Positions 1-64,000 of a stretch of DNA of 64,000 nucleotides are shown one piece after another. Within the stretch, counting starts at the first letter, position 1; the number at the start of each line of letters is the position of its first letter. This DNA is from an uncultured cyanobacterium (GTDB taxonomy: Bacteria; Cyanobacteriota; Cyanobacteriia; CAKZMO01), in NCBI GenBank assembly GCA_963719515.1, contig CAVRCJ010000010.1, positions 1 to 64,000 of the forward strand, given 5' to 3'. The notes under the pieces were generated by a model. The model worked only from the letters and a program-made list of their open reading frames with translations, made no database searches and was not told the DNA's origin. A program made the translations under genes and the position numbers.

Positions 1-2483
1 TCCGTATCCGAAGAAGATGGCCAGGGCAGCGTGGAAGCTTCTAAGACTGAACCTGGATCGACCCAATCGTTTTCAAACGGCGTGGCGGATTGCGGATCAA
101 CGCCCTCAGGGTCTGGCATCCCCGCCACCGTTAGCGAATATCGACTTAGCAACACGTAAAGGTCCTTAAGCGCTTCACTTGCCGACTGGTAGCGCTGCTG
201 AAATCCATATCGCGTCATGACGGTCAAGATCGCCTGCAGCTCTGAACTGATATTGGCTTTGTCTTGCCACAGCAGCTCTCCCGTTTTTGGATCTTCAGGA
301 AGCTTGTCGGGCGAACATCCCGTTGCAGCCTGGATCCCAACCATACCGACCGCATAGATATCACTGCTAAAGCGAGGCGTGCCTGCATACTGCTCATTAG
401 GCATGTATCCCCGCGTTCCAATGCCAACGGTGTGAGCTTGACTTTGATCTTCGGCAAATTGGGTATGGATCTCCTTGACTGCACCAAAGTCGATCAGCAC
501 CAGCCGCTGGTCTAAATGACGCCGAATTACGTTGCTAGGCTTTATATCGCGGTGAATAACGCCGCGATAGTGGATGAATTCAAGAATCTCTAGCAGATCT
601 CTCAAAATCTCTACAACTTTAACTTCAGGGAGCGATCGCCCTGGTCTTAGCTCTTGCCGAAGCGGATGGCCATCGATAAATTCTTGAATGAGGTAAAAAT
701 CACCGCTTTCCTCGAAGTACGCTAGAAGCTGAGGAATTTGATTATGCTGGCCAAGTCGCTCTAAAGTTTCAGCCTCTCGGGTAAATAGGCGTCTTGAAAG
801 TGCAAACAGCTTGGGGTCGTTGCTCACCGGACGCAGCTGTTTGACAACGCACAGCGGATTACCGGGGCGCTGCGCGTCGACAGCAATGTAAGTTTCTCCA
901 AAGCCTCCGGCCCCCAAAACTTCAACCAGCTGATAGCGACCCGCCAAGACGCGCCCCAGCAGCTCTTCTTCTCGGTCCAGCAGCAGACCCCTTAGGCTCT
1001 CATGCTGGCTGATGATCTCTTTGATAATAGGCGAGCTGGCGTATTGCTTCAGCGCGCTGTGCAGCTGCACTTTGTGAAAGTTCTCCCGAATTAGCCCTAC
1101 CGCAACGTAGGATAGCCCGCATCCGGCGATCGCCAAGATAGGCACTGCGATGGGAATGATCGTTTGGATTCCCACGAAGAGAATATAGCTCAACAGCCCA
1201 TAGCCCACGGCTGCGCTGGCTGTAATTGCCCCCTTGTAGATGGCTGCCCTGGTCTGGCTGATACCAACGCCAGCGGCAGCTGTAACCAAGACAGCAATAA
1301 AGCCATTGACGTAGGGATTGGTGACGCTGTCAATGGTGCGCCCCTGTATCAGCGTCGCGATCGCGTTAGCGTGGACTTCAATACCCGACATTTTCCCAAA
1401 CGGCGTTGAGTGGGTGTCCTGAAACAGGGTGGCCGTCGGTCCAATCAGAACAATCTTTCCCTCAAACGTTTTGTTTGCCAGGTGATTTTTCCAGGCCTCT
1501 GGGTCCACTAACGTCCAAAATGGAACCTGAGAGAAGGTTTTTGCCGGTCCATAGAAGGAAATATTTTTTCCGATGACCTCCCCGGCGTTGAACAGATCAT
1601 CCGCCAGCTGAATGTCGGCAGCCTCGATAGCTGCCCGGTCAAATGAGGGCACCGTTTGACCCAAAGTCAGAAAGTAATCCGTTTGATCAGGGCTTTGCTG
1701 AGCCAGCAAGAACGGAAATGCTTCAGACAGCCGGTGGATGCGGCCATTGGGCTCAAGGGGAAAGTTGATTGTTCCTTCAGCCGTATTGCCCGTGCGAAAT
1801 TCAGGCAGCGGCTCAATCAGCTGCGTGATGCCGACCTGATCGCCAATCAGGGTCTCCTCGTAGCTCGACGCGATGACGACGCGATCGCTGTAGGTTTTGA
1901 TGGCCTGCTCAAGCACAGCATCATCGGCCTCCCCCCAACTGCTCGGCTGGTCAAAGATCAAATCAAGCGCCACGGCCCTAGAATCAGCGGCCATCAGTTT
2001 CTCAATGGCAGCGGCGTAAACGCGCCGCTGCCAGGGCCAGCTCACAAGAGGCTCCAACGCTTCATATTGAACCGGATCTAGCCTATAGAACGACCCCTGC
2101 TCCAAAGACGACTCGTCGATGGCAACCACCACAATTTCTTCTGGGGGGGCGACTTGTCCTCGTAGCTGAAACAGCAGCGTCTGAGCCTGACGCTCTAGTC
2201 GCTGCACCGACCCAGAGTTCCCTAGGGTCAGGGCCGCTGCTCCCAATGCCCACAGCCCCGCCAGCAGGTAGCGAAACCGAATCGGGCCGATTTGCTTGTC
2301 GTCGTCTAGCAAAAACTTGCTGCCTTCATCGAGCCAGCGGCTGATAGAGGTTAGGTGCGTGGATAGCTGAAGCCGAGTCCCGCTCGCTGGGCTCTCGGTC
2401 GCCCCCAAAGAGGACAGCTTGCGCTGGGAAGGGGGGCTGCCACCGGTAGAGCTAGAGTGATCTGGCCTTGACGATCGGTTCAT
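1..2483 (-). CDS. CHASE2-domain transmembrane Ser/Thr protein kinase (3' end runs off window start)
   Basis: Manual minus-strand translation from ATG 2483 gives CHASE2-like IVVVAIDESS...WPWQRRVYAAAIEKL...ALDLIF, then TM helices, then kinase motifs LGAGGFGETY, VVKQL, IHRDIKPSN, IDFG, GTRGYMPNEQ. Absent from the ORF track because there is no in-window stop. Confidence 0.9.
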   Translation of the reverse strand, partial: MNRSSRPDHSSSTGGSPPSQRKLSSLGATESPASGTRLQLSTHLTSISRWLDEGSKFLLDDDKQIGPIRFRYLLAGLWALGAAALTLGNSGSVQRLERQAQTLLFQLRGQVAPPEEIVVVAIDESSLEQGSFYRLDPVQYEALEPLVSWPWQRRVYAAAIEKLMAADSRAVALDLIFDQPSSWGEADDAVLEQAIKTYSDRVVIASSYEETLIGDQVGITQLIEPLPEFRTGNTAEGTINFPLEPNGRIHRLSEAFPFLLAQQSPDQTDYFLTLGQTVPSFDRAAIEAADIQLADDLFNAGEVIGKNISFYGPAKTFSQVPFWTLVDPEAWKNHLANKTFEGKIVLIGPTATLFQDTHSTPFGKMSGIEVHANAIATLIQGRTIDSVTNPYVNGFIAVLVTAAAGVGISQTRAAIYKGAITASAAVGYGLLSYILFVGIQTIIPIAVPILAIAGCGLSYVAVGLIRENFHKVQLHSALKQYASSPIIKEIISQHESLRGLLLDREEELLGRVLAGRYQLVEVLGAGGFGETYIAVDAQRPGNPLCVVKQLRPVSNDPKLFALSRRLFTREAETLERLGQHNQIPQLLAYFEESGDFYLIQEFIDGHPLRQELRPGRSLPEVKVVEILRDLLEILEFIHYRGVIHRDIKPSNVIRRHLDQRLVLIDFGAVKEIHTQFAEDQSQAHTVGIGTRGYMPNEQYAGTPRFSSDIYAVGMVGIQAATGCSPDKLPEDPKTGELLWQDKANISSELQAILTVMTRYGFQQRYQSASEALKDLYVLLSRYSLTVAGMPDPEGVDPQSATPFENDWVDPGSVLEASTLPWPSSSDT

Positions 2484-2670
2484 AGACGAGGGTGTGGCGG
2501 TGGGTTAGATAACGATGCAACCCCTGACCTAACTTGTCAAAAGCGTTCCCTGATCAACACTTACTAAACCTGCACAGGTAGCTAGACCGCTACGGTTTCT
2601 AACTGTGATGGGTTCTGGGCGAAGCAAAAGCGAGACGGCCGTAGCGCGTTGGCTAAATGAAGCCTAATCC

Positions 2671-3255
2671 TCACACCACATCTTTACACAGCAAGAGCCG
2701 TCTTGAAGGCTGAAAGATGCCCAATACTCCGCCTTTTCGCGGTGGGGGGCTGTAGCCTGCTTTGTGATACAGCCGCCTAGCGGCAGCGTTGTCTGCCATC
2801 ACGTGGAGGTTAAGCGTCGAAATACCCCAGTCTAAGCTAATGCGCTCGCCCACCAGTAGTAGGCGGCGGGCGACGCCGTGGCGACGGCAGTGACGGTCAA
2901 CCGCCAGGTTTGAAATATAGATGTGGCGATCGCCGGACCACCAATTAACCCGCTTTCGCACCGACATCTCCATTGTACCGACTATTTTAGGCGCTGCGGC
3001 ATCCGCGCCAGCGCCTTCACTTGAGCGCTCAGGATGCTGCACTGCGACTAGGCAAACGTAGCGGTCGGCCGGGTTTCGCAGTCGATGGCGCAGATCCTCG
3101 CGGATACTAAATTCAAGTAGGGGATAGACCAGCCCCATTGCGCCCTCACGGGAGTGAAAGCTGTCAGACAGTAGAGATGATAACCTGCTCAAATCCTGGA
3201 GTCTTGCGGCTCGAACAAGTAGATTAGGCGACGTCTGCTGAGCCAACGAGACCAA
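2671..3255 (-). CDS. GNAT family N-acetyltransferase
   Basis: YISNLAVDRHCRRHGVARRLL (acetyl-CoA motif A) and LHVMADNAAARRLYHKAGY. Start is uncertain (TTG 3255 suggested) because the ORF-track N-terminus lies inside the inserted element. Confidence 0.85.
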   Translation of the reverse strand: MVSLAQQTSPNLLVRAARLQDLSRLSSLLSDSFHSREGAMGLVYPLLEFSIREDLRHRLRNPADRYVCLVAVQHPERSSEGAGADAAAPKIVGTMEMSVRKRVNWWSGDRHIYISNLAVDRHCRRHGVARRLLLVGERISLDWGISTLNLHVMADNAAARRLYHKAGYSPPPRKGGVLGIFQPSRRLLLCKDVV

Positions 3256-3312
3256 CTCCAAACCTAGCGAAGGTAAAAACTGTGGTGAAGCGTCTGAGCC
3301 CCTAAAGTCATA

Positions 3313-3704
3313 GTGACATCCTCCCGACGCTGACAGCAAGCTGTACAGCGCGGGCTTCCTCAGTGACTCCCAGCTATTGCCGGGACATATCCTGAGATAG
3401 GTTTATACTCCGCCTGATGCCCCACGGCAGAGTTTTGAATTTTCATCTCCGCGAGGGAGGATACGCACTATGTGTCGCAGATACATTTGCAAACTGAGGA
3501 ACGGGTGACTTGCAGCTTTCGCCTACGGGCCCGTCACACTCTTTGCGGGGTGTATCACCTTGCTATCTCTATCATACCAACTGCTAGCCTCAGCGCTGAG
3601 CGCACTATCCGCTGTGCATCATTTTGCGGGCGCACTTCGGCTAGCGCGACTCTCATCCCGACGCTCACCCTGACGGGTAGAGCGCGGGGCTTCCCGTCTA
3701 GTCG
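3313..3704 (-). mobile_element. Non-autonomous IS200/IS605-family element (PATE/MITE-like), copy 1
   Basis: 392 bp, 4 mismatches versus 26920-27311. Bulged subterminal hairpins at both ends, minus-strand right end ...GGATGTCAC, TTTAG immediately 5' of the left end in both copies, no TSD and no transposase. Confidence 0.85.
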
Positions 3705-3887
3705 CTAAACCAAAACTATTTTGGAAAGCGGAGTTCCTCCTTAAGAAAAGTATCGCCTTAAAGAAGAAGTCCGCCGAGCTGGCCGCGGGTCTAGGGCTAC
3801 CCTCTTCGCTTCCCTGAGGCAGCCTGTCTAGAGGACTCAGGGAAAGAAGGGCGTCTTTTATTTTTCGATGAGGTAGCCCGTTAGGTG

Positions 3888-4109
3888 CTAGGCCGGATGC
3901 TTAAACAAAGCATCCAGGTAGACCCGTGCTGTAGGGCGATAGTGCTTTGCAGTCTCTACAGTCGTACTGCCATTTTGGAGGAGAAACAGCGACAGTGCTG
4001 CAGAAAAAACGCGATCTTGGTCCCAGTCAGGGTGGTAATCAAGGTAGCTTTTCAGGGACTCGTGTAGCTCTTCGGGAATTTCGGCCAGAATACTAACGGT
4101 TGCGTTCAT
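3888..4109 (-). CDS. DUF2811-family small protein
   Basis: MNATVSILAEIPEELHESLKSYLDYHPDWDQDRVFSAALSLFLLQNG is typical of this conserved cyanobacterial family; start at ATG 4109. Confidence 0.8.
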   Translation of the reverse strand: MNATVSILAEIPEELHESLKSYLDYHPDWDQDRVFSAALSLFLLQNGSTTVETAKHYRPTARVYLDALFKHPA

Positions 4110-4511
4110 GGGAGTCTTCTTTGCTGAATGGGACGGGAGCAGTACCGGATGAGAGGCCTTGCGGAAACAGCCTGAGCTGACCGGTTGAGACAGCCACCCA
4201 AAAATCAGGCTGCCGTCCCGCTTCAACTGCCTCAGGACAACGCCGTAGCGTGGAAGCCTGCAGTTGTGGAATTCGGGACAGCGCCTTGTGGGGCCGGTCG
4301 CATCATTTTGCGCTAGAGGGGGTGGGGTTTGTCAATGCTAGATTACTCAGCTAGAAGTTTTACAAAAACCATAGGTTTACGAGAGAATAGGGGTTTGAGG
4401 CCGCTTTTGTTAATATAACTTCATGGAGAACCCGGGTTTTCTCAGAAATAGTGGTGCGGTAGCTGAAATCCCCAAGAAGGGAGCGGAGGGGTAATGGTAG
4501 CGTTAACACCC

Positions 4512-4595
4512 TGTGGAAAACGGGGGATACCCTGTGGAAAACATAGGATACCCTGTGGAAAGAGTGTGGAAACTCTGCGGATTGACTGGGGAAAA
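4512..4595. promoter_or_regulatory. Cluster of DnaA-box-like 9-mers (TGTGGAAAA = TTTTCCACA)
   Basis: Perfect boxes at 4512 and 4533; one-mismatch boxes at 4554, 4565 and 4587; spacing 21/21/11/22 bp. Confidence 0.6.
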
Positions 4596-4764
4596 CCAGT
4601 TAGGAAAGATAAGAATTACGAAATCTGAGAAACTCAAATTTTCCGGGTCAACTTCGCAAGGCCCATGGCTAAATCGAGAGGATTGCAGTACTCTATGGCA
4701 ACGGTCTTCTGCAGCCGTCCTCTATCCTCTCGCCCCCCCTTCTTTCGCCCCCCCTTTAAGCGCG

Positions 4765-5487
4765 ATGCTCAGCTTAGGTGTCAACATCGACCACACCGCA
4801 ACAATTCGACAGGCTCGGCGTACCGTTGAGCCCGACCCGGTGGCAGCAGCCGTTTTGGCCGAGCTAGCCGGGGCCGACGGGATTACGGTTCACCTGCGGG
4901 AGGATCGGCGACATATTCAAGATCGGGACGTGCGGCTCCTGCGCCAGACGGTGCGCACCCACCTCAACTTGGAGATGGCTGCCACTGAGGAGATGGTGGC
5001 GATCGCCCTTGAAGTGCAGCCCGACTACGTCACCCTCGTGCCGGAGCGGCGGGAAGAGGTGACCACCGAAGGCGGCTTGGATATTGCAGGCCAGCTCGAT
5101 CGGTTCAAAGGCATTGTCAATCGGCTACAGTCTGCCCGCATCCCCGTCAGCCTGTTCATTGACCCAGATGCGCAGCAGATCGACGCCTCCGCCGCAGCCC
5201 AAGCCCAGTTCATCGAGCTGCACACCGGAGCCTACGCAGAGGCCAAAGGCGACGAGCAGCACAAAGAGCTAGCGCTGCTGGCTCAGGGGTGTCAGCAGGC
5301 GCTAGGCGCGGGTCTGCGCGTCAACGCAGGTCACGGCCTCACCTACTGGAACGTCGCCCCCGTAGCGCGGCTCCCCGGCATGGAAGAGCTCAATATTGGC
5401 CACACCATCGTCAGCCGCGCGGTGCTGGTGGGGATGGAGCGGGCGGTGCGGGAAATGAAGCAGGCGATCGCTGCCGCCGTTGGGTAA
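4765..5487 (+). CDS. pdxJ: Pyridoxine 5'-phosphate synthase
   Basis: [47 protein letters not shown]; true start ATG 4765. Confidence 0.97.
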
Positions 5488-5534
5488 GACTATGGCGCTG
5501 CCATGGTCCTACTCTGTCGCCACAGCAGGCAAAA

Positions 5535-5639
5535 TATAGCAAACGCCCTAACCATTAGGACATTTGCGCGCCGCATTGCCTATGCTATGTAAAGGCTTGA
5601 GCCCACGACATTATCCTAAGCAATGTGGCCAAAGCTATA
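5535..5639. repeat. ~105-bp dispersed structured repeat, copy 1
   Basis: TATAGC...CATTAGGACATTTGCGC...CTAAGCAA...GCTATA; homologous to 41135-41241 and 60935-61037. Confidence 0.8.
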
Positions 5640-5677
5640 TATTCATATAGAAGAGCAGAAAACCCAAAAAGAAGTCC

Positions 5678-6004
5678 ATGCCCACCTACCACTACATTGC
5701 CGCCAGCCGAAAGTTTTTGCTAGAAGATGAGTCCATCGAAGAGGTCATCGAAGAGCGCATTCGCAACTACCACGAGCAGGAAAAAGAAATCGACTTCTGG
5801 CTCATCGAGCAGCCCGCGTTTCTTCAGGCTCCAGAACTCGCCGCCGTGCGCGATCGCATCCCCCAGCCCGCGATGGCTATCGTGTCCACCGAGCCGCAGC
5901 TAATCGCCTGGCTGAAGCTGCGGCTCGAATACGTGGCCTCTGGGCAGTTTAGCGCCCCTTCGGAGACCATTCCTGACCCGATAGCCTCCTTAACGACGGC
6001 GTGA
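5678..6004 (+). CDS. ycf54: MgPME cyclase complex protein Ycf54
   Basis: YHYIAASRKFLL..E..EEVIEERIRNY.E..KEIDFWL...PAFL...WLKLRLEYV signature. Confidence 0.92.
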   Translation: MPTYHYIAASRKFLLEDESIEEVIEERIRNYHEQEKEIDFWLIEQPAFLQAPELAAVRDRIPQPAMAIVSTEPQLIAWLKLRLEYVASGQFSAPSETIPDPIASLTTA

Positions 6005-8230
6005 GGGCCGGGGCTTAGGGCGACTGGGCGACTGGGCGGGTGAAGGACAGGCTGCGTCCGGGCGTCCTTGATCTGGACGATCTTCTTGACGCATCGACAG
6101 GCCAACCCGCTTACGGGCTACCTCCACCTCCAACACCCGCACCCTGACCACCTGCCCCACTTTGACAATCTCGTTGGGGTCAGAGACAAACCGGTCTGCC
6201 AGCTGAGAGACATGCACTAGCCCATCTTGGTGAACGCCGATGTCCACAAAGGCCCCGAAGTTGGCGACGTTGGTGACCACACCCTCTAGGGTCATGCCGG
6301 GGGAGAGATCCGACAGCGCGTTAATATCGTCCCGAAACTGAGCGTAGGTAAACTGCTCCCTGGGGTCGCGTCCGGGTTTTTCTAGCTCGGCCAAAATGTC
6401 CTGCAGCGTCGGTAGCCCTAGGCTGTCGCTGACGTAGCGCTTCAGCTCCGTCTGTTTGAGGGCGGCGGCGAGGCGGACAGGCTCTTTCACGGGCACCCCC
6501 ACGTCAGCGGCGATCGCCTTCACGGCTCCGTAGCGTTCGGGGTGGACCGCCGTTTGGTCCAAAGGGTTATCGCCGCCGCGAATGCGCAAAAACCCCGCCG
6601 CCTGCTCAAAGGCCTTGGGGCCAAGCTTAGCCACTTTCAGCAGCTGCCGCCGGTTGCTGAAGGCCCCGTTCTGGTTGCGGTAGGCCAGGATATTGCCGGC
6701 GACGGCGGGCGTCAGCCCGGACACAAAGGTCAGCAGCTCCTTCGAGGCCGTATTCAGGTCAACGCCCACGTAGTTGACGCAGCTGGCCACGGTGTCCTCT
6801 AGCTTTTGCTTCAGCCGCTTTTGGTCCACGTCGTGCTGATACTGACCCACGCCGATAGATTTAGGATCGATTTTGACCAGCTCTGCTAGAGGGTCTTGCA
6901 GCCGCCTACCGATGCTGATGGCCCCCCGCACGGTGACGTCGAGGTCGGGGAATTCGGCGATCGCCACGGGGCTGGCCGAGTAGACGGAGGCCCCGGCCTC
7001 GCTGACCGTTACCTTGACGGGCGGGCGGTCCAGTGGCGCGAGCACCTCACTGACGAAGGCGTCCGTCTCGCGGCTGGCGGTGCCGTTGCCGATGGCAATC
7101 AGCCCAATACGGTGCTGGGCAATCAGCCGCGTCAGGGTCTGGGCCGCTGCCTGCCGCTGGGCGGCTGAGCCGTGGGGAAACACCGCCTGATACTCTACAA
7201 TTTTTCCCGTCTCGTCCAGCGCCGCCACCTTGCACCCGGTGCGAAACCCCGGATCTATGCCCAGGGTGGGCTTCATCCCGGCGGGGCTGGCCAGCAGCAG
7301 GTGGCGCAGGTTGACCGCAAAGGTCTGAATGGAGGCCTCGTCCGCCTCCTGCTTCAGCTGGGCCAATACGTCGCTGGTAATTGATGGCTTCATCAGTCGG
7401 GTGAAGGCGTCTCGAATCAGATCTTGGTAAAACTGCCGTACCTCCGGCGACCTGGCGCGAATTTCTTGATGCTCTAGGTGGGCGATCGCCGTGTCTTGGT
7501 CGACCTCTAGTCGAAAGCTCAGCGCCTTTTCCGCCCCGCCCCGATAGAGGGCCAGCAGGTTATGGGGCGCGATGCTGCGGACCGGCACCTGGTAATCGTG
7601 GTACATCTCAAACTTGCTTGCGCCGTCCGATTGATCGCCCCCTGAGGCCCGGGATTTGATAACGCCTGTTTTGATAAACTGCCGGCGGCACCAGGCGCGA
7701 TAGGCCGCCGTCTCCGCCACCCCCTCGGCCAAAATGTCGGCGGCACCTTCGAGGGCCGCTTGCCCCGTAGGGACCTCGTCACCAACGTAGGGCTGAGCAA
7801 GTTGAGCGAGGGAACTGTTCCCTTGACCCAGCTGATTCATCGCCCTGATGGCCTCCGCCAGCGGTTCTAGCCCCTTCTCCCGCGCCGCCGTTGCCCGCGT
7901 CCGTCGTCTAGGCCGATAGGGCAGGTAGAGGTCTTCTAGCTCGGTCTTTTGGGTGCAGTGGGCGATCGCCTGCCGCAGCTCCGCTGTCAGCTTTCCCTGG
8001 GCGTCTATCGATGCGAGAATCGCCTGCCGGCGCTCCTGGAGATCGGTTTGGTAGGCATAGGCCTCAGCCAGCGCCCTCAGCTGGGTTTCATCCATTTGCC
8101 CCGTGCGCTCTTTGCGGTAGCGGGCAATAAAAGGAACAGTGGCCCCCTCCTCCAGCAGTTTGAGCGCCTGGGTAACCTGGTGGGGCGACAGGGAAAGGGT
8201 TTGAGCGAGCTGCAGCGTTAAATCAGGCAT
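5990..8230 (-). CDS. tex: Tex-family RNA-binding transcriptional accessory protein
   Basis: EGATVPFIARYRKE, GIDPGFRTGCK, DPKSIGVGQYQHD and a C-terminal S1 domain (GAFVDIGVHQDGLVHVS). Confidence 0.96.
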   Translation of the reverse strand: MPDLTLQLAQTLSLSPHQVTQALKLLEEGATVPFIARYRKERTGQMDETQLRALAEAYAYQTDLQERRQAILASIDAQGKLTAELRQAIAHCTQKTELEDLYLPYRPRRRTRATAAREKGLEPLAEAIRAMNQLGQGNSSLAQLAQPYVGDEVPTGQAALEGAADILAEGVAETAAYRAWCRRQFIKTGVIKSRASGGDQSDGASKFEMYHDYQVPVRSIAPHNLLALYRGGAEKALSFRLEVDQDTAIAHLEHQEIRARSPEVRQFYQDLIRDAFTRLMKPSITSDVLAQLKQEADEASIQTFAVNLRHLLLASPAGMKPTLGIDPGFRTGCKVAALDETGKIVEYQAVFPHGSAAQRQAAAQTLTRLIAQHRIGLIAIGNGTASRETDAFVSEVLAPLDRPPVKVTVSEAGASVYSASPVAIAEFPDLDVTVRGAISIGRRLQDPLAELVKIDPKSIGVGQYQHDVDQKRLKQKLEDTVASCVNYVGVDLNTASKELLTFVSGLTPAVAGNILAYRNQNGAFSNRRQLLKVAKLGPKAFEQAAGFLRIRGGDNPLDQTAVHPERYGAVKAIAADVGVPVKEPVRLAAALKQTELKRYVSDSLGLPTLQDILAELEKPGRDPREQFTYAQFRDDINALSDLSPGMTLEGVVTNVANFGAFVDIGVHQDGLVHVSQLADRFVSDPNEIVKVGQVVRVRVLEVEVARKRVGLSMRQEDRPDQGRPDAACPSPAQSPSRPKPRPSRRR

Positions 8231-8312
8231 TTGAAATCAAGCTTTTGTAGATATGACGATGGGCTTACGCTAATCTATCTAAAGGTACAGAGTATCGCGC
8301 GAACTCACAGTT

Positions 8313-8331
8313 CTTAATCTTTTGTTTACTT
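8313..8331 (+). promoter_or_regulatory. Putative Pho box (SphR/PhoB)
   Basis: CTTAATCT-N3-GTTTACTT, an 11-bp-period repeat resembling CTTAACCT, ~75 bp upstream of pstS. Confidence 0.45.
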
Positions 8332-8402
8332 TAGACGTTTATGCTCTATCCGACACAGTGCTTAGGTGTGTCGCAAATATAACCGAGTGAGAGCGTACAA
8401 AC

Positions 8403-9458
8403 ATGATGTTTTACAAAAGAGCTTTGTATGCGGCCTTCAGCCTTTCCCTAGTGGCTGTTTTGGCGGCATGTAGCGGCGGAGAGCCCGCTGCTGACAGTGG
8501 TGCAGAAGACGGAACCGATGTCGCTTCTGCTGAAGGCGGCGAAGGCGTCAGCGGAGACGTGCTCGTTGATGGCTCCAGTACCGTATTCCCAATTTCTGAA
8601 GCCATGGCGGAGGAATTTATGGCCGAGAACCCCGACACCCGCGTGACGGTTGGGGTTTCCGGTTCTGGCGGCGGCTTCAAGAAGTTTTGCGCCGGCGAAA
8701 CCGACATCTCCAACGCATCCCGTCCCATTAAGCAAGAAGAGATGGACCTCTGCGCCGAAGCCGGCATTGAGTTCATTGAGGTGCCCGTTGCCTTTGACGG
8801 CGTGACCGTCGTGGTCAACCCCGAGAACGACTGGGCCGAGTGCCTCACCGCTGACCAGCTGGGTCAGATGTGGGCTCCCGACGCTGAAGGTACGATTACG
8901 AGCTGGAACCAAATCGATTCGTCCTATCCCGATACGCCGCTGGGTCTATACGGTCCTGGTACTGACTCTGGTACCTATGACTACTTCACCGACGCTACCA
9001 CGGGCGAAGAGGGTGAGAGCCGCGGCGACTACACCGCCAGTGAAGATGACAACGTCATCGTCCAGGGGGTTCAGTCAGACACTGGTGGCCTGGGCTTCTT
9101 TGGCTACGCTTACTACGAAGAGAACCAAGACAGCCTAAAATCGGTTGCGATTGAGAACGCCAACGGCGAGTGCATCTCGGCTGGCTCCGACGTGATTTCT
9201 GACGGTACCTACAATCCGCTAGCGCGTCCCATCTTCTTCTACGTGAAGACGGAGTCCTACCAGACCAAGCCCCAGGTGAAGGCGTTCGCGGATTACAACA
9301 TCGACTCGTCCAACGAGAACCTGATCTCTGAAGTGGGATACATTCCTCTCCCTGGCGATGTCGTTGAGAAAGTCAATGCTCGCCTTCAGGACGGGACGAC
9401 AGGCTCCATCTACGAAGGGGGATCTTCTGTGGGCGTGAAGCTGGCTGATAAGCTCTAA
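8403..9458 (+). CDS. pstS: Phosphate ABC transporter substrate-binding lipoprotein
   Basis: Lipobox [33 protein letters not shown]. Confidence 0.95.
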
Positions 9459-9511
9459 CGTCCATCGGTACCGCAGACCTAAGCCTCCGTCGTACGGCTT
9501 CTGCTACCTGT

Positions 9512-9548
9512 ATGCTGTAGGGGCATCGAGGCTCCTACAGCATTTTTA
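9512..9548 (+). terminator. Stem-loop plus U-tract between pstS and pstC
   Basis: ATGCTGTAGG...CCTACAGCAT followed by TTTT. Confidence 0.6.
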
Positions 9549-9650
9549 AGTTCAACGTTTGCAGCCTAGTGGCAACCGCTCATCGGTATCCAGTATTCAG
9601 CCGGTTCCCGATGCTGAGCGACGCTATCTCAAACTATTGGTTTTAAACCC

Positions 9651-10589
9651 ATGCCTACTGTCGATCTTTCCTCTCCTACAGTTTCGGAGATGTGGAAGCC
9701 CAATCGTAAAGCCGCGAAAATATCGCAAGCGATCGTCAAGTTTATCTGCGGCGTCTTCGCGTTTGTCTCTGTGATGACTACGATTGGCATTGTGCTGACG
9801 CTCATTTTCGAAACGACTGCCTTTTTCCAGGAAGTTTCGATATTTCACTTCCTGACTGATACAAAGTGGACGCCGCTATTTAGCAGCGGACAATTTGGCA
9901 TTTTTGTCCTGATCAGCGCTACCGTGCTGACGTCAGGAATTGCAATTCTTGTTGCCCTGCCCTTAGGGCTACTGATTGCCATCTGTCTGAGCGAATATGC
10001 CAGCCCTAAAGCCCGCAGCATTCTCAAGCCCGTGCTGGAGATTCTAGCAGGTGTCCCCAGCGTGGTGTTTGGCTATTTTGCGCTGCTGTTCGTCACGCCT
10101 CTGCTCCAGACGTTCATCCCAGGGCTGCAGGGCTTTAATGCCCTTAGCGCCGGCATTGTACTGGGCATTATGATTACACCGATTGTGGCCTCCCTGAGCG
10201 AGGATGCGATCTACGCTGTGCCTCGCAGCCTCAAAGATGGCTCCTATGCCCTAGGTGCAACCAAGCGAGAAACTATCTTGTCTATCGTTATCCCTGCCGC
10301 GCTCTCTGGGATTGTCTCTGCCGTCATTCTGGCCATTTCCCGGGCCATTGGCGAGACGATGACCGTGACCCTAGCGGCTGGTCAAAACCCTCGCTTGGGC
10401 CTCAACCCTTTGGTTCCGGTAATGACGATGACAGCGTTCATCGTGCAGGTCAGCTTGGGGGACACCCCTGCCGGCTCATTGGCCTACAAAACTATCTACG
10501 CGGTAGGAATGACGCTATTCTTAATCACCTTGGTCCTCAACGTCTTTAGCTTCTGGTTTGTTCGCCGTTTCCGGGAGAAGTACGACTAA
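9651..10589 (+). CDS. pstC: Phosphate ABC transporter permease
   Basis: [21 protein letters not shown], operon context. Confidence 0.96.
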
Positions 10590-11506
10590 TGACGATTCAA
10601 AACCCACTATCCCTCGATACTAAAGGCGACAGAGCGTCAAGATTCAACGTCAATTTGGAAAGGCGCTACCTCATTGACAATATTTTTGCTTTTTTGACCT
10701 GGGCCGCGATCGCAATTGCGATTATGGTGCTGGCGGCGCTGCTGTTCGATGTGTTGACCGATGGATTAGCCAGCTTCGATTGGCAATTTGTCACGAGCTT
10801 CCCCTCCCGTAAACCGGAAAGAGCGGGTATTCTCTCAGCGCTTGCCGGCAGCGTCTGGCTGCTCGGTCTTGTGGCGCTAGTGGCCTTTCCCCTAGGGGTT
10901 GGTGCCGGAATTTATCTAGAAGAGTTCTCGTCCGACAACTGGCTTACGCAGCTGATTGAGGTCAATATCAACAACCTGGCGGGCGTTCCCTCGATTATCT
11001 ACGGCCTTCTGGGCCTGCAGGTGTTTGTTCGGTGGTTGGGGCCTCTAACGGGGGGGCGCAGCCTTTTGACCGGGGCGCTGACGATTTCGCTGCTGATTCT
11101 TCCAATTATTATTGTGGCGACCCGAGAAGCGCTGCGGGCCGTCCCTGACAGTACCCGACTGGCAGGCTATGCTCTTGGCGCGACCCGTTGGCAAGTGGTC
11201 CGGGTCCATGTTTTGCCCAGCGCGATCGCCGGTATCTTGACCGGGGCGATTTTAGGGTTATCTAGAGCCATCGGCGAAACGGCGGCGCTGATCACTATCG
11301 GGGCGCTGACCTTTATTTCGTTTCTCCCTGAAGGCCCTCAAAGCCCGTTTACTGTCCTGCCCATTCAGATTTTCAACTGGGTGGGTCGTCCTCAGCGCGA
11401 GTTTCACGATATTGCAGCCAGCGGCATTATCTTGCTGATGATTGTGCTGCTGCTGATGAATTCGGTCGCCATTGTTCTGCGCAATAAATTTCAGCGGCGA
11501 AGCTAA
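10589..11506 (+). CDS. pstA: Phosphate ABC transporter permease
   Basis: [25 protein letters not shown], 1-bp overlap with pstC. Confidence 0.96.
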
Positions 11507-11548
11507 GTCCCTTTACTGTATTTCCCAAATTTATAAGGAAGGTTCCCT

Positions 11549-12355
11549 ATGGTTGATTCCATCGTCTCTGAGCAGGCCACCCAGCTTACCTTCAAAGCCG
11601 AAGATGTCGATGTTTACTACGGCTCCAACCTCGCGGTGCGAGATGTCTATCTGGATATTCCACAGCGCAAGATCGTGGCCTTCATTGGTCCCTCCGGCTG
11701 CGGCAAGAGCACCATCCTGCGCTGCTTCAACCGTATGAACGACCTGATTCCCAGCGCTAAGGTTAAAGGCCGGATTACCTACAAGGGTACCGACATCTAC
11801 GCTAAGGGCGTGGACCCGGTGGAGCTGCGCCGCCGCATTGGCATGGTGTTTCAAAAGCCCAACCCTTTCCCCAAGTCTATCTATGACAATATTGCCTTTG
11901 GCGCTAAAATCAACGGCTACCAGGGCGATATGGACGAGCTGGTGGAGAACTCCCTGCGGGGTGCGGCCCTGTGGGATGAGGTCAAGGACAAGCTGAAGGA
12001 AAGCGGTCTGTCCCTATCCGGGGGGCAGCAGCAGCGTCTGTGCATCGCTCGGGCGATCGCCATCGAGCCCGATGTGATTTTGATGGATGAGCCCTGCTCG
12101 GCGCTAGACCCCATCTCTACTTTGAAGGTGGAGGATCTGATGGCGGAGCTGAAGGAAAGGTACACGATCATCATCGTCACCCACAACATGCAGCAGGCCT
12201 CCCGCGTCTCTGATATGACGGCCTTCTACAACGCTGAGGAAACGGACGCGGGCGGCAAGGTGGGCTATCTGGTGGAGTATGACCAGACTGAGCGCATTTT
12301 CCAGGACCCGCAGCAGGAAGATACTCAGCGGTATGTTTCGGGTCGCTTCGGCTAG
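11549..12355 (+). CDS. pstB: Phosphate ABC transporter ATPase
   Basis: [38 protein letters not shown]. Confidence 0.97.
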
Positions 12356-12563
12356 GATAGCCTGCAAGTATTGCTGGTTTCGCCTCACTCAACTGCTGCT
12401 GCTCTTTGATAGGAAAGAGCAGCAGTTTTTTGTCTATCTTGGTTGCGACGCGACGCATTTAAACCAGGGCGAAAGCCGTAAACTATTTTCATATTTATCT
12501 CGTGGGCTCGTAATCTGTGTCATATAGATAGAAGACTTCTCACTCTTTGGAGCAGTGAAACTG

Positions 12564-13007
12564 ATGGATGTCTTGGCTCTCACAACCTTTCTAGCGCCTT
12601 GTCTACCTTTTTTGCTGGAGAAGGTAGGTGCCCCCGCCCTAGAAAGTGCCGCGACTAAGCTAGGGGAAGACACGTGGGCCAAGGCCAAGGCGATTTGGGC
12701 TAAGCTTTGGCCTCAGGTAGAATCGGAGGCGGGGGCTAAGGTGGCGGCAGAGAAGCTGGCGGATAAGCCTGAGAGTGCCGCCTGGCAGGAGGCGTTTCAA
12801 GAGGAGTTGGCGACCATTTTGAATAACGACTCGGCTTTGGCAGAGGCTGTGGCAAAGCTGTTTCAGGAGGCGCAGGCTTCTGGCGGTGGTACCTACGTGC
12901 AGCAGACGGTTCAGGAGAACCGAGGCCAGGTGATTGGCAATATGTCTGGCGGTGAGGCCAAGAATATTGCCGGAATTGGGCCAGTTCAAGGTGATGTGAA
13001 CCTGTAG
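12564..13007 (+). CDS. Bell/HeLo-like helical protein with C-terminal putative amyloid signalling motif
   Basis: Hydrophobic N-terminal helix (LAPCLPFLL), helical bundle (KAKAIWAKLWP...AWQEAFQEEL..IL..D..LA..V..L), Gly linker, then a Q/N/G-rich tail matching the next gene's N-terminus. Start is ATG 12564 or GTG 12555. Confidence 0.7.
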   Translation: MDVLALTTFLAPCLPFLLEKVGAPALESAATKLGEDTWAKAKAIWAKLWPQVESEAGAKVAAEKLADKPESAAWQEAFQEELATILNNDSALAEAVAKLFQEAQASGGGTYVQQTVQENRGQVIGNMSGGEAKNIAGIGPVQGDVNL

Positions 13008-13042
13008 CGATCGCCTCTAAGCAAAACGTTTTAAAGTGCCCT

Positions 13043-14119
13043 ATGCCGGACGCCGTTCCACACCAGCCTTTATCACCAGAAAACCAGGCCCAGCAAGATA
13101 TTGAACGTAACTCCGGTCAGGCAACGGGTAATATGTCTGGCGGACAGGCCATCAATATTTCCGGCGGGACCGTCACCATTGGCTCTGGTGGTGAGGCTAC
13201 AAATACTCAGCGAAGGCCAAGGATAGAGCAAATTCCGTCACTACTGCCCTACCTGCCCGATCGGACGAACCAGGAGTGTGAGCTAGCTGAAGTGATTCAG
13301 CGATCGCCTTTACAAACCAGACAACCGTTGATTTGTCTTGTCCATGGCGATGAGCGGCAGAGCCACGACAAGTTTTTAGAACGGCTGCGGAAGGTCTCGC
13401 TACCTCGCCTGCTACAGACGAACCAAGAGCCCACCCCAGTCAAGGCGTATCGCCTACAGTGGCCCGCAAGTCTGCGGCAGTTAGACAAGCTCCCCGCGCG
13501 TCTATCCCTGAACCTGGCCAGCGAGGTAGAGCGCCGCAGTCTAGCTAGCCTCGAAGAGATCAATCAAACATTTTGTACCCATCCAGGGCCGGTGCTCGTG
13601 CATCTGCATCTGATGACGGATGATTGGGACCGGTTTGGGGCTAGCCCAATGGCTAAAATCTTGGAGTTTTGGCAGAGCTGGCCCGACCTGGGGCCTGACC
13701 AAACCTTGGTGGTCTGCGTGTTTATTAAGTACCAGCTCAAGCGCTCCGGAAGCAAGAAGCGGCGCTGGTTCATTAACCCCATCGCTTGGCTGCGTCAGTT
13801 CCTTAGGTGTCGCCGCTGTCAAAAGCTCAACCGCGCGATCGCTGAGCAGTTAGAGAGCCTCAAGTCTACTGGTTTTGTATCCTACGACCGGCTGACGGGC
13901 ACTGTCCTATCTAAGCTAGAAAACCTCAACCGCAGCCACGTAGAAGACTGGGTGCGAGATGAGGAGACCAAAAAGTTTGCGGGGGAAGCGGCTGTGGAAC
14001 ATCTGCTAAGAGAAGTTAGAGAGATGTTTGACCAGGATGAAACCCTATCTATGGATAGGGTGGCTGACCGCCTCACTGCTTTACTTAAAGCGATCGCTAT
14101 CAGCGGGAGGGAAGCTTGA
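13043..14119 (+). CDS. Inactive STAND (iSTAND)-type protein with N-terminal putative amyloid motif
   Basis: LPYLPDRTNQ...LICLVHGDERQSHDKFLERL resembles a degenerate P-loop region (no GKT/S). Sits directly before MoxR and vWA genes, as in iSTAND ternary systems. Confidence 0.7.
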   Translation: MPDAVPHQPLSPENQAQQDIERNSGQATGNMSGGQAINISGGTVTIGSGGEATNTQRRPRIEQIPSLLPYLPDRTNQECELAEVIQRSPLQTRQPLICLVHGDERQSHDKFLERLRKVSLPRLLQTNQEPTPVKAYRLQWPASLRQLDKLPARLSLNLASEVERRSLASLEEINQTFCTHPGPVLVHLHLMTDDWDRFGASPMAKILEFWQSWPDLGPDQTLVVCVFIKYQLKRSGSKKRRWFINPIAWLRQFLRCRRCQKLNRAIAEQLESLKSTGFVSYDRLTGTVLSKLENLNRSHVEDWVRDEETKKFAGEAAVEHLLREVREMFDQDETLSMDRVADRLTALLKAIAISGREA

Positions 14120-15117
14120 TTAGCCTGCCATTTTACCGAGGAGACGGCAGTGCCCGTCCGGAAGGAGCTGTGCAGCTACCGGTGATTGAGCGATCGCGTT
14201 TACTGAGTCCAGAAAACTACATCGCCGATGAAGGGCTGCGCAATGCTTGCAATGTAGCCCTGCTGCTGGGGCAGCCGCTGCTGCTCACGGGGGAACCGGG
14301 CACCGGCAAAACTCAGTTCGCCTATAGCCTGGCCTATGAGCTGGGGCTCGACGAGCCACTGAAGTTTGAAACTAAGTCTGACAGCAGCGCCCGCGATTTG
14401 TTCTATACCTACGATGCCCTGAAGCGGTTCCAGGATGTGCAGAGCGGCGTAACCGCTAGCCAAACCTTAGACTACATCACCTACCAGGCGTTGGGGTTGG
14501 CCATCCTCCGCACCCAACCAGCGGATAAGCTTGACCACCTGCTACCCCTTGACTTTGAGCGGCTCAGCCCCCAGCGCTCGGTGGTGCTGATTGACGAGGT
14601 GGACAAAGCCCCACGAGATTTCCCCAATGATTTGCTGAATGAGCTAGACCAGCTCTATTTTAGGGTGGCGGAGCTGGGCAATGCCAAAGTGGAAGCCGAC
14701 CCGGCGCTGCAGCCGGTGGTGATTATTACCAGCAACTCGGAAAAAGACCTGCCGGACGCGTTTCTGCGGCGCTGCATTTACTACAACATCCCGTTTCCTG
14801 AGCCAGCGCGGCTAGCGGAGATTTTAGCGGGGCGGCTAGGGGGCAACGTAGACAAGACCGACGCGGTTTTGCAGACGGCGCTGGATTTGTTCGGTCGACT
14901 GCGATCGCCCAGCGCGGGGCTGCGGAAGAAGCCTGCGACGGCGGAGCTGCTGGGCTGGGTGATGGCGCTGCAGCGGTTTGCCGCAGGGAAGGCTGACCCG
15001 TTTGCTGACCCGGCGGTGGTGTTTCAGACCTTGAGTAGCTTAATCAAAACGGCAGAAGATCAGGCCAAGGCGAAGGGTGTGGTGGAGCGATGGATAGCGG
15101 AACGCGCAGCGCAATAG
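14116..15117 (+). CDS. MoxR-family AAA+ ATPase
   Basis: Walker A GEPGTGKT, Walker B VVLIDEVDKA, ITSNSEKDLPDAFLRRC, KKPATAELLGW. Confidence 0.93.
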   Translation: MISLPFYRGDGSARPEGAVQLPVIERSRLLSPENYIADEGLRNACNVALLLGQPLLLTGEPGTGKTQFAYSLAYELGLDEPLKFETKSDSSARDLFYTYDALKRFQDVQSGVTASQTLDYITYQALGLAILRTQPADKLDHLLPLDFERLSPQRSVVLIDEVDKAPRDFPNDLLNELDQLYFRVAELGNAKVEADPALQPVVIITSNSEKDLPDAFLRRCIYYNIPFPEPARLAEILAGRLGGNVDKTDAVLQTALDLFGRLRSPSAGLRKKPATAELLGWVMALQRFAAGKADPFADPAVVFQTLSSLIKTAEDQAKAKGVVERWIAERAAQ

Positions 15118-18100
15118 AGGGCCTGACGCCGGAGCTGCTGGTGCAGTTTTTGGACGACCTGCAGCAGGCGGGCTATGGCATTAGCCTCACCCACTACTTA
15201 GCGGTGCAAGATCTGCTGCTGACCTTGACGCGGCGGGGTGAGCTGCAGGAGCTGCAGGATCTGAAGCTGTTGCTGGGTCCAATTGTCTGCAGTTCTGCGA
15301 CAGAACAGCTCGATTTTCCCCAACGGTTCGATCGCTGGGCGACGCAGGTGCAGCAGCGGCAGTACCGCCCTCCGCTCACCGAAAAGGAGCAAGCCGAAGC
15401 TTTGGCGGCAGAGCTGAGCGGCTTGCAAAAAGGGGCGAAGCGGCTACGGCGGTGGTTAATCGTCGTCGTTGCTCTATCTACCGCCGCATTTGTTCCGGTT
15501 TTTTTCTATCTTTCCAGGCCTCCGGCAGAGCCCCCTATTGTGGAGGAACCAGCTACCCCTGCAACAGGCAATCCCGCCGCGAATCCACAGCCCGCCCAAG
15601 ACGGAGTCGCCCCAGAACCAATTCCATCTGAGCCAGAGCCACCTGCACCAGGTGACTTGCTCGTCGCCCCGCCCCCGCCAGAGGGCATCTTGGGACCGGG
15701 GCCACAGCTCGGCGAGTTTTTGTATTTGGGCGTGATTGTGGCCGTGCTGCTGTGCTGGCGCGGGTGGTGGTGGTGGCGAGCGCGGCTGTTTCTCAGCCGT
15801 CGGGAAACCAATCGCTCTCCAGAGCTGCAGAACATTTCCCTGCAGGGCATTCGGTCCACCGTGTTTCCACCTCGAGTGATGTTTCAAGCGGCGCAGCAGC
15901 TGCGGCAGCGCACTCGTCAGCCTGCCAGCACCCTAGACATTGACCGAACGGTCCAGGCATCTTTGCAGCGCGGCGGCTGGTTTGCGCCGGTGTACGGCTA
16001 CCGGCAGGTCATCCCGGAATATTTGGTTTTAATCGACCGCGCCAGCTACGCCGACCACCAGGCCAAGCTGGTGGAGACCCTAGTGCAGCAGCTCCGGCAA
16101 GATGGAGTCTACGCGACGCGCTATTTCTTTGATGGCGACGCGCGGGTATGCTACCCGGATGCGCCATCGGGCCTGCCCCAGGCTTTGGAGACCCTGGCGA
16201 AACAGCACCGGGAAAAGCGGCTGGTGGTGGTGGCCGGTGCGGAGACGTTTTACAGCAGTCAGACGGGGGAGGCGGTGCCCTGGCTGGAAGAGCTGCAAGG
16301 GTGGGAGCAGCGGGCGATTTTGGTGCCCAATCCAGCGGAAACCTGGGGGGGCTGGGAGTTTGGGCTGGCGAGCCGGTTTGTGGTGCTGCCGCTGTCTCCC
16401 CAAGGCATCGTTACCCTGGCCACGGTGTTTCGTCATGGGTCTGCAAGCTATTCTCTAGCTGGCGATGCGGCCCCATTCCCGGAGACCCTGGCCATGCGGC
16501 CCCAGCGATGGCTAGAGCGCCACGCCCCGGCCCCGGAGGAGGGGCGACGGATGCTGATGGAGCTGCGAGAATATTTAGGGGAAGCGGGGCTCTACTGGTT
16601 TGCGGGCTGCGCCGTGTTCCCGGAGCTGCACTGGAGCATTACGGTGTATTTGGGCAATGTGCTGCGGGATGAAAAGGATCGCCCCCTCTTGGAGCGCTAC
16701 CCGCTTGTTAAGCTGGCGCGGCTGCCCTGGTTTCGGCAGGGCTACATTCCCGACTGGCTGCGGCAGTATTTGGTGGTGAACCTGACGGCGGCGCAGAACA
16801 AGACTATCCACCAGGCGTTTCAGCAGCTGATGGTGACGGCGGTGCAGGGGGCGGTGGGGCCGCTGCAGCTGCAGATTGCCCAGCAGTATCAGCAGTCCTT
16901 GTCTCACCTGACTAATCCGCTGCTGCGGCTGCTGTCGCGGCGGGCGGCAGATGAGGCCCCAATAAAGGACTACATTTTTGTGGATTTTATGGCGCGGGAG
17001 TCGCTACTGACGGTGACGGTGCCAGAGGATGTGCAGCCGCTGCTGCGGGGGAGCCGGTATGAGAAGGCGGTGCGGCAGCAGCAGCGGGCGCTGGCGGCGG
17101 TGGTAAGCAGCTTGATTATGGTAGTGGGGTTGAACTTTTGGTGGGTGATGGCGGCCCCGACCCGGGAGATGAATCAGCTTTTACAGAGTACTCAAAGCTC
17201 GGTAGAAGAAAATGCGCTGCTAGAGGCTTTGGTTAGCTTGACGCGGGTGGGTCAAATGCTGCGGGCTTCCGGCAGCAAGAATTCTAATCTGACTTCGTCT
17301 GCGACAGATTTGTTCCTGCAGCTCACGTCGCGAGGGGTGGATGCTTCAGAGACATCTTTTGAGTTTCGGGAACGGAACCAGCTTGAGGGCTACGGCGATC
17401 GAGTTTATAGTGTGGCATTTAGCCCAGATGGGCAAACCATTGCCTCGGTTGGTAGAAACGATAGCATCAAGCTGTGGGACCTTAGCGGCAATGAGCTCGC
17501 TACCTTTGGGCACTACAGCGGTTGGGACTCTAGGGTGGGTGTTGAGATCGATGGTGTGGCATTTAGCCCAGATGGGCAAACCATTGCCTCGGGTATCTGG
17601 GACAATAGCATCAAGCTGTGGGACCTTAGCGGCAATGAGCTCGCTACCCTTGCGGGCCACGGCGATCGAGTCTATAGTGTGGCATTTAGTCCAGACGGGC
17701 AAACCATTGCCTCGGGTAGTGAGGACAATAGCATCAAGCTGTGGGACCGCAATGGCAGTCTACTCGCTACCCTTGCGGGCCACGGCGATCGAGTCTACAG
17801 TGTGGCGTTTAGCCCAGACGGGCAAACCATTGCCTCGGGTAGTGGGGACAATAGCATCAAGCTGTGGGACCGCAATGGCAGTCTACTCGCTACCCTTGCG
17901 GGCCACGGCGATCGAGTCTATAGTGTGGCGTTTAGCCCAGACGGGCAAACCATTGCCTCGGGTAGTAGGGACAATAGCATCAAGCTGTGGGACCGCAATG
18001 GCAGTCTACTCGCTACCCTTGCGGGCCACGGCGATCGAGTCTATAGTGTGGCGTTTAGCCCAGACGGGCAAACCATTGCCTCGAGCAGTGGGGACAATAG

Positions 18101-19388
18101 CATCAAGCTATGGGACCGCAGCGGCAATCTCCTCTCCACTCTTGCGGGCCACGGCGATCGAGTCTATAGTGTGGCATTTAGCCCTGACGGGCAGACCATT
18201 GCCTCGGGTAGTAGTGACAATAGCATCAAGCTATGGGACCGCAGCGGGCAGCAGGCCGTTCTCGCAATCGATCAGGGCCCTGTTCTCGAAGGACATGAGG
18301 GGCTGGTCAGTGATGTCGCCTTCAGTCCTGATGGCTCGCGGCTAACCACCAGTGGAGAGGATGGGACGGTGCGGCTATGGAATATCAGTGGTGAGCAACT
18401 AGCTGTTCTCGAAGGACATGAGGGGCTGGTCAGTGATGTCGCCTTCAGTCCTGATGGCTCGCGGCTAACCACCAGTGGAGAGGATGGGACGGTGCGGCTA
18501 TGGAATATCAGTGGTGAGCTGTTTGCTGCTGTCTTGGAAGGAAGTCAGGGGGCTGGCAATGATGTCGTCTTCAGTCCTGATGGCTCTCAGCTGGTCACTG
18601 GAGGAGAAGATAGGACAGTACGGCTATGGAATAGCAGCGGTGAGCAACTAGCTGTTCTCGAAGGAAGTCAGGGGGCTGTCAATGATGTCGCCTTCAGTCC
18701 CAATGGCTCTCAGCTGGTCACTGGAGGAGAAGATGGGATAGTACGGCTATGGAACATCAGCAGCGGTGAGCAACTAGCTGTTCTCGGAGGGAGTCAGGGG
18801 GCTGTCAATAATGTCGCCTTTAGTCCCGATGGCTCTCAGCTGGCCACCAGTGGAGAAGATGGGACAGTACGGCTATGGAATAGCAGCAGCGGTGAGCAGC
18901 TAGCCGTTCTCGAAGGACACGAGGGGCTGGCCAGTGATGTCACCTTTAGTCCCGATGGCTCTCAGCTGGCCACCAGTGGAGAAGATAGGACAGTACGACT
19001 ATGGAATATCAGCGGTGAGCAACTAGCTGTTCTCGGAGGGAGTCAGGGGGCTGTCAATGATGTCGCCTTCAGTCCCAATGGCTTTCAGCTGGTCACTGGA
19101 GGAGAAGATGGGACAGTACGGCTATGGAATATCAGTGGTGAGCTGCTTGCTGTCTTGGAAGGTCACAGCGCGGCAGTATCGATTGTGGTGTTTAGTCCTG
19201 ACGGGCAGACCATTGCCTCGGGTAGCGCAGACAGCACCATCAAGCTATGGCCTTGGCCTCTAGAAACCTTCGTCGCGTTAAGCTGCAACTGGCTAGAAAA
19301 CTACCTTCGCACCAACCCAAACGTCACCGCAGAGGACAGAGCCCTCTGCGACATCTCTGACGAACCATCGGCCAGTGGGACTGACTAG
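15090..19388 (+). CDS. Membrane vWA-like MoxR partner with C-terminal WD40 beta-propellers
   Basis: Two N-terminal TM helices flanking a Pro-rich linker; LDIDRTV...P...PEYLVLIDRAS (vWA-like, degenerate MIDAS); third TM; 15 WD40 repeats. Confidence 0.85.
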   Translation: MDSGTRSAIEGLTPELLVQFLDDLQQAGYGISLTHYLAVQDLLLTLTRRGELQELQDLKLLLGPIVCSSATEQLDFPQRFDRWATQVQQRQYRPPLTEKEQAEALAAELSGLQKGAKRLRRWLIVVVALSTAAFVPVFFYLSRPPAEPPIVEEPATPATGNPAANPQPAQDGVAPEPIPSEPEPPAPGDLLVAPPPPEGILGPGPQLGEFLYLGVIVAVLLCWRGWWWWRARLFLSRRETNRSPELQNISLQGIRSTVFPPRVMFQAAQQLRQRTRQPASTLDIDRTVQASLQRGGWFAPVYGYRQVIPEYLVLIDRASYADHQAKLVETLVQQLRQDGVYATRYFFDGDARVCYPDAPSGLPQALETLAKQHREKRLVVVAGAETFYSSQTGEAVPWLEELQGWEQRAILVPNPAETWGGWEFGLASRFVVLPLSPQGIVTLATVFRHGSASYSLAGDAAPFPETLAMRPQRWLERHAPAPEEGRRMLMELREYLGEAGLYWFAGCAVFPELHWSITVYLGNVLRDEKDRPLLERYPLVKLARLPWFRQGYIPDWLRQYLVVNLTAAQNKTIHQAFQQLMVTAVQGAVGPLQLQIAQQYQQSLSHLTNPLLRLLSRRAADEAPIKDYIFVDFMARESLLTVTVPEDVQPLLRGSRYEKAVRQQQRALAAVVSSLIMVVGLNFWWVMAAPTREMNQLLQSTQSSVEENALLEALVSLTRVGQMLRASGSKNSNLTSSATDLFLQLTSRGVDASETSFEFRERNQLEGYGDRVYSVAFSPDGQTIASVGRNDSIKLWDLSGNELATFGHYSGWDSRVGVEIDGVAFSPDGQTIASGIWDNSIKLWDLSGNELATLAGHGDRVYSVAFSPDGQTIASGSEDNSIKLWDRNGSLLATLAGHGDRVYSVAFSPDGQTIASGSGDNSIKLWDRNGSLLATLAGHGDRVYSVAFSPDGQTIASGSRDNSIKLWDRNGSLLATLAGHGDRVYSVAFSPDGQTIASSSGDNSIKLWDRSGNLLSTLAGHGDRVYSVAFSPDGQTIASGSSDNSIKLWDRSGQQAVLAIDQGPVLEGHEGLVSDVAFSPDGSRLTTSGEDGTVRLWNISGEQLAVLEGHEGLVSDVAFSPDGSRLTTSGEDGTVRLWNISGELFAAVLEGSQGAGNDVVFSPDGSQLVTGGEDRTVRLWNSSGEQLAVLEGSQGAVNDVAFSPNGSQLVTGGEDGIVRLWNISSGEQLAVLGGSQGAVNNVAFSPDGSQLATSGEDGTVRLWNSSSGEQLAVLEGHEGLASDVTFSPDGSQLATSGEDRTVRLWNISGEQLAVLGGSQGAVNDVAFSPNGFQLVTGGEDGTVRLWNISGELLAVLEGHSAAVSIVVFSPDGQTIASGSADSTIKLWPWPLETFVALSCNWLENYLRTNPNVTAEDRALCDISDEPSASGTD
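17382..19260 (+). repeat. Intragenic WD40 tandem array (~123-126 bp units), two repeat families
   Basis: 7 units of GHGDRVYSVAFSPDGQTIASGSxDNSIKLWD type, 7 of GHEGLVSD/GSQGAVND...GEDGTVRLWN type, then one final first-type unit. Several units are near-identical at DNA level. Confidence 0.95.
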
Positions 19389-19574
19389 CCCCGCCCCCAC
19401 TCAATCAGGATCTGTCGGCCCCAACGTCATCCCAAACACAGCCAAAACAAGCTGACTGAGACTATTCGACACCGCATAGGTATTCACGTCCTTCTGGACT
19501 CTCCGCGATCGCCATCCGCTAAACCGCGCTGCCAGGACCCCGAAACCTAAACCCCGAGGCCCTGGCAATAGGCT

Positions 19575-19922
19575 TTACCGCAAAGGCCGCTGCTGCACCA
19601 GATAGCTCAACACCTGCCCCTGCGCCGGGGTAATGCGAATCCCCTGCTCCGGCACCGTAATCAGCGGCGTCCACAGGCGGTGCTCCACATACTGCAGCAC
19701 ATGCAGCCGCTCAATGGCGTGGCGAACGCCCTCCGGCGAGCCGATCAGCAGGTGGCGCAGATACTCACATCCCGGCGATGGCGATGGCTCCACCAGCGTC
19801 GGGATAGCGGGCTCCTCCAGCGGAGAAGGAAGCCGAGCGGACTGGTCCGCAGCGAGCTGTTGGGCCACTGCGAAGCGTGCCGCCTCTTGAATCAAGGGCA
19901 GCGAGGGATATTGGATTGTCAT
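19575..19922 (-). CDS. Conserved cyanobacterial hypothetical protein
   Basis: RHLLIGSPEGVRHAIERLHVLQY.E...W recalls a recurrent cyanobacterial small-protein family; AAGGAG RBS 6 nt before the ATG. Confidence 0.7.
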   Translation of the reverse strand: MTIQYPSLPLIQEAARFAVAQQLAADQSARLPSPLEEPAIPTLVEPSPSPGCEYLRHLLIGSPEGVRHAIERLHVLQYVEHRLWTPLITVPEQGIRITPAQGQVLSYLVQQRPLR

Positions 19923-20142
19923 GAGGGACTCCTTATGTGGGTGATTTGGAGTCCCCCAAAGAACCCGGACATTCCAGACGTTTCAAGGGTTCGGAATGAC
20001 TCAGGTACAATCGCACAAGGTCATCCGGACAGCTATTCCTGTCTTGGTGGCTTAGGGGCCACATGTTGCGGATATCAACATGCGGCTCCGCCCGACCGAA
20101 TCTTTGGGAGACTAGAACCATGGAACACGGCTCTAGCCACAA

Positions 20143-20171
20143 AGAATAGGACATTTGCGCTGCTGTGGCAA
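20143..20171 (-). promoter_or_regulatory. Sigma70-like promoter for the 19922 gene
   Basis: Minus strand TTGCCA-17 bp-TATTCT. Confidence 0.5.
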
Positions 20172-20245
20172 GAGCGGCATTTTGGGGCCAGCAATTCTCA
20201 TTTTGGTTTTGTCCCCGTCGCCCGCAAATAGCGGTTGCTGCTTCG

Positions 20246-20537
20246 CCCGCAGATAAAGGATGCCGTTGGCGAATAGGGGGTCAGATCCTTCATTAGAGTT
20301 TCAGCTTCGCTTTCACCCCACCCGCAGCTGAAGCGCGGGCTAGTAGAGGTCACCCGCTCAAGCGGGTTAAGCGCGCCTCTAGCCTATGGTTTGAGCCTCA
20401 ATGCGTTTCTAGAGTCCGCTTGAGCGGACGGCGTTCGATAGCCCGCGCTTTTAGCTGCGGGCGCTTGCGGAGCGCAGCCAGTCTACGACATGGGAGGTGG
20501 GATACCCTATTCGCCAACAGCATCATTTACCTGCGGG
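20246..20537. repeat. Nested foldback element with REP-like palindromes
   Basis: 33-bp terminal inverted repeats (3 mismatches) enclosing inverted pairs CCCGCAGCTGAAGCGCGGGCTA / TAGCCCGCGCTTTTAGCTGCGGG and CCGCTCAAGCGG / CCGCTTGAGCGG. Confidence 0.75.
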
Positions 20538-20781
20538 TGAGAATGAACTTGCCGACGCCGCCCTTGCCGCTAGAGACCGCCAGGGTGGCGCGAACGCCGG
20601 GAATGGTGCAGAGCTGCACGTAGGCCTTCTTGCACCTACTCCTGGAGATCGAGCTGGTGGCAGCCCACGTAGAGCCGCAGGTAAACGTAGCCCCCCACAA
20701 CCCACAGGTTGCGCACCATCCCCAGGCTGACGACGTCGTTTCGGGCTTGCGTTCCCCCCTCCGAGCCTACCCTAGAGGCTC

Positions 20782-21183
20782 CTAGCCCATAATCATAACG
20801 GTGTCTATCACATGAATTACGCCGTTATCGGCGTCAATATTTGGCGAAACAACTGTGGCGTTTTTGACCTCAAATTGATCCGATAAGTCTAGGGGAATAG
20901 CAGACCCTTCTACTGAAGTAAGGCGATCGCGGTCTTTTAATTCAGACTCAGTGAACCGACCTAGGACAACGTGATATTTAAGAATTCGGGCCAGCTGCGG
21001 GGGATTTTGCACCAGCGTTTGCACTGTACCAGGAGGCAGTTTAGAGAAGGCTTCGTCAGTGGGAGCAAATACGGTAAAGGGTCCCTCTCCCTTGAGAACC
21101 TCGACCAAGTCAGCCGCTTTAACAGCGGCTACTAGGGTTGAGAATCCCTCTGTGCTGATGGCAATATCGACTATGTCAGGCAT
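20782..21183 (-). CDS. cupS: Fasciclin-domain protein CupS
   Basis: FAS1 motifs [13 protein letters not shown] and NGVIHVID; lies downstream of cupA. Confidence 0.9.
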
Positions 21184-21205
21184 GTTTTTAATTCAAGTAA
21201 TAAGG

Positions 21206-22513
21206 CTATCGGTAGTCTTGGCGCTGAATATCCCCTAGCCGCGCCTCTGGCCGTAAAAAGCGGTCCATTTGCGATTCAAAAAATTTTCGGTTGGCCATCA
21301 GATGCTTAGGATTAGAATCGTCTAGCGGATACAGCAGCGCCTGACGCAGAGCGTGGAGGACTGCGGAAGTAACGTTGTACATAGAGCGCTGAAAGGTAAC
21401 GCCTAGCTGAATTAGAGCGTCGTCACTGCCGCGAGCATGCTGCCGGTAATAATCTTTTAGGTAGGGGGGCAAGAAGTGAAACATGTCCTGCATCAGCAGC
21501 GTTGGCGGGATGCCGGCCGTGCCCACGGGAAACACATCGGCATAAAGAATGCCGTAGTGGAAGTCGGCCTGGGATTCAGGGATTTGTCCCGCCTGCGCGT
21601 TGTAAGATTTGGTGCCCCGAAAGGGAGACGTGCGGTAGAAAATTGCCTCAACATAGGGCAGCGCCGCCTCATGAAGCCAGTTAAAGCCTTTGGACTTAGG
21701 GATAATTTCGTAGCACTCGTCGCCTATGTATAGGTGATGGTAGATGGGTCTGCCCGCGACGGCAAATATGCCGTTGACCAGAAAATTCATGGCCTCCGGC
21801 ACCCCTTTGAAGCCTCCCTCATCGTAGATATCCGACATCTCAAAAAATACCGGAGCCATCACTTCCCAAAACAGCCCTAGATTGGCGTAGTACGACAGCT
21901 CTCGCACCTTTTCGATAAACATCTCGGGAAACAGGCTGTAGAGCCCCAGCATCGCCGGGTTGTTTTTAAAGTAGGCGCGGATAGCCCGGTCGCAGTTGGC
22001 CCGGTACTCCTCGGTATCGAGATAGGCGTCAAACCGGTTCACCGGAGCGACCATGTGCCGGTGCCACAGCATGGCGCGCATGCAGGCTTCGGCAAACTCC
22101 ATGTTGATGCGATCGTGCCAGAGATGGTGAACCAGCTTGGGCAGGGGCCGCTTTACCTCCCCTTTTTCAATAAAGGCCAGCAGCTCGGGGTGGGCGGCGG
22201 CGTCGCCTCGCCAGATGCGCAGGCTCGCGTCATCTCCGGCGTAGTGGTTGGGGCGATCGAGATACTCCTGGGAGATGAAGTACTTGAAGAAGGGCAAGGG
22301 GTTGAGAAATACCTTCTCCGCAATATAGAGCAGGTCCCGCCAGTAGAAATCCATCGGCACCGCGTAGGCTTTGTAGATGCCGATAATCTGCATTAAGTTC
22401 TCGGGGGTGTCGGGCAGCATGGAGCCGCCGGCTTCAAGCCGATGAATAATGTCGGCATAGGGATGGTTGGACGGGGGAATGGCAGGTTTGGTCGGGGTGA
22501 GGGTTGTGGTCAT
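21206..22513 (-). CDS. cupA: CO2 hydration protein CupA (ChpY)
   Basis: HRLEAGGSMLPDTPENLMQIIG, DRINMEFAEACM, PFRGTKSYNAQA; 435 aa. Confidence 0.95.
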   Translation of the reverse strand: MTTTLTPTKPAIPPSNHPYADIIHRLEAGGSMLPDTPENLMQIIGIYKAYAVPMDFYWRDLLYIAEKVFLNPLPFFKYFISQEYLDRPNHYAGDDASLRIWRGDAAAHPELLAFIEKGEVKRPLPKLVHHLWHDRINMEFAEACMRAMLWHRHMVAPVNRFDAYLDTEEYRANCDRAIRAYFKNNPAMLGLYSLFPEMFIEKVRELSYYANLGLFWEVMAPVFFEMSDIYDEGGFKGVPEAMNFLVNGIFAVAGRPIYHHLYIGDECYEIIPKSKGFNWLHEAALPYVEAIFYRTSPFRGTKSYNAQAGQIPESQADFHYGILYADVFPVGTAGIPPTLLMQDMFHFLPPYLKDYYRQHARGSDDALIQLGVTFQRSMYNVTSAVLHALRQALLYPLDDSNPKHLMANRKFFESQMDRFLRPEARLGDIQRQDYR

Positions 22514-22544
22514 GGCAATGTTTACGGGTGCAGTTCGGTAGGGA

Positions 22545-22571
22545 TAGGGCGCAGCATGCTGCGTCCGTACG
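22545..22571. repeat. REP-like palindrome
   Basis: GGGCGCAGCATGCTGCGTCC hairpin in the ndhD3-cupA spacer. Confidence 0.5.
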
Positions 22572-22612
22572 GGGTGTGAAAGAGACTGGGGCGTTGTGGC
22601 TAATTATCGGAT

Positions 22613-24154
22613 TCAGTTAAGGGATGGTGTGGGAGCACAGCATGCTGTATCCAGGGGAGTATAGGGTTCGTCAGGCAGCGCCTTGGCCACCGTCACTGCC
22701 GGTATAGCCGCGATCATGCTGGCTGCCGTCGCCTCACTCCACTGAACCAGCCAAGTGGGCTGCACCCCCAGCAAAAAGATCAGCCACGCCAGCACCAGAG
22801 CCGGAGTGCGATCGCCCCATTCGACTTTTGGAATGTAGGCGGTGTTGCTAAGCTTGCCAAAGCAGGTGCGGTTGAGCAGAATGACGAAGTACACCGCCGT
22901 TAGCCCCGTTCCGACCACGCAGATTAGGGTTTGCACCGGGAAGGTCGCGTAGCTGCCCTGGAAAATGAGAAACTCCGCCACAAACCCAGCCAGCCCAGGG
23001 ATACCGGCGCTCGCCATGCCGCCTAAAATCAGCAGAGCGCTAATGGTAGGCAGGCCCCGCACCGGGTTGAGCAACCCGTTAAGGACGTTGAGGTCGCGGG
23101 TGCCCACCTTCGATTCCACCACCCCAACCAGGTGAAATAGAATCGCCAAAATCAAGCCGTGGGCCGCCATCTGCGACACCGCTCCCACAAAGCTGAGCGC
23201 CGTCATCGACGCCCCGGCCAGCAGCAGGTAGCCCATATGTCCGACCGAGCTGTAGGCCACCATCCGCTTAATATCCTTCTGAGCGATCGCTGCGATCGCC
23301 CCATAGAGGACGCTCACGGTTGCCCAAGTGGCCAGCCCCGGCGCGAGGGTTGCCCAAGCTTCTGGCAGCAGCCCCATGCCGAAGCGGAATATCCCGTAGG
23401 CTCCCAGCTTTGCCAGCACTCCTCCCAGCAGTATCGCCACGGGCGCTGACGCCGCCACGTAGGTGTCGGGAAGCCAGGTGTGAAACGGCACCAGGGGAAT
23501 CTTGATGCCAAACCCCACAAGCAGCGTACCCAACAGCAGCACCTGTACGCCCATCGGCAGGGACTGCCCGGCGATCGCCGCGTAGTCAAACGATGACGCC
23601 TCGCTCAGCCAGCCTAGACCTAAGAAACCCGCCAAAACGAGCGCCCCAGACACCGCCGTGTAGATCAAAAACTTCGCGGCGGCATACCCGCGCTGCTCTC
23701 CCCCCCAAATTGAAATCAACAGATAGAAGGGCACTAGCTCCAACTCATAGAGCAAGAAGAACAGCAGCAGGTTCTGCGCCACGAATGCCCCCGCTACCCC
23801 GCCGCTGATGAACAAAATCAGGGCGTAGAAGAGCCGAGGACGAGAGACCTCTTCTGAGCTGCTAAATATTGCCACCCAGGTCAGCAGGGCGTTAAGCAGC
23901 ACAAGCACAATTGACAGCCCATCCACCCCCAGGGAATAGGACAGCCCCAAGGTCTCGATCCAAGCGTGGTATTCCTGCATTTGCAGGTCGGGGGTAGCCA
24001 AATCGAAGCGACTCGCTATCCACAGGGTATAGAGCAGCAGACCGCCCGAAAGCCATAGAGCCACCCAGCGAACCTGCTTTGTGGATAGGGATTGGGGAAG
24101 AAAACCAACGACAAGGGCTCCAAGAATGGGGAGCCAGATGAGTACGCTAAGCAT
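22613..24154 (-). CDS. ndhD3: NDH-1 subunit D3 (NuoM-like)
   Basis: LGVDGLS, YELELVPFY, KIPLVPFHTWLP, KRMVAYSS; position in the cup operon. Confidence 0.92.
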   Translation of the reverse strand: MLSVLIWLPILGALVVGFLPQSLSTKQVRWVALWLSGGLLLYTLWIASRFDLATPDLQMQEYHAWIETLGLSYSLGVDGLSIVLVLLNALLTWVAIFSSSEEVSRPRLFYALILFISGGVAGAFVAQNLLLFFLLYELELVPFYLLISIWGGEQRGYAAAKFLIYTAVSGALVLAGFLGLGWLSEASSFDYAAIAGQSLPMGVQVLLLGTLLVGFGIKIPLVPFHTWLPDTYVAASAPVAILLGGVLAKLGAYGIFRFGMGLLPEAWATLAPGLATWATVSVLYGAIAAIAQKDIKRMVAYSSVGHMGYLLLAGASMTALSFVGAVSQMAAHGLILAILFHLVGVVESKVGTRDLNVLNGLLNPVRGLPTISALLILGGMASAGIPGLAGFVAEFLIFQGSYATFPVQTLICVVGTGLTAVYFVILLNRTCFGKLSNTAYIPKVEWGDRTPALVLAWLIFLLGVQPTWLVQWSEATAASMIAAIPAVTVAKALPDEPYTPLDTACCAPTPSLN

Positions 24155-24213
24155 GGGTTTAAGGCGTGGTCACAATAAGAACTGGGACGTAACACAGGAG
24201 ACGAACGGGGCAG

Positions 24214-26073
24214 CTACAGGGGCGCAACGGCCCCCGAAATAGACAGGATAGACCAGCCCGTCAGCAGCAGAATTACCACCACGCCGACTGCGATCGTCAG
24301 CACGTAGAACTGCCCCCGGCCCGTATTGCCATACTTCAAGGTTTGACCGCTAAACAGCGACGCCACCCCGACGAAGTTGACCAAGCCGTCGATGATGTAG
24401 CGATCGCTCCAATCTACAACTTTAGACAGCAGATCTACGCCGCCCACAATGCTAGAGCGATAGAGGCGAGGGGTATAAAAGTCGTAGGTCAGGAGCTCCT
24501 GCAGCGGCCTCCAGGGAATACGGATGGGCTTCGCCAAGGAGCCCAGGTAGATGACTGCGCTCAGGCTACAGCCAAAGACGCTAGAGGCGGTGAGCAGGAG
24601 GGCTAGGCTTTTGTTGAGCAGCGCCCACGATGGCAGCAGCGATAAGCTTTGCAGAATCAGCGGCAGGTGGAGCGCCAAAGCGGCCATCATCACCATCGGC
24701 AGCGTAACGGACCAAATATTTTCTGGGGAACGGGAGGACATGATCTGAGGGCGGTTGCCAAAGATCAGGCAAAATATCCGCGTCACGCTAAAAGCAGCCA
24801 ACGCATTGATAACCAGCAGCAGCGCCACGACGGCGGGACGGTCTGGCCACACTCTGTCTATTAAATCCGCCATGGCCCAAAATCCACCCAGCGGCGGCAG
24901 GGCCACGAGGCCAGCGGCTCCAGCAAGGAACGCCAGTCCTGACACCGGGCGGCGGCTCCACAGCCCGCCCAGCTTGGTTAAATCTTGAGTGATGCTGTTG
25001 AGAACGACAGAGCCCGTGCTCATGAGCATGGCGGAGACCGCCAGGGCATGCATGAGCAGCAGCAAAAAGGCCGCTCTGGTTTCCTGCAGTCCAATGGCGA
25101 TGAACACCACCCCCATATAGGCGCTGGTCAAATACGACAGCGATCGCTTCACGTCTATTTGGGCGATGGAGATTAGGGTGGCTCCCAGGGCCGTCACCGC
25201 ACCAATGGCGATCGCTGCCGTCAGCGTCGTCGGCGAGAGCGCTAGCACCGGACCTAGCTTAATCAGCACCCAGGCTCCCGTCGCCACCACGACCGAATTT
25301 CTCAAAATAGTGCTGGGATACGGCCCCTCCATGGCCTCATCGAGCCACAGGTGAAGGGGAAACTGGGCGCATTTGCCCATGGGCCCTGCGAGTAAGGCCA
25401 AGCCCACCAGCGTCATCACCGTCGGGTCAACCTCTGCCGTCGGTGCCCATTGAGCGAGCTCGGAAAAATTCCAGGTTCCCGCTAGAGGATAGATGGCTAG
25501 CACCCCCATCAGCAAGAATAGATCTCCTACCCGCTTAGTCAAGAAGGCGTCTCGCGCCCCGGTCACCACCAGGGACTGGTTGAACCAGAACCCAATTAGC
25601 AGGTAGGTTCCCAGAGTCAGTATTTCCAGAATCACGTAGCTGAAAAACAGCGAGTCGCACAGCGCCAGCGCGCACATTCCGGCCTCAAACAGCGCCAGCA
25701 GCGAGAAAAACCGCGCCCAGCCCCAGTCCATCTCCAGATAGCCTACCGCATACAGTTGAGAGAGAAAATTGATGCCTGTCACAAGCAAAATCGCGCCCAG
25801 GGTCGCGGCGGAGACCTCTAGGGACAGGGTGATGTTTAGGTCGGCCACCTGTAGCCACGACAGCTGGGTGTAAAACCCCGACTGCGATCGCAGCCCTAAG
25901 AACGCAATGGCCGCATGCCCAAACGCCGTCGCCGTCATCAACAGGTTGAAGTAGCCCGCCGGGCGAGGTCCAGTGCGTCGAGACAAGGACGGAAACCAGA
26001 AGGTGGACAAGACCATCCCGGCTAGGGGATAGCAGGGTATGAGCCACGCACTTTGAATGAACGCATCAGTCAT
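24214..26073 (-). CDS. ndhF3: NDH-1 subunit F3 (NuoL-like)
   Basis: RRTGPRPAGY, YLEMDWGWARF, KCAQFPLHLWLDEAMEGP; start ATG 26073. Confidence 0.93.
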   Translation of the reverse strand: MTDAFIQSAWLIPCYPLAGMVLSTFWFPSLSRRTGPRPAGYFNLLMTATAFGHAAIAFLGLRSQSGFYTQLSWLQVADLNITLSLEVSAATLGAILLVTGINFLSQLYAVGYLEMDWGWARFFSLLALFEAGMCALALCDSLFFSYVILEILTLGTYLLIGFWFNQSLVVTGARDAFLTKRVGDLFLLMGVLAIYPLAGTWNFSELAQWAPTAEVDPTVMTLVGLALLAGPMGKCAQFPLHLWLDEAMEGPYPSTILRNSVVVATGAWVLIKLGPVLALSPTTLTAAIAIGAVTALGATLISIAQIDVKRSLSYLTSAYMGVVFIAIGLQETRAAFLLLLMHALAVSAMLMSTGSVVLNSITQDLTKLGGLWSRRPVSGLAFLAGAAGLVALPPLGGFWAMADLIDRVWPDRPAVVALLLVINALAAFSVTRIFCLIFGNRPQIMSSRSPENIWSVTLPMVMMAALALHLPLILQSLSLLPSWALLNKSLALLLTASSVFGCSLSAVIYLGSLAKPIRIPWRPLQELLTYDFYTPRLYRSSIVGGVDLLSKVVDWSDRYIIDGLVNFVGVASLFSGQTLKYGNTGRGQFYVLTIAVGVVVILLLTGWSILSISGAVAPL

Positions 26074-26123
26074 TATCAAATTGGTAATTGTTAACGGCCG
26101 GAATAGCCACCCGCCACAGATAG

Positions 26124-26139
26124 ATAGATCTATCTCTAT
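26124..26139. promoter_or_regulatory. NdhR/CcmR (LysR) operator
   Basis: Exact ATAG-N8-CTAT 50 bp upstream of ndhF3, a known NdhR target operon. Confidence 0.75.
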
Positions 26140-26919
26140 GACGATCGAATAACTTATCTATAAAACTCTATGGATTAGCATATCGCAATCTTTAAGCAGA
26201 TTTAAACCGCTGTCATCAATTTTTCTGATTACCATCCTTAGCAGTCTCTTATGCGATCGCTCCTCTCCTCGGCTATGACAATGAAATGTCCTCGCCCAAA
26301 ATGCCGTACAGCTGACAGCCCAGCCGAACCTTCAGCCGCAGGCGAGCCGAGAGCGGCAGCTTGCCCATATTCTATAATCCCATGACGCTGAGCATGATGT
26401 CTCCCGGCGGGCCTGAGCAGTATATTCAGACGTTTTGTGACGCTGCTCATAAGCGCCGAGCAGCTGATCCTTGAGAGAAAGCGTCACCGTTTGTTGGGGG
26501 CGATCGCCCAACGTTAAGCTGTATCGGCGTTGGCGCGATCGCATGCATCAAGGTAGACGTCAGCGACAGGGGCTACTCACGTCTGGATTTTTGCCGCTAG
26601 AGCGTTAGGGACGGCATCGGCAATTAGCAGATGATGGGCAAACTGTTTGGTAGCGCGGGCTGGTTTCTTCAAGGGGTAGGCTTGCTAGCAAGGGCCGCTG
26701 CGCAGGGAGGGACATGCGCGATGAACTGCAGCTGATGAGGCGATTCAGGCTATGCTACGAAATCCCCAATCGTTCCGCAAAAGCCCCTCGCAAGCCTCAG
26801 TGGACCTGAGCAAGATGCTGCCCTAGTCAATATGGCTAAAGCCATCAAAGACGCCGCGAACGCTGGAACGAGTTCAGGTTTTCCCTAATTGCGATCGCCT
26901 TCGAGCCTCTCTCAAACCA

Positions 26920-27311
26920 GTGACATCCTCCCGACGCTGACAGCAAGCTGTACAGCGCGGGCTTCCTCAGTGACTCCCAGCTATTGCCGAGACATATCCT
27001 GAGATAGGTTTATACTCCGCCTGATGCCCCACGGCAGAGTTTTGAATTTTCATCTCCGCGAGGGAGGATACGCACTATGTGTCGCAGATACATTTGCAAA
27101 CTGAGGAACGGGTGACTTGCAGCTTTCGCCTACGGGCCCGTCACACTCTTTGCGGGGTGTATCACCTTGCTATCTCTATCATACCAACTGCTAGCCTCAG
27201 CGCTGAGCGCACTATCCGCTGTGCATCATTTTGCGGGCGCACTTCGGCTAGCGCGACTCTCATCCCGACGCTCACCCTGACGGGTAGAGCGCGGGGCTTC
27301 CTGTTTAGTAG
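26920..27311 (-). mobile_element. Non-autonomous IS200/IS605-family element, copy 2
   Basis: 392 bp, near-identical to 3313-3704, same orientation, different flanks, TTTAG 5' of the left end. Confidence 0.85.
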
Positions 27312-27417
27312 CTAAAGCATTTCTCAGGCTCGCTTCAGCGCAAAGGCCAACCTTTGCAGCATTAAGCCAAACCAACAAGGCGCTCAGCCATAACGCTCAA
27401 GCGCTTTCGATTCACAG

Positions 27418-27460
27418 CAAAGCGATCGCAGCCAAGTCTTGACCGCGATCGCTTTGTTTT
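27418..27460. terminator. Hairpin built from two HIP1 sites
   Basis: CAAAGCGATCGC...GCGATCGCTTTG downstream of the 27511 gene. Confidence 0.5.
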
Positions 27461-27510
27461 GGTATCAGCCTATCTTAATAGGTAGCTGAGGCTATCCAAT
27501 GATGTTGCGC

Positions 27511-28479
27511 TTAGATGTGACGGACATCGGGATCATCTTTAGTCTTGACCTCTAGCTCCTCGCGGCGCAGCGTTTCTTTACCGGTAACGGTGTCGCGCTC
27601 AACTTCTTTGCGAACGGAAACCTCTTCCCGCACAAAAGCCTGCTTGTCGATGTTGGCCTTCTCTTCGTAGACCTCGACGCGCTTCACCTCACCCTCATTA
27701 AAGCTGGCGCTGCCCGGTGCAACGGCGCGCCCCTCTAGCTCGCCGGTCCGCTCAATGACGATTCTCTCCTTTTCCACAGGGATTGAGACCTTCTGCGTCT
27801 CGGTCTCGACCCGCTTACCGACGTTTACAGCGCCGGACTTGACCCGATTTTTTTCAATGGCCAAGCGCTCTTCATAGAGCTTCAGGTTGTTGGGCTCGTC
27901 TAATGCAGACCCCTTGGAGTCATAAATTTCAAATTCTTCTGCGTTGTTGCGGCGCATGACGGTTTCCGCCAGGCCGATTTCTCGCTCAGGGCCATTGATC
28001 ATGACCAAAAAGTCACCTGAGGACACCCGGTCGCTGTAGACCTTTGCTCGCTCTTCCGGAATACCCAAACCAACAAGCGCTCCCAAAAGACCACCCGTCG
28101 CCGCGCCAATCGCGGTACCGGCCAGGGTGGTAGCGATCGCGGTGGCTTCTGCGCCAGCCAGGAGAATTGGCCCAATACCGGGAATCGCTAGAACGCCTAG
28201 ACCGACCAGTAGACCGCCAACGCCGCCCAATGCGCCGCCGGTAAGGGCACCCGTTAAAGCACCGTCGTCGGCGTGGTTACCCACCTCTTCCGTCTCGGTT
28301 CTAGTTTTATCCAACCCCGTTTCCACACCGGAAACTTCGTCGGCATCCTTAGCCACAATAGAGACGCGCTCCATATCGACGCCCGCGTCTCTGAGTTCTT
28401 CTACGGCGCGTTCGGCGGCATTGCGAGTGGGAAAGAGACCCACGGCGCGGCGGTAGCGGTCAGTTCTGTTAACAACCAT
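27511..28479 (-). CDS. General stress protein with YsnF/AvaK (DUF2382) domain
   Basis: Gly-rich GLGVLAIPGIGP segment and LKLYEERL..EK.R...G.V.VGKRVETE...REEVSVRKE. Confidence 0.85.
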   Translation of the reverse strand: MVVNRTDRYRRAVGLFPTRNAAERAVEELRDAGVDMERVSIVAKDADEVSGVETGLDKTRTETEEVGNHADDGALTGALTGGALGGVGGLLVGLGVLAIPGIGPILLAGAEATAIATTLAGTAIGAATGGLLGALVGLGIPEERAKVYSDRVSSGDFLVMINGPEREIGLAETVMRRNNAEEFEIYDSKGSALDEPNNLKLYEERLAIEKNRVKSGAVNVGKRVETETQKVSIPVEKERIVIERTGELEGRAVAPGSASFNEGEVKRVEVYEEKANIDKQAFVREEVSVRKEVERDTVTGKETLRREELEVKTKDDPDVRHI

Positions 28480-28546
28480 AATTTCTCCTAGTTTACTTAG
28501 CTTTTGTTTTGTGGTTTTCGGGAGTAAGATTTATCCCGATTTACTT

Positions 28547-29005
28547 TTAGGTTTCGGGTTCAGGGCCAGGCACAATCTCAACGTTAAGTTCCACAGAGTC
28601 GACGCCATTGATTTCTTGCGTTAGCGTTCTCATTGTTTCGTATTCATTCTCGCCAGGAACGGTGCCGGCAATTTTAACCATGCCGTCATCGGCTTGAACA
28701 GTCAATTTACTGCGAGGAATATTGGCCTCTAATTTGGCGCGGACTTCGCTTTCAATATCAGAGTCGGCGCGAACGTCCTCGTCGCCTAGCACTTCATTGC
28801 GCTGCTCGCGGGCTCGGATGTCAGAATCGAGCTGGTCTTGGCGAACCTCGCTGTCAGCGTCGTCGAGGGTTTCTTCTACCTGCCCGGGCTCTTCTACTTG
28901 GCCGTCTACGTCACTGGGGGCATCGGCGCTAGTTCTAGCAGTATCGCAGGCGACTGTGCCGAACAGTAAGGCACTGCTCGCCAGTGCTAGTAGTACTCTT
29001 TTCAT
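28547..29005 (-). CDS. BON-domain lipoprotein
   Basis: MKR signal and lipobox TVAC; EVRAKLEANIP.SKLTV....G.V.I.GTV. Confidence 0.85.
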   Translation of the reverse strand: MKRVLLALASSALLFGTVACDTARTSADAPSDVDGQVEEPGQVEETLDDADSEVRQDQLDSDIRAREQRNEVLGDEDVRADSDIESEVRAKLEANIPRSKLTVQADDGMVKIAGTVPGENEYETMRTLTQEINGVDSVELNVEIVPGPEPET

Positions 29006-29439
29006 AGGAGAATCCTCCAATCATCTAACTATCGATGCGATCGCACCGACAAGCTCATACTGACAAATTAGATTCGCTATTTTATCTGTAATTAGAAGGA
29101 ATAACTTAATTTTAAATGTCTTCCCTTTGATAACGCAGCCTATAAAAGTTTTTGTACTTTTGTTGCGCTTAGGAGCTCTTAGAATTCTAAAAATATGCTA
29201 GCTCGCTTAAGTGTTGGATTGTGCCCATAGCTTTAAGCAGAGCAGCATCTTTAGGCAGCAACAGCGTAAGTTTAAGCAAGTCGGTTTTCCTCAAGCTTAT
29301 TCTTTGCCAGCATCATTGCTGCCCTTATCGTCCCGTACATTGTCGGCGCGCCCTCGATATATCCTCACGTCAGATGCACTGCACCGCGAATTTTGAGTAG
29401 GCTACCACCATATGATAAAACGCACGAGGTTGGCCTCTA

Positions 29440-30468
29440 GTGAAATTTAGTAAGTTTGTGGGGCTACTCGTCCTGTTTATAGGGCTATACCTTCTATGGC
29501 GTATTCGTTTTGTAGTTCTGCTGGCGTTCCTGTCCGTGGCCCTAGCCACCGTACTAAACCGGGTCGTGCGATATCTGATGCGCTGGCGGCTGGGGCGCGG
29601 TGCGGCTATTGCGGTGACGCTGACCGTCATCTCGGCGGCCAGTGCGCTTGTGCTGACCGTGGCCGTCCCTCCGTTTGTCGAGCAAGTTAGCCAGTGGTTG
29701 AATCAAGTTCCCTTTGAGGTTAACCGCATCAGCATTTGGATAGCGGCCTTAGACGATCGCCTGCCGGTAGAGCTGTCCCAGCAGCTGCAGCGGCTCGACA
29801 CGCTGATTCAAGATATCCCGCAAATTTTACGAAACGTCTTCAATAACTTCTTCTTGTTTCTGCAAACAACGCTGTCTATTCTAGTGAACGTGTTCCTAGT
29901 CATCGCGGTGACCGTCATGCTGCTGGCCAATCCCAAGGCCTACCGACATATATTCGTTGCGCTGTTTCCCCAGTTCTACCGCAATCGCGTTGAGGAGATT
30001 TTAGACAGCTGTGAGGACTCCCTGGTGGCCTGGGGGGCAGGCGTGCTGTTCAATATGGCCGTTATTACAGGGCTCAGCTTTGCGGGCCTAGTCACGATTG
30101 GGGTTCCCCTACCTATTGCCAATGCCTGCATCGCTGGAATTTTGACCTTTATTCCCAACCTCGGCCCTACCCTCAGCGTCATTCCCCCGGCTGTCCTAGG
30201 ACTATTAGAAGCGCCCTGGAAGGGGCTGGCCGTCATTGGGCTATATGTGCTAATTCAGCAGGTCGAGAGCAATGTTCTAACGCCGCTCGTCATGAAGCGT
30301 CAGGTTTCGCTGCTGCCGGCCATCACCCTCATTTCTCAGCTGATGATGGGGGTGTTATTTGGTTTTCTGGGGCTGTTCCTGGCGCTGCCTATTATCGTGA
30401 TCAGCCAAGTTTGGCTCCGGGAGCTTCTGATTAAAGACGTCATGGACCCCTGGAGTGAACCGACCTAG
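29440..30468 (+). CDS. AI-2E family transporter
   Basis: Multi-TM protein, FIPNLGP, IQQVESNVLTP.VM. Confidence 0.9.
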   Translation: MKFSKFVGLLVLFIGLYLLWRIRFVVLLAFLSVALATVLNRVVRYLMRWRLGRGAAIAVTLTVISAASALVLTVAVPPFVEQVSQWLNQVPFEVNRISIWIAALDDRLPVELSQQLQRLDTLIQDIPQILRNVFNNFFLFLQTTLSILVNVFLVIAVTVMLLANPKAYRHIFVALFPQFYRNRVEEILDSCEDSLVAWGAGVLFNMAVITGLSFAGLVTIGVPLPIANACIAGILTFIPNLGPTLSVIPPAVLGLLEAPWKGLAVIGLYVLIQQVESNVLTPLVMKRQVSLLPAITLISQLMMGVLFGFLGLFLALPIIVISQVWLRELLIKDVMDPWSEPT

Positions 30469-30538
30469 CATAATCGATCTAGCTTAATCGGCCTAGCCGG
30501 ATAGACTTAGCCTAGCGGCATTCACCGTCCCAGAACCC

Positions 30539-32353
30539 CTATGACGCCATCCGAGCTGAGCGCTTCGACAGCTCAAAGGCCTCATGCACCGCCTGCAGCG
30601 CTACCACCCCGTCCGACTCCGCCACCACGCAGGTAATTTTAATTTCCGACGTGGCAATCATCTGAATGTTGATCTGCCGCTCTGCCAAGGCCGAGAACAT
30701 CCGCGCCGCTATCCCTGGCTGACCCACCATCCCCGCCCCCACCACGCTCACTTTGGCGATCGCCGTATCAATAGTGACGTTGTCGCAGCCTAGCTCAGAG
30801 GCAATGCCCTGCAGCGCTGCCTGAGCTACTGGGGCATCGGCCTGCGCCACCGTAAACGCAATATCTCGGGTGGCCACACCATCCACCAGTCGGCACCGCT
30901 GGGACTGAATGATGGTGTCGACGCTGATGTAGCGGTCGGCCAGGGTGGTGAAGATTAGGGAGGCCATTCCCGGCTGGTCGGGCACCTGACGGATGGCGAT
31001 CCGCGCCTGCTTCTCGTCCAAAGCCACGCCGCGTACCGGAGGCACGTTGCCCTGAGGAGCGGCGCCTTCCATCGGCAGGTGGGACTGGCTGATGTTGAAC
31101 TGGCGGCAGAGGGCTTCCACCGCGCGATCGCAGTCGTCGGCGCTGATGGCGCAGCTGACTTTGACCTCCGAGGTGGAGATCAAGCTGATGTTGACCTTCG
31201 CCTCCGCCAGCGCCGCAAACATCTGGGCCGCCACGCCGGGCCGACCAATCATGCCCGCCCCCGCTACGCTGATCTTGGCCGTGCGCCGGTCGGTGACCAC
31301 CTCAGCTTGGTCCAGACTCAGGGGGGACTGGCGTAGGGTGGGCGTAATGGCTTCCGCCACGGCTTCTGCCCGATTGACGCTGTGGTGATTCACCGTAAAG
31401 GCGATATCGTTGAGGTTGCCGTCGTGGATGGACTGGATAATCAGGTCCACGTCTAGGTGTTGGGCGGCAATTTCGCCAAACAGGCAGGCGGCGATGCCGG
31501 GGCGGTCGGGGATGCGCAGCAGGGCAATTTTCGCCTGGTCGGTATCCACCTCAATGGCGTCGATGGGGTTGGCTAGCTCAATGCTGTTGAGCGATCGCGG
31601 CTGAATGAGGGGAGACACCACGCGGGTTCCCGGCTCGTCGGTCCAGCTGGAGCGCACCACCAGGGGTAGCCCGTAGTTGCGGGCGATTTCCACCGCGCGG
31701 GGGTGGAGCACCTTGGCCCCCAGGCTAGCCAGCTCCAGCATTTCGTCAGCGGTGATTTCGTCCATCAGCTGGGCGTCTGCCACCAGCCGGGGGTCGGTGG
31801 TCAAAATGCCGGGGACGTCGGTGTAGATTTCGCAGGCGTCTGCCCCCAAGGCGGCGGCGAGGGCAACGGCGGAGGTGTCGGAGCCGCCCCGACCCAGGGT
31901 GGTGATCTCCAGATGGTCTTCTATAGCGGTTTGGGCGATGCCCTGGAAGCCGGCCACCACGACAATAGAGCGCTCTGACAGGTGGCGCTGGATGCGATCG
32001 ACGCGAATCTGGACGATGCGGGCTCGGGTGTGGGCGGCCTCGGTGACGATGCCCACCTGCGCCCCGGTGAGGGAGACCGCTGAATGACCCTCGGCCTGGA
32101 TGGCCATACTCAGCAGCGCAATCGACACCTGCTCCCCGGTGGACAGCAGCATATCCATCTCGCGGCGGCTGGGGGAGGGCGTAATGTCGTTGGCTAGCTT
32201 CACCAGCTGGTCTGTGGTTTTGCCCATAGCTGACACCACCACCACCAGCGAGTGGCCCGCTGCTGCGGTCTGTACAGCCCGCTTCGCTACCGCCTGAATG
32301 CGCTCGACGGTGCCGACGGAGGTGCCGCCAAATTTTTGAACGATGAGTCCCAT
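30539..32353 (-). CDS. lysC: Aspartate kinase (cyanobacterial four-ACT type)
   Basis: [21 protein letters not shown], repeated ACT domains. Confidence 0.96.
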
Positions 32354-32450
32354 AGTCTTGATGCGTCTTTGGCCAAGATCAATCCAGGTAACTTAATGTA
32401 TCATCATCACCCGGCGACTCTCGCCACCTTGTTGCACTAGGTTACACGCT

Positions 32451-33845
32451 ATGGCTCTCATCATTGCAGGCGATCGCAGCGGCGTCGGCAAAACCACGAT
32501 TACCCTGGCGCTGCTGGCCGGTCTGCGTCACCTGTTCCCCCATCAGCCGGTGCAGAGCTTTAAGGTGGGCCCCGACTATATTGACCCCATGTTTCACGGG
32601 GCTATCACCGGGCGGCCCTGCCGCAACCTGGACCCGGTGCTCACCTCAGAAGACTACGTCCGGGAGTGCTTTGCTGCCCATAGTCAAACCGCCCACTACA
32701 GCGTAGTAGAGGGGGTGATGGGGCTGTTCGACGGGGCTGGGGCCACCGACACCGCCAGCACCGCCCATGTGGCCAAGCTGCTGGGAGGGTCCGTGCTGCT
32801 AGTGCTCGACGCCCAGCGCACCTCCCGCTCCATTGCCGCCCTCGCTCACGGGTTCTGCAGCTTCGACCCTGCCGTCACCATAGCGGGGGTGGTGCTCAAC
32901 CGGGTGGGGAGCGATCGCCACTGCGACCTGCTCAAGGCGGCGCTAGCCTCTATCAATCTGCCCGTGCTGGGGGTGCTGCGGCGAGAAGCGGCGATCGCCC
33001 TGCCCTCGCGCCATTTGGGGCTAGTGCCTACAGCTGAGCTGACAATTCAGCCTGTGTTAGATCGGCTGGTTCAGCTCGGCAAGACCGCCTTTGATTGGGA
33101 GCGACTGCTGCCGTTGCTCACCTGTCCTCCCAGCCCACCCTCAGGATCGACGCCGCTGGCGAACAGGCCTTGTCAGACCTCAAAGTCGCCTGCCCTGCGT
33201 CTCGCGATCGCCTCCGACGCCGCCTTTAGCTTCTACTACGCCGATAATTTAGATCTGCTGTCGCGCCGCGCTGAGCTAGTCCCCTGGAGCCCGCTGCGCG
33301 ACCCGCTACCGCCCGATGTCCACGGCCTTTATTTGGGGGGCGGGTTTCCGGAGATGTTTGCGGCGCAGCTGGCGGAGAACCGGGAGGCGAGCGATCGCCT
33401 GCGCCAGCTGGCTCTGGGCGGGCTTCCGGTTTACGCCGAGTGCGGCGGGCTGATGTATCTGTGCGAAAGGCTGACGGACCTGGAGGGCAAAATTCACGCT
33501 ATGGCGGGGCTGATTCCGGCGGCGGTGGCTATGGAGCCTCGCCTCACTTTGGGCTACCGCAGGGCTACTGCCCTAATTGACACCCCGATGGTGCCTAAAG
33601 GCACGGTGGCGTGGGGCCACGAATTTCATCGCTCTCAGGTGGTCTATCAGCCGCAGACCGAGCGGCAGCTATACGCGCTACAGAATTTCGACCAGCAGTC
33701 TCTAGGCCGTGAGGGCTGGTACTCGCCCACCCTTCACGCCTCCTACGTTCACCTCCACTGGGGGGCGGTGCCCGAGCTGCCACAGCGATTTCTGCAGGTT
33801 TGTGATCGCTACGCTGATCAAAATCACGCGCTAGGGGTGATGTAG
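32451..33845 (+). CDS. cbiA: Cobyrinate a,c-diamide synthase
   Basis: SGVGKTT, FKVGPDYIDP, VEGVMGLFDG, AECGGLMYL, GHEFH. Confidence 0.95.
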   Translation: MALIIAGDRSGVGKTTITLALLAGLRHLFPHQPVQSFKVGPDYIDPMFHGAITGRPCRNLDPVLTSEDYVRECFAAHSQTAHYSVVEGVMGLFDGAGATDTASTAHVAKLLGGSVLLVLDAQRTSRSIAALAHGFCSFDPAVTIAGVVLNRVGSDRHCDLLKAALASINLPVLGVLRREAAIALPSRHLGLVPTAELTIQPVLDRLVQLGKTAFDWERLLPLLTCPPSPPSGSTPLANRPCQTSKSPALRLAIASDAAFSFYYADNLDLLSRRAELVPWSPLRDPLPPDVHGLYLGGGFPEMFAAQLAENREASDRLRQLALGGLPVYAECGGLMYLCERLTDLEGKIHAMAGLIPAAVAMEPRLTLGYRRATALIDTPMVPKGTVAWGHEFHRSQVVYQPQTERQLYALQNFDQQSLGREGWYSPTLHASYVHLHWGAVPELPQRFLQVCDRYADQNHALGVM

Positions 33846-33906
33846 TCTAGTGAACCGAGCGAGGCGCTAATCCATACTGAGGTCAGCGAGGCATTGAGAG
33901 AGAGCA

Positions 33907-34107
33907 ATGACAAACCAAACCGGCGAAGCAACGAAGAACACAACGGTAATGACGCGGCTGGTTCAGGCAGCTGTCCTGACGCTGCTGCTGCAGCTCATCT
34001 CCCAGTTCTACCCCTCTACCCTGACTCGGACCTCCTCCCTACAGCTACAGGAGATCAACGAGACCCTGCTTGCTTGGGAGCGCACCCCAGACCGCGAGGC
34101 GCGGTGA
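33907..34107 (+). CDS. Small hypothetical protein
   Basis: 66-aa ORF with one hydrophobic helix and a GAGAG-like RBS; no family recognised. Confidence 0.35.
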   Translation: MTNQTGEATKNTTVMTRLVQAAVLTLLLQLISQFYPSTLTRTSSLQLQEINETLLAWERTPDREAR

Positions 34108-34112
34108 AGCGC

Positions 34113-34206
34113 CTGTGCCGTTGACTTTGTACTGCCAACGCTGTGCCGCTGACTTTGTACTGCCAACGCTGTGCCGCTGACTTTGTACTGCCAACGCTGT
34201 GCCGCT
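34113..34206. repeat. 28-bp tandem repeat x3.4
   Basis: CTGTGCCGCTGACTTTGTACTGCCAACG head-to-tail with no spacers. Confidence 0.9.
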
Positions 34207-34350
34207 AACATTGGATTTGCTGCCTGACGGGCCTACGTTCGAGAAATTTCCTCGCTAAAGAAATGGGTCATCACGGGTGATCACTGAATTATCACTGAAC
34301 CCGCTACCATAGATGGCGTAAGCCCACTCTCTACTCCAATCGGGTTCATC

Positions 34351-35757
34351 ATGGTAGATCTCCTCAATCGCCCTACCCCTGCCCTGCCGACCGGACCTCG
34401 TAGCTCTCCCGCCCGGCAAATCTTTAACTGGCTTACCCGGCCCTATCCTTTTTTAGACGACTGCGCTCAGAAATTTGGCGATACCTTTACCCTACGATTT
34501 TGGGGGCTAGAGCCCATCGTCTTCTGCAGTAATCCTAAAGTCATTCAATCTATCTTCCGGGCCGGACCCAATCGCTTCACGGCGGGCAGCAGCAACAAAA
34601 TTGCTCGCCCGCTGGTGGGAGACGCCTCAATTCTTCTGCTTGACGGCGATCGCCACCGCCGTCAGCGTCAGCTGCTGATGCCGCCCTTCCACGGTGAGCG
34701 CATGCGCACCTACAGCGCGACCATTTACGACATCACGGCCCGCGTCTCCCAAAGCTGGAGCCAGGGCGATCGCGTTCCCGTGCGCCCCGTCATCCAGGAC
34801 ATTTCCCTGCGGGTGATTTTAGAGGCGGTGTTTGGTCTGCATGAGGGTGACGCCCTAGAGCGGCTAGCGACCCTCACTAGTGAAATGCTGGATACCACCA
34901 GCTCTCCCCTCAGCTCGTCGATGCTGTTTCTCCCCGGACTGCAGCGCGATTTGGGGGCTTGGAGCCCCTGGGGCCAGTTCCTTCAGCGGCGATCGCAGAT
35001 TGACAAAATTCTCTACCAGCAGATTGAGGCGCGGCGCCGCGCCATCGAGGCAGGGCAGCAGTCGAACGATATTTTGTCGATGCTGCTAGAAGCCCGTGAC
35101 GAGGCGGGTAACCCCATGACGGATTCAGAGCTGCGGGACGAGCTGATTACGCTCCTCGTCGCGGGGCATGAGACAACGGCCTCCTCTTTGGCCTGGGCGC
35201 TGTACTGGCTGCACCGCGACCCTCAAATCTTGTCCACCCTGCGCAACGAGCTCGCCACTGTGGATGTTGACGCCACGGGTGACCCTATGACGCTGATGCG
35301 GCTCCCTTACCTAAACGCGGTGTGCCAAGAAGCGCTGCGGCTTTATCCGGTGGTACCCATCACCTTCCCCCGCCGCGTTATGGAGCAGCCCTTTGAGTTT
35401 GAGGGACACCTGCTGCCGGTGGATAGCTTGGTTGCCCCCTGCCCCTACCTCACCCATCAGCGGCCAGATCTCTACCCAGAACCTAAGCGCTTCCGCCCCG
35501 AGCGCTTTCTAGAGCGGGAGTTTTCGGCCTATGAGTTCATTACCTTTGGGGGCGGCAACCGTCAGTGCATCGGCATGGCCTTTGCCCTATTCGAGATGAA
35601 GATCGTGCTGGCAACGCTGCTCCAGCGCTATGAGTTTACCCTGGCTCAAGCTCAGGATATCAAGCCCGTGCGCCGGGGGCTTACCGTCGCGCCGCCGCCG
35701 TTTCAGCTGACGGTAGCTCAGCGCCTTGAGGGGCGACTGAAGAGGCATGGGCAGTAG
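34351..35757 (+). CDS. Cytochrome P450
   Basis: AGHETTA (I helix), EALR (K helix), PERF, heme motif [10 protein letters not shown]. Confidence 0.96.
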
Positions 35758-36442
35758 CGCCCCTTCCCTGTGCCATCTCCACTGTCCGGGCCGGGTTGAT
35801 TACCAAACCGCCTGGGACTGGCAGCGATCGCTCTTGAACCAGCGGCGGCACAATCCGGACCTGCCCGATATGCTGCTGCTGCTGGAGCACCCGCCCACCT
35901 ATACCCTGGGCCAGGGCTCCTCCCTAGAGTTCCTTAAGTTTGATCCCCAGCAGTCAGAAGTCGCGCTGTTTCGGACGGAGCGGGGCGGGGAGGTGACCTA
36001 CCATGGTCCCGGGCAGCTGGTGGGCTACCCAATTTTGAACCTGCGCCGCCACCGACAGGACCTGCACTGGTATCTGCGTCAGCTTGAGGCGGTAATTATT
36101 CAGGCGATCGCCCCTTACGGTCTGCAGGGAGAGCGAGAGGAGGGACTGACCGGGGTGTGGGTGGCGGGGGAAAAGGTGGCCGCCATCGGCATCAAAGTCA
36201 GCCGCTGGATTACGATGCATGGGTTCGCCATCAACGTCTGCCCGGACCTGGCGGCGTTTGAAAAGATCGTGCCCTGCGGCATTGGCGATCGCTCGGCGGG
36301 CAGCCTGGAGCGCTGGGTTCCCGGCCTAGAGGTTGCCACCGTACAGCAGCAGGTGTGCTGCTCCTTTGAGCAGGTGTTTAACCTCTCCCTGCAGAGCATT
36401 TCAGAATTGGATCTCCACAGCGTTAGCCCCAGCTCACCATGA
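35747..36442 (+). CDS. lipB: Lipoyl(octanoyl) transferase
   Basis: [44 protein letters not shown]. Confidence 0.96.
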
Positions 36443-37458
36443 ATACCCTCCCCCTCCCTCCCCACTACAGCCCTGAGCGGGTCGCCGAAGTGTGGCGAGT
36501 GCCCTATCAGACGCGATCGCAGGACGCCCGGGCCTGGCGCGACGAGTACGGCATCGCTGCCGCTGCCGCTGATGAACTGCGGGTGGGGCTGCTGCTAATC
36601 GATGTGCAAAACACGTTTTGTATTCCCGGCTTTGAGCTGTTTGTGGGCGGGCAATCGGGGAACGGTGCGGTGGACGACAACCGGCGGCTGTGTGAGTTTA
36701 TCTACCGTAATCTGGGCGGCATCACCCAGATTTTAGCGACGATGGATACCCACACCGCCGCGCAGATCTTTCATCCTGTATTTTGGGTCAACCCCGAGGG
36801 GGCGCATCCCGAGCCCATGACCGCCATTTCAGCTGAGGCTGTGGAGCAGGGCCGGTGGCGGGTGAACCCTGCGGTTGCCGCTCTCTCCCCCAAAGGGCTG
36901 GGCTGGCTGCAGAACTACGCCCATCACTACGTCAAAACCCTAGCGTCCAACAGCAAGTATCCCCTGATCGTTTGGCCCTATCACGCCATGGTGGGGGGCA
37001 TCAGTCACGCTTTGGTGGCTGCTGTGGAAGAGGCCTGCCTGTTCCACAACTTTGCCCGCAGCAGCCCTACCCACTTCGAGCAGAAGGGCAGCAACCCGCT
37101 GACGGAAAACTATTCGGCGCTGCGGCCCGAGGTGCTGGCCGACCAGGCGGGAGAGGCGATCGCCTCCCTCAACGCCGCCTTTTTGGATCGCCTGCTCAGC
37201 TTTGACCGCCTGATCGTGGCAGGGCAAGCCCAGAGCCACTGCGTCGCCTGGACGGTGGATGACCTGCTAACAGACCTGCTGGCCAAGACCCCTGAGCTTG
37301 TGGGACGGATTTACCTGCTGGAGGACTGCACCTCGGCGGTGATAGCACCGGGAGCCGACTTCACGGAGCAGGCTGATAGCGCCTTTCAGCGCTTTGCGGC
37401 GGCGGGAATGCACCGCGTGAAGTCGACTGACTGTATGAAGGAATGGCTAGGAATGTAG
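36439..37458 (+). CDS. Isochorismatase/nicotinamidase-like cysteine hydrolase
   Basis: [34 protein letters not shown]. Confidence 0.85.
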
Positions 37459-37520
37459 AGGATTAACAGAACATGCGCCGACAATAGGACTGATAACCAA
37501 CTTGAGCACGGGAGCTTGCT

Positions 37521-39080
37521 ATGGCGTTTCTCAGTACGGCGGGCGGAGCGGGTGGCGTTAGAGTCGATGTCGATGCCTATGGGTCTTTTGGGTCCGGGGT
37601 TGGCGTTGGGGTAAGCGATGCCATCTATGACCCCGTTGGCAGCCTCGGACCGGCGGGAACAGTGTTTGAGTCTGGTGTGGCTATTGGGCTTGACGCCGCC
37701 GATACTCGAACAGTTCTGACGACGGGCCTAATCGGGGATGTAGAGGGTTTGGTGGACCCGGGCTTTGTTTCTACTATCGGCGCTGCTGGCGTCGTCAGCG
37801 TCTTTGAGTTCGGCAGCTTGGGGTTTGGGCTCAATCAAGACACGACCGATCTGGTTAATTCTGCCGGCGATCGCACCGGTAGCCAGATCACCCAAATCTA
37901 CACAATTACCAATAGGGCCGCCCAAACCGTCAGCTTTGACCTGTTCCGATACCTAGACGGCGATTTGCTCTTTGACGACACCTCTTTTGATAGGGGCGGC
38001 CTATTTATTGATGGCGACCGGGAGCTCTTATTTCAGATTGACGCCGGCGGCAATCCCGCTATCGGGACGACCCTTGTGGGCATTACGGCTGAAGGCGGAG
38101 ACACCAGCGGCCCCGGACGCTTCGAGCTCAACGCCTTTCCTGACGTAAAGCTTGGCATTATCGATGGCAACGACCTAACGGACACCCTCGCAGGGGACGG
38201 CCCAGATGCCGACCGGTTCGTTGATGCTGGGAACGCTCTAGACGCCACCCTTGCCCTTAGAAATGACTTTGTGCTGGCACCGGGGGCGATCGCGACCTAC
38301 ACGACCACAACCCGATTTGGCACCGGAACCCCGGCAGCTGTCGCCCGATCATCAGGCTCCGCCAGGGTGCTCGTCATTGGCACGGCACGCTCTGATACTC
38401 TCGATGGAACCTCCGGGGACGAAGACTTTCGCGGCCTTGCCGGTGACGACTTTATAGTCGCTCTAGGGGGGAATGATCGCGTTCTGGGAGGCCTTGGAAA
38501 CGATGGCATTGCGGGCAACGGTGGTGACGACATTCTTTTGGGTAATGGCGGCAGCGATCGCCTTGCGGGCAACGGCGGCAGCGACCGAATTCTGGGGGGC
38601 TTTGGCAATGACCAAGCCCTGGGCGGCAGCGGCGACGATTTAATCAGGGCGGGTTTGGGCGACGATAGGGTCGTCGGAGGGAACGGCGACGATGAGCTGT
38701 TGGGCAACCGAGGAGCCGATCGGATCGTCGGCGGCGCTGGGGACGATCGGATCATTGGCGGCTTCGACAGCGATCGGATTACGGGGGGTGGCGGCAGCGA
38801 TACGATGGTCTATCGCAGCATTCGAGACGGCTTCGATACCATCACTGACTTTGAACTGGGTACCGATCTCATTGACGTGAGGCGGCTGTTGAGACGCTCT
38901 GGTCTGACCGCTGGGGCTAGCGCCCTAGGGAATGCGATTCAGCTGGGCGGCGGCGACAATCGCACCGTTGTCTCGTTCGATCGCGATGGCGCTGATGGCA
39001 GCAGAGATCCGCTACGTCTAGCGGTTTTGGCCGGGGTCAGTCTATCAGCAGTCAGCGCCGAGAGCTTCGTTTTCGCCTAG
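37521..39080 (+). CDS. RTX/hemolysin-type Ca-binding secreted protein
   Basis: Many GGxGxDxL nonapeptides, DTITDF, and a T1SS-type C-terminus (V.FDRDG...LAVL.GV...F). Confidence 0.88.
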   Translation: MAFLSTAGGAGGVRVDVDAYGSFGSGVGVGVSDAIYDPVGSLGPAGTVFESGVAIGLDAADTRTVLTTGLIGDVEGLVDPGFVSTIGAAGVVSVFEFGSLGFGLNQDTTDLVNSAGDRTGSQITQIYTITNRAAQTVSFDLFRYLDGDLLFDDTSFDRGGLFIDGDRELLFQIDAGGNPAIGTTLVGITAEGGDTSGPGRFELNAFPDVKLGIIDGNDLTDTLAGDGPDADRFVDAGNALDATLALRNDFVLAPGAIATYTTTTRFGTGTPAAVARSSGSARVLVIGTARSDTLDGTSGDEDFRGLAGDDFIVALGGNDRVLGGLGNDGIAGNGGDDILLGNGGSDRLAGNGGSDRILGGFGNDQALGGSGDDLIRAGLGDDRVVGGNGDDELLGNRGADRIVGGAGDDRIIGGFDSDRITGGGGSDTMVYRSIRDGFDTITDFELGTDLIDVRRLLRRSGLTAGASALGNAIQLGGGDNRTVVSFDRDGADGSRDPLRLAVLAGVSLSAVSAESFVFA

Positions 39081-39815
39081 ATTTGAGCCGTTGCCTGGGG
39101 AATCACCGTGGTGGCGGACCGCCGCTGCCGTGACCAGGTTGACCAAGCCCTCGACCATGCGATCGCGCTCTAGCGGCAAGATGTCGCTCCCGTTCATCAC
39201 GTTTTGCACAATGAGGTAATGCACCAAAGAACCGGCAAAGATGCGCGCCGCTACCATTGGGTCGGGAAGGTTGAGCTGCGGTTGCGAGGCGAGGTAGGCG
39301 GCGAGCTGCTCTAGCAGAGGCTTTTGGATATCTCGCACAAAGGTCTGGGCTAGGTGGGGAAAGCGCTCAGACTCCCCAATTATCAGCCGCATTAAGGTCA
39401 ATAGCGCCTGGTTTCCAGAGAACTCTTCCAGCACGGATGTGGCCATCTGCCGCAGCATCTGCGCCGGTTCGGCTTGGGCATCGGGACTTGTCGGCAAGCT
39501 AAACAAAATTCGGTTGCTGCGCTGCGTGAGCTTTTGAATCAGAGCCACGAACAGCCCTTCTTTGTCTTGAAAGTAGCTGTATAGGGTTGGTTTCGAGACC
39601 CCCGCCGCTGCCGCAATCCGATTCATGCTGGCGGCCGCGTAGCCGTCCGCCATGAAAACCTGCAGAGCGCCTGTGAGAATTGCCTCTGCTTTATCGGATT
39701 TTTGCTTACTTGACGGTCTGAAGGAAGGGGCGGACTCAAGGGGGTTGTTCAAAGGGATTAGGGACGTGGGTAGGGGATAGCTTGCGGTTTTGGTTAGCGC
39801 TGGGCGGTACCCCAC
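39045..39815 (-). CDS. TetR/AcrR transcriptional regulator
   Basis: ILTGALQVF...GYAAASMNRIAAAAGVSKPTLYSYFQDKEGLF; start uncertain and probably further downstream. Confidence 0.93.
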   Translation of the reverse strand: MGYRPALTKTASYPLPTSLIPLNNPLESAPSFRPSSKQKSDKAEAILTGALQVFMADGYAAASMNRIAAAAGVSKPTLYSYFQDKEGLFVALIQKLTQRSNRILFSLPTSPDAQAEPAQMLRQMATSVLEEFSGNQALLTLMRLIIGESERFPHLAQTFVRDIQKPLLEQLAAYLASQPQLNLPDPMVAARIFAGSLVHYLIVQNVMNGSDILPLERDRMVEGLVNLVTAAAVRHHGDSPGNGSNLGENEALGADC

Positions 39816-39857
39816 ATTGTATACAACTGGCTTATCACCAAGGTGACGTGCCTGGAC

Positions 39858-39885
39858 TTGACTTTACCAAACGGTTTAGTAAAAT
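39858..39885 (+). promoter_or_regulatory. devBCA promoter with overlapping palindromic TetR operator
   Basis: TTGACT-16 bp-TAAAAT overlapped by TTTACCAAAC-G-GTTTAGTAAA (39863-39883). Confidence 0.65.
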
Positions 39886-39926
39886 AGAGCTATAGCTTTT
39901 CTCGTGCTGAAGGTTGGGAGACCCCT

Positions 39927-41126
39927 ATGAGCTTAAACGCGGCGAGCCACCCCACTACAGCAGCCCTACCCCCTCGACGCTGGCTTGTCTTAGGGGCTGC
40001 CATACTCTGCCTGACTGGTGTCCTCGCTTGGGGTACCGACCGCTTTCGGATTGCTGCGGTCGACGAGGCCCTTGTGGAACCCCCGTCAGTGCCGCTCCAG
40101 ACCGTCACCGCTTTGGGACGACTGGAGCCTGCGGGGGAGATTATCTATTTGACGGCACCCACCTCAACCCAGGAGAGCCGCATCGCCGAACTCCGAGTGG
40201 CTGAGGGCGATCGCGTCGAGGTAGGCCAAATTATTGCCGTGTTGGACAATCGCGATCGCCTGCAGGCCGCTTTGCAGCGGGCGGAAGAGCAGGTCAAAGT
40301 CGCTCAAGCCCGGCGTGAGCAAGTGGAGGCAGGCGCTAAAACGGGGGAGATTCAGGCGCAGCGATCTGAGATTGCTCGCCTGGAGGCAGAGCTAGCCGGC
40401 AACGTAAATACCCAGCGGGCGGCGATTGCCCGCTTTGAGGCGGTGGTCGAGAACGCCCGCGTCGAATACCAGCGGTACAGCGCGCTGCAGGACGAGGGAG
40501 CGGTTTCGGCCTCCGAGCGTGACGCCCGGCAGCTCACCTACCGTACGGCTCAGCGTCAGCGCCAGGAGGCTGAAGCGGCGCTGGCGCGAATTGAAGCGGC
40601 GGGCCAGGCTCAGCTTGCCCAAGCTCGCGCCACCCTAGACCAAATTTCCGAGGTGCGGCCTGTAGACGTGACGGCCTCAGCCGCTGAGGTGCGCTCTGCC
40701 CTATCCTCGGTGGCTGAGGCGAAGGCCCAGCTGGAGCAGACGCTAGTGCGATCGCCTCAGGACGGCCAAATCATCGAAATCTTCACCCATCCTGGAGAAA
40801 CCGTTGCCGAGCAGGGCATTGCCACCCTAGGGCAAACCCAGCAAATGATGGCGATCGCGGAGGTGTACCAAAACGATGTTTTTCAGGTCTCGGTAGGCCA
40901 GCCGGTGACGGTGACCTCCCCCGCTCTTCCCGGCTCTCTCCAGGGCACCGTTGAGCGTATCGGGCTACAGGTGGGGCAGCAGCGGGTGGTCGATGAAGAT
41001 CCCGCTGCCAACATCGACGCCAGAGTGGTGGAAGTCCACATCCGTCTCGACCCAGAGGCGAGCGAGCGGGTAGCGAAGCTAAGCAACCTGCAGGTTACGG
41101 CCACGATTCAAACCGGTCACGATTGA
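39927..41126 (+). CDS. devB: DevB-family membrane fusion protein
   Basis: VTALGRLEP.GE, coiled coil, AEVYQ.D, DARVVEV.IRLD. Confidence 0.9.
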   Translation: MSLNAASHPTTAALPPRRWLVLGAAILCLTGVLAWGTDRFRIAAVDEALVEPPSVPLQTVTALGRLEPAGEIIYLTAPTSTQESRIAELRVAEGDRVEVGQIIAVLDNRDRLQAALQRAEEQVKVAQARREQVEAGAKTGEIQAQRSEIARLEAELAGNVNTQRAAIARFEAVVENARVEYQRYSALQDEGAVSASERDARQLTYRTAQRQRQEAEAALARIEAAGQAQLAQARATLDQISEVRPVDVTASAAEVRSALSSVAEAKAQLEQTLVRSPQDGQIIEIFTHPGETVAEQGIATLGQTQQMMAIAEVYQNDVFQVSVGQPVTVTSPALPGSLQGTVERIGLQVGQQRVVDEDPAANIDARVVEVHIRLDPEASERVAKLSNLQVTATIQTGHD

Positions 41127-41134
41127 AGTCAATG

Positions 41135-41241
41135 TATAGCAAATGTCCTAATGCATTAGGACATTTGCGCACACAGTTGCCTACAGAATCTCGCGGCTTT
41201 TGGCCAATTGTGCTGTCCTAAGCAACTGTGCCAACGCAATA
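41135..41241. repeat. ~105-bp dispersed structured repeat, copy 2
   Basis: Perfect palindrome AATGTCCTAATGCATTAGGACATT; homologous to 5535 and 60935. Confidence 0.8.
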
Positions 41242-41254
41242 GGAGTGATCTACC

Positions 41255-42448
41255 ATGCTGGGCTTACTCAACCGCATTAGTGTCCTCAGAACTCTGCGAC
41301 AGCGCACGCCCCTAGGGCTGAAGCAGCTGAAGCACGACCCGCTGCGGCTGCTGACGGCGATCGCAGGGATTACCTTTGCCGATGTGCTTATCTTCATGCA
41401 GCTGGGCTTTGCCGATGCCCTCTACACCACAAATACCCAATATCCCCGCAGCCTGCAGGCCGACCTAGTTATCGTTAGCACCCAAGCCAAAAACTTCAGC
41501 CAGCTGCGCACCTTTCCCCGGCGACGACTCTATCAGGCCCAAGACGTCCCTGATGTCGCTACGACTGATTCACTCTACGTGGGCTCTGCCGAGTGGCGTA
41601 ATCCCCAAACCCGCGAAGAGACCTCAATGATGGTGCTGGGTCAGAGCCCCGATCGACCGGCGTTTACCCTGCCCGAGGTCAACCAGCAGCTCGATACGCT
41701 TCGCCTACCCGACGCGGTTTTACTTGACCAAGCCTCTCGGGGCGACTACGCAGAGGTGATTGACCAGGTGCAGCAGGGCAATTGGGTCACTACCGAAATT
41801 GGGCTGCGTACCATCACCGTGGCGGGCCTGTTTGAGGTAGGGGCGTCTTTTGCCGACGATGGGGCACTGATCACCAGCGACCAAAACTTTTTGCGGCTGT
41901 TTCCTCGGCGGAGCGCTGGGGCGGTCAGTCTGGGGCTAGTGCGCTTAGCGGCAGGGGCTGACCCGGAGACGGTGAGGACTGACTTGGCGGCGCGGCTGCC
42001 AGGCGACGTGCAGGTGATGACCCACGACGCCTATGTCGACTTTGAGCTGGCAGACATTCAGTCTGAGTCACCCATTGGCTTTGTCTTTGGATTAGGGACG
42101 GCCATGGGGTTCATCGTCGGCGTGGTGATTGTCTACCAGGTGCTCTCCACTGACGTCAACAGCCACCTTGCGGAATACGCGACCTTCAAAGCCATGGGCT
42201 ACCGCAACCGCTATCTGCTGGGGGTGGTGTTTGAAGAGGCTCTAATTTTGTCGCTGTTGGGCTTTGTACCGGGCATGGCGATCGCCTTTGGAGCCTACCA
42301 GCTCACCGCTGCGGCGACGGCGCTACCCATTGCGATGCCCGCCAGCCGCGCCTTACTCGTGTTTTTGCTCACTTTGGGGATGTGTGGCGGATCAGGGGCA
42401 ATAGCCACTCGTCGCCTCCAGGCCGCCGACCCCGCCGACATTTTTTGA
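41255..42448 (+). CDS. devC: DevC-family ABC permease
   Basis: AGITFADVLIFMQLGF, YQVLSTDV..HLAEYATFKAMGY, ADPADIF. Confidence 0.93.
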   Translation: MLGLLNRISVLRTLRQRTPLGLKQLKHDPLRLLTAIAGITFADVLIFMQLGFADALYTTNTQYPRSLQADLVIVSTQAKNFSQLRTFPRRRLYQAQDVPDVATTDSLYVGSAEWRNPQTREETSMMVLGQSPDRPAFTLPEVNQQLDTLRLPDAVLLDQASRGDYAEVIDQVQQGNWVTTEIGLRTITVAGLFEVGASFADDGALITSDQNFLRLFPRRSAGAVSLGLVRLAAGADPETVRTDLAARLPGDVQVMTHDAYVDFELADIQSESPIGFVFGLGTAMGFIVGVVIVYQVLSTDVNSHLAEYATFKAMGYRNRYLLGVVFEEALILSLLGFVPGMAIAFGAYQLTAAATALPIAMPASRALLVFLLTLGMCGGSGAIATRRLQAADPADIF

Positions 42449-42529
42449 TATCCCGCATGGCCATCAATATCTGTACGGGCGAATGGCCATTCGCCCCCAC
42501 CCACCCAACATTCGATATCAATTCAAATT

Positions 42530-43237
42530 ATGACTACCCCACCACCCGCCATTTCTATCCATCAGCTCAATCACATCTTCGGCAGCGGACAGCTCCGTAA
42601 ACAGGTGCTCACCGACATTACGCTAGACATCGCCACTGGCGAAATCGTAATTATGACCGGGCCATCAGGCTCCGGGAAAACCACCCTGCTTACCCTAATC
42701 GGCGGCCTGCGATCGCCTCAGACCGGTAGCCTCAACGTGGCAGGCCACGAGCTATGTCAGGCCAGCGATCGCCAGCTGGTGGCAGCGCGACGGCACAACG
42801 GCTATATCTTCCAGGCTCACAATCTTCACGGCAGCTTGACGGCTCTAGAAAACGTGCAGATGGCCCTAGAGGTGCAGGGGACCTTGTCACAGCTAGAGCG
42901 CCACCGCCGCGCCGCTGAGATGCTGATCCAGGTCGGGCTAGAAGATCGCCTCCAGTACTACCCGGCAGACCTGTCGGGGGGGCAAAAGCAGCGGGTGGCG
43001 ATCGCCCGCGCCTTGGTGAGCCACCCAAAGATTGTGTTGGCGGATGAGCCAACGGCGGCGCTAGACAGCAAGTCGGGGCGGGATGTGGTGGATATTATGT
43101 ACCGTTTGGCCAAAGAGCAAGGGTGTACGATTTTGCTGGTGACCCACGATAGCCGGATTTTGGACGTCGCTGACCGCATTGTTCATATGGAAGATGGGCG
43201 CTTGGCCCAATCAGCCAACGTCCGGAGTCCTGTCTGA
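42530..43237 (+). CDS. devA: DevA-family ABC ATPase
   Basis: GPSGSGKTT, LSGGQKQRVAIAR, ADEPTAALD. Confidence 0.93.
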   Translation: MTTPPPAISIHQLNHIFGSGQLRKQVLTDITLDIATGEIVIMTGPSGSGKTTLLTLIGGLRSPQTGSLNVAGHELCQASDRQLVAARRHNGYIFQAHNLHGSLTALENVQMALEVQGTLSQLERHRRAAEMLIQVGLEDRLQYYPADLSGGQKQRVAIARALVSHPKIVLADEPTAALDSKSGRDVVDIMYRLAKEQGCTILLVTHDSRILDVADRIVHMEDGRLAQSANVRSPV

Positions 43238-43275
43238 GCTAGCGGTAGCGAGACCGTAATTTGATCTGAGCTAGC

Positions 43276-44781
43276 CTAGCGCATTGTCTCTAGTTTGTGG
43301 GCAATAGAGGGCTTTAGCTTCTCCAACTCAGCCTTCAGGACGGATTTACTGAGGCTGAAGTCAGACGCTCGCGCAGCTTGACCCATCATCGAGAATTCGT
43401 TGAGCCGCTTTGCTTGGGTTTCAAGCAGCTCTGGCTTGACCAACACCGACGGCTCTGTAATCGTCAGCAGCTTCACGTAGGAGCACCGCTGGGCGTCTTC
43501 TAAAGAAAAGCACAGCATACGGTAGTGCCTTGTTTTACTGAGTACCCGCAGCAGCTGCTGTCCCTGCGGTAGTTTGAGATCGAGGTAGCAAGGCAGCCAC
43601 CGGGGGCTGTGCTCGTAGTTGTAGAGCACCGTCGCCCAAAGTAAAACGGGATGCGGCGACGCCAAAAACATAAACTTGTTGTAGGGAATCGCCGCCGCTA
43701 TCCGTTCAATATCGCGGTAGGGCAGCATCACCCAAAGCGTCGCAAAGAGCTCGTCTTCGAACTGCATGAGTTGGGGAAAGACGATTTCGGCTCGAGGTTT
43801 TCCCTCAGGCCACACAGCGCGGCGGCACTGCGCTTCAATAGACGAGGAGAGATTGTAGGGCTTTGGCCTTTCTTCGAGGATAGCGGGGTAGGATTTGTAC
43901 TGCTCTGCGATGGGCTCTAGCCGCTTCAAAACCTCGCTGACGTGCTGCGGGCGACGGCTAGGAGATTTGGCCATGCAGTCCATAATCAGCTGATCTAGCT
44001 CCTTTGGAACCCGAGTTCCAGGGCAAGCTGCATCGATTGAAAGGGGCTGCAGCTTACGGTGAGCCTGATACCACCCGCCGAAATTGTTGTTGACGGGCTG
44101 AAAGGGGAGCTTTCCCGTCAGCATTTGGAACATCATAACGCCGAGGCTGTAGAGATCAGAGCGCTGATCGAGGTTTTGGCCCTCCATTTGCTCTGGAGAA
44201 GCGTAGGCCAGAGTCCCCATGAAGCAGTCCGTCTGCTGCGAGTCTGCCTGGCGCATTTTGGCGATGCCAAAATCGAGAACTTTGACGAGCTGACCTAGCG
44301 TATCGTTCTCAGCGACAAAAATATTGCTGGGCTTGATGTCGCGGTGAATGACCGGAAACGTCTCGTCGTCGATCTCAATCCCCTGGTGCGCTCGCTGCAG
44401 CCCCAAGCAGGTTTGCCGTGAGACGTCTAGAAACTGCGGCAGCGGGAGTGGATTATAGCGAACCATGTCGGCCAGGCTTTGCCCAACCAGGTGCTCCATG
44501 ACGTAAAAAGGCACTTTGCGATCGTCGATACCGTAATCCGTTACTCGCACGATGTGAACGTTTCGCTGACCCAAGATAGCGCAGGTTTGGGCCTCTCGCT
44601 CAAACCGCTCCCGCATCTTTTGGTTGAGTAGCGTCTGCGCCAAAAATTTGACGGCGACCATGACCCCTCCTAGGGTCAAATCTTTAGCGGCATACACCCG
44701 ACCCATTGAACCTTGGCCCAAGGGTCTGACAAGCTGATATCGGTTAGCTAGTTTACGGCCAAGGTTGGTGTCTGCCTGCAC
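43276..44781 (-). CDS. Ser/Thr protein kinase
   Basis: LGQGSMGRVY, VAVK, IHRDIKPSN, LDFGIAK, YASPEQ; uncharacterised C-terminal domain. Confidence 0.93.
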   Translation of the reverse strand: MQADTNLGRKLANRYQLVRPLGQGSMGRVYAAKDLTLGGVMVAVKFLAQTLLNQKMRERFEREAQTCAILGQRNVHIVRVTDYGIDDRKVPFYVMEHLVGQSLADMVRYNPLPLPQFLDVSRQTCLGLQRAHQGIEIDDETFPVIHRDIKPSNIFVAENDTLGQLVKVLDFGIAKMRQADSQQTDCFMGTLAYASPEQMEGQNLDQRSDLYSLGVMMFQMLTGKLPFQPVNNNFGGWYQAHRKLQPLSIDAACPGTRVPKELDQLIMDCMAKSPSRRPQHVSEVLKRLEPIAEQYKSYPAILEERPKPYNLSSSIEAQCRRAVWPEGKPRAEIVFPQLMQFEDELFATLWVMLPYRDIERIAAAIPYNKFMFLASPHPVLLWATVLYNYEHSPRWLPCYLDLKLPQGQQLLRVLSKTRHYRMLCFSLEDAQRCSYVKLLTITEPSVLVKPELLETQAKRLNEFSMMGQAARASDFSLSKSVLKAELEKLKPSIAHKLETMR

Positions 44782-45530
44782 TGGAATGCCCTCGCATCAT
44801 GATCTATGGCTTTTGGCGAAGCGCGGCGCAGAAGGTCACCCACGGTCAAGCTTCGCCTATGAACAATTTTTCCCGAATAGATGCCCCGAAGTGAGACCAA
44901 AATCCATCTCGGAAACTGGAGTTCCCGCGCTATATGAGAGTGTTGTACAATCTCGCAAGCTGTGTAGCCGTCAGCAAAGCGCCGCAGGTTGACCTCGCCG
45001 GGAAGAGGACGTCCAGTACAGCAGCGTTTGTTGATGACGACCTACTTTCTTAACGATTATAGTTACGGGCTGCGAATAGCTCTCAGCGTCAGCTGCAGTC
45101 TTGCCTTTTCTTTTACAAAGATGCCCTATTCAGTCATAGCAGTGTTTATGCCATTGGACTACGCCAGTCTGTTCTTTTTCCCAAAGTTTTGGGGAACTTG
45201 AGGCACTGGTCAGTAAGCCCAAGCTCAACGCATCACTCCGTTGAATTGGCTTCGAAGTGAGCCAATAGCCGCAAGTGATAGCCTTTGCCGTGGCGCTTAC
45301 CCAAGAGATCGAAGACATATTCAGTAAAGAAGATTGGAATTTTGGGGCGTGAGGGCTATATTAATTGTGCAGTACCGATTGACACTGCATTCTGGCTGCA
45401 CTTCGGGGATCTACGACCATTTATTGCTTATGAAGGCCAGAGGCTTGCTCTGCTGTTGTAGCGGTTTGCTGCACTTTTGATTTTGCCTGTAGCTGGCGCC
45501 TTACCCACTTCCACGATCGCCTAACATCCT

Positions 45531-46100
45531 ATGTCCGTGCCAAACCGTTCTACACCCAGTTACGCTAAGGCTCGTCGCCGATCGCGGACGTCCCGAGCGC
45601 TAGGGGCTAGCGCAACCCGCTCTTCTAGCCTTCAGGTGAGCGGGTCGGCTGCCCTTGCTCCCCTTCCCGCCTCCCCTCGGGCGATCGCCCCTAAGCCTGC
45701 GCAACCTTCACTGGTCGTAACGTTCCCGAAAGGGCGACGACGTCGGCAGCCTAAAGCTCTACAGCTGTTGATGGTGGCCCAGCGGAGTTCTTTCATCTGC
45801 GCCTCTACGGTGACGGCTATTGCCCTAACGCTTTACGGTTGGACGGTTTACTCCCAGCAGCGGTGGTCGAACCACTACAGCCGCTTTAGGCAGCTTCAGC
45901 ACTATGAACAGCAGTTGGTTACCGTTACGGGTGCCCTCGAAGCGCAGATTTTACAGCCCGCTGACGCCGCGTCCATCGTGCGGCCTATTACCCCCGACGA
46001 CGTTGTCGAGCTGGTTCCGGCTGCGCCCCGGTCAGCGATCGCCGAACCTACCCCCCCTTCTGAGCTGACCTGGTCCGCGCCTCAGCCCGTTGGATACTGA
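45531..46100 (+). CDS. Hypothetical single-pass membrane protein, FtsL-like
   Basis: Basic N-terminus, one TM helix (LYGWTVYSQQ.W), coiled coil, P.GY end; immediately upstream of ftsI. Confidence 0.65.
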   Translation: MSVPNRSTPSYAKARRRSRTSRALGASATRSSSLQVSGSAALAPLPASPRAIAPKPAQPSLVVTFPKGRRRRQPKALQLLMVAQRSSFICASTVTAIALTLYGWTVYSQQRWSNHYSRFRQLQHYEQQLVTVTGALEAQILQPADAASIVRPITPDDVVELVPAAPRSAIAEPTPPSELTWSAPQPVGY

Positions 46101-46114
46101 GGCGGTGCATTAAT

Positions 46115-48049
46115 ATGGCTCCCCGGCTCCCTGTTCATCGCTACTCTCCCCGGCAAGCTCAACCTGTTGGACGCCGCCCCAGTGCAGGGAGCGCGGTCAC
46201 GCTGGCAACGCTAGGTCGCGCTAAACCGGGCCGCGCTAATCTGGGCCGCGCTAATCTGGGCCGCGCTAAATCGGGCCGCGCTAATCTGGGTCGCAGTCGG
46301 AGACCCTCACGGGACCGCCGCGCCTCAGCGCTGTCTTACCGCTGCCCCAAGCCTCGGCTGATTGCGGCGTGGCTGCTGCTGGTCATGGCGATCGCAGGGC
46401 TAGGCGCGCGGCTATTCCACCTGCAAATCCTGCAGTCTGATACCCTTGCTCAGCGCGCTGAAGGGCAGCGCCGAATTGCGGTTATGCCGCTGATTTCCCG
46501 TCGCCCCGTCGTTGACCGGTACAACCGCGTTGTCGCCACCGATCGCCAGGTGTATACTCTCTACGTCCATCCAAACCAGTTCGAGGATTCTTCCCAAGCC
46601 TATATCTCTGAGGTGGCCGCTAAACTAGCGCCGCTGGTTGACCAAGACGCTGACAGCCTTCGCAGTCAGCTCAGCAGCGCTGACAGCGGGATCAAGCTGC
46701 AGGAAGGGATAACGGAGGACACCGCCAACCGAATTCGACGGCTTTACCTCAACGGGCTCGATTTGAGTTCTCAGCGCGAGCGATTTTATGCCCACGCGGG
46801 CGCGCTTGCCCATATAATCGGCTACGTCGATTCGGATGGCCTAGGGCAAGTCGGCGTTGAGCAAAGCTATGAAGATCAGCTGGCTCAGCCGTTTGAGGCT
46901 ACCGATCTGATCCAAGGGGGCAATGGCGCGGTTGTCTCCAGCGGCGTCCCGGCTGAACTGCTGCATCGCGACGATCTCAGCCTTAAGCTCACAATTGACA
47001 GCCGCCTGCAGCAGATTGCCTATCACGCTCTACAGGAGCAGGTGGAGGCCTATGGCGCTGACAAAGGAGCAGTCATGGTGATGGATGTCCGCACCGGAGC
47101 GCTGCGGGCTATGGCTACAACGCCCACCTATGACCCCAATCAGTTCTATAACTCCGATCTTGAGACGCTCAAAAACTGGGTGCTCAGCGATCTCTACGAG
47201 CCGGGATCGACGTTCAAACCCATCAACGTGGCGATCGCCCTAGAGACAGGTTACCTACAGCCCACCGATATCATCAGCGACGAGGGTAGGATTGTCTTCG
47301 GCCAGTGGACAATTCAAAACCATGACTACGAGACGGTAGGTAGCCGAGGGGCGCTCAGCGTCAGCGAGGTGCTCCAGTATTCCAGCAATGTGGGCATGGT
47401 CAACATTATGAAGCGTATGCCGCGAGAGGAATACTACAGCTGGCTGGAGCGCCTAGGGCTGCGGGAGGAGACTGGAATCGACCTGCCCTCTGAGGCGTTG
47501 AGCTTGCTCAAGTCTCAAGAGCAGTTCACCCAATCGCCCGTTGAAGCGGCAACGACGGCGTTTGGTCAGGGATTTTCCCTCTCTGCGATTCAGCTTTTAA
47601 AGCTTCATGCGGCAGTTTCTAACGGCGGTACCTTGGTGACTCCCCATGTCATTGAAGGGCTGTTTGATAACCACGATGTCTCCCAGTGGCAGCCTGAGCG
47701 CCCCGCAGTACGACGGGTTTTTTCCCCGAAAACCAGCCGAGCCGTAATGTCTATGATGGAAGATGTGGTTGTTGAAGGCAGCGGTGAACCGGCTCAAATT
47801 AAAAACTATCGTATTGCTGGAAAAACAGGAACGGCCCAGAAGGCCGGAGCGGGGGGCTATTCCAACTCTCGCGTCACCAGCTTTGTCAGCGTCTTACCGG
47901 CAGACAATCCCCGCTACGTCGTGTTGACCCTAATCGATGAGCCTCAGGGAGAGGGGGCTTACGGCTCAACGGTGGCCGCGCCCGTGGCCAAAAAGGTGAT
48001 GGAGGCGCTGATTGTGATGGAAGGGTTGCCCCGCCAGCAGACCGACTAG
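46115..48049 (+). CDS. ftsI: Class B penicillin-binding protein (FtsI/PBP3)
   Basis: YEPGSTFK (SxxK), SSNVG (SxN), AGKTGTAQK (KTG). Confidence 0.9.
   Translation: MAPRLPVHRYSPRQAQPVGRRPSAGSAVTLATLGRAKPGRANLGRANLGRAKSGRANLGRSRRPSRDRRASALSYRCPKPRLIAAWLLLVMAIAGLGARLFHLQILQSDTLAQRAEGQRRIAVMPLISRRPVVDRYNRVVATDRQVYTLYVHPNQFEDSSQAYISEVAAKLAPLVDQDADSLRSQLSSADSGIKLQEGITEDTANRIRRLYLNGLDLSSQRERFYAHAGALAHIIGYVDSDGLGQVGVEQSYEDQLAQPFEATDLIQGGNGAVVSSGVPAELLHRDDLSLKLTIDSRLQQIAYHALQEQVEAYGADKGAVMVMDVRTGALRAMATTPTYDPNQFYNSDLETLKNWVLSDLYEPGSTFKPINVAIALETGYLQPTDIISDEGRIVFGQWTIQNHDYETVGSRGALSVSEVLQYSSNVGMVNIMKRMPREEYYSWLERLGLREETGIDLPSEALSLLKSQEQFTQSPVEAATTAFGQGFSLSAIQLLKLHAAVSNGGTLVTPHVIEGLFDNHDVSQWQPERPAVRRVFSPKTSRAVMSMMEDVVVEGSGEPAQIKNYRIAGKTGTAQKAGAGGYSNSRVTSFVSVLPADNPRYVVLTLIDEPQGEGAYGSTVAAPVAKKVMEALIVMEGLPRQQTD
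46211..46294 (+). repeat. In-frame 15-bp tandem repeat in ftsI N-terminus
   Basis: (C/T)(T/C)GGGCCGCGCTAA(T/A) x5.6 encoding LGRAK/PGRAN/LGRAN. Confidence 0.85.
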
Positions 48050-48095
48050 TGATACCATCAGTCAAATTACGTTAGGCTATAGCCTCAGTTTACAG

Positions 48096-48812
48096 ATGTC
48101 TACCGTCACCCTCCCCAAAAGTCTAGATGAAGCCGTGGTCCAAGCTCAAAGGGCAACTCAAGCCGCCCTCGACGATGGTCACCAGCGCCTTCAGGTGGAG
48201 CTGCTGTTTCCTGAGCTAAAGGTGATGCCCGTAGCCCAATCGTTTTTGGAGGAGTTCGAAGCTTTAGGTGCGGCTCTGCGGGTTGTATTCCCTGATGCGG
48301 GTTCGGCGGCGCTGGCGCGACGAGACTGGGGCGACAAGTCGTTTGTGATGCGCGGTATAAGCGACATGAACGCGAAGTTTCAGGACGACGAGGCGATGTT
48401 CATTTTTGTTGAGCCGTCCTCGGTTGAGGTGACCCAGGTGGAAACCCTCTGTCAGGCCGCAGGCGATCGCCCCGTGGTCATGCTCAACCCGAGCCTAGAA
48501 GATGTGGCCGTTGTGGGGATCGGCTACGCGGCCAGGCAGCTGCGAGAGCGGTTTTTGAGCCTGTTTGAATCCTGCTACTACCTCAGACCGCTGAACGACG
48601 CGGCGCTATTTCGCTGCTACCCCAGCCCTTGGCAGGTGTGGCGACAGGTGGGAGAGGAGTACGAATGGGTCGGGGAGCAAGACACCCGTCCCAGTTCAGA
48701 TGAGATTGATCAGATGCTGATGGGCACCCTAGATGAAGATGGCCCAAAGCGAGCTGTCCGGCGCGGTATATTGTCGGAGCTACAGTCGTTTCTGCGGGCG
48801 CTGAGCCAATAA
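48096..48812 (+). CDS. DUF1995-family protein
   Basis: RLQVELLFPELK, FPDAGSAALARRDWG, VGIGYAARQLRERF, RCYPSPWQVW. Confidence 0.85.
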   Translation: MSTVTLPKSLDEAVVQAQRATQAALDDGHQRLQVELLFPELKVMPVAQSFLEEFEALGAALRVVFPDAGSAALARRDWGDKSFVMRGISDMNAKFQDDEAMFIFVEPSSVEVTQVETLCQAAGDRPVVMLNPSLEDVAVVGIGYAARQLRERFLSLFESCYYLRPLNDAALFRCYPSPWQVWRQVGEEYEWVGEQDTRPSSDEIDQMLMGTLDEDGPKRAVRRGILSELQSFLRALSQ

Positions 48813-49052
48813 ATATACTAGTCAACACAGCAAATAACCTTCGTAAAGATTCAATTAACGTTGTTTCAGTTTCATGCAATTAGCGCTTTAGACCCAGTAG
48901 GTTATCAAAGAGGGATAGGAGCGCTACAGGGCGCTAATCTACAGGTCGCCAATCTACAGGGCGTTAAGACAGTGGGTGTTGAATAGAGTCGATAAGACAG
49001 ACGGTGCAGTTGGCTCCTAGCCTGATTTCGTTAGTAACCAGAGGTTTGAGGC

Positions 49053-49811
49053 GTGTTTCAAGGCCGTCAGATTGTAATTGGTGATGTGCATGGGCAGTAC
49101 GACGGATTGATGCGACTGCTCGAAGCCGCCAATCTTACCTCAAGCGATCGCGTTTATTTTCTGGGTGATCTGATCGATCGCGGACCTAAGAGTGCTCAGG
49201 TACTGTCGCTTATTCAGCAGCAGGGCTACGTCTCTTTGCTCGGCAACCACGAGCAAATGCTGCTAGATGCGTTTCCTAACGGTAAGGCCGCGCCTTCAGC
49301 GCTAGCGGCTTGGCTATACAGCGGCGGACAGGCTACGCTGGACAGTTTTGACACTGTTCAAGACCTAATCGCGCAGCTTGACTGGATTAATTCCTGGCCC
49401 ACATACCTTGATCTGGGCGATACCTGGCTGGTCCACGCAGGGGTTAACCCCGATGTGTGCCTTGAGAAGCAAACTAAGCAGGACCTCTGCTGGATTCGCC
49501 AAAAGTTTCACAGCATTCCCCGCCCTTACTTCGCGGATAAGCTGATTATCACCGGGCACACCATCACGTTCACCCTGCCCGATATTGCCCCAGGCGCTTT
49601 GGTGAGAGGAGAAGGGTGGCTCGACATCGATACCGGAGCCTACCACCCCCGCAGCGGCTGGCTTACAGGAGTAGACCTCACTTACCAGAAGGTCTATCAG
49701 GTGAATGTCTACACTAAGGATCGCCGCTGCTTATCTTTAGAAGAAGCGGTGGTAAAAATCGACCCGACCTTGATTCCCCGCCGCAGGCCGCTGGCTAGGT
49801 TTGCAGGCTAG
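49053..49811 (+). CDS. Metallophosphoesterase (Ser/Thr phosphatase-like)
   Basis: GDVHG, GDLIDRG, GNHE, HAG, GHT, IDTG. Confidence 0.93.
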   Translation: MFQGRQIVIGDVHGQYDGLMRLLEAANLTSSDRVYFLGDLIDRGPKSAQVLSLIQQQGYVSLLGNHEQMLLDAFPNGKAAPSALAAWLYSGGQATLDSFDTVQDLIAQLDWINSWPTYLDLGDTWLVHAGVNPDVCLEKQTKQDLCWIRQKFHSIPRPYFADKLIITGHTITFTLPDIAPGALVRGEGWLDIDTGAYHPRSGWLTGVDLTYQKVYQVNVYTKDRRCLSLEEAVVKIDPTLIPRRRPLARFAG

Positions 49812-49835
49812 ACCTTGCGGTCTAAGGTTTGCAGG

Positions 49836-50483
49836 CTAGACCTCGCCGAGATGAGCCACGTCATTAAACCGCCGAATTTGCCACAGCGAGCTGTTGAGCT
49901 TCTGCTCAGGCGTGGCCCAGCGATCGCGGTCGAGCCAAATTTCGATCAGGCCCGCGTTGTTTAGGGGAAATTCCCAGGTGCGATCGCAGCCTAGCAGCGC
50001 CGACAGTAAGTGCTGCAAGAGCCACTGGTGAGACACTACCCAGACCTGCTCCCCGGCCTGATGGGTCAGTAGCTTTGCCATGACGCGGTCGGCGCGATCG
50101 CGCCCCGACTGCAGAGTCTCCGCTCCGGGAATAGGGATCCAATCATGGGAGTGGGTGAGCCGCTGGCATAGTTCAGGATAGCGACTTGAGGCCTCTGCCC
50201 AAGTTAGCCCTGCAAAGACGCCATTCTGGAACTCCTGCAGATCATCTAAATAGACCAGGGGAGGTGGCGACTGCTGAGCCTGCTGAAGAATCTTCGCTGT
50301 TTCTGCCGCCCGCTGCAGCGGACTGGCATAGAGACGAGTGGGGCTAGGACCTTGCCCTAAGCGCTCTGCCAACTGCTGAGCCTGCTGTCTACCGAGGGCC
50401 GTCAGCGCGTCGTGGCGTCCCATCATCCGGCCTTCAGCGTTTCCCACTGATTGGGCGTGACGAATCAACAGCAGCCGCAGCAT
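49836..50483 (-). CDS. Histidine phosphatase family protein
   Basis: LIRHAQS, SPLQRA.ETA, LQE, VVSH; start ATG 50483. Confidence 0.9.
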   Translation of the reverse strand: MLRLLLIRHAQSVGNAEGRMMGRHDALTALGRQQAQQLAERLGQGPSPTRLYASPLQRAAETAKILQQAQQSPPPLVYLDDLQEFQNGVFAGLTWAEASSRYPELCQRLTHSHDWIPIPGAETLQSGRDRADRVMAKLLTHQAGEQVWVVSHQWLLQHLLSALLGCDRTWEFPLNNAGLIEIWLDRDRWATPEQKLNSSLWQIRRFNDVAHLGEV

Positions 50484-50547
50484 TGGGCGATCGCTCCTTA
50501 GGGGTTTGGTCTCTAGACGTTTGGCCTTTAGACCTCGAGCCTTTGGC

Positions 50548-51525
50548 CTAGACTCCGGTTTTGAAGGGCGTTTTTTTCTTCTTCTTAGACTTCTGCTTCT
50601 CGTAGTCGATTTCTCGCAGCTTTTTGAGAATGCGGTCAAAGTACTCTTTGAGATAGGCTTCTAGGGTCGTGATGCTTTCAGGGTCGATGTCGAACGCTGC
50701 GTAGGTTTTTTCCATGCTGGCGTCGAGGGGCTTGCCTGAGGCCACTACCTCCATAAAGGCAAGGCGATCGGCGATGTTGGAGGTCCACTGGAAAAAGCGC
50801 GCCGACCGGCGGATCACCCGCAGCAGGCCGCTGGGCATGCGCGTGATGCGGGCGTCTTTGCCCGACAGCCGCTCGCACAGCCGGATGATTTCGTAAGCGC
50901 CCCAAGCGCGGCTGCCCACAATCGGAAAGGTCTCTCCTACGGTCTCTGGTCGCTCTAGAGCCTGGATAGCGAAGCGAGCAATATCTTGGGTATTCATGTA
51001 GGCTGTGGGTGAAGTATCCCCCATCACCCACACGGCCTGACCCTCAAGAATCGGAATGGCGTATTGGCCGATCAAGCCCTGCAGGAAGCCACAGGGACGC
51101 AAGATGGTGTAATCTAGCCCGGATTCTGCCAGGTACGCCTCTGTGCAGCGCTTGATCTCCATCAGCGGCACGTCCGGATATTTCTCAGCATCTAAAATAG
51201 AGATAAAGATGAAGCGCTTCACCCCGCAAGCCTGAGTCGCCTTGATCAAGTTAACCTTCCCTTCCCAGTCCACCTGACGAATAGACACAGAGTCTGTGGG
51301 ACGGTTGGCAGAGGCGTCGATTACAGCGTCGATTCCCTCTAGGGCAGCTGGCAAGGTGTCAGGCCGGCGGAGGTCTCCACCCGCAAGTTCAGTTCCCCAT
51401 TCTTTTAGAAAAGCGGCTCTTCGAAAACTTCGAACTAGACAGCGGACCTGATGTCCCTCATCTAACGCACGGCGGGCTATTTGACGACCTAGGGTACCCG
51501 TCGCACCAACGATCAATACTTTCAT
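50548..51525 (-). CDS. ycf39: Ycf39-family atypical SDR (PSII assembly)
   Basis: GATGTLGRQI.RRALDEG, FLKEWG.EL, GLIGQYAIPIL, YM.TQD.A.F. Confidence 0.9.
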   Translation of the reverse strand: MKVLIVGATGTLGRQIARRALDEGHQVRCLVRSFRRAAFLKEWGTELAGGDLRRPDTLPAALEGIDAVIDASANRPTDSVSIRQVDWEGKVNLIKATQACGVKRFIFISILDAEKYPDVPLMEIKRCTEAYLAESGLDYTILRPCGFLQGLIGQYAIPILEGQAVWVMGDTSPTAYMNTQDIARFAIQALERPETVGETFPIVGSRAWGAYEIIRLCERLSGKDARITRMPSGLLRVIRRSARFFQWTSNIADRLAFMEVVASGKPLDASMEKTYAAFDIDPESITTLEAYLKEYFDRILKKLREIDYEKQKSKKKKKTPFKTGV

Positions 51526-51737
51526 GGGGAAACTTAACTGTTGTATCGTTAACTTTTTATAAGATTTTATCAGATAAGGTAAGCTTACCCTAAATTGACC
51601 GCAGCGATCGCTACTAACCCTTTCAAGATAGAGCTAAGCGTTCCAACCCTCGCCTTCTAGCGATCCCACCACGATTCGCAATCTTTCACTGCGCCAACAG
51701 CACATAAGATTGAAGGGGCCACTAGGGAAACAGGGCA

Positions 51738-53546
51738 ATGAGCGGCGAGAGAAGTTTTGAGCAATTCCAGCAGGTGATGGAATCACTGGCGCGTACAGAG
51801 GACTACCTATCGCTTCGGGTACGGCAAGAAAAGCGACTCGCAATTCAGACGCTGCTTGAAGAGTGGGCTGCCGATATCTCGGCAGAGGAGCGGGCTAAGC
51901 TGCGGTTTGAGCAGGGTTTGATTGACGCCTACGAAAACAACTATCGGGAGGCGCTTTCGGTCTGGGACGCCACCGGCTTAGTGGATTCAGGGACAGTAGA
52001 TAGAAGTCTAGTGGATGCTGCTCCCAAGCAGTCTGGGTCGTCTAAGCGTGACGTTCGCAGCGTTTTGAGCGCTTACGAAGCCGCAATTGCCGCCTATGAG
52101 CACTCTAGCCCCGGTGACCCGGCGGAGGGCGTTGTTCTGGGGCTGCTTAACCGCTACCCAGAGGCGATCGCCGCGTTTAGTCAGGTTCTGGCAGACCGCC
52201 CCAACGATAGTCACGCCTGGTACAACAAGGCGATAACGCTGCGTAAGCTCGGCAGAGACCAGGCCGCGATCGCGGCTTTTGATGTATCCCTCGACATCGA
52301 CCCCGACGCCACCAAGGCCCACTACGGTAAAGCTATGCTGCTGTGCGAGCTGAATCGCCACGGCAAAGCTGCCGCCGCCTGGGACGACCTGCTGTCCCTC
52401 CAGCCCCATCGGCTTGAGGGACTGTTTGCCCAGGGCTTGTCCCTCACGTATCTGGGGCAGTACCGCGAGGCGATCGCCGCTGTGGGCGATGTTTTGGGCC
52501 TAGACCCCGACGACCAAGATGTCCTGCAATATCAGGGGTATGCCTTTCGTAAGCTGAGGCGCTACAAAGATGCAGTGGAGGCCTACGGGAGCGCCCTCGA
52601 CTTTCGGCAAAACTATCGGGGCATGGCCCATCGTCAGGTCAGCTACCCGAACTTTGTCTGTCAGCAGCTCAGCCAGCTCAAAGCCGCGATCGCGCCAAAA
52701 GAGGACGCGTCAGAGGCAACTGCTCTAGATAGGGCCAATGCCGAAGACTCCGGCGCTAAAGCACCAGAGGCAGTACTCAATGCCAGTACATCAGACGCCA
52801 ATACGTCAGCCCCTAACCCGTTTGATTCCGCTAGCTCAGCGCCGGAGCTGTCTGAGGAGCCAGGACTGCCGCTGCTGATAGACCCTATAGAGCCTAAGAA
52901 CGAGCTTAAGAATGAGCCCAAAAATCCTGAACCCGAGCTTCAGGAGCCCGAGGGTCAAGAACCCGAGCTGGACTCTCATGATCAAGAACCCGATGATTTG
53001 ACACCACAGGCGGAACTAGAAGAAGCGGCGATCGCCCCGGCTGAAGAGGGCGCTGAGGTGGAACCCCCCAAGTCGGTGGAGCTGGAGACGGCGGCGATCG
53101 CTGAGGCCTCAAATCTTCTAGACGATATGGAGCAAGCCCTACTGCAGGATGCTGAAGCGACGCAGGAGAGAGAGGATGAAGCGGTATCTGAGGCCCTGAG
53201 CGGTGATGCTGACACAGAGCCGCCGCCCAGACTCGATGGGGACCACGAGGCGCTTTACAACCAAGGGAATGCCTCAGTGCGTCAAGGCCGCTACGAAGAG
53301 GCGATCGCGCTCTACGACGCCGTTTTGACGATTCAGCCAGGCTATCAGTTGGCGGCGTACAACAAGGCCTGCTGCTATGCGCTGTGGGGGAGGCCGGAGC
53401 GGGCGGTGCAGCAGCTTGAGGAGGCGATCGCCCTCTATGCTGGGTACCGTGAGAAGGCTATGGCTGATGACGATTTTGCGTCGCTACGGGATGATGAGCG
53501 CTTCAAGAGTCTCGCGAATCGGAACGCTGCGCACCGCCATAAGTGA
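51738..53546 (+). CDS. Tetratricopeptide repeat protein
   Basis: Multiple TPRs (AWYNKAITL..LGR...A), acidic Pro/Glu linker, C-terminal YNKACCYAL...DDDF..LR.D.RF. Confidence 0.85.
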   Translation: MSGERSFEQFQQVMESLARTEDYLSLRVRQEKRLAIQTLLEEWAADISAEERAKLRFEQGLIDAYENNYREALSVWDATGLVDSGTVDRSLVDAAPKQSGSSKRDVRSVLSAYEAAIAAYEHSSPGDPAEGVVLGLLNRYPEAIAAFSQVLADRPNDSHAWYNKAITLRKLGRDQAAIAAFDVSLDIDPDATKAHYGKAMLLCELNRHGKAAAAWDDLLSLQPHRLEGLFAQGLSLTYLGQYREAIAAVGDVLGLDPDDQDVLQYQGYAFRKLRRYKDAVEAYGSALDFRQNYRGMAHRQVSYPNFVCQQLSQLKAAIAPKEDASEATALDRANAEDSGAKAPEAVLNASTSDANTSAPNPFDSASSAPELSEEPGLPLLIDPIEPKNELKNEPKNPEPELQEPEGQEPELDSHDQEPDDLTPQAELEEAAIAPAEEGAEVEPPKSVELETAAIAEASNLLDDMEQALLQDAEATQEREDEAVSEALSGDADTEPPPRLDGDHEALYNQGNASVRQGRYEEAIALYDAVLTIQPGYQLAAYNKACCYALWGRPERAVQQLEEAIALYAGYREKAMADDDFASLRDDERFKSLANRNAAHRHK

Positions 53547-54003
53547 GGCTCCTGAAGCCAGTAGGAGCGGTAGCGGTGGAGCGATTGTAGAATCCTCGCC
53601 TGCCGTCATCTGTACTGTGACAAACCTTAAACAGAATCTAAATAATAGCCAAAGGTTGCAACTGCTGTAACTGGGGCGATCGCTCTATGCCTACAAGCCT
53701 TGAAAGCCCTGCGGGGCTTGGCATTCAACCCTTCGTTTGGGGTTGTTCAGATCGATAATAGAAGGCCGAACCTGTGGGGATCGCGAGTTGAGTGGGATAT
53801 CATGACTTAGCTGTGGTTCATTAGAATGCGTACCTTAGCGACTCGTACGACCTTGAGGGACAGTGCCAGAACCGTTCTAGAGCCTACAGCAAGCGCTCAA
53901 TGTGCAACCTCTCAAGTTAGTTCTAGCGTTTGACAGAAGGCCTCAGGTAATCTGAGGCTCATAGTCAAGGCGCTATCAAAATCTGTTGGTAAAAGGAGAG
54001 TTC

Positions 54004-55167
54004 ATGAGGATTTCTGTCGTTAAAGAAAACGGCTTTGATGAGCGCCGCGTGGCCTTAACGCCTGACGTGGTCGCTCGACTAATCAAATCTGGATTCGAGG
54101 TTCACGTTGAGTCGGGCGCCGGAGAAGGCGCCTTCTTCTCAAATGAAGATTACCAAAGCGCAGGCGCAACAGTGGTGAGCGACCCTGGCCAGCTTTGGCG
54201 AGAGGCCGAGATTTTGATGACGGTATGCAGCACTCAGGCCGGAGATGATGACCAGCCCGGTTTTCGCTGGCTAAAGCCAGGCGCGATCCTCGTCGGCTTC
54301 ATGAACCCCCTGGGTGAGCCCGTCAAAATCAAAGAGATGGCCGAGCATGGAATCACGGTGTTCCCCATCGAAATGGTGCCCCGCAGCACCCGCGCTCAGA
54401 GCATGGACGCGCTGTCGTCCCAGGCCTCTTTGGCAGGCTACAAAGCGGTCTTGGTTGCGGCAGCCTCCCTGCCCAAGTTCTTCCCCATGCTAACCACCGC
54501 CGCCGGCACCATCCGCCCTGCCAAGATATTTATCATGGGGGCTGGTGTCGCGGGTCTGCAGGCGATCGCCACTGCCCGTAGACTCGGCGCCGTGGTAGAA
54601 GGCTACGACATCCGCCCCGAGGTGAAGGAGCAGGTGCAAAGTCTGGGCGCTAAGTTTGTGGAGCTAGTGCTCGATGAAGACACCAACGCTGAGGGGGGCT
54701 ATGCCAAAGAGCTCTCTGAGCAGTCGAAGCAAAAGGCCCTAGAGCTGGTAGCCGACCACGTCAGTCAGGCCGATGTGGTGATCACCACGGCCCAGGTGCC
54801 CGGGCGGAAAGCGCCTCTGTTGGTGACCGAAGAGATGGTCTCCCGCATGAAGCCGGGGTCTGTGATCGTAGATTTGGCCGCTGGGCAGGGGGGCAACTGT
54901 GCCTGCACCGAAGCTGGGAAAGACGTGGTGGCCCACGGGGTAACCGTCATTGGTCCTACCAACCTGCCTGCCTCCATGCCGGTCCACGCCAGCCAGACCT
55001 ATGCCAAAAACCTGCAGTCGCTGGTGGGGCTGCTGGTGAAAGACGGGGCGATCGCGCTCAACTTAGAAGACGACATTGTTAGTGGCACCTGCGCTGCCCA
55101 CGAGGGCAAAATCCGCAACGCCCGCATCCAGTCGGCCCTGGACAAGGCGTTGGCGGAAGCTCTGTAG
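54004..55167 (+). CDS. pntA: NAD(P) transhydrogenase alpha subunit, part 1
   Basis: ERRVALTP, RAQSMDALSSQ, GAGVAGLQA, GGYAK; start ATG 54004. Confidence 0.95.
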   Translation: MRISVVKENGFDERRVALTPDVVARLIKSGFEVHVESGAGEGAFFSNEDYQSAGATVVSDPGQLWREAEILMTVCSTQAGDDDQPGFRWLKPGAILVGFMNPLGEPVKIKEMAEHGITVFPIEMVPRSTRAQSMDALSSQASLAGYKAVLVAAASLPKFFPMLTTAAGTIRPAKIFIMGAGVAGLQAIATARRLGAVVEGYDIRPEVKEQVQSLGAKFVELVLDEDTNAEGGYAKELSEQSKQKALELVADHVSQADVVITTAQVPGRKAPLLVTEEMVSRMKPGSVIVDLAAGQGGNCACTEAGKDVVAHGVTVIGPTNLPASMPVHASQTYAKNLQSLVGLLVKDGAIALNLEDDIVSGTCAAHEGKIRNARIQSALDKALAEAL

Positions 55168-55347
55168 GGTGCGTTAGGAACGCACCGTCTCACTCGGTGC
55201 GTTCCTAACCTCGCATGAACTGTCGCGTTTCAAGACGGGTGCGTCATGACGCACCCTACGTAAACTTCCCTGTTCTAAAACCGGTGCGTCACGACGTACC
55301 CTGCGAACAATCAAAACCCGAAAATGGTGCGCTGCGGCGCACCGTAC
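55163..55347. repeat. Cluster of GTAG-type REP-like palindromes
   Basis: GTAGGGTGCGTTAGGAACGCACC, GGTGCGTCATGACGCACCCTAC, GGTGCGTCACGACGTACCCTGC, GGTGCGCTGCGGCGCACCGTAC. Confidence 0.75.
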
Positions 55348-55364
55348 ACCCAAGGAGCATATCT

Positions 55365-55652
55365 ATGGCAGCTGGACTGCTAACCGGATTGGTTGTCTTT
55401 GTGCTGGCGTCGTTCATCGGCTTTGAAGTCATCAACAAAGTCCCACCGACGCTACACACCCCCCTCATGTCGGGCGCAAACGCCATCTCTGGCATCGCCG
55501 TAGTGGGTGCCCTGCTGATATCCGGACCGAAAACCTGGAATCTAACGGTTATCCTGGGTCTCGTCGCCGTGGTGCTGGCTACCATCAACGTTGTGGGTGG
55601 CTTCCTGGTCACCGATCGCATGCTGGAAATGTTCAAGAAAAAGGAGGCGTAA
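55365..55652 (+). CDS. pntA: NAD(P) transhydrogenase alpha subunit, part 2
   Basis: KVPPTLHTPLMSGANAISG, NVVGGFLVTDRML; AAGGAG RBS before ATG 55365. Confidence 0.94.
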   Translation: MAAGLLTGLVVFVLASFIGFEVINKVPPTLHTPLMSGANAISGIAVVGALLISGPKTWNLTVILGLVAVVLATINVVGGFLVTDRMLEMFKKKEA

Positions 55653-57065
55653 GTGAACGCATTGACTGGATTGAATACCGGCATTGAGCTGTCTTATCTC
55701 GTCGCCGCATCACTGTTCATTTTGGGCCTTAAAAAGCTAGGCTCGCCCGCCACTGCCCGTCAGGGCAACACCTACGCCGCCGTGGGCATGCTGGTGGCCG
55801 TAGTGGCGACCTTAGTAAACCAAGAGGTGCTGAACTACCAGATAATTCTGGTGGGCGTAGTCGTTGGCTCGGTGATTGGGGCGATCGTCGCCCGCTCGGT
55901 CGCCATGACGGCGATGCCTCAGATGGTTGGCATCTTCAACGGTTTGGGCGGGGCCGCTTCGGCGTTGATTGCCATCGGTGAATTCTTCCGGCTTTTAAAT
56001 GCCGGTGGGCCGATTACGTTTGACGCCAGCCTAATTGCCGTACTGGGCGTGTTCATCGGCGGTCTTACCCTCACGGGTAGCCTGGTGGCCTTCGCCAAGC
56101 TTCAGGGTATTTTGCCCGGTATGCCGATTAAGTATCCGCTGCAGCAGCCCTTGAACCTGGCGCTGCTGGTGGGTTTCGTGGTGGGTTCGGTCTACCTGAT
56201 TGTGAACCCGACAAATCTGCCAGTCTTTCTAGGTCTGGTGGCCATCTCCCTGCTGCTGGGGGTGCTGTTTGTAATCCCCATCGGCGGAGCCGATATGCCC
56301 GTGGTAATTTCGCTGCTCAACTCCCTTTCGGGTTTGGCAGCGAGCGCGGCGGGCTTCATTCTGCTCAATAACGTGCTGATTGTCTCAGGGGCGCTGGTGG
56401 GCGCGTCGGGCCTCATCCTGACGCAGATTATGTGTAAAGCTATGAATCGCTCTTTGCCCAGCGTGCTGTTTGGCGCATTTGGCGGCGGCGGGACAGTGGC
56501 GAGTGGTGGCGGCGGCGCGGACTACGACAAGACCGTGCGTCATTTAGAGGCAGAAGAGGGCGCTATGATGCTGGGCTACGCCAAGTCTGTGGTGATTGTG
56601 CCCGGATACGGTATGGCCGTAGCTCAGGCACAGCACTCCATCCGCGAACTGGCTGACCAGCTGGAGAACCTCGGCGTCGAGGTGCGCTACGCGATTCATC
56701 CTGTGGCAGGGCGGATGCCGGGTCACATGAACGTGCTGCTGGCGGAGGCCAATGTGCCCTACAACCAGCTCTACGATATGGATGATATCAACCCTGAGTT
56801 TGACCGTACGGACGTAGCCCTGGTGATCGGGGCCAACGACGTGGTGAACCCGGCGGCTCGCGATGCGCCCACCAGCCCTATCTTCGGCATGCCCATTCTG
56901 GAGGTAGACCGGGCGCAGCACACGATCATCATCAAGCGCAGCCTCAGCACGGGCTTTGCAGGCATCGATAATGAGCTGTTCTACAAGAGCAACACGGCGA
57001 TGCTGTTTGGTAGCGCTAAAGATATGGTGGCTCAGCTCGTGAGCGAGGTGAAGCAGCTCAACTAG
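55653..57065 (+). CDS. pntB: NAD(P) transhydrogenase beta subunit
   Basis: PIGGADMPVVISLLNS, PGYGMAVAQAQ, HPVAGRMPGHMNVLLAEA. Confidence 0.97.
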   Translation: MNALTGLNTGIELSYLVAASLFILGLKKLGSPATARQGNTYAAVGMLVAVVATLVNQEVLNYQIILVGVVVGSVIGAIVARSVAMTAMPQMVGIFNGLGGAASALIAIGEFFRLLNAGGPITFDASLIAVLGVFIGGLTLTGSLVAFAKLQGILPGMPIKYPLQQPLNLALLVGFVVGSVYLIVNPTNLPVFLGLVAISLLLGVLFVIPIGGADMPVVISLLNSLSGLAASAAGFILLNNVLIVSGALVGASGLILTQIMCKAMNRSLPSVLFGAFGGGGTVASGGGGADYDKTVRHLEAEEGAMMLGYAKSVVIVPGYGMAVAQAQHSIRELADQLENLGVEVRYAIHPVAGRMPGHMNVLLAEANVPYNQLYDMDDINPEFDRTDVALVIGANDVVNPAARDAPTSPIFGMPILEVDRAQHTIIIKRSLSTGFAGIDNELFYKSNTAMLFGSAKDMVAQLVSEVKQLN

Positions 57066-57112
57066 TCTGCGCTCTCTTAAAGATGCGGTGGCCGTAAGTA
57101 AACCCGCTGTCC

Positions 57113-57148
57113 TAGCGATCGCCTTTTTTGACAGGAGGCGATCGCTAG
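57113..57148. terminator. HIP1-based hairpin after pntB
   Basis: CTAGCGATCGCCT...AGGCGATCGCTAG. Confidence 0.5.
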
Positions 57149-57251
57149 CCGTTTTAGCCCTGGCCCTGTACTCAAGCCTGGGCCAAAAGCCAATCCCACG
57201 GCGAATGCGATACAGTCTGTAGAGACCCCGTCAATAGACCGTATTCGCACT

Positions 57252-58694
57252 ATGACCACCCTTCCCCGACCTCAAACCGAAACCTCCCTGACCTGGTCAA
57301 AGGCGATCGCCCAACCCGCCTCAGAGTTTCCCAAGACAGCGCTACCTCTGCTAGAGGGCTGCGTTCCCCAAGGGTTACGGGGCACCCTATACCGCAACGG
57401 GCCGGGGCGGCTGGAGCGGGCGGGTGAAAAAGTGGGGCATTGGTTTGACGGGGATGGCGCTGTGCTGGCGGTATCGCTTGGGGAGGAAGCCTCAGCCACC
57501 TATCGCTACGTGCGCACCAGCCAGTTTGCGACCGAAGAGCTCGCCGATAAGTTTCTCTACAGCGGCTACGGCACAATGGCTCCGGGGCCCGTTTGGAAAC
57601 GCTGGACGACTCCCCTCAAGAATGCCGCCAACACCTCAGTCCTGGCCTTGGGCGATCGCCTCCTAACGCTGTGGGAAGGTGGCAACCCCCACGCCTTAGA
57701 CCTAGATAGCCTAAGGACTTTGGGGCGCGATGACTTAGATGGGGCACTAGCAGGAAATCTCGCCTACTCCGCCCATCCCAAGGTTGACCCTACAACCGGC
57801 GATATCTATAACTTTGGCGTTGCGCCAGGACTCAACTCGACGCTTCACCTCTACCGCAGCGATCGCGCGGGGCGAGTGCAGCAGCAGGCCGAAATTCCTC
57901 TAGACGGCACGCCTCTGGTGCACGACTTTGCCTTAGCAGGCCCTTACCTAGTGTTTTGCGCCCCCCCCACGCGCATCGACCTGCTGCCTGTAGGCCTGGG
58001 TCTCAAGCCGTTCAGCGACTCGATTCAGTGGAAGCCCGAGCTAGGTACTCAGATCTATGTCGTCGATAAGACCTCGCTCGCCTTGGTGAGCCAAAGCGTC
58101 GCCGATCCCTGGTTTCAGTGGCACGTCAGCAATGCCTACCTCGATGCCCAGGGCCACATTGTGCTGGATGTAATCCGCTATGCCGACTTCCAGACCAACG
58201 AATTTCTGCGAGAAGTGGCCGCAGGGGAGATCCAAACCCAGACGAAAGGAACCTACTGGCGATTTCAGCTTGACCCCACTACGGGTAAGGTTCTCTCTCA
58301 AACAGAACTCATTAGCCGGGGGTGCGAATTTCCGGTGGTGAAGCCACAGCACGTCGGGCAAGAAGCTGACGCGGTTTACCTGACCATCCACCGCCAAAAC
58401 GCTAGGGGTCACCGCGATTTATTCGGGGCGATCGCCCGCCTTACGCCTGCAACTGGGGCAATGGTGTTAGCGGATTTGGGTGAGCAGCGCTATCCCTCAG
58501 AGCCGATTTACGCTGAGGATTGCGACGCGCCTGAACGAGGATGGCTACTGACTGTTGTATTTGACGGGGCGAGGGAGCAAAGCGAGGTATGGATTTTTGA
58601 CGCTGATGGGTTAGAGTACGGACCGGTAGCCCGGTTAGGTCTGCCCGGCATCATTCCCCACAGCTTCCATGGCACTTGGCACCCAGCGATTTAA
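57252..58694 (+). CDS. Carotenoid oxygenase (RPE65/CCD family)
   Basis: GTLYRNGPG, HWFDGDG, SAHPKVDP, VHDF, EFP, SEP, FHGTW. Confidence 0.93.
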   Translation: MTTLPRPQTETSLTWSKAIAQPASEFPKTALPLLEGCVPQGLRGTLYRNGPGRLERAGEKVGHWFDGDGAVLAVSLGEEASATYRYVRTSQFATEELADKFLYSGYGTMAPGPVWKRWTTPLKNAANTSVLALGDRLLTLWEGGNPHALDLDSLRTLGRDDLDGALAGNLAYSAHPKVDPTTGDIYNFGVAPGLNSTLHLYRSDRAGRVQQQAEIPLDGTPLVHDFALAGPYLVFCAPPTRIDLLPVGLGLKPFSDSIQWKPELGTQIYVVDKTSLALVSQSVADPWFQWHVSNAYLDAQGHIVLDVIRYADFQTNEFLREVAAGEIQTQTKGTYWRFQLDPTTGKVLSQTELISRGCEFPVVKPQHVGQEADAVYLTIHRQNARGHRDLFGAIARLTPATGAMVLADLGEQRYPSEPIYAEDCDAPERGWLLTVVFDGAREQSEVWIFDADGLEYGPVARLGLPGIIPHSFHGTWHPAI

Positions 58695-59651
58695 ATGACC
58701 CCAAATCAAATAGGGCACTGCTCCACCACAGCGACGAATCCCTTAGCTGAGCTTTCCCTAACTCAGCTCAATGAGTGGATTCGGCATGCGAAATACTATG
58801 CCAAGAGCGGTCGTGTGCCCACCTACGTTGGCGGGCTAGCAACGGCTCAGACAGACTGGTTTGGGCTCAAGATTGGCGGGGAGGGAATCGCGAAACAGCT
58901 GGGGGAAACCCACTTAGCGTTTCCGCTGATGAGCGTTATGAAGCCTTTCTTGCTGTTTCACCTGCTCGAAACCGAGGGGGAGCGAGTTTTTGAGCAGGTC
59001 GGCATTCAGCCTTCTGAGCAGCCGTTCAATTCTCTCAAGCAGCTCGAAGCGGACGACTACTTCCCCCGCAACCCCATGCTCAACAGCGGGGCTATTGTCC
59101 TCACCTCAATGCTGTCCGGCGCTGATGGCGAAGCGCGGTGCGATCGCCTGCGGCAGTGGCTCAACCACCGGGCAGGCTGCGCGCTGACCCTAGACGAGCA
59201 GATGCTGGCCACCGTGCGATCGCTGCCCAACGAGCGAAACCGCTGTATTGCTCGGGCTTTAGGAGATGCCAATCGGCTACAAAGCGAGGTCTCAGTCGCC
59301 CTCGACGCCTACGAGCGGATCTGCTGTCTCTCTGGCACCCTAGACGACGTCGTTGCCTTGGGTAAGCTGTTTGTTGACCCGCAGCTCGGCGTTTTCGAGC
59401 ATCAGCGGAAGGTGCTGGCGCTGATGCTTACCTGCGGACTTTACGAAGAATCAGGAACGGCTGCGGTCCGCATCGGACTGCCTATGAAGTCGGGAGTCAG
59501 CGGCGTGCTGCTGGCCGTCCTGCCGACGGGCGGAATTATTGCGACCTATAGTCCTCCCCTCAACGCCATTGGTAATTCTTTAGGGGGGCTCTATCTGATG
59601 ACCCAGATGTCTCAACACCTAAAGCTCAGCCTGCTATCGCCTAAGTTATAA
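58695..59651 (+). CDS. glsA: Glutaminase
   Basis: FPLMSVMKP, PRNPMLNSGAI, TCGLYE.SG, GLPMKSGVSG, SPPLN..GNS. Confidence 0.9.
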   Translation: MTPNQIGHCSTTATNPLAELSLTQLNEWIRHAKYYAKSGRVPTYVGGLATAQTDWFGLKIGGEGIAKQLGETHLAFPLMSVMKPFLLFHLLETEGERVFEQVGIQPSEQPFNSLKQLEADDYFPRNPMLNSGAIVLTSMLSGADGEARCDRLRQWLNHRAGCALTLDEQMLATVRSLPNERNRCIARALGDANRLQSEVSVALDAYERICCLSGTLDDVVALGKLFVDPQLGVFEHQRKVLALMLTCGLYEESGTAAVRIGLPMKSGVSGVLLAVLPTGGIIATYSPPLNAIGNSLGGLYLMTQMSQHLKLSLLSPKL

Positions 59652-59653
59652 CC

Positions 59654-60676
59654 ATGGCCTCACGCTCTAAAGCTCTTTTCTACTACGTGCTCACGCGGCT
59701 GCTGCTAGCGCCCCTGATGCTGTTTACGATTACGACGTTTGTCTTTTTGCTGATGCGGGCAACCCCCGGTGACCCGGTGGATGTGGCGCTCGGCCCCCGA
59801 GCCCCTGAGGCCGCTCGGGAGGCAATGCGGGAGCGGCTAGGGCTCAACGCACCGCTGTGGGTCCAGTATTTGGTTTACATGGGGGCCCTGCTGCGGTTTG
59901 ATTTGGGAACAGCGCTAGATAACACTCCGGTAACCCGAATCATTGCTCAGCACTTTCCTGCGACGGTAGAACTCGCGGTCTGCAGCATGCTCGTTTCGGT
60001 GACGGTGGGGTTGGCGGTCGGGGCCCTGGCGGCCTCTCGGCCCAACACCCCGCTCGACGCTGGCGGGCGGCTGTTTGGGATTATCACCTACGCTGTGCCC
60101 ATGTATTGGTTTGGGATGCTGCTGCAGCTTTTGTTCGCCGTGCAGCTCAGGTGGTTTCCCCTAGGCTCGCGCTATCCTCTCTCCGCGCAGCCACCCGACG
60201 GTCCGACAGGGCTATATCTGGTAGATAGTCTGCTCCATCTCAATCTGGGGCAGTTTGGCACAACTCTCTACTATCTGGCCCTTCCCAGCGTGACCTTGGG
60301 CGTCCTGCTGAGCGGCATCTTTGAGCGGATTATTCGGGTCAACCTCAAGCAGACGCTGCGCTCAGACTACGTTGAGGCGGCAAGGGCTAGGGGGATTCCG
60401 GAGCGGCGTATCGTACTGGTCCATGCGCTAAAAAATGCGCTGATACCCGTGGTGACGGTATTGGGGCTGACGTTTGCCTCCCTGTTGGGAGGGGCAGTGC
60501 TCACAGAGGTGACCTTTGGCTGGCCAGGGCTGGCCGGACGGCTGTACGAGGCGATCGCTGAGCGAGACTATGCGGTGGTGCAAGGTGTGCTGGTGTTTTT
60601 CGCCGTGATTGTGGCGATCGCTAGCATCGTGATTGATATTCTCAATGCCTGGATTGATCCGCGCATTCGCTATTAG
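59654..60676 (+). CDS. Peptide ABC transporter permease (DppB/OppB family)
   Basis: PGDP, FPATVELA, DYVEAARARG, HALKNALIP, WPGL, IDPRIRY. Confidence 0.93.
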   Translation: MASRSKALFYYVLTRLLLAPLMLFTITTFVFLLMRATPGDPVDVALGPRAPEAAREAMRERLGLNAPLWVQYLVYMGALLRFDLGTALDNTPVTRIIAQHFPATVELAVCSMLVSVTVGLAVGALAASRPNTPLDAGGRLFGIITYAVPMYWFGMLLQLLFAVQLRWFPLGSRYPLSAQPPDGPTGLYLVDSLLHLNLGQFGTTLYYLALPSVTLGVLLSGIFERIIRVNLKQTLRSDYVEAARARGIPERRIVLVHALKNALIPVVTVLGLTFASLLGGAVLTEVTFGWPGLAGRLYEAIAERDYAVVQGVLVFFAVIVAIASIVIDILNAWIDPRIRY

Positions 60677-60934
60677 ATCCTACTTTTGAGCTGGAGCAGA
60701 AAACCTGTCCTATAGAGTTAGCGGTGTCTATGTCTCAAGATAGTTTTAGTACGCAAACTTACGCGGGCTGAACTGCTCTGCTTTAAAGGAGCGTCAACGC
60801 TGCTTCTCGCCGCCTTTGGCCCACAAAGTCATAGTGCAATTCTCTCAGTGGAAAAGCGCGACCGTAGAGCGATTCTGAATCACTCCAATGGTGGAGGGGA
60901 TTAATCAAATATCACGGAATCATGAAGTTAGACA

Positions 60935-61037
60935 TATAGCAGATGTCCCAATGCATTAAGACATTTGCGCGTTCAGTTGTCTACCCAAAGTCAGGCTTTC
61001 AGCCGAATCTGGTCTAAGCAACTGAACCAACGCAATA
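60935..61037. repeat. ~105-bp dispersed structured repeat, copy 3
   Basis: Homologous to 5535 and 41135. Confidence 0.8.
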
Positions 61038-61083
61038 GTGCTCTAAAGCATAAACAAAATTAATAAAACTAGAGGTTACAGCA

Positions 61084-61638
61084 ATGGCCGACAAGACAAC
61101 GCTGGAAACGAAGCTTGCCGATTTGAAGCTTTTTCAAACGGTTCTCATTGAGATTGAGCAAAAGCTCATGGCGCAAACTCAGGACAGCACCATTCGCGAG
61201 CGGCTCGAGGGCATGCTGAAGAGCGATCGCGAAAATCTCGCCCCTATCGAAGAGGCAATCTCTAAATCTGCTACCAGCGGCTCTCCCCGAAATATTACTC
61301 AGCAGCACGCCGACAAAGTTTTGGAAATGATGGACTCATCGGACCTGTCTCTCTATGACAAGTTCTTTCAGTTTGAGCTTTTGAAGCACCAGCAAACCAT
61401 GACTGGTTTGGTACTTCATAAAGTGGGGCAGACGCTAGACGATACGCTTCAAGACGCCATGGAACCCCTCAACAAAGTCAACTTTGAAAATCGCGCTCAT
61501 CAAGAGGTGCTCAAGGGCGTTCTCTACTTCGTCGGCACGAGAGAAATGGCAGGAAAAGATCCTGACATGGGCATTTGGGCGAGCGTTGAGCAAGGCATTG
61601 CGGCCCTCAAGGGCGCTATCGGTTCAGCCGCAAGCTAG
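61084..61638 (+). CDS. Ferritin-like helical protein resembling the N-terminal part of cyanobacterial hemerythrin-domain proteins
   Basis: KLADLK.FQ, FELLKHQQ.M.G, PLN.VNFENRAHQE.LKG, G..PD.G.W; RBS GAGG. Confidence 0.65.
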   Translation: MADKTTLETKLADLKLFQTVLIEIEQKLMAQTQDSTIRERLEGMLKSDRENLAPIEEAISKSATSGSPRNITQQHADKVLEMMDSSDLSLYDKFFQFELLKHQQTMTGLVLHKVGQTLDDTLQDAMEPLNKVNFENRAHQEVLKGVLYFVGTREMAGKDPDMGIWASVEQGIAALKGAIGSAAS

Positions 61639-61746
61639 TAGAAAATCCAGATTGATCCAGCTGAATTGATTTTATCAGGTTGGTTTTGTCAGGTTGACTT
61701 TGCGAAAATCGCAAAGTCAACCTTTTTCTATGCCGCGGTTCAGGGC

Positions 61747-62277
61747 CTATCCACCGGTTAGCCCCAGCAGCACTAGTCCTCCCACCAGCATAATCACTCC
61801 CAACCCCAGCCACACGAACCCGTTTTCTCGGGTGTTTACCTGGCTTAGATCTACTGGTTCTGGCTTCGGGCTTGGCTTCGGCGGGCGCGATCGCTTTGGC
61901 GGTGCGTACTGCGACAGTCCCTTGCCCGAGCCGCCCTCTTCTAATGAGGACAGATCGGGAATCGGAGTGATCCATTCGGGCCGCAGCTTGAGCTGCGGGG
62001 CCTCCAAGATATACAGCAGTCGTCGGGCCTGCTTGGCGGTGACGGAGTCTGGATGACGGGTCACCTGACGGCATAGGGTGATGGCGTCCTGCATTTGCCC
62101 CTGGGCTTGGTAGGCGGTCACCAGCCAAATCCCCACCTCTCCGCCAAAGGGAGAAATTCTGTCCACCAAGCTGACCGCTTTTTCTAGAAGCTGTACGGCT
62201 TGGCGATACTGCCCCCGCTCAAAGGCCAGCTTCCCCAGCTCGTACTGCTGGCGGGCAATCGTACGCTGATCCGTCAT
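61747..62277 (-). CDS. TPR protein with C-terminal TM anchor
   Basis: GKLAFERGQYRQAV..LE.A, WLVTAY.A.G, LYILEAP.L, terminal hydrophobic helix. Confidence 0.8.
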   Translation of the reverse strand: MTDQRTIARQQYELGKLAFERGQYRQAVQLLEKAVSLVDRISPFGGEVGIWLVTAYQAQGQMQDAITLCRQVTRHPDSVTAKQARRLLYILEAPQLKLRPEWITPIPDLSSLEEGGSGKGLSQYAPPKRSRPPKPSPKPEPVDLSQVNTRENGFVWLGLGVIMLVGGLVLLGLTGG

Positions 62278-62284
62278 GCTCTCG

Positions 62285-63250
62285 CTACTGGAAACTCACG
62301 TTCTGGGAAAACTCTTCGGCGAACTCTGAAGCAACGATCATGCTGCCCACCCCAGCATCCGTCAAAATCTCTAGCAGCAGGGCATGGGGCACCCGACCAT
62401 CGATAATGTGAGTGGCTCGTACCCCTTGAGCAAGCGATCGCACGCAGCAGTTCACCTTCGGAATCATACCCCCAGCGACAACCCCCTCGTCTATGAGGTC
62501 GCGGGCCTGCTGAATGTTGAGCTTGGGCACCAGGCTATCCGGCTCGCTGCGATCGCGCAGAATACCGGGAATGTCGGTGAGCAAAATCAGCTTCTCAGCT
62601 CCTAGCGCCGCCGCTAGCTCTCCCGCCACGGTATCGGCGTTGATGTTGTAGGCTTGTCCGGTTTCATCCGCCGCAACGCTTGAGATGACTGGGATATAGC
62701 CTGCTGCCGACAGCGTCTCGACCACTTTTGGGTCCAAAACGTTGACCTCTCCCACAAAGCCAATGCCCTCGTTGCCCTGAGAGCGGGCGCGAATCAAGTT
62801 GCCGTCTTTACCGCTCAGACCAACTGCCGATCCGCCAGCCTGACTGATAAGCGTCACAATCTCCTTATTGACTCGGCCCACGAGCACCATCTCCACAACA
62901 TCCATGGTGGCGGCATTGGTAACCCGCAGACCGTTCTTGAACTGCGGCTCAATGCCCAGCTTTCCCAGCCAGGTATTGATTTCAGGGCCGCCGCCGTGCA
63001 CCAGCACCGGGCGCAGCCCCACGCAAGACAGAAACACCACATCTCGCATCACGTCTGCCTTGAGACGGCCATCTTTCATCGCTGCCCCACCGTACTTAAT
63101 GACAACGGTGCGGCCGGTAAATCGCTGGATGTAGGGCAGCGCTTCGCTCAGAACCTTAACGCGAGACGCGGCGGCAGCTTTGAAAGATTCGGTGTCAGTT
63201 GAAGTAGTACGCACTGGGCTAGAGGCAGCTAAAAGACTATTTCTCAGCAT
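62285..63250 (-). CDS. argB: Acetylglutamate kinase
   Basis: [35 protein letters not shown]. Confidence 0.97.
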
Positions 63251-63271
63251 ACCATCCCCACATTCGCAGCC

Positions 63272-63604
63272 CTATAGGATTCGCGTCAGGGCCGCGACCT
63301 TAGTGAGCTTGGCGGGTTCAAGTCCGGCTAGATCCTCGGCTGCAAGCCATCCCTCTTTCGTCAGTTTTGCCAAAACGAAAAGAACCTCTTCCTCTCTATC
63401 GTCATACTTACCGTCAATGTCAAAGCGGCGAGCGCTCAAAAAATCGTTCAGACGCCAAACGTCATTGAGCTGCTCAACTTGAGTCGCTTTTTCGCGCACC
63501 CACTGAACTAAGCCGTCGGTTTCTCGCTTACGCGCCGTCTGTAGGGCTGTTTTGACAATCTGTTGCTCCTGAACGGACCAGTGAGTTTTACTTACCTGCA
63601 TCAC
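63272..63604 (-). CDS. frp: Fluorescence recovery protein
   Basis: W.L.DFLSA.R..IDGKYD signature; directly downstream of ocp. Confidence 0.9.
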   Translation of the reverse strand: MMQVSKTHWSVQEQQIVKTALQTARKRETDGLVQWVREKATQVEQLNDVWRLNDFLSARRFDIDGKYDDREEEVLFVLAKLTKEGWLAAEDLAGLEPAKLTKVAALTRIL

Positions 63605-63688
63605 TAAATATTTGAATAACTTATGTGTATAACTTCAATATCCCTCAGTATCAGCTTTTTTGCAAAACTTTACACTCTCTCATAAACC

Positions 63689-63765
63689 GGACCGAAGCCT
63701 TGAAGAAGGCTTCGGTCCAGATTGGGACACCGATTGAGCGGAGCCGAAGCTGAATTAGCTTCGGC
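63689..63765 (-). terminator. Two stem-loops between ocp and frp
   Basis: GGACCGAAGCCTT-GAAG-AAGGCTTCGGTCC (63689-63718) and GCCGAAGCT-GAATT-AGCTTCGGC (63743-63765). Confidence 0.6.
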
Positions 63766-63775
63766 CACAGCGAGC

Positions 63776-64000
63776 CTATCGCATCAGATTCAGGAGCTCT
63801 TTGGGAGACGCGAGCAGGTCAATTGCCACAAAGAAAATTTTGCCGTCTGGGTTGAGCAAGAACCGCCAGGCAATATTCATCCCAACGCTCGCGCCAAACC
63901 AAGGGGTCTGAACCTTCCCGGTGACCTTAGTCTGAGTGAAGCCGTCGTCAGCGGGCTCAGTCACCCCGCGCTCAGGAATAAGATTTAGGTTCTGACACTC
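63776..64000 (-). CDS. ocp: Orange carotenoid protein, C-terminal end (partial)
   Basis: ECQNLNLIPERGVTEP...VTGKVQTPWFG..VGMNIAWRFLLNP.GKIFFVAIDLLASPKELLNL. Confidence 0.95.
   Translation of the reverse strand, partial: ECQNLNLIPERGVTEPADDGFTQTKVTGKVQTPWFGASVGMNIAWRFLLNPDGKIFFVAIDLLASPKELLNLMR

Follow-up and report, generated by a model that had tools for sequence, protein, structure and literature searches.

The locus described here lies closest to two schemes in the literature. One is that of the MoxR-vWA ternary conflict systems of Kaur, Burroughs, Iyer and Aravind (Kaur et al. 2020, eLife, PMC7159879), a class that was itself predicted, and in which the variable C-terminus of the vWA component is read as an effector and not as a sensor. 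The other pairs small Bell-domain proteins with NLR neighbours through short BASS motifs (Dyrka 2020, bioRxiv 10.1101/2020.01.06.895854). Since the screen in that study covered only NB-ARC and NACHT neighbours, pairs coupled to an iSTAND protein lay outside it. The Bell-type protein Bab and the TPR-GreA/B-PIN protein Agp bring about abortive infection against T5 via a common motif (Ibarlosa 2024, bioRxiv 10.1101/2024.11.07.622273). In HET-S/NWD2 of Podospora anserina, as presented in the same preprint, the N-terminal motif of the receptor templates the C-terminal motif of the effector, freeing an N-terminal membrane-targeting helix. Both parent schemes consist mostly of predictions, and bacterial amyloid signalling has one tested case, Bab/Agp. 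In the literature searched, where subscription journals were sparsely covered, we found no experimental test of iSTAND-MoxR-vWA systems, no account of iSTAND systems coupled in the BASS manner, and no paper joining iSTAND or MoxR with amyloid signaling; the main text of Kaur et al. makes no mention of amyloid or low-complexity coupling.

Layout and proteins of the locus

The window, that is, the whole stretch of 64,000 nucleotides analysed here from an uncultured cyanobacterium (contig CAVRCJ010000010.1), contains four genes, g1 to g4, at 12564-19388 (Table 1). A sequence-only reading had described them as co-directional, tightly packed and inserted between pstB and the cup genes, and our ORF analysis reproduced their orientation, their spacing and their place between these genes. 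All four lie on the + strand, with a gap of 35 bp between g1 and g2 and overlaps of 4 bp (g2/g3) and 28 bp (g3/g4). ABC-transporter genes of the pst type stand 5' of the quartet, and genes for a fasciclin protein, ChpXY (CupA-like) and an NdhD-like protein stand 3' of it on the minus strand. The predicted hairpin after pstB sets the quartet apart from the pst operon. The ATG start of g1 is backed by the N-termini of its homologues and has GGAG 10 nt to its 5' side, and g3 starts at a TTG inside its TTGA overlap with g2. The quartet sits amid housekeeping operons with no obvious defence island around it. PADLOC matched no system to these genes; its hits to g3 were P-loop-only, and g1 reached PDC-S01 at E 0.016.

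Table 1. Coordinates of the genes, motifs and domains discussed, in positions of the window
Feature	Position	Strand	Details and basis
Terminator-like hairpin 3' of pstB	12395..12426	+	13 pairs, 6 G-C, then T run
g1, Bell-like helical protein, 147 aa	12564..13007	+	Hydropathy, AF2, homologue alignment
Motif in the g1 tail, residues 113-137, with many G, N, Q, V and I	12900..12974	+	BLASTP, local alignment
g2, iSTAND protein, 358 aa	13043..14119	+	PF19995 at residues 69-228, E 2.4e-18
Counterpart of this motif at the g2 N-terminus, residues 17-41	13091..13165	+	BLASTP, alignment
g3, MoxR-type AAA+ ATPase, 333 aa	14116..15117	+	AAA_5, E 1.5e-10
g4, membrane protein, 1432 aa	15090..19388	+	Hydropathy, Pfam, AF2
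g4 alpha/beta domain, vWA-like, residues ~306-451	16005..16442	+	Weak sequence matches, AF2 structure match
g4 WD40 array, 15 WD40 stretches	17400..19388	+	Pfam

The middle two genes proved to be what they had been taken for, an iSTAND protein and a MoxR ATPase. The g2 match to PF19995 reaches 67.5 bits, where 24 is the cut-off. Its P-loop position reads HGDERQSHDKF, without GK[ST], which is absent at this position in all 26 aligned homologues, and the Pfam scan and alignment give the protein no active P-loop and no repeats of its own. In g3, beside the AAA_5 match, Walker A (GEPGTGKT) and Walker B (VVLIDEVD) are intact, and a further iSTAND system of this genome has a MoxR that shares 41% identity with g3 (E 4e-56). 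A MadB-like identity (NCBIfam) was rejected for g3 at 86 bits, far under the cut-off of 475. We also rejected the beta-propeller MoxR-vWA ternary class (subsystem 4 of Kaur et al.): g3 scores 14.8 bits against PF20030 (bpMoxR), under the cut-off of 27, the third component is an iSTAND protein, and there are 15 WD40 stretches instead of about four blades and a TPR/propeller component.

The fourth protein had been called a membrane vWA-WD40 receptor, and of this description the membrane and WD40 parts hold. From its N-terminus onwards it has a helical region, the first hydrophobic segment TM1 (119-143), a loop rich in Pro and Glu, TM2 (204-225), a vWA-like alpha/beta domain together with a helical domain, TM3 (666-689) and finally the WD40 array. 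The vWA part is a weak assignment. The match to VWA_CoxE (E 0.053, 13.4 bits) falls under the cut-off of 26.4, and the MIDAS position is degenerate (DRASY). A CoxE-type vWA paralogue is matched by BLASTP at E 0.002, and hhalign gives E 0.0014 with a probability of 17.7%. When the AF2 model of the alpha/beta domain is compared with known structures, vWA domains score Z 9.0-9.8, level with CheY, TIR and flavodoxin-like folds. The WD40 array is made of two near-identical tandem arrays with a 123-nt period, one of 5.6 copies with 93% matches and one of 7.0 copies with 86%, and hydropathy together with positive-inside K/R counts predicts that it lies outside the cytoplasm, which would make the proposed receptor an outward-facing one. 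Homologues of g4 vary at their C-termini, which carry WD40, FGE-sulfatase (in loci L007 and L018) or no such module.

The g1 family and the motif shared with g2

The product of the first gene begins with a hydrophobic helix (residues 1-19, mean hydropathy 2.02, D at position 2), the single one seen by hydropathy. Its helical domain (residues 3-105) is modelled by AF2 as six helices with block pLDDT of 64-88, followed by a disordered tail (107-147) with pLDDT below 50, to which AF2 gives no structure. Pfam, NCBIfam and PADLOC matched no family to it. With the g1 model, Foldseek against pdb gave generic helical matches only (best E 2.8; the CC domain of potato Rx at rank 6, E 4.1), as did VIA-align wide over 48,161 chains (best Z 4.9), and neither search gave a fold-level link to Bell, HeLo or MLKL. 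A PDB sequence profile search with the family reached E 0.28 at best. We detected no sequence or fold similarity between g1 and Bab, whose structure, if it has been deposited, is absent from the fold-search matches. HetE-N (Pfam) was rejected as an identity for the family, with weak matches in 4 of 29 members (best E 0.012) and none among 79 at E<=0.01. HetE-N also occurs in 14% of one Atlas cluster, and a literature search on it found no relevant paper.

We found 127 relatives of g1 in genome contigs and kept 80, giving 81 loci with the window. The proteins measure 133 to 373 aa, with a median of 142, and 78 of the 81 have D or E at position 2. Among the 73 ORFs scanned 3' of g1 homologues, 52 carry NB-ARC (14 named by Pfam and 38 by BLASTP to those stretches), 7 iSTAND, 7 nSTAND1, 1 NACHT and 1 CHAT; the remainder have a weak ATPase_2 match (1), TPR only (3) or no family (1). 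An NLR-type partner (NB-ARC, NACHT or nSTAND1) is present at most other family loci, whereas the partner in the quartet is an iSTAND protein. A profile of the g1 domain matched 1827 cluster representatives at E<=0.001, and most of the 150 listed measure 130-160 aa. Of the longer proteins listed, 13 were scanned: six are N-terminal fusions in which the g1 domain (residues 1 to about 105) precedes NACHT, NB-ARC or nSTAND1 (P0141, P0168, P0209, P0240, P0208 and P0146), five are fused to CHAT or TIR, with the g1 domain C-terminal in two of them, and two have no Pfam family. As judged from sequence, then, this cyanobacterial family mostly stands 5' of STAND/NLR-type ATPases with matching, co-varying motifs, which is the published Bell/BASS layout. 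The proposal of a Bell-like effector finds support in how the family behaves, namely in its motif-mediated NLR pairing and its NLR fusions, and not in the fold searches. Our terms "Bell-like" and "BASS-type" set g1 and its motif beside Bell and BASS1-11 by described features and not by their profiles.

The claim that the N-terminal motif of the iSTAND protein matches the tail of g1 was upheld. The two stretches are identical at 15 of 25 positions (BLASTP E 9e-8), and their local-alignment score of 82 compares with a mean of 27.6 (sd 4.9) and a maximum of 54 in 243 shuffled-tail controls. Of 36 tail residues, 24 are G, N, Q, V or I and 3 are K, P or L, which is the composition bias reported for BASS motifs (Dyrka 2020). 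Across the family, the tail matches the start of the next frame above every shuffle in 42 of 81 loci, scores 36-54 in 14 and scores at most 35 in 25. Because these 25 loci lack a downstream motif match, the tail is not always paired with the neighbour; in many of them an NB-ARC domain begins at the very N-terminus of the downstream protein.

Where tail and N-terminus are paired, they vary together. Over 10 such pairs the own-pair mean is 74.9 against 61.8 for cross-pairs, and none of 20000 re-pairings reached the observed sum. The "GG" and "NS/NG" sub-classes of the motif agree between g1 and g2 partners, and the window alone has N in both of its copies where nearly all other homologues have Q. 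Of 65 g2 homologues, 37 carry the window-type motif, 14 a second type and 14 neither; this last set includes 9 with a different N-terminal domain (8 of them annotated by Pfam, as TIR, CHAT, trypsin, PF13271, PF13643 or PF19962), 3 shortened at the N-terminus and 1 variant motif. The exchange extends to the partner. In orthologous systems, with MoxR proteins 63-68% identical, the iSTAND motif reads "QGNENS.VQGNDNQ.." and a different small protein bears that motif; pairs of this second type score 74-82 against shuffle maxima of 48-53. A complex prediction with three copies of g2 1-62 and g1 100-147 (score 0.01, mark 0.32) weighs neither way on binding.

The whole arrangement recurs. Full-length g1 homologues of at least 54% identity were found at 10 loci, with g2, g3 and the N-region of g4 downstream in seven; one further contig ends after g2 and two end right after g1. 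One more locus, L096, has the same genes as the quartet and an insertion of 1.2 kb. All eight informative close relatives of g1 partner an iSTAND protein, in seven of them followed by MoxR and the g4 N-region, to which L096 is to be added. The sequence-only reading had asked whether the quartet recurs with motif pairs that co-vary, and the outcome for the seven loci, the partial one and L096 is positive, with motifs more similar within than across pairs. Because the motif is shared, because the close relatives and this further genome agree in their partner, and because motif and partner are swapped together, we take the merged wiring to be recurrent and co-evolving. At the level of genes and motifs, the merging of the Bell/BASS-type and iSTAND-MoxR-vWA schemes that the sequence-only reading proposed is real in its architecture, motif sharing, recurrence and co-variation; the Bell fold found no match, and the vWA identity is weakly matched.

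A proposed mechanism and its alternatives

We consider it rather probable, as the best overall explanation, that the quartet is an iSTAND-type MoxR-vWA conflict system, with an iSTAND protein, a MoxR ATPase, a copied iSTAND module and a weakly matched vWA, and that its Bell-like output g1 is coupled by a BASS-type motif and not by a folded effector-associated domain. Since g1 and g2 carry the same tag, the iSTAND scaffold probably recruits and fires g1 through it. By analogy with the systems of Kaur et al. (2020) and Dore 2024, the WD40 array of g4, which is variable, is built of near-identical repeats and has a predicted periplasmic orientation, would bind an envelope-associated cue, for example a phage, after which the cytoplasmic vWA-like part of g4 and the active MoxR ATPase would remodel or release the iSTAND protein, which would oligomerise so that its N-terminal motifs form a template. 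By analogy with HET-S/NWD2 and Bab/Agp, from which the amyloid state is also taken, this template would convert the matching tail, whereupon g1 would attack the membrane with its freed hydrophobic helix at the N-terminus and cause cell death or abortive infection.

A wider reading, which we put forward tentatively as possible and short of probable, is that amyloid-type motifs serve as exchangeable plug-and-socket adaptors in MoxR-vWA ternary systems, on a dead STAND scaffold licensed by MoxR and by a transmembrane vWA protein that reports on an extracytoplasmic, rapidly diversifying WD40 array, with at least two motif classes leading to different outputs. The window-type motif would lead to a Bell-like protein, and the "QGNENS/QGDNNQ" motif to a TM-tailed small protein, an FGE-sulfatase protein and a pentapeptide-repeat membrane protein. 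Nucleation would then not be driven by a ligand-bound NLR, and the quartet would amount to an amyloid death switch that is gated by a chaperone and works from the outside in.

The same shared motif could be a non-amyloid docking peptide, engaged by strand addition or another homotypic contact, with which the iSTAND protein would recruit g1 stoichiometrically and with no prion-like templating. Adaptor coupling by paired terminal modules is what Kaur et al. (2020) describe for such systems, in sister loci the module that the iSTAND protein has in common with a caspase-like or trypsin protein is a helical stretch (scores 69-118), and the g1 tail is unstructured in the AF2 model. However, the composition and length of the motif agree with BASS motifs (Dyrka 2020), the g1 family employs such motifs with NLR-type ATPases, and the in-register identity, including the joint Q-to-N change, may be interpreted as fitting parallel cross-beta stacking. 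We regard simple docking as unlikely, if deserving of some weight. It is more doubtful still that g1 is not a killer and serves as a membrane tether or regulator that keeps the iSTAND protein beside g4 or inactive, with the output residing in g4 or an unlinked gene. Such a role would suit a membrane-embedded g4, a g1 with a single hydrophobic helix and no toxin or pore family match in Pfam, PADLOC, Foldseek or VIA, and a genome with one gene of the g1 family; most relatives of g1 are nevertheless paired with NB-ARC/TPR, nSTAND1 or NACHT ATPases and not with a membrane vWA protein, the g1 domain takes the usual effector-domain position at the N-terminus of NLR-like proteins, and in Bab a protein of the Bell type carries out abortive infection (Ibarlosa 2024).

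The machinery could also be as we propose and its role something other than phage defence, such as kin discrimination, cell death during the development of filaments or surveillance of envelope damage. Systems of this sort are enriched in multicellular bacteria (Kaur et al. 2020; Dyrka 2020), the predicted location of the WD40 array is extracytoplasmic, and the housekeeping surroundings and the lack of a PADLOC system match point the same way. On the other hand, Bab/Agp, the sole tested relative by architecture, is anti-phage (Ibarlosa 2024), and an arms race would fit both the near-identical repeats in tandem in the g4 sensor and the C-terminal modules that vary across homologues. We give a non-phage role a rather small chance. 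If the quartet is a motif-coupled iSTAND system with g1 as its output, it offers a compact, motif-addressable setting in which to ask whether an AAA+ chaperone can gate amyloid nucleation on an inactive scaffold, and whether an extracytoplasmic signal can become a cytoplasmic death signal. The locus also shows that amyloid-pair screens overlook receptor types when they consider NB-ARC and NACHT neighbours only, and that the "effector-associated domain" logic of conflict systems reaches down to 25-residue motifs; the natural motif swaps between the window type and the second type suggest ready-made specificity controls.

Comparison with described systems

The quartet shares with the iSTAND ternary systems of Kaur et al. 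(2020; vWA-MoxR subsystem 2) a triad of iSTAND, MoxR and a third gene whose product, g4, is weakly matched to their vWA component, TM segments and a variable C-terminal module in that component, a variable N-terminal iSTAND module that couples to an adjacent gene, and its cyanobacterial setting, in which those systems are concentrated. It differs in that the coupling is made by a G/N/Q-rich motif of about 25 residues, whereas theirs is made by a folded EAD, a Death-like domain, TIR or a peptidase, and in that the coupled protein is non-enzymatic, helical and of the Bell type.

Like the Bell proteins paired with NLRs through BASS1-10 (Dyrka 2020), g1 has a helical domain of about 100 aa in a protein of about 120-150 aa, a hydrophobic helix at the N-terminus with its acidic residue at position 2 (position 2 or 3 in Bell proteins), and a C-terminal motif of about 25 aa repeated at the N-terminus of the product of the next gene, which is collinear and closely spaced; cyanobacterial occurrence and NLR fusions are common to the Bell domain and the g1 family. 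Their receptors join NB-ARC or NACHT to TPR or WD repeats, whereas g2 is a dead NTPase with no repeats of its own, and the MoxR ATPase and the WD40 array are on separate proteins. Bab/Agp of E. coli ECOR25 (Ibarlosa 2024) resembles g1/g2 as a small Bell-type protein with a non-NLR receptor and the motif at the C-terminus of one and the N-terminus of the other, but it has no MoxR, vWA, iSTAND or membrane sensor, and its motif is BASS11. The templating that we propose for the quartet follows HET-S/NWD2, which in turn is fungal and has an active NACHT-WD receptor and a HeLo effector domain. Within the same genome, the second iSTAND system (L084, contig C1) has iSTAND, MoxR and vWA genes in the same order as the quartet, but it is of the classical type, with Trypco1 upstream, trypsin fused to the iSTAND protein and a 477-aa CoxE-type vWA protein without WD40.

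The quartet and the motif common to g1 and g2

The quartet encodes a small Bell-like protein (g1), an iSTAND protein (g2), a MoxR ATPase (g3) and a membrane protein with a vWA-like domain and WD40 repeats (g4). The extent and spacings that the sequence-only reading had assigned to it proved correct (12564-19388, with a 35-bp gap after g1, a TTGA overlap at the start of g3 and a 28-bp overlap between g3 and g4). Upstream lie pstA-like and pstB-like genes, and downstream, on the opposite strand, are genes for a fasciclin protein, ChpXY (CupA-like) and an NdhD-like protein.

Coordinates of the quartet, its surroundings and features of related loci
Feature	Location	Strand	Description
Terminator-like hairpin	window 12395-12426		13 pairs and a T run; end of upstream pst operon
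g1	window 12564-13007	+	147 aa
g2	window 13043-14119	+	358 aa
Weak second motif match	window 13169-13204		g2 residues 43-54
g3	window 14116-15117	+	333 aa; TTG start, GGAGG upstream
g4	window 15090-19388	+	1432 aa
GC-rich stretch	window 15500-17000		g4 N-region; GC 0.61-0.63 vs 0.52-0.56 in flanks
Alternative-frame ORF in g4	window 16148-16672	+	174 aa
Alternative-frame ORF in g4	window 17341-18345	+	334 aa
Second iSTAND system of the genome (L084)	contig C1, 226000-243000; locus 5472-10334	-	classical type
Disrupted iSTAND frame	L007 9542-10604		first long ORF from 9951
ORF in gap before iSTAND	L096 6945-7841	-	298 aa
Second-motif protein	L097 6055-6591
Second-motif protein	L098 4915-5391
Second-motif proteins	L099 8730-9929 and 9939-12113	-

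What g1 and g2 have in common is a short motif, residues 113-137 of the former aligning with 17-41 of the latter by BLASTP (15/25 identical, 19/25 positive, E 9e-8). When the last 45 residues of g1 were aligned with a three-frame translation of the downstream DNA, the local-alignment score was 82, against a mean of 27.6 (sd 4.9, maximum 54) for 243 shuffled tails. The residues G, N, Q, V and I make up 24 of 36 positions in the tail, and K, P and L only three; amyloid signalling sequences of bacteria are described as having this bias (Dyrka 2020). The gene layout and g1/g2 motif noticed in the sequence-only reading are both confirmed. A weak second match to the motif core in g2 ('TIGSGGEATN', BLASTP E 0.91) may be a degenerate pseudo-repeat, as in some amyloid motifs, or a chance match.

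Searches of Pfam, NCBIfam and PADLOC with g1 gave no Pfam or NCBIfam family and no convincing PADLOC one, and the label Bell-like rests on features rather than on a family match. Bell domains have been described as helical, of about 100 aa, with a hydrophobic N-terminal helix and an acidic residue at position 2 or 3; the proteins are mostly short, some being fused to NLRs, and carry a C-terminal motif mirrored on an adjacent NLR (Dyrka 2020, 10.1101/2020.01.06.895854). The g1 family shows these features. The AF2 model of g1, built with 29 homologues, has six helices over residues 3-105 (pLDDT 64-88 in ten-residue blocks) and a tail, 107-147, with pLDDT below 50 (mean for the whole model 70.7, pTM 0.57); the first 19 residues are hydrophobic and the second is D, with D or E there in 78 of 81 family members. 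In fold searches with g1, the best Foldseek match against pdb had E 2.8, with a potato Rx coiled-coil domain ranked sixth (E 4.1), and the best VIA-align match over 48,161 chains had Z 4.9, values that speak neither for nor against a Bell/4HB fold. Similarity among such subfamilies can be almost confined to the N-terminal helix (Ibarlosa 2024, 10.1101/2024.11.07.622273). A profile of the g1 domain matched 1827 cluster representatives (50% identity) at E<=0.001 and 850 at 1e-10, and most of the 150 matches listed are 130-160 aa long with the domain at residue 1. Thirteen longer listed matches were scanned: six carry the domain N-terminal on NACHT, NB-ARC or nSTAND1, five are CHAT or TIR fusions (two with the domain C-terminal) and two have no Pfam family.

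Of the three core genes (g2 to g4), the first two are assigned as follows. Residues 69-228 of g2 are Pfam iSTAND (PF19995; E 2.4e-18; 67.5 bits, cut-off 24), and across 26 aligned homologues the P-loop position reads HGDE.QSH, never GK[ST]. The g3 protein belongs with the AAA_5-type ATPases (E 1.5e-10); its Walker A reads GEPGTGKT and its Walker B VVLIDEVD, and it shares 41% identity (E 4e-56) with the MoxR of the second iSTAND operon of the same genome. That operon encodes a Trypco1 protein of 160 aa, a trypsin-iSTAND protein (354 aa), the MoxR (315 aa), a CoxE-type vWA protein (477 aa, Pfam 35.1 bits) and a 245-aa ORF without a family, and provides a useful internal comparator.

Recurrence and co-variation of the motif pairs

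The g1 family is largely cyanobacterial and mostly linked to downstream proteins other than iSTAND. A word-index search found 47 homologues at E<=0.01. Scanning a single genome for each species gave 127 relatives, and 80 loci were retained; going by record title, these are cyanobacterial with three exceptions, titled as an 'Acetobacteraceae' MAG, a Thermoflexales MAG and an 'uncultured bacterium'. With the window included, the tail scored above every shuffle (>54) against the downstream frame in 42 of 81 loci, 36-54 in 14 and 35 or less in 25, the low scorers including three contig ends and '..SYDESIQIN..' tails whose NB-ARC neighbour has no N-terminal extension. Distinct tail motif classes co-vary with the N-terminus of the partner; '..DNIQVSANAYDQSTVKQVGKIDANQV', for example, pairs with '..NNIEMNLTAYGDSKVTQVGQINAAEV'. 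Seven loci have no downstream ORF of at least 250 aa. The 73 downstream ORFs scanned comprise 38 NB-ARC-like proteins (assigned by BLASTP to Pfam-named stretches, their Pfam listing giving TPR families only), 14 Pfam-named NB-ARC, seven iSTAND, seven nSTAND1, three with TPR only, one each of NACHT, CHAT and weak ATPase_2, and one without a family. Some family members end in '..NAQSYDESIQINTAGNVN.P.YD..R.INSPK' (L028, L029, L031, L037, L051, L054, L058, L060, L066, L071, L077 and others); the adjacent NB-ARC/TPR protein has no matching motif, its NB-ARC domain beginning no more than about 8-33 residues into the ORF, and the partner motif of these tails, if any, lies elsewhere than on that protein.

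Among close relatives, the link to iSTAND recurs. A full-length g1 homologue at >=54% identity was present in ten loci (L001-L009 and L018). In seven of the ten, it is directly followed by g2 (33-61% identical), g3 (65-72%) and the N-region of g4 (36-59%); in L002 g2 is followed by the contig end, and two contigs (L004, L006) stop within 60 nt of g1. The g1-iSTAND link is therefore seen in 8/8 informative loci, from records of Leptolyngbyaceae, Acaryochloris, Nostoc and Anabaena and from two MAGs titled only as cyanobacteria. NCBI locus tags of database matches gave two more adjacencies (F6K19_18670/18665 and ABG776_03005/03000). Searching 401 cyanobacterial genomes with a g2 relative gave a match at E<=1e-20 in 11, the genome of the window included; in one of these (L096), genes for a g1-like protein, iSTAND, MoxR and a g4-like protein occur together, with 1.2 kb separating the first from iSTAND. 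The gap holds an ORF on the opposite strand that looks like a mobile-element gene. In a quick IQ-TREE analysis, run on 78 rows and 105 columns of the N-terminal domain, the nine iSTAND-linked rows fall within one clade of 15 (SH-aLRT 99), together with two unknowns, three nSTAND1-linked rows and one CHAT-linked row, where a related motif occurs; the iSTAND link may have had a single origin.

The copies on tail and N-terminus split before the species did, and had they since evolved independently, no excess of own-pair over cross-pair similarity would be expected. Across 10 tail/N-terminus pairs, the own-pair mean was 74.9 and the cross-pair mean 61.8, and 0/20000 random re-pairings reached the observed own-pair sum, an excess that we read as concerted evolution of the two copies. 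Sub-classes also agree across partners ('..GQM.GGEAKNI' with '..GQMSGGQAINI'; '..GQMQNSQAKNI' with '..GQLDNGQALNF'), and at a position that is Q in almost every relative, both copies in the window read N ('IGNMSGG', 'TGNMSGG'), which is a single event. Two iSTAND frames are interrupted, one (L007) by a stop codon between the start of the motif-bearing frame and the iSTAND domain and one (L085, in G164) by an internal TAA; the cause is either gene decay or an error of assembly.

Modules on the iSTAND N-terminus

The N-termini of 65 g2 homologues were sorted by patterns made for this analysis. The motif seen in the window is present in 37 and a second motif ('QGNENS.VQGNDNQAVLGN..') in 14; the other 14 include nine with a domain of another kind, three that are shortened and one with a variant motif. 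Eight of the nine domains are Pfam-annotated (TIR, CHAT, trypsin, PF13271, PF13643, PF19962). Three second-motif genomes retain g4-like genes (37-40% identical) together with a MoxR that is orthologous to g3 (63-68%). The second motif class ('QGDNNRAVQGDNNQ..LGDGNQVTQQN') occurs on iSTAND N-termini, a small protein with a C-terminal hydrophobic helix, an FGE-sulfatase and a pentapeptide-repeat membrane protein, and is N-terminal on both partners. The gene upstream in L097 and L098 encodes a different small protein (158-178 aa) with an N-terminal second motif and a hydrophobic C-terminal helix; the scores are 74-82, with shuffle maxima of 48-53. In L099, an FGE-sulfatase protein and iSTAND have a 95-residue N-terminus in common (score 262), and a pentapeptide-repeat membrane protein bears the small protein as its C-terminal part. 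In three other sister loci, iSTAND is linked to a protein that is trypsin-like or, by eye, caspase-like, the two having a helical stretch in common (scores 69-118); this is the effector-associated domain principle of paired terminal modules coupling proteins (Kaur 2020, PMC7159879). The N-terminal module of iSTAND is thus mirrored on a neighbour, whatever that module is; in the window clade it is a BASS-like motif mirrored on the Bell-like protein.

The putative receptor and a proposed mechanism

The WD40 part of g4 (15 Pfam stretches, starting at about residue 771) consists of two tandem arrays with a 123-nt period and matches of 93% and 86%. Nothing suggests that the alternative-frame ORFs inside g4 are genes, and we attribute them to repeat structure and high GC. 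The N-terminal 770 residues gave only a sub-threshold VWA_CoxE match (E 0.053). Residues 262-358 matched the paralogous CoxE-type vWA protein by BLASTP at E 0.002, and a profile of 11 homologues matched it over 178 columns at E 0.0014, yet with a probability of 17.7%. An AF2 model of residues 232-672 (mean pLDDT 61.9; 70-88 across most of the alpha/beta part) has an alternating beta-alpha domain at about 306-451. VIA-align matched this domain to the vWA domains of CMG2 (Z 9.8), TEM8 (9.7), integrin beta3 (9.5), TRAP (9.4) and BatB (9.0), scores tied with those of CheY-like, TIR and flavoprotein folds; Foldseek gave no match at E<=0.001. The MIDAS position reads DRASY, with N or E for D in some homologues. 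Context and weak similarity thus tentatively suggest a vWA-like domain. Hydropathy gives three hydrophobic segments, 119-143 (TM1), 204-225 (TM2) and 666-689 (TM3), the last above threshold in 7 of 11 homologues (N-terminal 715-814 residues of each). K and R are frequent ahead of TM1 and in the stretches that follow TM2 and precede TM3, and sparse in the Pro/Glu-rich loop (144-203) and beyond TM3, so that by the positive-inside rule the helical region at the N-terminus and the vWA-like domain would be cytoplasmic and the WD40 array outside the cytoplasm.

These results support a coupling of g1 to iSTAND that is mediated by the motif and forms part of a MoxR-vWA system, and they support the sequence-only interpretation for the architecture and for the comparative signature it predicted, namely recurrence and co-varying motif pairs. 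Beyond this coupling, the mechanism is a proposal, and so are the Bell-type fold, the amyloid state, the sensor role and the biological function. The variable WD40 C-terminus of g4 would perceive a cue, and the N-terminal module of iSTAND would serve as output, a step modelled on HET-S/NWD2 and the tested Bab/Agp system. For the direction of signal flow we follow Dore 2024, where the vWA protein with a variable domain is argued to be the sensor and the N-terminal module of the third component the output; Kaur 2020 (PMC7159879) proposed the opposite assignment. The C-terminal module of g4 orthologues varies, being WD40, FGE-sulfatase or none.

Literature joining iSTAND with amyloid, or 'amyloid signaling' with MoxR, was not found, and the source data of Kaur 2020 or Table S2 of Dyrka 2020 may include the genes of the quartet under other labels; term searches of Kaur 2021 gave nothing relevant. 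Near-identical repeats like those of the g4 C-terminal array have been noted for NLR sensor repeats (Dyrka 2020, 10.1101/2020.01.06.895854). The quartet is a variant formed from two known kinds of system.

Follow-up and report, generated by a model that had tools for sequence, protein, structure and literature searches.

In the fungal HET-S/NWD2 system (HRAM), a motif at the N-terminus of the receptor acts as the template for one at the C-terminus of a pore-forming effector, whose gene lies beside that of the receptor; the HET-S effector has two pseudo-repeats, and its receptor is a NACHT-WD40 NLR in a single polypeptide. The cyanobacterial locus described here follows the same logic of receptor/effector motif pairing, but it has no sequence relation to the fungal system and shows one clear unit per side.

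In bacteria, Bell/NLR pairs linked by the motifs BASS1-10 have been described (Dyrka et al. 2020, 10.1101/2020.01.06.895854). As outlined in that work, the Bell domain spans about 120-140 aa, of which the second or third is acidic, and combines a hydrophobic helix at the N-terminus with a helical bundle, and Bell proteins are predicted to be pore-forming effectors; BASS motifs are rich in Q/N/G/V/I and poor in K/P/L. According to the published abstract, fibrils and prions were obtained with the BASS1 and BASS3 motifs of Bell proteins. Our locus is similar to these pairs in having a small Bell protein, a Q/N/G-rich C-terminal motif of ~25 aa, a collinear partner and a cyanobacterial host. Its partner, however, is a 358-aa iSTAND protein instead of an NB-ARC/NACHT NLR, and the MoxR-like ATPase and the WD40 repeat sensor are each encoded by a gene of their own. 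The single polypeptide of NB-ARC or NACHT plus TPR/WD repeats that defines an NLR is not found, the WD40 repeats being located on gene 4. The screen of Dyrka et al. (data sets in PMC8086366) examined only the neighbours of NB-ARC/NACHT proteins, and therefore an arrangement such as the present one could not be found by it.

Multicellular bacteria have a large class of immune-like systems, the MoxR-vWA ternary systems, which were predicted computationally (Kaur, Burroughs, Iyer and Aravind 2020, eLife, PMC7159879); our literature search found no experimental test of them. Like their subsystem 2, the locus encodes an iSTAND protein together with a MoxR-like AAA+ ATPase, and its large protein, predicted to be membrane-associated, has superstructure-forming repeats and a putative vWA-type region; the N-terminal module of the iSTAND protein connects to an adjacent effector gene. 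Unlike in these systems, a short, predicted unstructured motif takes the place of a globular linker of the EAD, Death-like, TIR or peptidase type, and the effector recruited would be a Bell-type membrane protein. The word "amyloid" is absent from the main text of that study.

The third relevant system is Bab/Agp of E. coli (BASS11), an abortive-infection pair with a non-NLR partner, whose Bell-related protein was reported to be a cell-death effector (Ibarlosa et al. 2024, 10.1101/2024.11.07.622273). This pair is a precedent for BASS signalling beyond NLRs, in antiphage defence, and it resembles our locus in that the C-terminal motif of a small Bell-related protein recurs at the N-terminal end of the non-NLR protein encoded beside it. 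It differs in its motif family and its enterobacterial host and in having no MoxR, vWA or iSTAND component; STAND, MoxR, vWA and ternary systems are unmentioned in the text of that report. AlphaFold3-type prediction with multiple copies has been reported for BASS11. Our literature search found no paper that links BASS-like motifs with iSTAND/MoxR systems. In the present locus, a small protein predicted to target the membrane shares its tag with a partner that belongs to a predicted ATPase-driven three-part defence system and not to the usual NLR-type sensors.

Layout and components of the locus

The window, by which we mean the whole 64,000-nt stretch of DNA that was analysed, contains a unit of four genes; all coordinate ranges given below refer to the + strand. 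The upstream boundary is marked by a terminator-like hairpin with a 13-bp stem and a T-run (12395..12426), located 3' of a pstB-like open reading frame that ends at 12355 in the list of open reading frames. A promoter scan found no sigma-70-like promoter upstream of gene 1, a type of scan that is uninformative for cyanobacteria. Genes 1 (12564..13007) and 2 (13043..14119) are collinear with a gap of 35 nt, the start of gene 3 (14116..15117) overlaps the stop of gene 2 by 4 nt, and gene 4 (15090..19388) overlaps gene 3 by 28 nt. The order of Bell, iSTAND, AAA+ and large protein is conserved in five of seven related loci, and the remaining two loci end too early.

Gene 1 encodes a 147-aa protein of the Bell family in which a variable linker joins a helical bundle (aa 1-106) to the C-terminal motif. 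The preliminary description had this gene begin at GTG 12555; 33 of the 43 members of the family, of which all named ones are cyanobacterial, start with MD, and the start has therefore been moved to ATG 12564, where the gene most likely begins. The N-terminal hydrophobic helix (aa 2-19, DVLALTTFLAPCLPFLLE; 12567..12620) has a Kyte-Doolittle mean of 2.02 and is preceded by the acidic D2, with L10, P12-L17 and K20 conserved to 90% or more in the family. An AF2 model contains six helices within aa 3-106 (pLDDT 74-92), followed by an unstructured tail (aa 108-147, pLDDT <50). Length, acidic second residue, hydrophobic helix and helical bundle are all those of a Bell protein. Relatives of gene 1 with other tails occur in the published Bell-side sets (the Ccya03 entries and BAY13571.1, the latter with the KLQPKVEAK segment of the gene 1 family), and relatives found by tblastn with E values of 1e-19 to 1e-28 bear tails that are present in these sets. 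Judged by its sequence, gene 1 is a member of the cyanobacterial Bell-domain family.

No Pfam family was found for gene 1. HetE-N (PF20701) was considered and rejected as an identity for the gene 1 family, as only 4 of the 43 members match it and do so at noise level (E >= 0.028). A Foldseek search of the PDB with the model returned nothing at E <= 0.001, and the best of 48161 chains compared by VIA-align reached Z 5.3, the matches being generic helical bundles; the ZAR1 resistosome (Z 4.0) was one of many ties, and neither search produced a specific match of the model to HeLo, MLKL or CC domains.

Gene 2 encodes a 358-aa protein whose iSTAND domain (PF19995; aa 69-228, 13247..13726) was detected with an E value of 2.4e-18 and 67.5 bits against a cut-off of 24. 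Neither a Walker A (G....GK[ST]) nor a Walker B motif (hhhhD[DE]) was found in it, and the P-loop is absent; the protein has the properties of the iSTAND third component defined by Kaur et al. 2020. Gene 3 encodes a 333-aa MoxR-like AAA+ ATPase (AAA_5, E 1.5e-10) with a Walker A motif (GEPGTGKT, aa 59) and a Walker B motif (VVLIDE, aa 156). It shows the features of a MoxR-clade AAA+ protein, with a weak placement in the clade itself (bpMoxR only at E 0.016); NCBIfam MadB_ATPase matches it with 2e-24, under the cut-off of that family.

Gene 4 encodes a 1432-aa protein with three hydrophobic, TM-like segments, at aa 119-143 (15444..15518, KD 2.44), aa 204-225 (15699..15764, KD 1.69) and aa 666-689 (17085..17156, KD 1.99), the third lying directly before the WD40 region. 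This region comprises ~15 repeats (PF00400 matches 15 stretches) and includes two tandem arrays of 123-nt (41-aa) units (17554..19143) with internal matches of 93% and 86%. Between the second and third hydrophobic segments is a CoxE-type vWA-like segment (aa 262-358, 15873..16163) with a degenerate MIDAS (LIDRASYAD). Pfam VWA_CoxE matches gene 4 only with E 0.052, and an equally weak match was obtained in one of five orthologues; pairwise comparison with the VWA_CoxE region of a second iSTAND system in the same genome, a textbook copy composed of Trypco1, trypsin-iSTAND, MoxR and VWA_CoxE, gave E 0.002. An AF2 model of aa 227-660 from a 6-row alignment (mean pLDDT 52.7) is a generic three-layer alpha/beta structure that is similar to TIR (Z 10.1), receiver (CheY), LacI-type and vWA folds (Z 9.0, 8.6 and 8.4), which are ties. 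The modelled fold is compatible with a vWA domain without being diagnostic of one, and the vWA identity of gene 4 is weakly supported. By their gene set, with gene 4 as a candidate vWA component, genes 2-4 match the iSTAND ternary conflict systems of Kaur et al. 2020.

The motif pair and its co-variation across loci

The effector-side motif has its core at 12900-12974 (QQTVQENRGQVIGNMSGGEAKNIAG) and, with the conserved extension IGPVQGDVNL, reaches the C-terminus of gene 1 (whole motif 12900..13004). The partner-side motif (gene 2 aa 17-41, QQDIERNSGQATGNMSGGQAINISG; 13091..13165) is followed by a weaker continuation, GTVTIGSGGEATN. Both peptides agree exactly with those quoted in the preliminary description when the DNA is translated, and the likeness reported there was reproduced: composition-adjusted BLASTP of the whole proteins aligns gene 1 aa 113-137 with gene 2 aa 17-41 without gaps, with 15/25 identical residues, 19/25 positives and an E value of 8e-8. 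The two proteins are otherwise unrelated, as had been proposed, the remaining segments of the pairwise comparison having E values of at least 0.88. When the last 45 aa of gene 1 were compared with the six-frame open frames of positions 4001-21000 of the window, the best match was the N-terminus of gene 2 (score 82; best of 30 shuffled tails 49; z 11.1). Outside the gene 1/gene 2 pair, neither the motif nor the Bell family was found again in the genome. At the DNA level, 50 of the 75 nucleotides coding for the two motifs are identical, distributed as 18/25, 19/25 and 13/25 over the first, second and third codon positions; the first two positions are thus kept and the third has diverged, which argues that the likeness has been maintained at the protein level and does not reflect a recent DNA duplication.

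The concerted conservation of both motifs in homologous gene pairs, on which the earlier interpretation had been made to depend, was found. The comparison covered 78 related loci in which the homologue of gene 1 is complete. In 48 of them, from many genera, the tail of the Bell protein matches the N-terminus of a downstream same-strand partner, a match being accepted when 0 of 100 shuffles reached its score. The other 30 loci have no significant partner; they include all 12 loci with a NAQSYDES... tail, in which the downstream NB-ARC-TPR gene carries no N-terminal motif. At least four motif classes can be distinguished among the Bell tails, and the N-terminus of the partner switches along with the tail. 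In six of the eight Bell-iSTAND pairs, the Bell tail matches its cognate partner best, and the cognate sum was reached by 1 of 20000 permutations, a value whose independence is overstated by shared ancestry. Lineage-specific changes are common to both copies, as in GNMSGG in the window, GGN.NNI in locus L005 and QNSQA/DNGQA in loci L008, L009 and L022.

The partners themselves are of several kinds. The N-termini of 33 partners, chosen from ~60 downstream partners, were scanned; 5 of these proteins are iSTAND, 11 nSTAND1 and 16 NB-ARC proteins, and one is an unassigned P-loop protein. The motif class of the window occurs on iSTAND, nSTAND1 and NB-ARC partners, and the cassette is therefore portable among sensor chassis; the sister loci that pair this tail with NB-ARC proteins are a further likeness to the Bell/NLR pairs of Dyrka et al. 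2020.

The nature of the tag and alternative explanations

The preliminary description had likened the peptides to amyloid signalling motifs of the BASS, RHIM and HET-s types. The BASS/HET-s-type likeness is borne out by the Bell family, by the co-variation and by a published relative, whereas the RHIM likeness is not: on direct reading, neither peptide has the G-phi-Q-phi-G signature that forms the core of RHIM, PP and BASS3. Both 25-mers consist of 60-64% Q/N/G/V/I, lack P and L and contain at most one K, which is the composition of BASS motifs, and an effector C-terminal motif recurs at the N-terminus of an adjacent collinear protein, as in BASS pairs. The published relative, C01_s033, is a near relative of the motif class of the window (class A) in the published BASS training set and the only class-A-like peptide in the part of the set that was compared. 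Judged from set sizes, its cluster C01 probably corresponds to BASS1; the rest of the cluster is mostly quite different (ASG.GRVYQAGRDQHI), and the family assignment is loose. The effector-C-terminal/inducer-N-terminal geometry, which had been called canonical, likewise holds for the Bell tail and the gene 2 N-terminus, with the difference that the inducer is a P-loop-less iSTAND protein and not an NLR.

The N-terminal position on gene 2 is informative in itself. Of 65 iSTAND homologues, ~40 carry the motif class of the window and 14 a second Q/N/G-repeat motif, so that ~54 start with a Q/N/G-rich motif. Nine others have TIR, CHAT, trypsin, PF19962, DUF4062 or DUF4145 at the same position, and helical adaptor domains fill it in some other iSTAND proteins. 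The tag therefore occupies an effector/adaptor slot, and that of gene 2 most likely works as an adaptor. We hold it moderately likely that the two peptides are a cognate BASS-like pair, coupling a Bell cell-death effector to the iSTAND subunit of a MoxR-AAA+/vWA-WD40/iSTAND system.

It is possible, and to us less likely, that the tag is a homotypic docking element that forms a discrete non-amyloid complex (a beta-hairpin/beta-augmentation heterodimer or a short beta-solenoid cap), that is, a minimal EAD-like adaptor recruiting the Bell protein without prion-like templating. EADs are small globular alpha or alpha+beta domains with copies on core and effector, of which adjacent copies are the most alike (Kaur 2020, PMC7159879), and the duplicated placement seen here, in which the iSTAND core and the adjacent effector carry a copy each, follows this rule. 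In locus L088, moreover, a helical iSTAND N-terminus is likewise similar to the C-terminal end of the protein encoded upstream, and in loci L083, L085 and L084 the iSTAND Q/N/G-repeat motif matches the N-terminus and not the C-terminus of its neighbour (a small membrane protein or an FGE-sulfatase-like protein), which indicates a flexible geometry; the amyloid nature of the motif class is itself a prediction. The described EADs (EAD1-11, Kaur 2020/2021), however, are globular, whereas the motif is modelled as unstructured and no Pfam EAD family matches gene 1 or gene 2 aa 1-68 at E <= 1. The length, the composition and the hydrophobic pattern punctuated by G/N also agree with BASS motifs, and homologous Bell proteins bear motif classes for which the abstract cited above reports fibrils and prion behaviour.

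That the tag is functional and gene 1 is not the executioner is improbable. Gene 1 would then be a regulator, a membrane anchor or an inhibitor that tethers or silences the iSTAND protein, and killing, if any, would be due to another component. The non-specific fold search, the predicted membrane embedding of gene 4 itself and the predicted status of gene 1 toxicity would be in keeping with such a role, but the Bell family, the N-terminal hydrophobic helix and the acidic position 2 argue for an effector, as do the cell death reported for the Bell-related protein of Bab/Agp (10.1101/2024.11.07.622273) and the effector-type TIR, CHAT and trypsin domains in the corresponding slot of other iSTAND proteins. 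That low-complexity stretches resemble each other by chance, or that a local duplication or gene conversion left a remnant without function, is very improbable: both stretches are Q/N/G-rich and short biased peptides may match by chance, but this explanation is contradicted by the composition-adjusted BLASTP, the far lower scores of shuffled tails, the permutations, the diverged third codon positions and a pairing that recurs in 48 of 78 loci while both of its sides switch class.

Proposed mechanism and its meaning

The best reading of the sequence data is that a BASS-type tag would recruit and activate a Bell executioner. Starting from the observed motif match, the pair co-variation, the Bell and iSTAND assignments, the four-gene order and the motif in the effector/adaptor slot, we infer a mechanism, including its trigger and the order of its events, in which the membrane-anchored WD40 protein encoded by gene 4 would sense a trigger and the MoxR ATPase, together with the vWA-like module, would remodel or assemble the P-loop-less iSTAND scaffold. 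The clustering of iSTAND N-termini may then allow the Q/N/G-rich motif to take a cross-beta fold, that is, to form amyloid, which would template its counterpart in the tail of the Bell protein; the N-terminal hydrophobic helix of the Bell protein would be released into the membrane, where pore formation may lead to cell death as an abortive defence. A complex prediction for 3x gene 1 aa 104-147 + gene 2 aa 8-62, performed with alignments, gave no answer (score 0.02, mark 0.32) and carries no weight for or against this mechanism.

A tag and a predicted killer known from NB-ARC and nSTAND1 sensors are joined here to a predicted NTP-inactive iSTAND scaffold that would rely on a separate AAA+ machine. 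If the tag templates, Bell activation or the formation of foci would be a simple read-out of the firing of a ternary system, and the question arises of whether an ATP-driven chaperone can gate amyloid nucleation. We speculate, with considerable reserve, that short prion-like motifs are a general, hitherto unrecognised class of plug-in adaptors for MoxR-vWA-iSTAND systems, that in this locus a functional amyloid nucleates on a catalytically inactive STAND scaffold under the control of the AAA+ chaperone and of the vWA protein as its co-factor, and that the cassette of Bell protein and tag swaps freely among iSTAND, nSTAND1 and NB-ARC sensors; if true, amyloid signalling in prokaryotic immunity would here be governed by a chaperone. 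The locus also indicates that searches confined to the neighbours of NB-ARC/NACHT proteins count too few cases of bacterial amyloid signalling; ~54 of the 65 iSTAND relatives of gene 2 start with a Q/N/G-rich motif.

The motif pair and its operon

The two peptides that the preliminary description had quoted are encoded exactly at 12900-12974 (C-terminus of gene 1) and 13091-13165 (N-terminus of gene 2). When the complete proteins are compared by BLASTP, they align without gaps, with 15/25 identities and 19/25 positives (E 8e-8), and no other notable match appears, in agreement with the earlier statement that the two proteins are otherwise unrelated. Among all open frames of window 4001-21000, the N-terminus of gene 2 was the top match to the last 45 residues of gene 1, with a score of 82 versus at most 49 for 30 shuffled tails (z 11.1). 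The DNA of the two stretches is identical at 50/75 positions (18/25, 19/25 and 13/25 at codon positions 1, 2 and 3); because positions 1 and 2 are more alike than position 3, the likeness has been kept at the protein level and does not stem from a fresh duplication. A search of the source genome found no motif copies beyond this pair.

The listed start of gene 1 is GTG 12555; since the database entry of this very protein and 33/43 family members begin with MD, ATG 12564 is the likely start, giving 147 aa. A terminator-like hairpin with a 13-bp stem (12395-12426) lies between gene 1 and the upstream pstSCAB genes. Gene 2 (13043..14119, plus strand, 358 aa) begins 35 nt after gene 1 and matches the Pfam family iSTAND (PF19995, E 2.4e-18, aa 69-228), and it lacks both Walker motifs (A and B); gene 3 (14116..15117, plus strand), which overlaps it by 4 nt, encodes an ATPase of the AAA_5 type, with the motifs GEPGTGKT and VVLIDE; and the first 28 nt of gene 4 (15090..19388, plus strand, 1432 aa) lie within gene 3. 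Housekeeping genes, named from their translations, flank the operon: a minus-strand Tex-like S1-domain protein (5990..8230) and the pstS-pstC-pstA-pstB phosphate transporter cluster (8403..12355). No adjoining mobile-element genes were seen among the listed ORFs of the 8000-20000 stretch.

Gene 4 contains about 15 WD40 repeats, encoded by two 123-nt tandem arrays (window 17554-19143) whose internal DNA match is 93% and 86%; Dyrka et al. (PMC8086366) discuss internal conservation of this kind as marking NLR repeats that reshuffle rapidly. In the translation, basic residues beside its three hydrophobic segments (aa 119-143, 204-225 and 666-689) sit on alternating sides, which suggests that the WD40 half may face outward. 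The conserved central region is probably a vWA domain: aa 262-358 are 28% identical (pairwise E 0.002) to the stretch that VWA_CoxE matches in the vWA protein of this genome's second iSTAND system. We grade this assignment as probable because Pfam VWA_CoxE reaches only E 0.052 and because TIR, receiver and vWA folds tie as matches to the three-layer alpha/beta domain of a low-confidence model (pLDDT 52.7).

Tails and partners across cyanobacterial loci

The protein collection contains 42 relatives of gene 1, every named one cyanobacterial. When aligned, they are almost invariant in a segment near the N-terminus (L10, P12-L17, K20), vary in the linker that follows and are conserved again in the tail (consensus IQQTV..N.GQVIGQM.GG.AK.IG.I..VQGDVNL). 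A genome-wide scan with this alignment confirmed 91 relatives; 80 loci were kept, 78 of them with a complete gene 1 homologue. A pair was counted as matched when, of the whole locus, the N-terminus of a same-strand gene starting 0-1200 nt downstream scored highest against the tail and 0/100 shuffled tails reached that score. Matched pairs were present in 48/78 loci, and the partner N-terminus switches with the tail class; the concerted conservation on which the preliminary description had staked its interpretation is thus borne out. The classes are A, that of the window (QQ.V...N.GQVIGQM.GG.AK.IG), B (ISGNDNVVQN.TGN..K.IGRVGG.ATIN) and C (GDNIQ.SANAYDQSTVKQVGKI.A), with a single ASGERAIA... 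tail in locus L063. In the Bell-iSTAND pairs, six of the eight tails score best with their cognate N-terminus, and the cognate sum was reached by 1/20000 partner permutations, a figure that gives no clean probability since the loci are related. Both copies also share lineage-specific residues: the N in GNMSGG (window only), GGN.NNI in L005, and QNSQA/DNGQA in L008, L009 and L022.

Scans of up to 500 N-terminal residues in 33 downstream proteins, picked from roughly 60, identified 5 iSTAND, 11 nSTAND1 and 16 NB-ARC proteins and one with sub-threshold P-loop matches only; class A tails are paired with all three families. In 5/7 related iSTAND loci the order is Bell, iSTAND, AAA+ (333-337 aa) and a large protein (747 aa or more), the remaining loci ending past the ATPase gene (L009) or earlier (L004). 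The iSTAND frame is broken in L008 (8491-9604; a 65-aa motif-bearing frame, then a separate 217-aa ORF) and stops at 148 aa in L004 (8495-8938), which may reflect decay or assembly errors.

The remaining 30/78 loci lack a significant match. They include ten class C loci, with weaker or absent matches, one of class B (L028) and seven unclassed, among them two fused forms and L006, whose contig ends 55 nt past the gene 1 homologue. The fused forms, L010 (Okeania) and L013 (Argonema), join the Bell domain to about 210 residues (362 aa in total, ending ...GIPEHLTP.IERKI); the nSTAND1 gene (1251 aa) that follows in L010 nevertheless opens with a class-A-like motif, of which the fused protein has no copy. 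Also unmatched are all 12 loci in which the tail is NAQSYDES... and the NB-ARC-TPR gene downstream has no N-terminal motif. These Nostocales loci (L034, L044, L051, L057, L059, L061, L062, L065, L066, L067, L070 and L077; NAQSYDES.Q.N.AG....P.YD..R..N.PK, around 8000-8500 in the locus) may represent an orphan tag, a collapsed pair or a frameshift-fused Bell-NLR. In several, the NB-ARC-TPR frame opens either ahead of the Bell stop or some 40 nt or less beyond it (gaps of -22, -13 and +17 to +47 nt), and an ATG is often missing.

The N-terminal position of iSTAND proteins

A gene 2 relative is present in 10/401 sampled cyanobacterial genomes. About 40/65 relatives begin with the class A motif (37 by pattern, three by eye), 14/65 with a second Q/N/G-repeat motif (QGNENSAVQGNDNQAVLGN...) and 9/65 with a globular domain (TIR_2, CHAT, trypsin, PF19962, DUF4062 or DUF4145); 2/65 are fragments. 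Because globular domains occupy the same place, the gene 2 motif sits in the slot to which Kaur et al. 2020 (PMC7159879) assign signalling, peptidase or effector-associated domains.

In three fetched loci, a neighbouring protein carries a match to the second motif at its N-terminus. In L083 (about 763-1320) and L085 (about 1001-1490), a neighbour of roughly 160 aa upstream of the iSTAND gene carries the matching repeat N-terminally and a hydrophobic helix C-terminally (…ALWLGAAAGSHLLGL), which is a different, inverted effector layout. In L084 (reverse strand, the frame opening at the locus end), the repeat is alike over 47 residues to the N-terminus of an FGE-sulfatase-like neighbour (score 182, z 18.9). 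A helical iSTAND N-terminus in L088 matches the C-terminus of the upstream protein. The second iSTAND system of the window's own genome (contig C1:228000-236758; L094, L096) is of the textbook kind, with Trypco1, trypsin-iSTAND (354 aa), MoxR-like AAA+ (315 aa) and VWA_CoxE (477 aa) genes on one strand.

Proposed mechanism and relation to published systems

The preliminary description had likened the pair to amyloid signalling motifs, a reading that our analysis supports at the level of sequence; each biochemical step below is inferred from the literature on Bell/BASS and ternary systems. On balance, the motif pair probably works by amyloid-type templating. The WD40 protein would engage as sensor, the MoxR/vWA-like pair would assemble iSTAND through ATP-driven remodelling, and the clustered N-terminal motifs would form a cross-beta unit, which would convert the Bell tail and leave the N-terminal helix of the Bell protein free to attack the membrane. 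Fibrils and prion behaviour have been demonstrated for BASS1 and BASS3 (Dyrka et al. 2020, PMC8086366). The main rival is that the motif is a docking tag of a discrete, non-amyloid kind, wired like an EAD; we consider it less likely but a serious possibility. That gene 1 is not the executioner seems improbable, and a chance match or functionless relic is very improbable given the shuffled tails and the matched pairs.

Gene 1 has no significant Pfam family and its model only non-specific fold matches; the AF2 model from the family alignment has six helices (residues 3-106, block pLDDT 74-92), followed by residues 108-147 at pLDDT below 50. Bell domains are described as helical bundles of 120-140 aa with an N-terminal hydrophobic helix, in which residue 2 or 3 is acidic (Dyrka et al. 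2020), a description that the predicted structure and the sequence fit; we assign gene 1 to the Bell family through the sequence link of its relatives to the published Bell-side sets, given below.

The pairing of Bell with BASS is already known, as is the iSTAND ternary system on its own; we could not find described either the Bell/BASS combination with an iSTAND ternary system or one tag portable among iSTAND, nSTAND1 and NB-ARC chassis. Searches for literature on iSTAND and amyloid, or on amyloid signaling and MoxR, found no relevant paper, and the supplementary data of Kaur 2020, Dyrka (Table S2) and Ibarlosa might list such pairs. The word amyloid is absent from the main text of Kaur et al. 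2020 and occurs in Kaur et al. 2021 in a reference only; the screen of Dyrka et al. 2020 was limited to those neighbours of Bell genes that are NB-ARC/NACHT proteins. Abortive infection has been shown for a BASS11 pair whose partner is not an NLR (Ibarlosa et al. 2024, bioRxiv 10.1101/2024.11.07.622273).

Within the 2.4 million characters of the PMC8086366 data archive that were covered, the only class-A-like peptide found is C01_s033. With 210 members, its cluster C01 is as large as BASS1 in Table 1, from which we infer that the two are the same; most members are unlike class A (ASG.GRVYQAGRDQHI) and a minority resemble it (W.Q.N.....G.VF..QGGN). Tails of the Nostocales relatives recur in the Bell-side sets of that study (Ccya03 entries), where entry BAY13571.1 carries the KLQPKVEAK segment of the family, then an ISGNNN...GGNATIN tail.
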